Below, piece after piece: positions 1-64,000 of a stretch of DNA of 64,000 nt. This DNA comes from Ostrea edulis (Eukaryota): positions 29,326,001 through 29,390,000 of the forward strand of contig NC_079171.1 of assembly GCF_947568905.1 (NCBI RefSeq). Reading direction: 5' to 3'. The notes beneath the pieces were generated by a model. The model had not been told where the DNA came from, did not search any database, and worked only from the letters and a program-made list of their open reading frames with translations. Position 1 is the first letter of the stretch. Each line of letters starts with the position of its first letter. A program made the position numbers and the translations under genes.

Positions 1-1655
1 TTTTAATAATATAAAGAGGAGATTTTGACTATTCTTAGTTAAGAAATACATGGTAAAGTTAAGGGGTAATCTATAGGGAAAAATGGATGTTGGGGATGGA
101 GGCTGTAATAAATTATGCTATTTGCATGTAATGTGTCTGTGTCAATGTCCAAATCCCCCCCAACACATTCAAAATTGAATGCATATTTATTGAGACCCAG
201 GGATATTCCCTACCTAGAACCTTAGGAAGGGTCAAATATACTTTCTATTCGATATGCTTTTAATCCTTATGCCCTCGAAAAAGTGATAGTTAAGGCTCTT
301 GACTCTCTTGTTGAAGTCAAGCACAAAAGTTCAGAAACCAAATGCTTATAACATTCTTTCCCGTTAAAAGATACAGACATCATTGAAATTAATGAATAAT
401 GAATATTATTTGTAGGGGCAGGTGTTTTACGAGGGTATGATGCAGTACAATTTGTGACACAGAGTGCTAATCTTCAATTTCCAGACCGTATAAGAGGAAC
501 CAACATGAGGCGTCTCATGGCAACTTTATGCCAGGTAAATTAGTTTTCTGTCACTATTTAGTTCATTTTTAAACTATACGTCTTGTGCTAAACAGTGTAA
601 AACAAAAGTCTTGAAAGTGTTTAACATTTCTTTATTACCAATTTTTTGTCGCGTGAAAGTAAAAGCAAAGATTGAAAAGTATCTTTTTCATTTTAGGCCT
701 TGGATGTGACACCTCAACAACAAAAGTGGATTGTTGATCACATGGGCCATACTCTAGATGTCCACAATATTCACTATAGATGTACATCAGACATAATAGA
801 AAGGGCAGATATTGCCAAACTTTTAATGCTGATGGATAGAAAGCAGGTGGGATACTTCAAAAACAAAAAGCTGGAAGAAATCAGCCTTGAAGGTAACAGC
901 TTAGCAGCTGTTTTATATTACATCACACAGAGAACCATGAAAATTTATCCCATTTACGTGACGAATTTTGATAATATTCCAAACTTTACATGGCACATTT
1001 TTCTTTTTTCATGTACGCATACTTCTCATTGAGTGAGAAGAATGTTCAAAATGATATGACCTAACAGTGTTGGAAAGATACTAGCTGATTCCTTTTAATC
1101 TCAGAATTAGTTGAAGAACCAGATGAACCAAATGACATACATGTAGATGAGAATGATGATAGATCTACAGAAAAGGATGAGTGTCAAGCACAGGAAGACG
1201 AGTTTATCCCGAACCTGTTGGAAGAGGAGGAAGAAGAAATTCCATTTGGTAAGTTATATGAATCCATGATTATCTTTTTTGTGGCCCATCAATTCTTATC
1301 TCTGGCCATCTATCCATGTAGGCATGTGTGTTTTTCAAACAACTATTTTGAGAATATTCATGCTAGCACTGTAGTTGGAACGTGACCTTTCTTAAGCCTA
1401 AGAAAAAAATGTTTATCTATGGTTACCTGACCAACCCTAATTTTATATGTCAACCCAGCTATTTTTTTAGATGTAAAATCAAGAAATTGCATGTTTATGT
1501 TTTCCTTCAAACATGATGGTTTATAGGTTGTAAGGTCACTTTTTAGTAGCAATTTTTAGAGCTGTCAGGTAGATTGCAAGAAAGAATATTTCATGACGAG
1601 AAGAGGAGAGCTTCAAACTGTCTGTAGGAAATTGTATGTCAAAGTTATGCCTTAA

Positions 1656-4600
1656 CCCTTTAACGCCCAGTGACACCTTTTATGTGCCGATGTGATTAAA
1701 TTGGGGGCGTTTTGTTGATAGTTGGAATACAATGAAACAAATCATATTTTCTAAAAGTAGGGTAAAAACTAAACAATTTTTCTACTCAAAGTTTTTCTGT
1801 GCGATGTTGGGAACTAGTTGAAAACATGCATTCAAAATCGCACATCGTTACCGGAAAGTAGGAAATTTAAGCCGAAATGACAAAAATTGTGTTATATTCT
1901 GTTAATAAAATCTTTTCTAAAAAACAAAATATTTAAAAATGTATATCATATTCGGAAAGGTTGAAACATTTGCTTCATTTTTTTCTTAAGGTCTTATTTA
2001 TGTACGGGCAAGTGTCATAGACTTATTTCTTCATGAAAGTAATGCATTTTATAAGTTAACATTTGACATTAGCGTGCGTGTGTATTGCGCAAATAGATTA
2101 TATAACGATACATAACTATATTTACGTGGAAAAACTAAATAAATTTATAACGGTAAATCTGTGATTGGGTTTTTGTTTTTGTTTTATGAATTAGAGCTAC
2201 TGTTTTACAACCTAAATACAATGTACATTTATTTCCCTATGTAAGCGTGTCCGCCTTCAGCCTAGGTATACGTGTGTGAACAATGGCTAATAGTACCTTA
2301 ACATTCACGGATTTTTCTTACGGATTCTTACGTATTCCACAAATCCATAAAAGTACACGGAATGTTACGATTTAGACATGGATACCGACGAGTGATTTAC
2401 GAATGCTTGTGATTGACTACGAGTCGGAGATCCGTAAGGACTCGTAATAAAAATCTGTGAGTGTGAAGGTGGTATAATGCGCACATAATTTGTGGGGTTT
2501 TTTTCTCTCTATCTTTTTCACATACATGTCCGCATTCAGCCTAAGTATATATGTGTGAAAAATGGCTAAAGCGCACGGGATTTGTGTTTTTTTTCTCTAT
2601 CTTTTTCACGTACATGCACTATATAATCTAGAAGAATAAAGTTTTGTTTACATTTGAGTGTCTCGCATGCATGAATTTAAAAAAAAGGTATATATGTATA
2701 TTTTCATTAGATGAATAGGCAATAAATATGATGTAGGCTATGGAACGGACTAAAATGTACATTTTTATAAGTTAATCATTACGAGCAAGTTGTCAGTGTG
2801 TGCTAGATGTAAGTATGTATACTCATTTAAAAATGTTAGCGTTTAGATTATGATTTTTCCGTTTATTTGCAATAATAATCTGTTAGAATTTAAAGAAAAA
2901 TAACTTCAGTACAAGTAAGTCAAATGAGTTGTTTTGACTAAATATTTTCATTTCTTGTTACGTTGTCATGACTGTAACATAAACAGCGCATAATTTAATC
3001 ATGGAGTATAGCGCTGAAAGCGATACAGGCTCAGTTTTGTTGTCCGTTGGGTCAACGTCAGACATTGGTGTAGATGACTACAGTTATGAAAAAGTTTCTA
3101 TAATAAGGACAATGAATCAGAATATATAGAAACACGGTCACCAGTGTACACTGGACAGTCATTTGAGTGATATTACGGACGAGGATTTCTACTTCTAGTC
3201 GCATCAACTCCATAGCGTAAATATTGTAAAGTTCCATGAAGATGTTGGTCCTTCTCATGAACTTGACTCCTTATATGAGGGGGCGTACAGGGGGTGGTCC
3301 TCTCCCCCTCTCTTCCCCTGAATAGTGATGAATTGCATATTCATTTGGGTACTAAAGCGTATTGCATGCCAGTTTACTACCCATATGCACGGCATCGATT
3401 ATGATACATATAGATATAACAGGCTAACGTGATATTGCAAATGTATTCTTTATATTCTGTATTTGTTAATTGTTTCTTTTATCTGTGAAAACACAATGGG
3501 CACGGCATTGAATACGTATAGCCGTTGATGCAGATTAGATGTGAAAAAGGAAAAACGAAGGAGTTATAAGAAAAGAAGTATAAGAACCTCCCCACTAAAC
3601 CTCTTTCTCCTCTTCCATGCACCTCCTTCCTCTCATTCTGTCCGCCTCCTCTTATATCATGTATACTGTTACTTTCTGCTGATATTACCTCTTGCCAGTT
3701 TTGGGGAAATAGCCAAGGATACAGATATGTAAGGAACAGAAAGCAGATCGAGTACAGGACAGCCTTTCCCCAACTGGACCCCGACAAACGAAATGCATAT
3801 CTTTGATGGGAATTAACCAATTACCCGATATCAAAATATACAGAGACATATAATCATTTCTATGATATGTACTGGTCAGATGACAATGCATCGGTAATTT
3901 TTTTTTAAATATTTTATGACAATGGCAACATTTTTGATAAAATTTCCGTTATTTGAAAAAACACCATAAAACACACACACACATACACGTGATTATACAG
4001 CATAAAATATGCATATATGTCAATACAAAATATTGCAAACATTTTGAATTATGTCAGAGAAAAAGTACGATTGTGTACGGCGCCGACGAAGACTTTCTGA
4101 TCTACATATAGTACTAAATAGTGATGCTTTTAAAAGTACCCTTAAAATATTAGTAATCAATTATCACTACATGTAAAATCATGCAAGAAAATGTACTCTA
4201 TTGATTGAATATTGTTTAATGTCCCTCTCGAGAATTTTTCACTCATATGGAAACTACTTTGTAAAAAGGGATTGTATTTTGTACGGTACATACTCAGTAC
4301 ACAAAGACCTGCAGGATAACCGCATTACGACATGCAGGTATTTTATACAGGACAGCCACGTGCATGTATGTAGCATAATTTTTCAACAGGGGGAGGGGAA
4401 GCCGGAAAAAATCCCTACACCATTGTCTAAATTTCTTGACGAGCAAATAAAAATAAATAAATGGATAAATGAATAGATAAACCAAAAACATTAAAAAAAA
4501 AATTCTTCTTTAGGACAATCAGCACTTAAATTCTCCAAACTCGGGGTGGGGATGCGGGAGTAACGTGTTGCACGTTACTCCCGCATTTCAGTTTAAAAAA

Positions 4601-6293
4601 TTCCGAAAATAAATTTTAAATTCAGGGGTGTGACATGTATTAGCGCCGACTCATCAATAATCCCAAACTTCGACTTCTTAAAAAGGGGGAGGGGGTTGCG
4701 CACCTTTCAATACATGTACACAAGTTCAATTCATAACTTCGACTTTACATTTTTATATTTCAATACTATTATAAAATATGGGAGGGGTCACCAAATATAT
4801 CTTTTAACATTAAAAGGTGTTGAGAAAAGTTGGGGGGATGGCAACACCCCCTCCCCCTATTCCACGTGTCTGCAGGAAACACGTTTTATGTTCTATGGTT
4901 GAACACCCCAGGTACCGTGAAACCTCACAGGCATTACTCTTTAATGTGATTTCTCACTAGACGTTGCCCAGTGTCTGATCGGAAACTTCTTCAGTCCGAT
5001 GAGAAACGGCTTGAATGTGAGACACATCAGCGAAAAAAGCGTCGGTGCCGATGGTGTAGTTTTCTATGCGTGATGGAGGCGAGACAGTGTACGCATTATT
5101 TTTATAATATAAATAGAAAAAATTCAGTAACAATTAATTTAGATCATATAACGCTGTAAATATATGGTGCACTGTTTTATCAATATATTCACCGTCGCAA
5201 ACCGCGCCTAATGTATATACATACGGTACTCCCGGACTTAGTAAGCGTGACTTGCGCGGATGCAATGTACATGTATTTGGCTTATTGTATTATAAACGAA
5301 CTAAGCTATTGACGCATTTATGATCTACTGAACAATATTATATTAGAATTTGGAGAGGAAAGGTATTTAATTTCTATAGGTATATGGTTGTATGTATTGT
5401 AGGTTTATAAATCTTGCGTGTATATTTGAACTTGTACTGCTAGTTTTCATGATATCATTACGTACATGACGTAAATATTGTGATAGTTTATTGAACAATT
5501 TTTCTATTTCATGGGAAGAAAAGGATGAAAAACTCATTTTAGCGATTTATGGGTTATTGTGTTCCCATGGCAACCATAACATCAGATCATACTACATAAT
5601 TGAAAACTTAGTGTAGCAGTTTACTGGTCAATTTGTATTTTCATGTGAAGGAAGGAATGAAAAATCAACAACAAAAATGTACCGGAAAAAAACCAACACC
5701 ATATTTTTGCCATTCATGGACTCATTTAGTTGCCATGGTAACTGTAAAAATTCGTTACACTGCATAATTAGAAACTTATTTTTTCATTTCGAAATTTTTA
5801 TGAGTTATATTCTAAAAATATGCGTAGAGAAAGTTTTAATTTTCATTAAAAAATTTCTTCAAGTTTTAAGGAACATTTTACAATAATTACAGGCAGTCTA
5901 CTGTATCTTATGCGCATCTTGTACTTCAATGTTTATGTACATATATAATTATATTTACAATAAATGACAATTTCATGAATGCATGTAATACATGTATATG
6001 AATACAACTATTCCTAAAATTTATTTAAATGATGGCTGATAAACATTCAATTTGTGTGTTTTAGATGACGAAACAGGTGAAAAAACACATTTTTGGGGAT
6101 CTTTGGGGTATTTTTGTTGTCATGGCAACTGTTACACCACATTTTAGTGCATAATTAAAATCTTCAAGATTTTTCCTTTCAGAATATGCATAGGTTATAT
6201 TACGAAAATGTGACTAGAAAATGCTTTAATTTCAATTTGAAATATTTGTATCTGCTTTGAAGGAAAACTCTAAAATTTCTGGTAGTTAAAGGG
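1656..6293. mobile_element. non-autonomous piggyBac-like DNA element in the YR intron
   Basis: TTAA at 1652-1655 and 6294-6297; TIRs CCCTTTAACGCCCAG and reverse complement CCCTTTAACTACCAG (13/15). No transposase recognised inside. Confidence 0.75.
2291..2474. mobile_element. MITE with TAA target duplication (PIF/Harbinger-like)
   Basis: Imperfect ~35-bp TIRs (tagtaccttaacattcacggattttt versus rc taccaccttcacactcacagattttt); TAA at 2288-2290 and 2475-2477; it splits one unit of a local ~85-bp tandem repeat (2246-2612). Confidence 0.65.
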
Positions 6294-6484
6294 TTAATGT
6301 AAAATAAAGAAAATTTTAAAAAGAAAAACAAAATTTTACCTATTGATCCAATTTTTATTAGCATGTAATAGTAAACAAATATATTTTTCTTAGGCCTTAT
6401 TATTGATTTTTGCAACATGGGATGGAAAGACATGTTCTGTTGCAAAAAATATATTTATGAAATTTCTGTCCTCTGTCATGGAAT

Positions 6485-7211
6485 CAGTGTGCGCCAAAAA
6501 CTTTTTTCGGCACTATCCCAGTCGGGCTAGCAATGGTAAAATTTTACTACCCCGAATCGCTTTCTACTAGCCCCCTTAAAAGTGTGAAAAATAAAATGAC
6601 TCAAGAGTTTTATTTCATTTAGATTTAATCAACAATGCTCATTTTTAATTTTAAGAATTAAACTTCTATGGACCGTCTGTTCTGTCAATTTATTGTCACA
6701 TCCTGGACACATCTGTTCAAAGATATATTTGATCCTGTAATAATACTGTCTTTGCTTTACATACGGATGTAGTGTCATCACAATATCTTCATAACTGAAT
6801 CATGGCTCACTGCCCTTCCCTCTTTCCATTCGTTTGAAACTTGCAGGTTTTATTATAGTCCAAAGCATAAATACTTGATGTCAGTGACAGTCTCCGTCTA
6901 TACTTTTTCTTCCATTCTTATCCATTTAAATATGGCGACCGGAAACAACAAATTATAAATAACAAAACCAAGCAAGGAGAGATAGACCAAAAAAATCATT
7001 GAGAGAGTCGTATCAATCAAGATAATTTATTTTTTAGACAAAAATGTTTTTGACATATTTTTTAATTATTGAGAAAGAAATGAATAAATAATGAATAAAT
7101 ATCACGAAAAATTCTACTAGTCCGATCGGGCTACTACCGACCTACATTTACTAGCCCGACCGAATTTTTACTAGTGTTCGGGCATCGGGCTAGTGCTTTT
7201 GGCGCACACTG
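6485..7211. mobile_element. 727-bp MITE with perfect 15-bp TIRs and a 6-bp TSD
   Basis: CAGTGTGCGCCAAAA...TTTTGGCGCACACTG, flanked by TGGAAT at 6479-6484 and 7212-7217. Confidence 0.85.
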
Positions 7212-10200
7212 TGGAATGCGCATAGGGGTATGTTGACAGGGGCCAGCAGTATTTTTATCTTCATTGTGTTTATGTTGGTCAATTTATTAAATATTGATCA
7301 ACAGATTTTAATTGTCAATTATTCCACAACACCTACTCAGATGATGAATTGTTAAAGTAGTTGACTGATGCATAAGTTCAGCACATGTAAGCTTCCTGTA
7401 GTGATTCACCTTAATACTGCTGCACTTTCAGGACAGAACTGGCAATCATAATTAAATTTGCTAAAAATACAGTCCAATTAAATGCACTTAAGATGGGATC
7501 AGAAGCCCATCCTTTACCAATATCTTCTTTTTACTTCTGACTTAACACCTATTGTATGATGTAACTAAAGACGCATGTTGCATTATCAGGTGACTGTTAA
7601 GCCTATGGGCCTGACGCAATATTATGAATTGCAGTTGGTAAATAGTATTCGACAAACCTACCATTTTAATCAGCCTAATGATGTGAAAAATTGTTTCAGA
7701 GAAAAAGTCAGTCAAGAGGAAAAAGCAAAAAAGTCTGACTAGGAAGAAATGGACACCAGCAGAAAAGGAGGAAATCAAGAAAAGATTTCTTGCACAGGAT
7801 AAGTGTCCTGGTCAAAAAGACGTCGAAAAAGTGATGGCAAAAAGCAAAAAATATGGGGGTCTACTCCATGCACGACCAAGGGACAACATAAAAAAAAGTT
7901 AGCTGTATGCTTGTGAAAGCTCGTAGAAGGAATAAAGATGTTGAATGACATTTTAATTCTTGCAGAAAAATTTCCAGATTCACAGTATTTCGCGAAGAGT
8001 TGACATCAATTAAAACTGGTGTTAAAACTTTAGACAAAATGAGAACTTTTAGACTACTATATCTACAGGCAGAACTTAGATATTCTGGGTATTCCAACCC
8101 ACTGTCTCCTTAATGGCATAATTTTTTACTTAAATACTTTGTTTTAAGTTTTCCATTATACATATTTGCTGTTTGGGTCTCGCATATACATCCATTATGA
8201 AATGTCGGTAAGTTTGTATATTTTAAGCAAGAATGATGACAGGTGTTCAGAAGTCTTTTTATATCTGGTTTGTAAGCATCCAATTAATGCTTTTGGTTAT
8301 GCTTATTGCTTTTTCATCATTCTTCAATTTCTTGTACATGTGTATATTTCAAATATCTGTAATACACGAAAACCTTAGTTGAATGGTTATTTAATTACAT
8401 GGGAAGAGATTTCAAGCAGAATCTTACTTTTGTAAAGTTACTGTTCTCATTGATATCCTTAGGAAATGGTAATTAAGGGGAATATCCTTACTACAGGCAT
8501 TTTTTACTTTGAAGGACTGGAAATACAAAAGAGGGGGAAAGAAAGAAAGTATATTCATGTAGCAGTGTTGTAAATAAATTGTGGCAGGTACAGATTTTTG
8601 AAGTGTTGTTTTAAAAAGATGTTACTTTTTTGTAATGTTCAGAACTCTTCTGATTTGATGAGAAAATCAGCCTTTTAAGGAGATTATACCATTTATAGAA
8701 TTAAACAAGATAAAAGTATTATTAACATTTTTCATGCGATACCATTAATATGGCGGGGCATAAAGTGTTTGTCATGTCTGTCTTTCGTCCTTCTCCTGTC
8801 TGTCCTTCCATCACACTTCACATTTTGCTCATTTTCAAAGATTTTTATTAATCTTCATATGCTGATACATATTTTTGAGAGCTGTGCAACTTCATCTACA
8901 TTTTTTGAGCTTGACCTTCACTTTCATCCTGACCTCACTTTTCTTAAATTTAATACATGATTTGACTAGAATCTATCAACTGTGTCCAAATTGTTTTTAC
9001 CTTGACCTTCCCAAAGACCTTGGACTTTATTTTTTATTGTGTGTAAATCTCGGTTTTAAATAACCTATTCAAGATATTTTCATCAAACTTCATACACTAC
9101 TACAAATTTTCATGTTGCTTTATTAATGAACTCATGTCCAATAGATATACTTCTTGTTTACCATTGCACTTGCAAACAGTTGTTGACAGTATGTCAGTAA
9201 ATGGTATTATTAGAATTAAGTGAGTGTGCAGGCTCTTCTGGGTAGCTGTTGTATTGTTCATACTGTATGGCATGATTTGTGAAGTAATGAGAGCATGTGA
9301 AGTATAGTAATGGCATGTGCTTCAAATACACATCTTTTAGGTCTATGTATGTGGTCTTTTGTTTCCAATTTTCTTAAATAAAGAATTGTATTTCTGAAAG
9401 TTTTTCTGTTATTATATTTGAATAGGATTGATTTTTTTTCTTGTATATAGAATACATCCTGCATAGTGGCACAAGTTTAATCTAATTATGCTTGCAAATG
9501 TGAAGGCACTTGTGTTTGTAGTCTGCACTTTATGTTATCTCATCAAAGGGCTTGAACAAGTTTCTCTGCTTTAAAAACGTTGTGCTTGCATGCATAATAT
9601 GTAGCTGTTTACATTTCAAAATTTCATTAAAATTATATCAAACTAAGACTTGTCTTTCAAAGATGTGAAAGCCACATTTTTAAAGAAAATTGTTCAATAA
9701 AATTCAGGTGTATTTGGGATGGAGCAACAATAAATAAGAGTTTAGTAAAGAAGATAGAACAAGGTGTCATTTTGCACAGCTGAAAGCTTATTCATGAGCA
9801 TGTGAATTTTGATATGCAGTGAGACACAAAATTTTGTGTTGGAACAGCCTGTGTTGGATTGCACAGTGTCAAGAACATAGACAATGTAAATTGCGAATTA
9901 AAATAAAGGTCAGAATTCACAGTGAAATGGATTACATAGAGGTTGGATTAGTTTTCACTGTATATTGAAGTTTCGTGTAAGGGGCTTGTAAGTGAAAAGG
10001 AAATCGAGGGAAAATACTTGGAACAACTACATTTTAAACCTCTGTATGCAAGTATTATTATCAGGCTTAAATCCTGTTCTCCCCACCCACTGTGGTTTTG
10101 AACAGGAATGATCAGAGACTGACGAAATAAACCTTGAAATAAAAATCTGGTAATACACACTTTCACTAAAGATCCAAACTTTATATCTATGGTGTAGATT

Positions 10201-10404
10201 TATGTTAAACTGTGATTGGGGGGAGGGGGGGGGATGAGGCTGAAAATCTGATAAAACTTGAATCAGCTACAAAGATAATCCCATAGTACAGACACAAAGA
10301 CGGACATGCAATTTGTACTTACGAATGTGGTACCCACAGGGAACAGACAAGAAATTTACATAACTACCAAATGTACAAACGATAAAATTCATACCCATAA
10401 TGAT

Positions 10405-11859
10405 TTTTTGTACCAATCATTCATTCCCCACAGTGTACAGACAGCAAAACTCCCACAATGTACCCTATGTTGGTACGTCCGTCTGTGTAGATTCGTGTCC
10501 GGGCCATAACTTCTTTGTTCTTTGACTTAGGCATACCATGTTTGGCACACAGGTAGATCACCATGAGACGATGTGTCGAGTACCTTCATGACCTCTATAT
10601 GACCTTGACCTCAAGGTCAAAATTAAAGGGGTTTTTTTTTACAATGGATTCGTGTCCGGGCCATAACTTCTTTGTTCTTTGACATAGGCATACCATATTT
10701 GGCACATGAGTGTATCACCATGAGACGATGTGTCATGTACCTTCATGACCTCCATATGACTTTGACCCTTGACCTCAAGGTCAAAATTAAAGGTTGTTTT
10801 TTTTTTTACAATGGATTCGTGTCCGGGCCATAACTTCTTTGTTCTTTGACATAGGCATACCATATTTAAACATGAGTGTATCACCATTAGACGATGTGTC
10901 ATGTACCTTCATGACCTCCATATGACCTTGACCTCAAGGTCAAAATTAAAGGTTTTTACAATGGATTCGTGTCCGGGCCATAACTTCTTTGTTCTATGAC
11001 ATAGGCATACCATATTTGACACATGAGTGTATCACCATGAGACGATGTGTCATGTGCCTTCATGACCTCCATATGACCTTGACCTCAAGGTCAAAATTAA
11101 AGGTTTTTACAATGGATTCATGCCTGGGCCATAGCTTCTTTTTTCTTTGACTTAGGCATACCATATTTGACACATGAGTGTATCACCATGAGACGATGTG
11201 TCATGTACCTTCATGACCTCCATATGACCTTGACCTGAAGGTCAAAATTAAAGGTTTTTACAATCGATTCATGTCCGGGCCATAACTTCTTTGTTCTTTG
11301 ACTTGGGCATACCATATTTGACACATGAGTGTATCACCATGAGACGATGTGTCAAGTACTTTCGTGACCTCTATATGACCTTGACCGCAAGGTCAAAATT
11401 AAAGGGTTTTTTTTTTTTTACAATGGATTCGTGTCCGGGCCATAACTTCTTTGTTCTTTGACTTGGGCATACCATATTTGACACATGAGTGTATCACCAT
11501 GAGACGATGTGTCGAGTACCTTCATGACCTTGAACTTTGACCTCAAGGTCAAAATTGATGATAGGGTTTTGACATAGTCATACCATAAGACATGGGTGTA
11601 TCACCATGAGACTATGTGTCATTGTACATTCATGACCTCTTTATGACCTTGACCTTTGATCTCAAGGTCAAAATTATAGGTTTATGCCATGGATTTGTGT
11701 TCGTACTATATCTTCCATTTTCTTCTACAAATGCATACCATATTTTTACACTCAGGAAAGAGGTAATTTATACCTATTAACAACACCCTTTGGGAGATTG
11801 GGGTAAGCGGGGGGGGGGGGGGGATTCTTAGTGAGCATTGCTCACAGTACATCTTGTTT
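10405..11859. mobile_element. Helitron/Helentron-type non-autonomous element with internal satellite-like tandem array
   Basis: Monomer starts (gattcgtgtccgggccataac) at 10490, 10647, 10814, 10964, 11115, 11266 and 11426 (150-167 bp), plus a degenerate unit; terminal hairpin GTGAGCA-T-TGCTCAC at 11831-11845 followed by agtacatcttgttt. Left boundary approximate. Confidence 0.7.
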
Positions 11860-25418: not shown

Positions 25419-27426
25419 AAAAGTTTTCAATATGGCTGCAATTGCCATGTGTGTGTGTGGCAATATGTGCATTGAACACTTCGTTGCTTTACGTCCCATC
25501 AAGATTGAACACTTAATGTAAAGTAAAAGTGCATCTAAAACCAATATTTATTTTATATATATGCATTTATATGGCTACCTCGATATTCCTCCTCCTCTCT
25601 TCTAGAGCAACTTCGGCGTCAGGAGTAGTGCACAAATGTCCTCTTTGTCGCCTTCCTCGAACGGATTGTCCCGTACTGGCCCTAGGCCGTACTGCGCCAG
25701 TCTGTCGCGATCTGGGTCGCCCTCTACCTCCTCTGGTTCTACGTGGCCTACCACGTCCACGGCCCCTTTTACTCTCGTCTACCTCCCTCCGCGGACTTGA
25801 AGAAGCGTCCAATTCACTCTCAGTGCTACCATCTGATAACTAGTAGAATATAAAACAATTATGGAATTAATTTTGAGACGCAGTAATATATTATTCTGAG
25901 GATAAAAAGAAAGCACGGCCTTCCGAATGATTAAAACATCATTATAAAAATGTAGATTTCTATATTTAAAAAAACAACAACAACTAATTAGCATATTTAT
26001 TAGCGATTCTTTCTTGTAAACATTAACTGATCTAAGATTCTTAGCACCTGTACAGAGACGATATTTCGTAAAAATTTCCCGCGTAGATGTCCCAATTCAT
26101 TCCCCGTCGTGGGACCTCACTACACATTTAAATACTTGACAAAACATATATTCAGCTCAAGCAAGTAGGAAATCCATAAGATTTCGCTATTATTACGTCC
26201 ATTAATTTTGTTTTGTATAACATTCTATTCTCATTACATTTTTTCTGCACATATTGTTCATTCTTACCTGCAACTCCGCTGTTCGGTCTGCCGACATGCT
26301 GTCATTCGAATTGTCATTCAAAGTCACGTGGTGTAAACATGAATTTAAAAGTCCGAGTCAGTAGGAAGAAACCTTTGAATTCCGGACGATATTTAAACGG
26401 CTGTCAAGAGCTTATTAATGAATTTACATTCCTCAAATTTTCAGCATTGATATGATTTCTACCATTTTATCAATGAGTGTTAAAAAAACCCACTATGAAA
26501 ACATGGACAATGAGCTGTAGTGTCTCTTTAAGGTAAATTTCAATTGCATTTCATATGTTAACTCAGTTTTTTGTTTTTACAAAAAATGTATTAAGATATA
26601 AAACGTATCAATAACAAACTCATGGTATTTTCTTCTATTAAGTGATATGGTCACAACTCTACAACACCCACTCTGCTCGCAGCCAAGGAACTTTGTATGC
26701 TGCACGAAATACTTTAAACGCTAGGAATGTCACTCAACACTCGTCACAGGACTTTTATGCATGTTCCGACCTGGTAGAGAAAGTTACAATAGCTTATATT
26801 GCGACTGGTGGTCTCTGGTACTTTGGCATGCGTTCTCTGAAATTTGTGCCAACAAAAAATGTGTATGACGGTCCCATTGGTGACAAAAAAAAAAAAAAAA
26901 ATGTGTGCACACATTTTATTCCATGCATCTGAATTTGCAAAGCAGTACTGTGTTCCTGATACACCTCTTTTGCCAGAGTATGGCCCCCAGTCGAACTCTT
27001 TGATATATCGTTACTGCAATAAGGTATACAAGCGACCAAAATCACCAAGAAAACATGAGGCCGAGGTACATGGTCACCCAGACCCTTTATATGGAAATAC
27101 CCGGGTTACCGAAATTACAACATGTGTATCGGACGATGGGGTACACAACTACACACGATTAATGCTAAATTTGGGACTGTTGAGAATGAACCACAATGAT
27201 GCTATTTGTATGGGAGATGGTGAGCGTATAATGCGAATAAACCAGTTCCTTGTTTTGTTTTACAAGGCTTGTAATTGTCCCAAATATGCATATGGAATTT
27301 TGGAGACAATAAGCTCAAACAAAGGTCCTTTTGACTGAGAGAATGGCATGTAGATTAACATGGAACCGAGCAGTTAATCACAGAGGAGAATGCGATTCAA
27401 ATCATCCAAATGATTTAGACTTGGAT

Positions 27427-27744
27427 GAGACATGCCCCATTTACATTTTAATCAAAGATAAACTATTGTCAATGGGGGATGAGGAATTTTGTGTGTATGT
27501 TGAAGGAGTGAAAGTTAAGGATTGCGACAATTTTTTCCAATATTATGTTATTTTGGTGGCAGCGATATATGTTTTCAACCTTGTATATCCAAAAACTTGG
27601 ATGAAATCACTGACTTTCGTTCAGAATGTTTTAATTGGATTGAAGGACCAACAGGGTCAGGGCACATTAGACAGAAGAATTCTGAGTGTTCTGACTGCTT
27701 TGAATTCTCTTATACCACAACAACAAACGTGTATGGATAATTGA
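27427..27744 (+). other. unrelated coding fragment fused in frame to the truncated Academ transposase
   Basis: After DLDLD the ORF switches to TCPIYILI...FCVYVEG...VAAIYVFNLVYPKTWMKSLTFVQNVLIGL, which does not match the Academ C-terminus seen at ~55150-55525. Confidence 0.5.
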
Positions 27745-28501
27745 TCCGGACATGCTGTCACACTACAAAAGCAGCAATATTCAATGACATTTTGTACATT
27801 TCATTTCATATACTATTGGTATTTTAAAGGATATTACTTCAATGTTTAAGTTTGTTCATGCTTTTACAGTTTAAACACCATTTGCTCAAAATAAATAGTA
27901 TGTTGTATGTGACAGCAAGGTAATCATACTGTATCTAGAGTCATTGTTAAAAATCTTATACAAATGCTTTCTGTTCTTTTGTCAAGTTTTCCTCTATTCA
28001 GGGTCAAGTTAAGGGTCACACCCCAAAAAAGTTATTGAGTCGCTTTCTGAAGTACTTTTTAAATGAAATTTATAATGCCAGTAGAGCTTCAGGTCCTCAT
28101 GGACCTTTCATTGTAAATGAATGTACTTTGTGTATCATAAATTTCAATTTCACTTTTTATTATAAATGTATAATTGAAAATGTCAATATGTGTATTGTTT
28201 TTCTTTTCTACTTTGAGAAAGAAGGTTTGCAAAAAGTAAATTTTAGTAGTTAAGATAAGTTAATATTACTGAAAATCTAGTAATTTGAACTAATTAAGAA
28301 CTCATTATGTTAGTTGAATTTACTTAGACGAAAGTGAAAATTACTAGTTTGGGCAAGTAAATAGAACTTGTCACGTAGTTGATTTTACTAACAACTAGTA
28401 CTAGTGAAATAGTAAATTTTATTTTAACAACTAGTGATTATATGGACAGTAAAATTTACTAGTTCTCCTAGTAACTTTTACTAGTATTTTCTTTCAGTGT
28501 G

Positions 28502-28651
28502 TGGATCCACGGCAGACTGGGTGCGGGACACAGAGAAGTTATACCAACCTGCTGTGTTTGGCGAATAAGAGACACCTTCCCAGAACCATCAGGACAATAT
28601 GTGGGATATTTAGATGGTGTGATGGACTTGAAGGAACAGTTGAAATAAATT
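28502..28651 (+). pseudogene. isolated second KolX/P2X7-C-like 3' fragment
   Basis: [37 protein letters not shown]...*, homologous to the KolX tail at 24097-24250. Confidence 0.8.
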
Positions 28652-28704
28652 TAGTCACAGATATTTCAATGAATCTTGATTTTTTTTTCTCTGTAACAAG
28701 TTGA

Positions 28705-28764
28705 GATATTTTATTGAAAGTAGACATGAACGGCAAACTGACAACTCAACTGTCTGACTAACGA
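28705..28764 (+). pseudogene. short Penelope-like reverse transcriptase remnant
   Basis: DILLKVDMNGKLTTQLSD*R resembles the LDI...G.L.T.LYDKR segment of Penelope-like RTs; only 20 codons. Confidence 0.45.
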
Positions 28765-31268
28765 CAAAAGCATAGGCCGAGACTTTGGTGACAATTCCAA
28801 GAGAGTTATTTCCTCACGAGCGGGAAGTTTAACACTACACCAACTAATGTTTCTCTTAATAACATTGTGATATAAAAATATATTGGCTGACACCCCAAGG
28901 GGTTTTATTGTGAAGTTTAACTACCCTTCGCACCTGGGTTACAGAGAGCAAAAATATTAAATGGTGCATTATCAAACGTGTACAACTTACGCAATGATAT
29001 ATTTCACAAAATTCGTAATCTCACAGGCCTCAACACCATAATCTGAGAATAGACTTAAATCAAAATTTTGATTGCTTATAACTTAATATTTATCAAGCAT
29101 TGATGTTTATAAAAGTGCTTGTTTACAGAAAAGTTAAATGCAATCATATGATGAAAAAATTTTTTTTTTACGAATATTATTTCAAAGGTTAGTTCGATTC
29201 AAAAGTTAGACTTAAGTCTATTCTCGAGGCCAGGCTGTTGCATTTCACTTCGCAAAATATATAGCATTTGCACGAATTAATATTCTTTACTACCATACAA
29301 AGATGTTAAGTCGTACATAATCATATTCGTGGCCTGGTGTTCTTCAGCTTTAAATACTATCTTTATCCATATATTGTTAGTTAGCTCGCGGTCTGATCAT
29401 TCACGACATGAAAAACTTACAGTACTTTTGTACTGTACAGTTATTAGTTGAATGTTCTCAGACACCCTATATCGTACGTGACACGAATTTGTCAAAGAAC
29501 GCGTGAATAGCACACTTCGCGTTCTGTAAATTTAAATAATCCGAATGGAACAGAAATTTCCGCATTGCGCCTGATAAGCGGTTGTCTTCGCACAGAATTT
29601 CATTTAAACTGCATATTGTAAATTGCATTTGCTAATTTAAGTAAAATTTTACATCATCAAGTGAAAACTTAACACGGAAAAATAGTTTTACAGATCAATC
29701 CCCCTCAAGGAACCTCCTGTCAGAATTCCAGTCTGGCAGTTTGAAATCCGATATTAATAGAATCCAGATGCTGATTCAGGCTATAGTATTCTGGGAGGGG
29801 ATCGAACGATGAGGGTGAAAAACTTTCTACATTTTTGGGGGATTTTTGTTTAATGAAATAGTACTTAGCGACATGTATTGTAAATGGATATGAACATGGG
29901 GATATTTTCATTTGCAAATTGGTATTATCGTAATATTAGCTCTTGGTGCTTAATTAAACCCAGTACATTCTACATGAGGGTGAGGTCAGGATGACCTTGT
30001 AATGACTGCTGTGGGCTGTGGAAGAGATGTGCACTTCTCATTTGGGTTATGGAAGCCGTCTCTCTCTTGATTTTCCTTGAGAATTACTAAGTGTATATTC
30101 ATGTAATCTGTCGACAGGTTAAAATATTAATTGGGTAGGGCAATACAATGCATGTCAGCGTTTTACAACATCACTGTTATATTGCCAAATATTTTGATTT
30201 CGTAAATCGCTTATCGCACAATGTGAAGAACATTTAAATATTTAAAGCAAGTGTGTATTGCAACTAATGACGCTGACACAATGTATTGAGACAGAAAGTC
30301 CCCAAGTATAAGAACATCTAAGTGTTAAATCGGGGTATTTCCTATACATCGTACATATTATTCCATAGATGTCCTCTATGACAAATGATCCTGATACTTC
30401 TTTGGGCGGTAAACGATACCCGTACTGGAATTGTGTAATTGAGTGGCATAGGTGGAAACGAAATGCGCATGTGGTTGTGTTCCATTTATTAAATATGTTG
30501 ACTACGCATTAATTCAGTATTTTCGCCTATAATTCAAAAATTTGATCTTCAACCCCCACTTTTTTTTAGTCGCATTTTAAATTGGAAGATCAGACCTTGA
30601 AAATTATGTAAAATTTTAGAAATTGACATTACTCTCAATACGTCCTTTTAAACTCTCAATTTTGATATCATGAAGTTTTTCGTATATCAAATGCCAAAAG
30701 GTCATTATTTATTTCCTTTACTAGTATTAATTTCTTATTTCATCTGTATTGTTAGAGGACAATATTATGTATTTATTTTATGTAATGATTAATTTGTGTT
30801 GCTTATGTTGTGTTGGCACTAACAGAAAAATCCAGTTTAAATGAAAAAAATTTAAGTGCAAAAAGGTCATGCTTAGAACACTATAGCTCAATAACAAGCG
30901 TTGTGACCCCAGTTTTTCTTTTTAATTTCCTAATTTTCCTTTAATGTAGAAATCAAAAATACACTCCTTAAGAGCAACATTCCCCAATATTATATATATA
31001 TTTTTAAAAATTCATATTATGTATATTTTAAAAAAAATTTCAGACCCTCTCCTTTCCCCCTATGCCCTAGAATAACACAATTCCACCCTATATACATCCC
31101 CAAGAATTTTAAAGAAAAAAACTATTTATAAACTGGCACCACTTTCGTGGTCAATGAAAGAGGGGTAAAATTCATAGTTTGTAACCTAATAAAGACAGAA
31201 ACCTTCTTCGACTTTTATGAAACTTGGCACAGATACTCGTACAGCCATACTACACATCCCTATGAATA

Positions 31269-31783
31269 CGCAAGTTCCGAGTTACCCAAAAGTTATTTCC
31301 CTTTGTCGAACTCTTTCGCATTTTATGACGTATGATGGGTACACAATGTATACATTATACCGTAGACTGGCATTGTACATAACGATTACGTACGATTAAT
31401 GTAATAAAAGCGTAACTTTTGTTTATATCAATCACTGGTATGCATATTTTGGCCATATCAAGCATAATTTGTTTGAATAAGATCATCAAATTGGCTATTG
31501 ACTCATTATTCGTTTTCTCTTCTACATGAGTGACGCTTTTATCAAAGAAAGATGGTAATTAACAATATTTGTTTGAGCCATTTTGTTATCCAATACTCAT
31601 AAACTCACTAAAGTTGCCTTTTCCCCGAGATAGGATGGTCTCAGAAACTCTGGATATCATCTTTTAAGAAATAATACAACGATAGTAATTAGCAAATGTA
31701 CCCACTGTCATCATATTTTACGTCATAATTTACGGAAGAGTTCGACAAAGGGAAATAAGTCTTGGGGGAACTCGGAACTTCCG
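31269..31783. mobile_element. MITE with ~65-75-bp imperfect TIRs, TA-flanked
   Basis: cgcaagttccgagttacccaaaagttatttccctttgtcgaactct... is inverted at ~31718-31783; TA at 31267-31268 and 31784-31785. Confidence 0.75.
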
Positions 31784-31789
31784 TATTGT

Positions 31790-33600
31790 CATCTGAACAG
31801 CAGAGTGAAGGCCCTTTGAAGTGATGAGCTAAAACAGAGGGTGAAAGCATCAGACACATAATACACAATTTTGAAATGCTCACATATGACATATGCTGCA
31901 ACAAATTTCTTGCGGACGACGTATAGTGGACGAAGAGAAAATGATGGAGATGATACATCAAACGATACAATTTCGTCAGTCTAACACCTGTACCTCTCCG
32001 AACATCACTGTGCTGCACTCGACAAAAGCAGGAATTTCATGGAAATACATACTGACCTGTGTAAATTGCCAGTTCAATTCACCCGAATTTGCCTTATTCC
32101 AAGAGCTCCATCAAGAGGGTCCTGCTCGCAAAGCATCGGCATCAAACATGACCCTGGCACATGCCCTTCAGGACACTTCACTGGGGGCTGAGAAGGCTAT
32201 AGAATTCCTGAGCTGCCTAGACATCCCGCCTCCCATTAAGGCCTCTCTCCAGAAGCTCCTGTTCAAAATAAGCACAAATATTACAAACTTAACACAAAGA
32301 AGATATGCATCAAAACATACATCAAGTGAAAGAGATCAACACGATCCGTTGCCACCCAGAAAATGTCATAAACATCTTAGCATATGCCTGTTATGACGGT
32401 AACATCATGTTCAGCCGCAGGACCCTCGGACAGAATGCTAGTCAAGCCTTCACCTTGACAGTTGAAACCAACACTTACAGAAAATATACACTTGCCTGTG
32501 CTCAGCAATACAAACTCTGCTGGGCAGGTACATGGCTAAGGGACAAGGCAATGGAAGTAGTTTGTCCAGGCGGTCATCCTGAGTGTACTTCCAATCTACC
32601 ACGGGTAGCACAATTTTCAGAGTGAGATGGGGAAGGACATTGGTACACAGCTGGCCTTGCAAGATGTATTAGCCCAGTATATTACCACAGACGGCGACGC
32701 TCAAGGTGCCAAAGGAGTGGACGAAGCCATGCGAGCTCTGTATCCCCTATGGAAAGTAGAGCGTCTAGCTGAACCCGTCCATCTCGGACAGTCACAGTTC
32801 CGTGCCAGCAACCGAGCAGTCTACAGCGAAGGCATGTTCTATACCAAGACCAAAGAACAGAAGAAAGGGCTACAAAGAGTATTTAGCAATGATCTAAAGT
32901 CAAGATGTGCTTTTATAGTCAAGGAAGTGTTCACCAAGTTTGACAGAGACCTGCAGAAGATGAATGATCTCTTACCTAAAATCCTTGAGGCCACTGTTCT
33001 GTGCTATACTGGAGACTGCTCAATGCGTGCAACATATTCCCTTGTTCGTGATGGAGGACATGTTTCCAACTGGTGGAACTTCAGTCGTAATATTTGGCCT
33101 GCAAATGAGTGAAAATGACATTAGAATTTTAACAGAAATCCTTAAAATGAAACTAAGTGTTGAGGTAATCAATGCCATGAAGCTGCTGACTGATACAAAC
33201 GGCCAATGAGTCTTACCACCGTAGTGTCAGTTGCAACATGCCCACGTTTTCCCGAACAACGGATGGTCGTCTCCACTCCATGATACATCGTCGGAACAAC
33301 TTACCCGGTACATCAACCACACTGAAATGCGAATCTGCTGAAATACAGTGCTCTGAGCATGGGAAGTACCAATTCGATAGACTGGACCAAAGTTCCTGTC
33401 CAATCAAGCCTATCACAGAAATGAGAGAGTAAAGAGTAGAAGGAACCTACTACTGACCAGGAAAATGGCAGAGCATCACTAGTACCGAGAAGAACATAAA
33501 GGAACTTGAGACTACCGGTACTGCAAAGGCCAGATTGACTTCAACTCACCTGCCGTCCGTGATCATCCTTAACACAAGAGGGGAGGATTGCGGTACCATT
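31790..33600 (+). pseudogene. KolobokP-like DDE transposase, frameshifted (copy 1)
   Basis: CVNCQF, DIPPP, CYDGN (D), ITTDGD (D), EPVHL, DLKSRC, FSRT..GRLHSMIHRRNNLPG; homologous to the 40722-42850 gene. Confidence 0.75.
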
Positions 33601-33769
33601 TCAGGCATCGCCATTGAAGAGAGTGACTGATTGAGTTGCTACGAACTCCTCATTAGCAATTAATAACTGCTCATTTATAAATACTTATATGTACTAATTA
33701 ACATTGTGAGGAGTGACACATGCCTCTCCCACCTTCAGCGGTTTAACATAGTTATAAATTGATAAACTT

Positions 33770-34138
33770 ACCAAAGATTGTTGTTGTCCATATGTAGCTC
33801 CAGACGATAGTGAGATGTGTTTCCCTGGATTTGCAGGTCTGTCGCTGGCTATTGATAACGTGCGGCTCCAGAGCAATATGCTCTGGTACAACACAATGTG
33901 TTGTGGCCCAAGTGAGATGCATCAATTGATGCAACTAACTCATGGTGACGATGATGTAATATGACACTGAGTCTATGCACGTGCAGCGTCTGTCAGCTGT
34001 TCTTTATCGGATGCTTGTAGTACATAACACCACACTTGTTGCTGCTTCTAGCCCCGTCCAAATTCGACAATGACCATTTTAACCTGGGGCATAGCCTGAG
34101 TGCACCTTCTCCAAATACTTGGCAAAAAAAGCTTCCAT
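33770..34138 (-). pseudogene. His-Me finger (His-Cys box) nuclease of KolobokP-like copy 1
   Basis: MEAFFAKYLEKV...HCRIWTG...HVHRL...DASHLGHNTLC..PEHIALEPHVINSQRQTC, with stops and frameshifts; convergent with the transposase. Confidence 0.8.
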
Positions 34139-34190
34139 GCTCAGGAAATGAAAGTAAGCCACCGACGAAAATAAATTTAGACCAGGGCCA

Positions 34191-35600
34191 AATTCATTCG
34201 TTTTACTAGCATCGTTTATACCACCATGAACCCCTTTTTTTATGAAGGATGAATACTCTGCTTACTGATGTTCCCTGGCCTCCTTAATTTATATCCAGGT
34301 ATTGGGCGAGTGGCGAAAACCCCACCTAAATGAATATAAAACATATGTGAGTTAGCCAGGTATAAATACCACTCTTTATTTATTAAACATTCTATCATGA
34401 ATCACTTCTAATACAATTACAACAAAATACATTTTACAATAAAATATATGGTAAACATCTGTATGCGGGTATACCAGTTGCGCTTCTTGAGTAAGAACAT
34501 TAACTTCTGACTTAGTAATCTTCCTTTATCTGTATAATTTCGGAAATGAAAGTCTCGTTTGTACCAACATGGTAATCTGAGAAGGTTGTGATTTTTCCGC
34601 TAACAGTGCAACTTGTCTCAATTTCTCCATTGTTTTGGGGTTGTGAGTAACAACTAAAGATTTTATATCACTTTTCAAGCCATTCATCGTAACCGATAAC
34701 AACATTTTCTGGGACATTTCTTATTCATGGCCTGTTTAGTTATTATCATTAAATAATCTCCCACATAAACCCGTTAACTGTCTAGAAATCTTGTTCAATT
34801 TGTACAGATTCCAAACAAATATTGGACGTAGGGTCTTCTCACTTAAGCATTGATTGAGATAAGTGCTATAAATTCTAAATCTCCTAATCTCTAGATGCAA
34901 GCATCTCCGAGGGACTATTTTTGCGTTAATCAGGCGTTTTTTTTTTCATTATTTCATGCTTGATTAAGTCTGGTAAATGACTGGGATATATATCTCTGCT
35001 GGCATATAGTCTGTCCACCTGTTCTGTTCTTGATGTCATTCAAGAAAAACAATAAAGGTATCGATGGGTGCATCAATATCATATCAGACCTTTCCCATTG
35101 ATCATAACAGGCTTTTTATCTTCCGAAGTCTTTTATCGTAGGAAAACTTTCCACTTACGGTAAATAAATTAGAATAGGGATGAGTAACAGAAGTGAGAGA
35201 TACTACACAATTCGCCAACGCATGTCCTTGTGTACCATCCCAGAGCTAGAACTATCACAGACTCCAACCTTGATTACTATTGGACCTCAACTAACGGGGA
35301 TATCTGAGTATGTTAGAATCGCTGAACTCTATGCCTGTTATGTCATCCACTCCTCAGGACCGATTGAATTCCTTCGTTTTACTAGAACCGTCTATACGAT
35401 CATGGTGGACCCTTTCTATTAAGCATAAATACCCTGCATACTGATGTCTTCTGGCCTCCTTGTGTGGGGTGAGTGGCGCAAAACCCTACCTAAATGAAAT
35501 ATAATATCAAGTCTAGTTGTGAATTAACGAGGTACAAATACTACTTTTTATTTATTGATCATTATATTATGAATAACTTAATACAATTAACAATGAAATA
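34191..35600 (-). mobile_element. possible decayed LTR retrotransposon remnant
   Basis: Diverged ~240-bp direct repeats at 34191-34430 and 35367-35600 (partial third at ~35660-35718) flank a gag-like fragment MNGLKSDIKSLVVTHNPKTMEKLRQVALLAEK (34526-34717). No clear TG..CA ends or PBS. Confidence 0.45.
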
Positions 35601-37156
35601 TATGATATAAACATCCTTATAACACTTATGCTCAATATGATAATTCTGAATGCGCACGACTTACCTAAATGAAATATAAAATCAATGCGAGTTGTGAGTT
35701 AGCCAGGTACAAATACCACGACTAACTTTCCACAGAAGCGGGTTCTATATACACAATCGCAACGCTGATCTGTTTTTAAATTACCTTATTTGTAACGTTC
35801 TCAGATATATGCACCTGCATTAATCTTTAATTTAAAAACAATTTAATTATTTGATTTGAAACTTTGAATTCGTTCATTGCACATTCAAATTCATCTTGCA
35901 TATTGTTGCATTTTAATTTTAGATTACTGATTCATTCCAACAATTGACCTCTTGACCTGGTCTGGTGGTCTTATCGATATATATTGCTACTGTAAAACAC
36001 CCACCACCTATTTTACCTAATTTTTACACATAGTTAACTTTAGGTCAAAATGATTTCATTGGATGAAAGGTGAAGATAACGAACAGTAACTAGCTGTGAT
36101 CAATCTCGCAACACCTTGGATACTAACCGTGCTTCTTGAGAAGCTTAAGAACGCAGAAAATATTTACAACAGCGACCCATCATCGATGTGTTCCAACGAA
36201 CACACACATACATATAGCTAATGTATATATTTACAATCCAAAGATATCTCTCCTGTATGTCTTGCACACACATGTGCAACAACAATTAAAATCATTTTAT
36301 AATAAATATCCCAGGCCTCATTAGCCAGGTTTGGTGATAATTGTTTATTTTCTTTGTTGACGTTTTCACTAATAATGATACTTGAGATCTGGATCGGAAT
36401 TGTCTTGATCGGACATCGAGTTGTCACTCTCATCTTGCGATATTCCCATTATTACACGTAATTATCCTTGTATAACTAATGTAGTGTGACTTTCTTCATC
36501 TTCTACGTCAATATCCGCTTCTTCATATTCAAATTGTAAATATATTATAAGATTTCCCGATCGAAATCTGTCCCATTAATTATATAGGTCCGGCATATTA
36601 AAACTCACCAGATGGCCTGAAACTTCATTTTCTGAAGTTTGCCTCCTCGTCCTGGTTCTTACTCTGCTTCAGTTATCCTGGTCACGACACCAAAATCATT
36701 CTTATGTAGCCGGATTATTTCAGACTTTTTCTGCCCACAAAGTCTTAACCTGTAGACTTACATGTATACCGACAAAATCTTGTAACTCAGACTTTTACCA
36801 ACAAAGTCTTAATAATACTCAACTCGCGTTCTGTTTTCAGAGTTTATTACTAACATAAACTCAACAGCATTCAAATATAGTACCAAGTTCAATTTTAAAG
36901 CTAACCAAAAAATCTATAAAACTTTTCTGACTGACAATTTTACAAACATATATAAATGGTTACGTTATCAGCTGCATTGGCAATGTTGCGCCGTAACAAA
37001 CCTACTACAGCAGCGTACAGTTTTGTGAATAGCAACACATTGATCAACTGGCGATTAACAATAAAATGCTGAATTATATATATTTAAATTTTCTTTTATA
37101 ACTTATCCACATGACTACATGTACCATAAATTTACTAAGTAAATCAGGGAAATTAT

Positions 37157-38004
37157 CTGCAATGATACATGAGATATGATTTTAACATGGAATAGGTATA
37201 GGGTTACCGTATACACATGCAAAATCAGACTTGTGGTAATCGATCTTAAAGTTATCCCATTGAAGGGAGTGATCAGGCCTGCTACTTGTAGCTGCACTGA
37301 TCTCCGGGGTGGAGGGCTCCTTGCTGGTGGTTCTAAAGAATTTATTATGACATGGTAATGAACAATAATCTAGAGTGGGGATCAAAGTAAATTAAGTCAT
37401 TGCAAACCATCACTTACCTTCCGGTCACTTGGGACGACTGTGCAGTCATTACCACGACATGAATTTCCCTTCCCCTGGCCATCTTGTGTGCATGCACAAG
37501 ATGCGTGTCCAGGCGAAGGACGGCTTTTCCACACTTGGGGCAGTCCTTTAGTCTGAAGACGGAAAAATGGATTTGAGAAAGAAAATGAAAATTAATAGTA
37601 CCTTTCGATGCATGAAGAATGTGATTGTTCGGTTTTAATATGCTGCTGGTTCTTACTTAGATTTGTTCTTCCTGGCCTCTGCCCTGGACCTCTTGTGTAC
37701 GGTCCGAAGATGGCGAGGAAGGTGAACAACCTCCACTCCAAACTCCGGACAGGCGGTCCTGGTTCTCGCGCCGTCCCCCTTTCGGCCACCTTCCTCTTCT
37801 TTGCATGACTCTTGATGTTATCGTCTGTAGATGAAAAACCCATTGAATTACAATCCACACATATTAATAGTTTATGGTAATAATTCTACCAAATGCTAGA
37901 AATGAAGTACGTTACCCTCACCCTCTTTCTCTTCCCCCTCACTGGAGGAGACTTCTCCAGATTCTGGGAAAGGCATGAAGGTGGGGTCGTCTTCCGCCTC
38001 CCTC
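37157..38004. repeat. ~850-bp direct repeat; second copy at 39694-40155 plus 43933-44313
   Basis: Near-identical sequence from ctgcaatgatacatgag to cgcctccctcca; copy 2 is interrupted by KolobokP and lacks a 12-bp stretch present in copy 1. Confidence 0.92.
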
Positions 38005-40358
38005 CAATTGAGCTGCAATTTACTCGTCGACAAAAAGTCTTAGTCCAAATTCTACCGTTTTCATATCATAATTTTTTTATCGTTTGGACTACCATAAATT
38101 TTATTACATATTCTTTCTTCTCTCAACGAGACGAACAATTTGATGTAAATATGTTGGGCTTTAGTACGAATAACAAACCCTAACCCTAACCCTGACTTTT
38201 TGTCAATAAATGCATACCACATTCTCTTCCTCCTCTTCTATCTCCTCGATGAGGGGACCCCGTTCTTCTGTTGGGTTGCCTTCTATCATCTTATGCCAAA
38301 AACAATATGATATTAATCATATGAAAGAAAATCCTTGTTACGGTTTATGCAAATACCAAACAAATATATGCATACCAGTTGGTCTTTGTTCCTCATGACG
38401 GTTTTTATGGCTCTCGTGACCTTCACCGCGTCCGCCTTCCTCTGGGTGAGGATATAAAAACTATCCTGAGTGGCGGACCGGTGATTCATCTGAGCCGCCA
38501 ACTTTTCCTTTGAAAGGGGGAACCTGTCTCTGACCTGTAAAAGAGGGTAGAAATGTTCCATATCTTTACCTATGCATTCCTAGTTCCATTCTTACGTTTT
38601 TTGATCAAATGACTTTAAAATGTACCGATGTGGCGGTCCCCTGCCTCATCTTCGTTCCTGAGATGTCTTTCTCGAGACCAGTCGCCTTCCAAATGGATTT
38701 GATGGCCTTGTCCATTGTTGATGTTGTCATTGGTCCGGGCGATGGTGTTCTGCTGGGGAAAGTCACGAAGACAGGTGCAGAGTCTCCCTCCAGGGAGCTG
38801 TTGTATCCAGGCAACCTGGTTCTCCCCTTCAGGAATCCCTGTACCTGCCTCCAGAGACGATCCTCCAGCACCAGGGTCACTGGCGATATCTGGCCAGTCT
38901 TGTGGGCTGCGATCTGAAAGATAATCCAACACTTTGATTATACTCTTGTGTCTTTCACATTGATAAAGGTGACCTTTTATTTGTGTCATGGAAGAAGACT
39001 TACCACACACACACGGCAATCCTCCTGCAGCTCGGCATTTTTCAAATGCCGCAGCTTAAAGTTGACAAGGGCCCCCACCCTCTGGCCGTTGTCAATGATA
39101 ATGTTGAGGATGAGGAAGTTCCGGTCCAACACAAACTCCCTCTCCAGCACGACTTCCTGAGATGGCTTTTGAAAGTCCTCCAGGATCCGTTCCGCCTGTT
39201 GGTATATCTCAGACTCCTGGAATCGCTGGATCTCCTCCGGCTCTATCCTTTGCTCTGTAAATAAACAATACATTGAAGATAATGGGAGATAAACTACTAC
39301 TCTACCAATTACCAAAAGATAGTATTTAATGTACCATTGTTAGTGACTATTTTAACCACACACCGCTTGTTGATCGAGGTCTGTAACGACCTCGCCCATC
39401 TCTGCAAGCGTGCGGCCACCTGTGTGTAGGGCCCGATCTCCAGCTCCTTCACGTCCATCAGGTACTCGTAGAAGTCTCTAAAAGACCCTAAGAAAATTAA
39501 GAAAGCAAATTCTACAAAAATGTCACTAAAGGTTCAGATTCATAATTCCAATACAAAATCAGATTGTGCATTCATAATAGTTTACCAATATAACTTCTTA
39601 TAGTCCCTGGCGCATATTTATTCGTTGCCCAGGAAAACCACTGATTTCTTACGCGGACCACATCCACAACAGCGTAGGGTCCAGATGTCGCCACTGCAAT
39701 GATACATGAGATATGATTTTAACATGGAATAGGTATAGGGTTATCGTATACACATGCAAAATCAGACTTGTTGTGGTAATCGATTTTATAGTTATCCCAT
39801 TCAAGGGAGTGATCAGGCCTGCTACTTGTAGCTGCACTGATATCCGGGGTGGAGGGCTCCTTGCTGGTGGTTCTAAAGAATTTATTATGACATGGTAATG
39901 ATCAATAATCTAGAGTGGGGATCAAAGTAAATTAAGTCATTGCAAACCATCACTTACCTTCCGGTCACTTGGGACGACTGTGCAGTCATTACCACGGCAT
40001 GAATTTCCCTTCCCCTGGCCATCTTGTGCGCATGCACAAGATGCGTGTCCAGGCGAAGGACGGCTTTTCCACACTTGGGGCAGTCCTTTAGTCTGAAGAC
40101 GGAAAAATGGATTTTGAAAAAGAAAATGAAAATTAATAGTACCTTTCGATGCATGTATAGGAAAAACACCAGAATTGCCTAGCTACAGGGCGCCGCCATT
40201 GTGGACACCCAAAGTTGTGTGGAGAAGAAAAGTTGACAGGAGATCTGATTGGTCATTAACAGGAGATCTGTCCTATACTGAGGTAGCGAGAACCAGTTTA
40301 TGAGGTAAGTGTAAGAAAGTAGTGCATGTTTAGCGCCATTTGTCAGTTTTACAATAAA

Positions 40359-40766
40359 ATGGATGCATTTTTTGATAATTTGAAAGAAAAAGTAAATCGT
40401 AAAAGTGTACGGGGCCCCCAAAGGGGCACCTGCATCATTTGGAGGGGTAGGATTTCCCCCTCTGGCTATGGGCTACAAACTGTCTACTGGCCAGAGGAGG
40501 GAAGAAAGGTGGAAAAGGCCCACAGAGTTGCCCTTATGGCAGAGTGGAAACTGACTCGGAGTCAGTTTCCACGTGACAATGTAGAATGCAGCCACCTCTG
40601 CCATACCAAGCTGTGTGTGAACCCCTAGCATCTGGTAGTGGAGTCCCACTCTATCAACCAGGAGAGGATTCACTGCCAGTTGCAGGGGGTGTGCAGCAAG
40701 TCACACATGCCCGGGTGCATTTTATGTAATTACATGTATTTTACATGTAAATTTCATTTCATTTAG
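40359..40766 (+). pseudogene. His-Me finger nuclease of KolobokP-like copy 2
   Basis: MDAFF...CIIWRG...GYG...KAHRVA...ECSHLCHTKLCVNP*HLVVESHSINQERIHC; single in-frame TAG at 40626-40628. Confidence 0.9.
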
Positions 40767-42850
40767 CATATTTAGATGGTGGTTTTGAATAGCTGTGCTC
40801 AATTTTTTTGCATAATTTCTGCTCTTTGATGATTTTGAGAGCATCAGATTTTTTCTATAGTTTACTTCTTCCTGATGTTGTTCATAAAGTTTATACAATT
40901 TTCTTCTTCTAATTACTCTGGTATTTCTATACTTTTTAGATTTTTGGTACATTTTTTGTCTTTCATAATTATTTTGAATATTTTTCAGAGATTGGCTAAC
41001 CCTCCTCCCCCCCCCCCCCCCCCCCCCCCTCTGGGATAGGAGCACCCACACCAGCACATAAGGCCTTTAGGGATTCCCCAGGACCATTATTTGTACTGTG
41101 AGCTGTGACATTCTTGGGTAGTGAACGCCTTAGACGTCGATTAAAGCTCTCCACTTTCTGTGTATTGTGGGAAAGTTATGTAGTAGTTTATTTTTCTCTG
41201 CTTTTGAATTTCTGGGCATGATTTTCTGTACAGATTGGTCTTTTTTGATGGCCTTTCTGACATTTTCGGCAAGATGCCGTGTGTCGAGAAAATGTCTAGG
41301 TTTGTCCTGCAGCTTGCCTTCAGCATGCAAAGACTCTGCGGCCTTGTATATCGTGCTGTCAGGATCTGATGTTATGTCCTTGACACATAAATCATTCTTG
41401 AGAAGGTCTTCCATGCCTTCCTTGGCCCAGGTGAATTCATCACCGATGTTTTTGGCCTTAGGTATATTCGCCCCACATGTCTGCTCAGTGCACACATGAC
41501 TGGGATTGTTCTTGAGATGTTGTCCTTTGGGGCATTTTTGTTTTTAGTTACTAAAGATATTATTTCGTGACTACTGGTCACATTCTCTGCAATTGAGAAG
41601 ACGGTTTGTGTAGCTGGCTGGAAGGGGGTTTCCCCTACCCCAGAATATAGGGCGTTATTATACATCCCGTCGCACTGAATTCCTATGGTTTTTGGACTTT
41701 TGGTCCCCCTCAATTTATTAATATCAACTAATTTCTTACATCTTTTTTTTCATATCAGACTTGTTTAAGGTGATTACTTTTTGCATAATGGTGTTGCTTG
41801 TTTTTTGTAGAGAAGACTCGGCTGGAGGTGGGGTGTTGGTTGACATGAGGATTTTACGAAGAGAAGAACTGCCAATGGGGGTTTGACTGAGACCTATTTG
41901 TAGGCCATAGTTTATTGCTGCTGCTTTGCTTCCCCTGGAACCGGATTCTACTTCGACATAGAGGCTATACATTTTGGACACGTAGGTGCAGGTGTTACAT
42001 TTAAGCCGTAACCTAGTGCCCAGGCCACACCTCTCTTCAGAGTCCAAGTCCCAGGTTAGGTCACCATCACAGCCTGGATTGGCCCACCCATGTTCTTTGA
42101 ACTCTGCGTTGAACATGCCACATGTCTTTTCCAGATGCAGCAGTCTGGAGGAGTCATTTTCACACCTGCCAAAATCAGTTATGTACCTGATTACTTCCTA
42201 ACCAGGCAAGTTCATTTTCAGAAATTAGAGTTACTTCCCTTTGACTATACTTGTTCTCAAAGTTGAGTCAAGAGGCTCATCACAGTCCCTAACAACTGTT
42301 TTTTGTAACTTTCTCTTCATATGAATGAACAATTATTGTAATGTTGCTATAATTTAGAGAGTTTATTAATTATAAAATTAATTAAGCTAATTAAATTTAC
42401 AGGATCTTAGGGATACCCCTTATTTCAGCCAATTTGGCCATATATGGGCCTATTCTGAGAATTAGAAAAAATATTTTCTACTCAAAGAGGTTTTGTTTCA
42501 TAATTTAAGAAAGTTAGAAGAATTGTAATCGTTACCCTGAGGATTCAGCCTGATTTAAAGTCTCATGGTTTCCTTCCTTTTTCAGGGGTCTTGGCCGAAG
42601 CAGTCGGTGGCACCCAGGCCTGAGCATCATTTCCTGCTCCTCGCACAGAGAGGGTGGATGCGTCACCAGTTGTAGGGTTTCCCTGTCAACTCTCGTGAAT
42701 GGTGCAGGTGAGTTTTCTTTTTTTTTCATGTAATTTCCCCTTGTTGTGAGGCACATATTTTGGCTTAAAACCATCATTATTCCCTTTTTTTGAATTTTCC
42801 CATCTTTGAAAACTGACATAATTCTGCTAGGAATATTCTGTCTGAAGTGA
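40722..42850 (-). pseudogene. KolobokP-like DDE transposase (copy 2), frameshifted and internally deleted
   Basis: RLLRP, CDGDL, LKCNTCTY, TPPP, IQCDGMYN (D), ITSDPDS (D), LDTRHL, TQKVESFNRRLRRSLPKN (E). 5' start approximate. Confidence 0.8.
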
Positions 42851-44365
42851 AATTCACTTGTGATGTGCTTTTTCCAGTGCTCTATCAGCATCATGTCAAG
42901 TTTAAGTGATATCGTGTAATAATTTATTATCATGATAGGAATTAGCAAGCAACCCTCACTGCAAAATGTATCTGAGTTAAAGAGGGTAGTGACAGTTTTA
43001 CTGTTACAGAGAAACAACACTACTAGATCAGATTACCCCTCATATGTTTTGATAACCTCCTATTAATTGGCTGTCAGCAGCTTAGTGAATTGATTCTGAA
43101 TTGGAAAAGTAAATGCATTTTGAAAGCATTTTTCCTTGATAAATTAAGATTTGTTGGCCATTTTTTTCAAAAACCGGGTAGAATGTACCCTGAATATGTA
43201 AATTACATGTGAATCCTCACATCCTCTTGAAAACATAAAAAATAAGACAATAAGACTGTTATTTACATTTTTACTTCATTAAGCACTGTAAAAAGTCATT
43301 ATAAAGTTGACATTCAACACAGCTTCATGTCACAGTTGAGTTCATCATGTGTGAGGGGTTACATTATATAGATAGTCATAATTTACATGCTTTTTCATGT
43401 TACATATTTTACATGTACTATGTGCATGTTATCTAAAAATGTCAAATTGGCCACTTTTTCACTTTGTTTTCCATTTGGTTATAGGAAAAACACCAGAATT
43501 GCCTAGTTACAGGGCGCCGCCATTGTGGACACCCAAAGTTGTGTGGAGAAGAAAAGTTGACAGGAGATCTGATTGGTCATTAACAGAAAATCTTTGTGAT
43601 GGAATTTAATAGTGAAATATAAGTGATAAAAATGACAGGTGACATAACAGAATATGTAGAAAGATACAGAAGTTATAAGGGAAGATCTGAGTGGAGAGGT
43701 GATATTTGGATGGACAATTTCATTCAGTGCGGATCTACACCAGTTGTAAACAGGCCAAAATTTGAAGGAAAAACGCAACGGCAAGCCGTATATTTTTTGG
43801 TGGAATTTTGAAGGGGAGATGATGAACTTTGCTGAATGGTGACTGATTTTTTGAAAATTGGCTTAATAAATAATTGACAGTGATTGGAATTTGTATGGAA
43901 GTCTATGGGAAAACATTTGGTGGTGTTTGTCCATGAAGAATATGATTGTTCGGTTTTAATATGCCGCTGGTTCTTACTTAGATTTGTTCTTCCTGGTCTC
44001 TGCCCTGGACCTCTTGTGTACGGTCGGAAGGTGGACAACCTCCACTCCAAACTCCGGACAGGCGGTCCTGGTCCTCGCGCCGTCCCCCTTCCGGCCACCT
44101 TCCTCTTCTTTGCATGACTCTTGATGTTATCGTCTGTAGATGAAAAACCCATTGAATTACAATCCACACATATTAATAGTTTATGGTAATAATTCTACCA
44201 AATGCTAGAAATGAAGTACGTTACCCTCACCCTCTTCCTCTTCCCCCTCACTGGAGGAGACTTCTCCATATTCTGGGAAAGGCATGAAGGTGGGGTCGTC
44301 TTCCGCCTCCCTCCACCTCCATCACCACCCTCCTCCACTCCTCATCTTCGAGAGGCTCGTCCTCC

Positions 44366-44620
44366 GATGTCTGAAATAATTGTAGTTGTTATTGAATATG
44401 CAATCTAGAAAGAGAACGAAGTGACTAGAAGCTTTAAGTTAAATACTTACATCCTCCTGGTCAGAGACCAGGGCTGTCTCTACAGCTTCTTTCTCGCCAG
44501 ATGTCTGAAACAGTTGTAGTTGTTATTGAATATGCAATCTAGCAAGAGAACGAAGTGACTAGAAGCTTTAAGTTAAATACTTACATCCTCCTGGTCAGAG
44601 ACCAGGGCTGTCTTTAACTT
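44366..44620. repeat. 134-bp tandem duplication containing a small minus-strand exon and its intron
   Basis: Units start at 44366 and 44500; on the minus strand each has ...ccctggtctctgaccaggaggat|gtaag. Confidence 0.85.
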
Positions 44621-46031
44621 CCTGAAATAGCCTCATATGTCTTAGAATAAATGTTAGGAGTTAGTAGGACTTCCGCAAAACACCAGAATCCCAACTCTGC
44701 CACCAATTTTTTAAATTATGTATATTTTTTTTATCCCACCGCTGCAACTATTTTGTAACTCTAACCCTAACCTAGTGTCTCAGAGAGCATTTAAAGAGAA
44801 AACTGTATTCTTGATATTTACCCCTGTTTCCTCCTCCTCCCTTTCAAGCATCTTCTGCAGAGAGTCTTCCCAATCGTTCTTCTGTTCTTCAACGTCCATG
44901 GGCAGCATCTGGAATAATTTTAATTGCTAATGAAGATAGGTATATGTATATATGTACTAGAATATCGGTACCTGTATGTGGATACCTGTTTCAAGCCCCT
45001 GTATGTGAGTACCTATATGTTGGTACCTGTTCATAGGTAACTGTTAGAATGTAGGTGTATACCTGTTCCATCTCTTGATCATCCAAGATCCTCATCCTCT
45101 TTTACTCTATGTAAATGCACTCTCGCATTTTTTTTCACTATCGTTTTTCAGTAGAGAAGATAAATTTGTAAAGCATTAAGTCTTTGTAATAGATATTTAC
45201 CTCCTCATCACACCTTCTTAATTTAATCTTGAGCGGCCTCAGGCCGCTAAATTGCCTTTCAATTGGGACTCCCCTTCTCTAAAAGAAATAAGTTTGTAAA
45301 CAGAGGTCAATCTCAAAACTCCTATGAGAAATTCAAATTAAATAATTGAGATTGTGAAGGATGAAATGTTATCTTCCCTACTTTGACCCTTATGATACCA
45401 TCTGGCAAGTGTCGTTTGGTGGTGGGGTATGCCTTCGCCTTCATTCTAAACAGGTTTGGATAACCCGGGTTAATTTCCCATCCCTCCAATATCGGAAACG
45501 AAATATTGGAGATAAATAAATAGATGAGCAGATAGATAGATAGATAACACAGTTGGCCTCCTCAACAGCTAAATTGTTGAAAGAATGTTACCTCGAACTG
45601 GGGATTCACCGTCAAGTTCGAACGGATCCTCTCGACTGCCTCATCCACAACCGCCGCCTCTTCCTTGTTTAGACGTGCATTCTGAAATTATTTTAATGGT
45701 TATTGCAAACAGGTATCCGTATGTGGGTACCTGTGTGTAGACACCTGTATGAACGTAGCTGTATGTGGGTACCTGTATGCTTTAGATGTCCTTGCAAGTA
45801 AGTCCCTATATGAATATTCATTAAAGTATCTCAGAGGGGATTTAAAGAGACCACTGTATCATTGATATTTACCATTCTTTCTTCATCTTCCTCCTCACGC
45901 TCCTCCTCCCTCTCCTCCTTCTCCCAACTCTCCTCCTTCTTCCTACTCTCCTCCTCCTATGCCGACCCTGATCCGTACTTTCATCATTCTGCAACATATG
46001 AAATAATTGCAATGGTTACTGTATGTGGGTA

Positions 46032-46170
46032 CCTATCACAATAAAAAAATCACCGAGCGGACCATTCCCGCCCCGATAAAAACTCCCCCCTCGCCCTATC
46101 ACAATAAAAAAACCCGGAGCGGACCATTACCTCCCCCGATAAACACTCACCCTATCACAATAAAAAAAAA
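46032..46170. repeat. ~56-63-bp degenerate tandem repeat, about 2.5 copies
   Basis: cctatcacaataaaaaa at 46032, ~46095 and 46151. Confidence 0.75.
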
Positions 46171-47012
46171 ACCAATCGGATTTGTTTTAGAAAATGGACG
46201 TGTACGACTTCGTCAGCTCCGATGAAGAGATGCCAGAAGGTTGGCTGCGATTAGAGGTAAATAATCTTCATTATATTGATTATGAAAATGGTGAAGATCA
46301 GGGCTACCATATTGTTAGGAAAGCAGGTAGAACGTATCATATGCAAGGTGAAGATAACGAACAGTGATTAATCTAGCCCCTTTAACGGTGAACTCACCCC
46401 CTCCACTGTTTCTAGAATGTCTAGTACAAAGGAGGGTTGCTTCGAACAAACTAATCTCACAACTGTTCTCAATCCCTCAGTGTCCATTGTTGAAATACAT
46501 TCCTACAGTGATGTTTATTTTGGCGATTTTGTAATATATATGATATGATAATGATAGAAGAAATAAAATGAAGTTTGAATGTTATTTACCTCTATATGTG
46601 TTTGTTTCTCCTGTCTGACTCTGATGGGTAATTGTTGTTTATCTAGTCCTTGATGGACATACCCACCACTTACACGTCCTCTATTCCGATTTCTGGGTGC
46701 CTGTAATCATATTTACCGCATGTGGGCGAAGCAGACGATATTCGGGAAATCAGAACAGCCAAAAACGGTGGTAGAATTGTCGTGACTAGTCCCAAGCTGA
46801 TCAGTAAATCAATCTGACTAAAGTACAGACCTATATTATTATATATATAGGATCTGATAACTCCCCATAAGAGATCATGTTCTGGTGAATTTTGCATTGG
46901 CCAATGAAATCATAACTTCCTTTTGCTTGTCTGGTATTTCGGAAGTCATTCCATTTTCATACGTATGAGATGATACCCGATGAGTTCCGATAAGCAAATA
47001 ACACAATTAAAA

Positions 47013-50000
47013 ATGGCGTCGATAAGTGCCACGCCGAGGAAAACATGTCTTTTGTCGGATGCGTGTATCCTCTGTGGGTTTTGTTTTAAACAAATTGAGA
47101 AAGCAAGTGACGGTAGTGAAAAAATCCAAAAGTTTAGCGAAATTAAACTGCGTTTAAATGAAGAAAGGTGGGGGAATATCAGGAAACTGACGGGTGTGTT
47201 GACAGATTTGGATGAAAAAGGCCTTGGAGGGGTTTGCAAAAAATGTTATCGACAGGTTGAATCTGTTTTAAAAATTGAAGCCAAAAATGCAGTTGTTAAA
47301 GAACGTTTTCGTGAAATGGCAGTGCGAACTTTGAAAACAAAAATGTTACAACTGCCGTCTCCCCGAAGAACATCAATAACGAAAAGAATGCTTCGGAGCC
47401 CGGATACACATGTGCCCTCTACGAAGAAGAAATCTTTCGACGTATCTGTTGTGAAGCTTGTACAACTGACGCCCTTTAAAGATCTGACGAATACAAGAAC
47501 GGATTCATCGAAAGCAGGGGTAAGTTATCTAAGCATATTGGTGTAATATTAACATTTATATGTAAACATGGTAAACATTTACAAATTGAAAACAAAAATC
47601 TCTAGGCTTGGTCTTAAACACAGATACCACTTGAAAGAAGTGTTACTGTCATCACACTCTCGGGCACAATCCAAGACAATACAATTAAAATTATATCCTT
47701 AGATATGCTAATTACTATCAGGTGTATTAATTAGTGGATCAAAGGAAAATTTAGGAATTCAATACACCCCAGTCTTAGGGTGACTGTCAAATGTCTGTAT
47801 GTGTCAACATACCATTAAATATATAATTAGATCATTAAATATATAATTAGATATTCAAAAATTATCTTAAATCATTTTTAATTGACAGCTGTCTATGCCA
47901 GTATATGCTGCATGTATCCCTATTGCACCACAGGAGAAACAAGTTGGTATGTATAAAAATATGTGAATCATAATTGATAGAATGAATGATTGATTTAAAT
48001 AGAGCTTTCAATAATCAAGGTGTGTCATGAAATGCAAAAAAAAAAACACCTTACAGTGTGTCCACCTGGCAGTCGTTCTGTTTGAAAACAATTAACTTCT
48101 GTGACATGAAAAGTTTCAAGACTGAAAGTGCATGCTTTCATTATATATACTAACTGTTGTACTTGACTTTTTTAGGGATATACCTATGGGTTTGTTTTAC
48201 ATTGTGTATCAATGCTTATTTATCAACATTAACTATATACGAAGCATTTTAAAGGTACTATATTAGGCCAGTAAGAAATTTAAGTAATTGCAGGAAACAT
48301 ATGGGACATATAGGAAATATGTGACAACATGGCAGTGTGTTACATGTGTCTTTGAAAGCTATCTGAATCTCAATGCAGTTCAACAACTCGCACATTTTTA
48401 TACACAGCACCTGCGTTATCCTACAAAGCATCTTGAGAACCTCAATCAGAATGTGACCAGAAAAGGAATTACAGAGTCATAGTTTGAAATGTTGTCCTAC
48501 TAAACAGCATTGTACTTGATTTTAAACACAGTTATGGAAACAAAAGGTTATGTCACAATACAGCATAATGCCATACAATGATTATTTCATTTGAAAAATA
48601 TTTCTGAATCCATTTTTGGTCTAATTATTATGAAATCTAAAGCATATAATACATTAACATTTAGACATAAATTCTGTTCGTGTTTTTTTAAAGTTTTACC
48701 AACAATTGCAGAAATATGACAACTGAAACTTTAATATCAGCTTAGAGCACTCCATTTCCTTAAATATTATCCTTTGTCAGAATGGAATGAAATCATTGAG
48801 TGTGGTGTTCCTACAGTCATATAATGTGTTTGACTGTTCAGGAAAACAAAATCAAGACATTGAGACCAGAAACTGCAGATATTTGTATTTTTAATGGTGT
48901 AAAAATTGACCTTAGATGATTTTATGAGAAATATGTAGAAAAGTGATTGTTTTCAATGAAATATAGAACTTGACTCATTTATAGCACTATACTGTAGATG
49001 TATAATGTCAACAGTTGTATAATAAATGGACAAAAGATGATTAATTTCATGAAAATGGATTGTAAGTAGTCTATAACATTACCTGTAATAACACATTATT
49101 TTCATTGGATGATTTGAATCTAACATATATAGATTTCAATAAAACATCCTTATCAGAATGAAAAGAAAATGCAAAAATTCCTGTATACAAATACTGGATT
49201 TTATCTTTCTAGAGGGTGCATCAACAAATAAAAAAGGATCTAAGCGATCTTTAGATTTTGAGACTAATAGAGACCAAAGCGACATTCAACCCACACCTTT
49301 AGATGGGTCGATTGAGGTTAACTTGTAAATTGAAAGTGTAGCAAAAGTTTTTACTGATCAGTTCATTACTAGATGTTCATGTTCTACTTAGTCACTAACA
49401 TAGTATTTCATTAATCATGATTCAGTTTAGCTCACCTTAGCTGAAAGCTTAAGTGGGCTATTCTGATCACATCTGTCTGTCCAAAAACTTTTCACATGTT
49501 TGACTTCTTCTCCAGAACCATGAAGCCAATTTCATTCAAAATTGGCACAAATCAATTCTTGGGTAAAGGGGATTCAGTTTGTTCACAGGAATGTTCTCTT
49601 CAAAGGGGAGGTAATGAAGGAAATGCAAAAAAAGAAAGAAAGAATGGATTGATCTAAAAATGTTCTCAAGAACCACTGGGTGAGAAAAGTCAAATCTTAC
49701 AGGAAAACTTCCTGGCATAGTGTAGATGCAAGTTTGTTAGAAGGGTTGGGCTACAAGAAGACTTTTAGGAGATCAAAGACCCATAGGCCTCTTGTAAGGG
49801 TTGCTCATTACATCAAGACTTATACTTTTATGAAACTACATCACAAGATGGTGATTTATGTTTTTTAAAAAATTATTTGTATCAATCAGTTTGTTTGTCT
49901 ATCATCGTAGCTCAGTGGATAAAGTTACCGGTGAGTGACCCACAGATCACAAGTTCAAATCCACCAGTCTTCAGTTCATATTTACTGATATAAATTTTTG

Positions 50001-64000: not shown

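What the first reader, a model, noticed from the sequence alone, without database searches (positions are those of the whole stretch)
37157..44313. YR catalytic exons enclosed by ~850-bp near-identical direct repeats
Seen: with KolobokP removed, the repeat period is 2537 bp, and the unique 1.7-kb core holds all R-K-R-H-Y exons. The repeats carry an acidic exon and two C2H2-like finger exons, so fingers now lie on both sides of the recombinase. The 38004 junction sits inside an apparent exon, 7 nt after a ttgcag acceptor. Inference: either a tandem duplication creating a new domain order, or the trace of a 2.5-kb circular intermediate. Recombination between the repeats would release a YR-encoding circle.
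Basis: partly seen in the sequence, partly recalled or inferred. Interest (0 to 1): 0.7.

Follow-up and report, generated by a model that had tools for sequence, protein, structure and literature searches.

The report
Rearranged dead oyster recombinase gene copy
The 850-bp repeats around this flat-oyster tyrosine-recombinase gene are real, but they come from a one-off, patched-together partial duplication in a decaying gene copy, and nothing shows a DNA circle.

Summary
Copy A is 37157-38006. Copy B is 39694-40155 plus 43932-44315, split by a 3776-bp transposon. A and B are 98% identical over aligned bases, and the period is 2537 bp. The 1.7-kb core holds intact R, K, R, H and Y exons of a minus-strand, intron-bearing tyrosine recombinase (YR).

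The genome is Ostrea edulis. The gene belongs to a small bivalve family of about 25 loci, with no reverse transcriptase in the unit, so it is Crypton-like.

Seven other copies that I read show one order: finger(s), YR, then a C-terminal 'HGRRxF' domain (the eighth, C5, is too decayed to show fingers or that domain). All three close paralogues carry the 850-bp segment once, on the 5' side.

In this locus homology to the two 92-95% paralogues stops at 38203. The C-terminal exons are missing. In their place are 196 bp of filler (a repeat fragment plus TTAGGG-like hexamers) and copy A. A shares eight derived substitutions with B, so it was copied from B's own lineage.

Both copies carry a frameshift before finger 1 and a Cys-to-Phe change in it, so no finger-YR-finger protein can be made.

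Contigs from three independent studies carry the junctions, so this is neither an assembly artefact nor private to the reference.

Verdict: a locus-specific non-homologous rearrangement in a decaying copy. A circle origin is unsupported but not excluded. One oddity remains: A's end and a 98-bp deletion next to B share the same breakpoint.

The parts
37157..38006 (-). Repeat copy A, the extra 3' copy. It holds a truncated acidic exon (38012-37916; its first 6 nt come from filler), finger exon 1 (37824-37657), finger exon 2 (37552-37418), the linker exon (37332-37217) and a 60-nt intron ending at the AG at 37158-37157.
   Evidence: A shares 8 derived substitutions, a 6-nt insertion and the Cys-to-Phe change with B against C8b and C9. 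The flank|A junction is bridged by contigs of X17 and X3.
38007..38202 (.). Filler at the duplication junction: 7 nt of unknown origin (38007-38013), a fragment of a dispersed/satellite repeat (38014-38176), a TTAGGG-like tract (38177-38196) and 6 nt more.
   Evidence: The repeat fragment is 89% identical to C8:45242295-45242473 and about 80% to arrays with a 540-bp period on many chromosomes. The telomere-type 12-mer is found 4 times against 0.23 expected. The filler is absent from the paralogues. The filler|core junction is bridged in X2 and X3.
38203..39693 (-). Unique core: YR exons X5 38289-38218, X4 38534-38376, X3 38913-38626 (K and second R), X2 39254-39004 (first R), X1b 39487-39335, and the remnant of the core-binding exon 39693-39586. 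That remnant lacks 98 nt at its start, and 13 nt after 39670.
   Evidence: Local tblastn of P0001 and P0010; exon frames; motif scan; alignment A1. The core is 94.7% identical to C8b and 93.3% to C9.
39694..40155 (-). Repeat copy B, proximal part (the original copy): linker exon 39872-39754 and finger exon 2 40092-39958.
   Evidence: It is contiguous with the core, as in the paralogues.
40156..43931 (.). Transposon inserted in the intron between finger exons 1 and 2 of B. It has a 114-bp internal direct repeat (40156-40269 / 43480-43593), CATG on both sides, and broken ORFs for a Mutator-like (PF20700) transposase.
   Evidence: The site is empty in A, C8b, C9 and C5. The X3 contig record 23 reads through the empty site in B.
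43932..44315 (-). Repeat copy B, distal part: finger exon 1 (44133-43978, with a 12-nt deletion inside the finger) and most of the acidic exon (44370-44225). Homology to A ends at 44315, inside that exon.
44316..44616 (-). Continuation of the ancestral gene beyond the repeat: the start of the acidic exon and two 134-bp tandem exon+intron units (44366-44482, 44500-44616). Both are shared with C8b and C9.
   Evidence: This shows that B's outer repeat boundary is not an end of the unit.
44617..46036 (-). Modular 5' region, 80-86% identical to the 5' regions of the ~52%-identity subfamily (C3, C1 cluster, several C8 loci). It holds a TTAGGG-like tract at 44759-44775, at a junction between modules.
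46041..46174 (-). Short array of the 54-60-bp tandem repeat. In the other copies examined (C3, three C1 copies, C8b, C9, C10) it lies 3' of the YR gene; here it abuts the 5' region.

Best explanation
The locus holds a damaged copy of a low-copy, intron-bearing tyrosine-recombinase gene or element of Ostrea edulis. There is no reverse transcriptase in the unit, so it is Crypton-like.

The ancestral layout is kept in the paralogues. Read 5' to 3' it is: 5' modules, 134-bp exon repeats, acidic exon, two CPxCG...HLxxxH fingers, linker, core-binding exon, catalytic exons, a C-terminal 'HGRRxF' domain, and a 54-60-bp minisatellite.

In this copy the DNA broke in the intron after the last shared catalytic exon, at 38203. 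The C-terminal exons and the 3' minisatellite were lost. The break was patched with a repeat fragment, a few telomere-type hexamers and an 850-bp second copy (A) of the gene's own 5' segment (B). That patch was then joined to unrelated flanking DNA at 37157.

I infer that this happened by non-homologous repair or replicative template switching (MMBIR/FoSTeS-like), possibly in a single multi-switch event. A ends on the same nucleotide at which 98 bp are deleted next to B, in a stretch predicted to form hairpins.

Shown: the structure, that it is unique among the copies, that A derives from B, the loss of the C-terminal exons, the disabling mutations shared by A and B, and its presence in several individuals.

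Inferred: the repair mechanism and the number of events.

The repeats are therefore a scar. They are not a functional terminal structure and not a footprint of site-specific circle formation.
For: - Paralogues C8b, C9 and C5 have the 850-bp segment once, 5' of the core. Their homology to the window stops sharply at 38203, yet C8b and C9 share about 600 bp more with each other, and that stretch is found nowhere in the window.
- That missing stretch encodes the C-terminal exons of XP_056003249.1 (P0010). The 'HGRRxF' motif follows the YR in C8b, C9, C3, C1a, C1b and C1c, but not in the window.
- The junction holds 196 bp of filler.
- A groups with B: 8 shared derived substitutions and none supporting any other grouping. 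They also share a 6-nt insertion, the Cys-to-Phe change and the 7-nt frameshift.
- Homology to the paralogues runs past B's outer boundary to 44616, so the repeat boundary is internal to the unit.
- The A boundary and the 98-bp deletion boundary coincide, and the deleted region folds with z = -2.66.
- The junctions appear in contigs of three studies.
- Known Cryptons have only 4-6-bp direct repeats (PMC3212892, PMC13465315).
Against: - The repair mechanism cannot be read from the sequence. The microhomology is only 2 nt (TG) at the one junction where both partners are known.
- The shared breakpoint could instead mark a site-specific cut.
- The 13-bp deletion that restores the frame after the 98-bp deletion, the intact catalytic exons, and a non-synonymous to synonymous count of 4:8 on the window branch hint that the copy may not be wholly neutral.
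- The 3'-type minisatellite lying upstream of the 5' region, and head-to-tail family clusters on C1, show that copies of this family do end up in tandem. A circle-integration mechanism would also predict that.
Confidence: 0.62

Rival explanations
1. A whole unit was first duplicated in tandem (head-to-tail, by unequal exchange or by tandem integration). Later deletions then removed the first unit's C-terminus plus the second unit's 5' region, and separately everything in the second unit after the linker intron.
For: Family members occur head-to-tail on C1:93.06-93.10 Mb. A 3'-type minisatellite lies directly upstream of this copy's 5' modules. A and B are sister sequences.
Against: It needs at least three events, and it still does not explain why two deletions begin at the same nucleotide. 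No remnant of a second core or C-terminal domain exists anywhere in the window. The filler is still needed at one junction.
Confidence: 0.15
2. The structure is a footprint of an extrachromosomal circle. A 2.5-kb circle (segment + core + filler) formed from this gene and re-entered by homologous recombination with a resident copy of the segment. Alternatively, the encoded YR cut at a pseudo-site just after the ttgcag acceptor, producing both the 98-bp deletion and the A|flank junction.
For: The layout segment-X-segment is what single-crossover integration of a circle gives. Both junctions use the same end of the segment. The catalytic exons are intact. YR elements are thought to move as circles (PMC3212892).
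Against: Conservative site-specific recombination adds no filler. The junction does not join the native ends of the unit. The same breakpoint still has to be used twice. The upstream frame is broken in both copies, and the core-binding exon is truncated. No other copy shows the layout. I saw no inverted-repeat core site at the breakpoint on reading the sequence, but I ran no scan for one.
Confidence: 0.1
3. A was captured and carried in by the repeat whose fragment lies beside it (38014-38176), in a Helitron-like or other transduction of a gene fragment.
For: The repeat fragment starts at the same base (38014) in all genomic matches, as a native terminus would, and lies 7 nt from A.
Against: No other copy of A joined to this repeat exists in the genome; the 850-bp segment is found only at A, B, C8b, C9 and C5. 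A is closest to the neighbouring B. The repeat fragment is only 163 bp and has no recognisable capture structure.
Confidence: 0.05
4. The structure is an assembly artefact, or a structure private to the reference haplotype.
For: Near-identical repeats with a high-copy transposon between them are a classic cause of misassembly.
Against: Contigs from independent studies bridge four of the junctions: flank|A (X17, X3), segment-end|filler (X17 and X3, with only 30 nt on the repeat side), filler|core (X2, X3) and core|B (X3, X2).
Confidence: 0.02

Closest known systems
Crypton DNA transposons (Goodwin et al. 2003; Kojima & Jurka 2011, PMC3212892)
   Same: A eukaryotic, intron-bearing gene whose only enzyme is a tyrosine recombinase. 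The copies are dispersed and share non-coding similarity. There is no reverse transcriptase in the unit. Crypton-A elements are reported as abundant and polymorphic in oysters (bioRxiv 10.64898/2026.02.10.705023).
   Different: No Pfam DUF3504 (CryptonA) or GCR1_C (CryptonF) signal was found. The family has paired N-terminal CPxCG...H fingers and a C-terminal 'HGRRxF' domain. The units are about 10 kb, with modular 5' repeats and a 3' minisatellite. I could not define their termini or any 4-6-bp direct repeats. Cryptons have no long direct repeats, so the 850-bp repeats are not a Crypton feature.
Split direct repeats of DIRS/Ngaro/VIPER tyrosine-recombinase retrotransposons
   Same: Direct repeats of several hundred bp around a YR-encoding unit, in elements thought to pass through a circular intermediate.
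   Different: Those elements encode RT/RNase H (and a methyltransferase in DIRS), lack introns as a rule, and carry the repeats in every copy. Here there is no RT in the unit, the gene has introns, and only this one copy has the repeats. The RT-RH-MT ORF next to paralogue C8b belongs to a separate DIRS-like element with its own unrelated YR.
Complex duplications with templated or filler insertions from non-homologous repair or replicative template switching (FoSTeS/MMBIR); short interstitial telomeric repeats added at repaired breaks
   Same: A direct duplication of a nearby segment. The junction holds a patchwork of unrelated DNA plus about 3 telomere-type hexamers. Microhomology is 2 nt, material was lost at the break, and the breakpoints lie in a hairpin-prone stretch.
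   Different: The mechanism is inferred from the junction anatomy only. This comparison rests on my knowledge of that literature; I did not read those papers here.

Membership tests
Tyrosine recombinase superfamily (Pfam PF00589 clan) | Catalytic residues R...K...(H)xxR...H/W...Y in the conserved order | tested here: met
   The window exons carry NGQRVG, HKTG, TKMRQG and MNHRSATQDSFY. The first His of HxxR is Thr throughout the family.
Tyrosine recombinase superfamily (Pfam PF00589 clan) | Significant match to the family profile | tested here: inconclusive
   The window's exon X3 alone scores 15 bits against a cut-off of 27.1. The O. edulis relative P0001 (52% identical over X3) scores 30.6, above the cut-off. 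I did not search a joined spliced model.
Tyrosine recombinase superfamily (Pfam PF00589 clan) | Catalytic-domain fold like Xer, lambda Int or Cre | tested here: met
   The AlphaFold2 model of relative P0001 (pLDDT 72, core blocks 80-95) hits only YR structures (4a8e, 3nkh, 5hxy, 2a3v, 5jk0, 1ae9, Cre, Flp), down to E = 3.5e-5. The test was made on the relative, not on the window's protein.
Crypton DNA transposons | YR is the only mobility enzyme; no reverse transcriptase in the unit | tested here: met
   No RT ORF lies in window 24000-37200 or in the C3 unit. The RT-RH-MT ORF beside C8b has its own unrelated YR.
Crypton DNA transposons | Multiple dispersed copies with defined ends flanked by 4-6-bp direct repeats | tested here: inconclusive
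   The copies are dispersed: about 25 loci, with 76-95% non-coding identity between chromosomes. The ends could not be defined because of repeat arrays at both ends, an assembly gap in C9, and mosaic 5' modules.
Crypton DNA transposons | Assignment to a described lineage (CryptonA/DUF3504, CryptonF/GCR1_C, CryptonI, CryptonS) | tested here: not met
   No DUF3504 or GCR1_C hit in any of 11 family proteins at E <= 1. Only a weak DUF3435 hit was seen (E = 0.006, P0010). No Repbase library was available.
Crypton DNA transposons | Evidence of mobility (insertion polymorphism, empty sites) | not tested
   My single reads call was used on the repeat junctions.
DIRS/Ngaro-type elements with split direct repeats | RT/RNase H encoded in the element, and the repeats present in all copies | tested here: not met
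   There is no RT in the unit. The three close paralogues hold the 850-bp segment once and seven other copies share one domain order, so only the window copy has the repeats.

The most novel reading that the evidence does not exclude
The shared breakpoint (A's end and the 98-bp deletion beside B, on the same nucleotide just after the ttgcag acceptor) marks a site cut by a family recombinase. On this reading the 2537-bp unit once existed as a circle that re-entered by recombination with the resident copy. More broadly, this unnamed bivalve YR family (paired fingers + YR + 'HGRRxF' domain, a 3' minisatellite, TTAGGG-like tracts at its junctions, copies near chromosome ends) would be a new Crypton-like lineage that integrates head-to-tail into its own repeats.
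Probability: 0.08. Interest if true: 0.65.

Novelty: new member of a known kind. Interest (0 to 1): 0.3.

Why it matters
If the repeats had been a regular feature of the element, they would have been the first long terminal direct repeats in a reverse-transcriptase-free YR element, and a direct handle on its circular intermediate. They are not. They are a scar in one decaying copy, so the locus mostly illustrates how broken transposon or gene copies are patched with nearby and foreign DNA.

Three things remain of modest value:
- The family itself is so far annotated only as 'uncharacterized protein'. It has a consistent architecture of fingers, YR and a C-terminal domain, and only 23 relatives among 1.84 billion representative proteins.
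- The two rearrangements share one breakpoint.
- The locus is polymorphic (transposon insert, 13-bp frame-restoring deletion) and could serve as a marker.

Tried and rejected
- **Assembly artefact:** rejected. Contigs of three studies carry the junctions.
- **Repeats as a family feature:** rejected. C8b, C9 and C5 hold the segment once, and the seven other copies with readable motifs share one domain order.
- **Part of a DIRS-like retrotransposon:** I considered this after finding an RT-RH-MT ORF beside C8b. That element has its own YR, which is unrelated to this family. Neither the window nor the C3 unit holds an RT.
- **A second family copy elsewhere in the window,** to explain the upstream minisatellite: none found by tblastn with all family proteins.
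- **The missing C-terminal region moved elsewhere in the window:** not found.
- **RNA family in the repeat or the conserved intron:** no Rfam match at E <= 1.
- **Profile search of solved structures with the family alignment:** only XerA, at E = 0.11. The structure prediction was more informative.
- **Pfam on the C-terminal domain and on the finger exons:** nothing significant.
- **Expression:** no RNA run holds the stretch, so splicing into A could not be tested.
- **Density of short interstitial telomeric tracts genome-wide:** the pattern count is swamped by telomeric arrays and gives no usable background rate.
- **Left out by rule:** I did not search or fold a joined spliced model of the window's gene. 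Exons were searched by reference one at a time, and their frames were checked exon by exon.
Full report
**1. The observation**

Self-comparison of the region gives copy A at 37157-38006. Copy B lies in two pieces, 39694-40155 and 43932-44315, separated by a 3776-bp insert. The two pieces overlap by 4 nt (CATG) on A.

BLAST identity is 97.2% for the first piece and 94.9% for the second, gaps included. In a MAFFT alignment A and B differ at 17 of 837 aligned bases, plus a few indels. The start-to-start distance is 2537 bp.

The gene reads on the minus strand. The unique 1687 bp between the repeats holds open exons with the catalytic residues of a tyrosine recombinase (YR): NGQRVG, HKTG, TKMRQG and MNHRSATQDSFY.

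Each repeat holds four exons:
- an acidic exon;
- finger exon 1, which reads CPEFG...HLPRHLRTVH in A;
- finger exon 2, which reads CPKCGKAVLRLDTHLVHAH;
- a linker exon.

The A/filler junction lies 6-7 nt after a ttgcag acceptor.

**2. Is it real DNA?**

I laid Logan contigs from three different studies, plus one raw-read run at about 1.5x coverage, on 36700-40700. The junctions are covered as follows:

| Junction | Records |
|---|---|
| flank\|A (37157) | X17 record 2, X3 record 17 |
| filler\|core (38203) | X2 record 13, X3 record 21 |
| core\|B (39693/4) | X3 record 23; X2 record 15 (30 nt only) |
| segment-end\|filler (38006/7) | one 155-nt contig in X17 and one in X3, each with 30 nt on the repeat side |

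That 30 nt is the k-1 overlap expected at a branch in the assembly graph.

The structure is therefore neither an assembly artefact nor private to the reference.

Two details vary between samples:
- The X3 contig that is anchored in the core runs through B's insertion site as an empty site. The transposon insert is therefore polymorphic.
- X3 and X17 keep 13 bp (CAGAGGCGACTGC) that the reference lacks after 39669.

In X2 the first 484 bp of the repeat form one contig with B-type variants at about twice the flanking depth. This suggests that A and B are identical in that animal (gene conversion). That is an inference from depth alone.

**3. What the gene is**

The organism is Ostrea edulis. Relatives found with exon X3 include XP_056003249.1 on a 77,126,126-bp contig, which is the length of the window's own contig C8, and XP_056009249.1.

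Only 23 of 1.84 billion representative proteins match X3 at E <= 0.001. The named ones are bivalve 'uncharacterized' or 'Tyr recombinase domain-containing' proteins. The language-model search points to unnamed eukaryotic clusters, mostly chordate.

The relative P0001 passes Pfam's Phage_integrase threshold. Its predicted structure matches only Xer, Int, Cre and Flp recombinases.

The genome holds about 25 loci of the family:
- three recent copies (the window; C8b at C8:26.29 Mb; C9 at C9:0.26 Mb), 94-100% identical in protein;
- an older copy (C5, 76% DNA identity, with stop codons);
- about ten loci at ~52% protein identity;
- others at ~30%.

Copies on different chromosomes share introns, 5' modules and a 3' minisatellite at 76-95% DNA identity. 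There is no reverse transcriptase in the unit.

An RT-RNaseH-methyltransferase ORF does lie next to C8b. It belongs to a separate DIRS-like element with its own, unrelated YR.

The family is best called Crypton-like. It shows no DUF3504 or GCR1_C signal, and I could not define its ends. A dispersed duplicated host-gene family cannot be excluded.

**4. The canonical layout and how this locus departs from it**

A motif scan of eight copies in gene orientation gives the same order in all seven other copies where the motifs can be read: finger(s), R box, HKTG, H...Y, then a C-terminal 'HGRRxF' domain. C5 is too decayed to show fingers or the C-terminal motif. Only the window lacks the C-terminal motif and has fingers after the YR.

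C8b, C9 and C5 each hold the 850-bp segment once, on the 5' side of the core, without the transposon insert.

Homology between the window and C8b/C9 ends sharply at 38203, 15 nt into the intron after exon X5. Yet C8b and C9 go on sharing about 600 bp with each other. Those 600 bp encode the last two exons of XP_056003249.1 and occur nowhere in the window.

On the other side, homology to C8b and C9 runs past B's outer edge (44315) to 44616. So that repeat boundary lies inside the ancestral unit.

B is therefore the original, in its original context. A is an extra copy sitting where the C-terminal exons should be.

**5. Where A came from**

A and B share eight substitutions, a 6-nt insertion, the TGT-to-TTT (Cys-to-Phe) change in finger 1, and the loss of one CGGAAGG unit, all against C8b and C9. 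No site supports any other grouping. A was therefore copied from B's own lineage after it split from the paralogues.

Since the copying, A has gained 10 substitutions and B has gained 5 substitutions plus a 12-nt deletion inside finger 1.

**6. The junctions**

Between A and the core lie 196 bp that belong to neither:
- 7 nt of unknown origin;
- a 163-bp fragment of a repeat that also forms arrays with a 540-bp period (89% identical to its best dispersed copy);
- the tract GGGTTAGGGTTAGGGTT, 10 nt from the breakpoint. TTAGGG is this species' telomere repeat.

At the core|B junction the window lacks 98 nt that all paralogues have directly after the ttgcag acceptor. Two nt of TG microhomology mark the deletion. 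A further 13 nt are missing 24 nt downstream (A1).

A's other end, where it meets unrelated flank at 37157, falls on the same nucleotide after the same acceptor. For two independent breaks in 2.5 kb this has a chance of about 0.2% (my estimate).

In the intact paralogue the deleted stretch is predicted to fold into hairpins (z = -2.66). One of them is a 9-bp inverted repeat that ends where the 13-bp deletion starts.

**7. Coding consequences**

I checked frames exon by exon. I did not build or search a joined spliced model.

In C9 the acidic exon, finger 1, finger 2, the linker and the core-binding exon connect in frame. In C8b a -1 and a +1 indel compensate each other.

In the window both A and B lack 7 nt before finger 1. 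Read from the acidic exon, finger 1 is then out of frame and a stop follows at the start of finger exon 2.

Splicing from X5 (phase 0) into A's acceptor would keep the acidic frame and then meet the same stop. No finger-YR-finger protein can result.

The 98-nt and 13-nt deletions add up to 111, so the reference allele keeps the frame from the linker into the YR. Alleles that retain the 13 nt do not.

The catalytic exons are open and 92-100% identical to the C8b product. On the window branch I count 4 non-synonymous and 8 synonymous codon changes, too few to decide on selection.

All three recent copies are damaged somewhere:
- C8b has a 1-nt gap in X2;
- C9 has frameshifts in the C-terminal exon;
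- the window is damaged as described above.

**8. Interpretation**

The simplest account is a break in the last shared intron, repaired non-homologously or by replicative template switching. The repair used a nearby stretch of the same gene, a repeat fragment and a few telomere-type hexamers as patch material, and the downstream exons were lost.

A single multi-switch event that left the template twice at the same hairpin-prone spot would explain the shared breakpoint. This is inference. I give the scar reading about 0.6.

A full tandem duplication followed by deletions needs more events and does not explain the coincidence (0.15).

A circle origin, or cutting by the recombinase itself, is not excluded (0.1), but several points count against it:
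- site-specific recombination adds no filler;
- the junction does not join native ends;
- no other copy shows the layout;
- described Cryptons have only 4-6-bp direct repeats (PMC3212892, PMC13465315).

Such a circle has no junction that the linear form lacks, so short reads cannot test it.

**9. Loose ends**

- The 54-60-bp minisatellite lies 3' of the gene in the other copies examined but directly upstream of the 5' modules here (46041-46174).
- The window's 5' modules resemble those of the ~52% subfamily more than those of C8b.
- A second TTAGGG-like tract sits at a junction between modules (44759-44775).
- The C3 copy lies about 4 kb from a long (CCCTAA)n array.
- The family forms head-to-tail clusters on C1.

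Together these suggest frequent recombination among copies, and perhaps an association with chromosome ends. I did not pursue this far enough to claim it.

Noticed in passing
window 40156-43931: The insert that splits copy B encodes broken ORFs matching Pfam PF20700 (Mutator-like transposase, E = 1.3e-23 and 2.3e-5), plus a weak His-Me finger hit. It has a 114-bp internal direct repeat and CATG on both sides. It is high-copy in reads, and at least one other individual's contig lacks it in B, so it is a polymorphic insertion. The label 'KolobokP' was not verified here.
   Followed up: partly
window 39669/39670 and 39693/39694: The 98-nt and 13-nt deletions in the core-binding exon add up to 111 nt and keep the frame in the reference allele. 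Contigs of X3 and X17 keep the 13 nt, which would leave that allele frameshifted. This is either a compensating deletion or chance.
   Followed up: partly
window 37333-37417 and 39873-39957 (intron between finger exon 2 and the linker exon): This short intron (85 nt) is about 92% conserved against the 76%-diverged C5 copy, while the flanking exons are far less conserved (about 55-75%). Only five copies exist in the genome, and there is no Rfam match. It may be a cis element or a product of gene conversion.
   Followed up: partly
window 38014-38176: A fragment of a repeat that occurs as single dispersed copies (89% to C8:45242295-45242473) and as tandem arrays with a 540-bp period on C1, C2, C3, C4, C6, C7, C8, C10 and C21. 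All matches begin at the same base, as a native terminus would.
   Followed up: partly
window 38177-38196 and 44759-44775; L039 (C3:~60.2-62.0 kb): Telomere-type TTAGGG tracts sit at two rearrangement junctions of this locus. The C3 family copy lies about 4 kb from a (CCCTAA)n array of more than 1.7 kb, some 60 kb inside the contig. The C9 copy lies 0.26 Mb from a contig end.
   Followed up: partly
window 46041-46174; L038/L039, L040, L042: A 54-60-bp tandem repeat follows the YR gene in the other copies examined (up to about 2 kb long in C3). Here it abuts the 5' modules. It may be a remnant of a head-to-tail neighbour or the result of recombination between copies.
   Followed up: partly
L031:470-4099 and L043:7323-9918 (C8:26.283-26.288 Mb): A DIRS-like retrotransposon (RT, RNase H, Dam-like methyltransferase, and its own YR) lies directly downstream of paralogue C8b on the same strand. 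A GDSL-lipase-like ORF (as in Ngaro elements) and another methyltransferase fragment lie nearby. Its YR is unrelated to the family studied here.
   Followed up: yes
window 31893-33112 (+): Two ORFs matching the same PF20700 Mutator-like transposase (E = 8e-18 and 1e-15). This is a second, separate copy of that transposon type in the window.
   Followed up: no
window 44366-44616; L031 ~8944-9797: A 134-bp unit made of an in-frame 54-nt exon (TSGEKEAVETALVSDQED) plus its intron is repeated in tandem, twice here and about seven times in C8b. This is exon amplification by tandem duplication.
   Followed up: no

What the first reader, a model, noticed from the sequence alone, without database searches (positions are those of the whole stretch)
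40150..43940. KolobokP-like element with asymmetric terminal repeats and TATA junctions, with its empty site in the same window
Seen: the right terminal unit is ~450 bp (GG...CC); the left is only ~114 bp (40160-40273), sharing the first ~105 bp and then ending TGTCC. TATA borders three of the four unit junctions (40156, 40274, 43480). The empty paralog reads gcATGaag, while the filled site reads gcATG-TATA-GG...CC-ATGaag, i.e. an ATG (or CATG) duplication plus an extra TATA rather than TTAA. Known: KolobokP elements have several-hundred-bp terminal direct repeats with short TIRs, and Kolobok normally targets TTAA. Inference: non-canonical integration, possibly from a circular or tandem intermediate carrying the TATA spacer.
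Basis: partly seen in the sequence, partly recalled or inferred. Interest (0 to 1): 0.7.

Follow-up and report, generated by a model that had tools for sequence, protein, structure and literature searches.

The report
Broken KolobokP transposon copy in oyster
This is a dead copy of an already described kind of oyster jumping gene (KolobokP). Its lopsided ends come from a private deletion, and its only unusual feature is four extra bases (TATA) that it seems to have carried along from its previous location.

Summary
The element (40160-43932) belongs to KolobokP (Kojima & Bao 2022). It has a 449-bp terminal repeat with its own 12-bp inverted ends (GG..CC), a Kolobok-type transposase and, on the opposite strand, a His-Me finger nuclease. 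In this copy both genes are broken.

The family is young in this genome, which another note of this scan calls flat oyster. There are 105 repeat left ends, about 99% alike, as solo repeats, monomers and tandem multimers.

The short left repeat is a private 335-bp internal deletion with templated filler. No other copy has it, and the other copies are symmetric. The TATAs at the two inner junctions are a family constant, and the same was published for another KolobokP family.

TTAA is not expected here. I found 36 independent insertions with perfect 4-bp duplications of the form A/T-N-N-A/T, and none is TTAA.

The outer-left TATA is a real anomaly, because the empty paralogous site lacks it. The family's target preference favours reading the junction as ATGA duplicated with TAT added. 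All 14 irregular insertions I could pair also have TATA against one outer end. This fits carry-over of donor flank, but is not proven. Reads could not be examined.

The parts
40153..40155 (.). Left copy of the target duplication: ATG, or ATGA if the A at 40159 is counted, or CATG from 40152
   Evidence: Comparison with the empty site at 37611-37615. The family's duplications always begin with A or T, which favours ATGA over CATG.
40156..40159 (.). Extra TATA, absent from the empty site; identical to the last 4 nt of the internal region that precede every internal repeat
   Evidence: In the genome, 48 of 105 repeat left ends are preceded by T-TATA, the end of the internal region.
40160..40273 (+). 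Left terminal repeat, internally deleted (114 bp; repeat positions 110-444 missing). The 12-nt word ACAGGAGATCTG at 40259-40270 repeats 40236-40247 and acts as filler at the junction.
   Evidence: The deletion junction is unique in the genome.
40274..43483 (.). Internal region (3210 bp), starting and ending with TATA
   Evidence: It is 98.75% identical to the 4448-bp copy at C4:73714605-73719052 and differs by 310-bp and 36-bp deletions plus small indels.
40359..40766 (+). His-Me finger (His-Cys box) nuclease gene, broken by an in-frame stop at 40626-40628
   Evidence: Pfam PF05551 matches both pieces. The uninterrupted 135-aa version in the long copy scores 2e-12. Its best solved relative is I-PpoI, weakly (E 0.06).
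41130..43020 (-). Kolobok-type DDD/E transposase gene, in pieces: frameshifts and a 310-bp deletion at 41167
   Evidence: PF20700 at 1.3e-23 and 2.3e-5 on the pieces. The long copy holds an uninterrupted 485-aa frame scoring 3e-47. It shares long motifs with KolobokP-9_CGi in the published alignment. The upstream stretch 42532-43020 has no Pfam match in either copy; its inclusion is inferred only from strand and position.
43484..43932 (+). Right terminal repeat, complete (449 bp, GG..CC)
   Evidence: More than 40 genomic copies are 99% identical.
43933..43936 (.). Right copy of the target duplication (ATGA)
37611..37615 (.). Empty target site in the paralogous ~850-bp segment (cATGa)

Best explanation
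A KolobokP cut-and-paste DNA transposon (terminal repeat, internal region, terminal repeat) inserted into one of two ~850-bp paralogous segments after they had diverged. This copy cannot move by its own proteins: its transposase gene is frameshifted and lacks 310 bp, and its nuclease gene has a stop codon. The short left repeat is a private 335-bp internal deletion. A 12-nt word copied from 23 bp upstream sits at the junction, which is the signature of break repair with template slippage. The deletion is not a property of the family or of the integration. The inner TATAs are the fixed borders of the internal region. The outer-left TATA was most likely brought from the donor site. The mobilised unit began at a repeat that was preceded by TATA (an internal repeat of a monomer or multimer, or a copy sitting in a TATA duplication), and four donor bases stayed attached to the left end. 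They were either a 4-nt single-strand extension of a linear excised element or the spacer of an abutted-end junction. At the target ATGA the last A paired, the remaining three bases were kept, and the result reads ATG-TAT-A-GG. Shown: the anatomy, family membership, privacy of the deletion, and the net addition relative to the empty site. Inferred: donor origin of the TATA and its physical form.
For: Anatomy and empty site. Family traits: searches (solo repeats, monomers, multimers; proteins), and Kojima & Bao 2022, PMC9587614. Privacy of the deletion: where only the window itself matches across the junction. Census, paired by hand: 36 independent insertions have perfect 4-bp duplications, with first base A in 27 and T in 9, and only 2 are TATA. 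Another 14 insertions are irregular, and every one has TATA against one outer repeat end (in one case, C3:57049075, four bases out, after an extra GTCC). One solo repeat (C6:18963662) reads TATA | repeat | ATCA-TATA, that is a foreign tetramer plus a clean duplication, and ATCA is the duplication of two other family copies. Outer-left TATA occurs 8 times in about 57 junctions against 2 in 36 expected from clean duplications (binomial p = 0.013). By base composition TATA is expected at 1%. The published excision footprints lose 1-5 flank bases on one side, which would be the reciprocal event.
Against: This is the only insertion with an empty site in hand. The other irregular junctions are AT-rich and were interpreted after the fact from 8-24 nt of flank. 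Four of them (C3:19146972, C1:103205839, C1:2213305, C8:23097048) fit no simple carry-over rule. Four right flanks share 7-8 nt (TATAATG) that look like the start of a variant internal region, so some one-sided TATAs may be leftovers of a truncated internal region rather than carry-over. No abutted repeat-repeat junction exists in the assembly. No reads could be examined, so neither the assembly at this junction nor the existence of circles was checked.
Confidence: 0.65

Rival explanations
1. Ordinary insertion with a canonical ATGA duplication, followed by an unrelated 3-bp insertion (TAT) in the left duplication and an unrelated deletion in the left repeat: pure post-insertion decay.
For: The left repeat has certainly suffered one private mutation. 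The copy carries many other small indels relative to the long copy. The region is AT-rich.
Against: The added bases recreate exactly the tetramer that borders every internal repeat; a random tetramer does so about 1% of the time. All 14 irregular family insertions show TATA at one outer end, against 2 of 36 regular ones.
Confidence: 0.2
2. One reading: integration from a circular or head-to-tail junction (right end, TATA, left end), as in IS3/IS256-type copy-out-paste-in, with the spacer retained on one side.
For: Kojima & Bao raise the same possibility from one-sided excision footprints. The spacer length would equal the 4-bp duplication length. TATA is palindromic.
Against: No right-end/0-12 nt/left-end junction is present anywhere in the 895-Mb assembly, although circles would not be assembled. 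The evidence does not separate this from a linear element with a 4-nt overhang. It is counted here as one form of the best explanation, not as a separate event.
Confidence: 0.25
3. A non-autonomous LTR retrotransposon (TRIM-like): direct terminal repeats, 4-bp duplications, solo repeats and tandem arrays.
For: The architecture is superficially the same.
Against: The repeats end GG..CC with a 12-bp inverted repeat, not TG..CA. There is no tRNA-type primer site after the left repeat and no purine tract before the right one. [quoted passage not shown]
Confidence: 0.01
4. Tyrosine-recombinase insertion of a circle at a shared ATG core (Crypton or DIRS style), which gives an apparent ATG duplication.
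For: Weak tyrosine-recombinase-like exons lie nearby at 38.6-39.3 kb. There is a short shared core at both junctions.
Against: Those exons belong to the flanking segment, not to the element. The family makes 4-bp duplications of 36 different target sites (25 distinct tetramers), which a fixed-core recombinase would not do.
Confidence: 0.02

Closest known systems
KolobokP (Kojima & Bao 2022, Mob DNA 13:24, PMC9587614), nearest listed family KolobokP-9_CGi of Crassostrea gigas
   Same: Terminal direct repeats of ~450 bp with their own short inverted ends (5'-RR..YY-3'). DDD/E transposase plus an opposite-strand His-Me finger nuclease. Solo repeats and (repeat-internal)n-repeat multimers. Duplications of 3-5 bp without strong target preference. 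An internal region bordered by a palindromic tetramer (TATA in KolobokP-1_MeMe, TTAA in KolobokP-7_MeMe).
   Different: The exact repeat termini of this family are not in the paper's supplementary sequences, and no Ostrea species is listed there. This copy has a deleted left repeat and four extra donor-like bases at one end. Insertions carrying extra flank bases were not reported in the paper, only excision footprints that lose them.
Classical Kolobok transposons
   Same: Related transposase; RR..YY termini.
   Different: Classical Kolobok duplicates TTAA and has simple inverted ends. Here 0 of 36 duplications are TTAA and the ends are long direct repeats.
piggyBac excision chemistry (from general knowledge, not tested here)
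   Same: The excised element carries 4-nt flank-derived 5' overhangs. A palindromic tetramer at the donor allows seamless resealing, which would explain why a single TATA is left where a repeat has excised.
   Different: The transposases are unrelated, and no biochemical data exist for Kolobok. This is a mechanistic analogy only.
Bacterial IS3/IS256 copy-out-paste-in and composite transposons
   Same: A composite of two repeat units around a cargo. Circle junctions have a spacer of duplication length taken from one donor flank.
   Different: This is a eukaryotic element. The transposase is encoded in the internal region, not in the repeats. No circle junction was observed.

Membership tests
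KolobokP | Long terminal direct repeats of ~450 or ~660 bp at both ends | tested here: met
   The family repeat is 449 bp and symmetric in the other copies. In this copy the right repeat is complete and the left is reduced to 114 bp by a private deletion.
KolobokP | Each repeat has its own short inverted ends (11-18 bp), with termini 5'-RR and YY-3' | tested here: met
   GGAAAAACACCA versus the reverse complement GGACAAACACCA: 11 of 12 match, with GG..CC termini.
KolobokP | Internal region encodes a Kolobok-type DDD/E transposase | tested here: met
   PF20700 at 3e-47 on the uninterrupted 485-aa frame of the long copy and 1.3e-23 on the window fragment. A 15-residue exact word and further motifs are shared with KolobokP-9_CGi_1p in the published alignment. 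No tree was built.
KolobokP | Downstream His-Me finger (His-Cys box) nuclease on the opposite strand | tested here: met
   PF05551 at 2e-12 in the long copy and on both halves in the window. It lies on the opposite strand to the transposase. Its best solved relative is I-PpoI over the catalytic SHLCH..NP.HL..ES block.
KolobokP | Solo repeats and (repeat-internal)n-repeat multimers flanked by duplications of 3-5 bp | tested here: met
   At least 18 solo repeats have 4-bp duplications. There are multimers of 5 repeats (C3:19146972..) and at least 12 repeats (C7:29412187..).
Classical Kolobok | TTAA target duplication | tested here: not met
   0 of 36 clean duplications are TTAA. This is expected for the KolobokP branch.
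LTR retrotransposon / TRIM | TG..CA repeat termini, primer binding site, polypurine tract, reverse transcriptase in autonomous members | tested here: not met
   Termini are GG..CC with a 12-bp inverted repeat. No primer site or purine tract is visible at the inner junctions. The long copy's two long uninterrupted frames with a family match are a transposase and a nuclease.

The most novel reading that the evidence does not exclude
KolobokP elements leave the donor with about four flank bases still attached to one end, either as a staggered, piggyBac-like cut or as a circle-junction spacer. These bases are sometimes built into the new site. The window copy, with its empty site, would be the first insertion-side evidence, reciprocal to the published one-sided excision footprints. 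It would make the unknown transposition chemistry of Kolobok testable from genome sequence alone.
Probability: 0.35. Interest if true: 0.55.

Novelty: new member of a known kind. Interest (0 to 1): 0.35.

Why it matters
The element itself is ordinary: a defective copy of a published transposon lineage in one more bivalve. The modest value lies in the junction. Nobody has studied how Kolobok transposases cut and join DNA, and the paper that defined KolobokP leaves open whether a circular intermediate exists. An insertion whose empty site sits 2.5 kb away and which carries exactly the tetramer that flanks internal repeats is a clean natural example of donor-flank carry-over. About a quarter of this young family's insertions show similar one-sided TATAs. 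That gives a concrete prediction for reads, other haplotypes or a cleavage assay.

Tried and rejected
I therefore have no read support for the junction, no test for presence/absence polymorphism and no search for circle-junction reads, and read laying was not used.

2. Abutted repeat ends: a genome-wide pattern search for right end, 0-12 nt, left end gave 0 matches.

3. Published consensus: the exact repeat termini, in either orientation, are not in the supplementary files of PMC9587614. The nearest family was therefore named from transposase motifs only.

The flanks of most family copies are known only as the 8-24 nt shown by pattern searches, and I paired left and right ends by hand from coordinates. 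All 12 own-genome searches are used.

5. One call failed on pattern length, and I repeated it with a shorter pattern.

6. Readings rejected: an LTR/TRIM element, tyrosine-recombinase integration, and CATG as the duplication. No clean family duplication starts with C, and only 1 of 36 ends with G.

Full report
**Observation**

- A 114-nt direct repeat, 40156-40269 versus 43480-43593, is 97% identical.
- The right unit, GG..CC, is 43484-43932 (449 bp). Its two ends form an 11-of-12 inverted repeat.
- The left unit, 40160-40273, has the first 103-109 nt of that repeat, followed directly by its last five (TGTCC).
- TATA stands at 40156, 40274 and 43480.
- Window 37157-37614 matches 39694-40155 (97.2%), and 37611-38006 matches 43932-44315 (94.9%). 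A paralogous segment therefore preserves the empty site: gcATGaag, against gcATG-TATA-GG..CC-ATGaag in the filled site.

**What it is**

The internal region carries two genes.
- On the minus strand there are fragments of a transposase: Pfam PF20700, 1.3e-23 and 2.3e-5.
- On the plus strand there is a His-Me finger nuclease (PF05551), split by a stop codon at 40626-40628.

The whole genome (895 Mb; window = C8:29326001-29390000) holds 105 exact copies of the repeat's first 20 nt, and more than 40 full repeats are 99% identical. They occur in three forms.
- Solo repeats.
- Monomers (repeat-internal-repeat).
- Tandem multimers, for example five repeats at a 2855-bp period on C3 and at least twelve at 2830 bp on C7.

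This is the architecture of KolobokP (Kojima & Bao 2022, PMC9587614):
- terminal direct repeats of about 450 bp with their own inverted ends and RR..YY termini;
- a DDD/E transposase and an opposite-strand His-Cys box nuclease;
- solo repeats, multimers, and duplications of 3-5 bp.

A 4448-bp copy at C4:73714605-73719052 has an uninterrupted 485-aa transposase frame (PF20700, 3e-47) and an uninterrupted 135-aa nuclease frame (PF05551, 2e-12). The nuclease's best solved relative is I-PpoI, weakly (E 0.06), over the catalytic block. The transposase shares a 15-residue exact word and further motifs with KolobokP-9_CGi in the paper's alignment. The repeat termini are not among the published sequences. 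Another note of this scan calls the genome flat oyster; I did not check that. No Ostrea species is in the paper's table.

**This copy is defective**

Against the C4 copy it is 98.75% identical, but it differs as follows.
- It lacks 335 bp of the left repeat.
- It lacks 36 bp, and 310 bp inside the transposase gene (at 41167).
- It has 17 extra bases in a poly-C run.
- It has several 1-3-bp indels.
- The nuclease gene has a premature stop.

Other copies carry different internal deletions, as is usual for cut-and-paste elements.

**The asymmetry**

A query spanning the left-repeat deletion junction matches in full only the window itself. All other hits stop at the breakpoint (40 of 146 candidates were scored). 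Every other repeat in hand is full length, or nearly so.

At the junction, the 12-nt word ACAGGAGATCTG (40259-40270) exactly repeats 40236-40247. The intact repeat has only an 8-of-12 match there. This is filler copied by template slippage during break repair. The asymmetry is therefore a private deletion, not a family trait and not evidence for an unusual integration. Whether it arose before or after insertion cannot be told, because a cut-and-paste donor would be gone.

**The inner TATAs**

48 of 105 repeat left ends are preceded by T-TATA, the end of the internal region. About as many right ends are followed by TATACTGAGG, its start. The paper reports the same TATA borders for KolobokP-1_MeMe, and its supplementary junction sequences show TTAA for KolobokP-7_MeMe. 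The two inner TATAs are thus a known family constant.

**Target duplications**

I paired left and right flanks from the fetched loci and from pattern matches. The pairing was done by hand from coordinates.
- 36 independent insertions have perfect 4-bp duplications.
- The first base is A in 27 and T in 9. The last base is A or T in 33.
- ATAT occurs 6 times, AAAT 4 times and ATTT 3 times. TATA occurs only twice, and TTAA never.

For the window copy, CATG would be an odd target, whereas ATGA occurs elsewhere (C2:47767442). The junction is therefore best read as ATGA duplicated, with TAT added before the last A on the left.

**The outer TATA**

It is a net addition relative to the empty site. The right junction falls exactly at the repeat end and the target is duplicated, so the event was transposase-mediated and not a random capture.

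Fourteen further or similar insertions are irregular, and each has TATA against one outer repeat end.
- On the left: this copy, C3:19146972, C1:103205839, C6:18963662, C6:24722049, C4:12149044.
- On the right: C10:8419271, C6:38629819, C4:80121943, C1:2212814, C4:47322761, C4:73714595, C8:23100843, and C3:57049075 (after an extra GTCC).

This compares with 2 of 36 among regular insertions. Outer-left TATA occurs 8 times in about 57 junctions (binomial p = 0.013 against 2/36).

One solo repeat reads TATA | repeat | ATCA-TATA. That is a foreign tetramer plus a clean duplication, and ATCA is the duplication of two other copies.

A single rule reproduces nine of the fourteen junctions: the element arrives with a 4-nt donor-derived extension, which pairs with the target gap as far as it can, and whatever does not pair is retained. 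Examples are ATG-TAT-A here, TA-TA-AT at two TAAT targets, and T-ATA-TAT at a TTAT target. The TATA/TATT and TATA/AATA pairs need a looser version, in which a nearly matching extension is joined with one mismatch.

There are three cautions.
- This is post hoc and the sequences are AT-rich.
- Four cases fit nothing.
- Four right flanks share TATAATG, the start of a variant internal region, and one array ends in 17 nt of internal region. Some one-sided TATAs may therefore be truncated internal regions rather than carry-over.

Only the window copy, with its empty site, excludes truncation.

**Mechanism**

Most likely, the mobilised unit began at a repeat preceded by TATA, and four donor bases travelled with it. 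Their physical form is unresolved. It could be a staggered cut leaving a flank-derived overhang; that is analogous to piggyBac and would also explain why a single TATA remains where a repeat excises. Or it could be the spacer of an abutted-end circle, as the paper speculates. No abutted junction is in the assembly, and reads could not be searched.

**Verdict**

This is a known kind of element in one more species. The asymmetry is decay. The TATA is a small but real anomaly that gives a testable hint about an unstudied transposition chemistry.

Noticed in passing
window 37157-38006 and 39694-40155 + 43932-44315: An ~850-bp segment is duplicated in direct orientation (95-97% identical), with weak tyrosine-recombinase-like reading frames between the copies (38.6-39.3 kb, minus strand; PF00589 at E 0.022 only). 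The transposon sits in what looks like a minus-strand coding exon of the upstream copy, about 12 nt before a possible GT splice donor.
   Followed up: partly
window 44366-44616: Two tandem copies of a 117-nt unit, 97% identical, start to start 134 nt, just right of the insertion.
   Followed up: no
G000:C7:29412187-29442883 and G000:C3:19146972-19158841: Long KolobokP multimers: at least 12 repeats at a 2830-bp period, and 5 repeats at 2855 bp. The C3 array has no matching duplication (left GGAG-TATA, right AATT), although CGGAG recurs 15 nt into the right flank.
   Followed up: partly
G000:C9:40568547 versus G000:C5:65606624: A diverged repeat end on C9 is followed by TA plus the same 10 nt (TAAACATTAC) that flank a solo repeat on C5, after which the flanks differ. 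This could be flank transduction or paralogy.
   Followed up: no
G000:C3:95476997/95482245, C4:47328480/47323233, C5:27551944/27546374: Three copies have a repeat-to-repeat spacing of 5.25-5.57 kb, longer than the 4.0 kb of the copy with uninterrupted frames. They may be a variant with an extra insertion that was still mobile.
   Followed up: no
window 41004-41030 and L040:~390-450: A poly-C/G run differs by 17 nt between copies. It lies where the transposase reading frame changes before a conserved C-terminal tail (..KLYKLYEQHQEE..) that aligns with KolobokP-9_CGi.
   Followed up: no
G000:C8:57086586 and 57089413; C3:16512730: Variant starts of the internal region exist (TATAAAGGAG.. and TATAATGA..) beside the main TATACTGAGG. 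The C8 array ends 17 nt into such a variant.
   Followed up: partly
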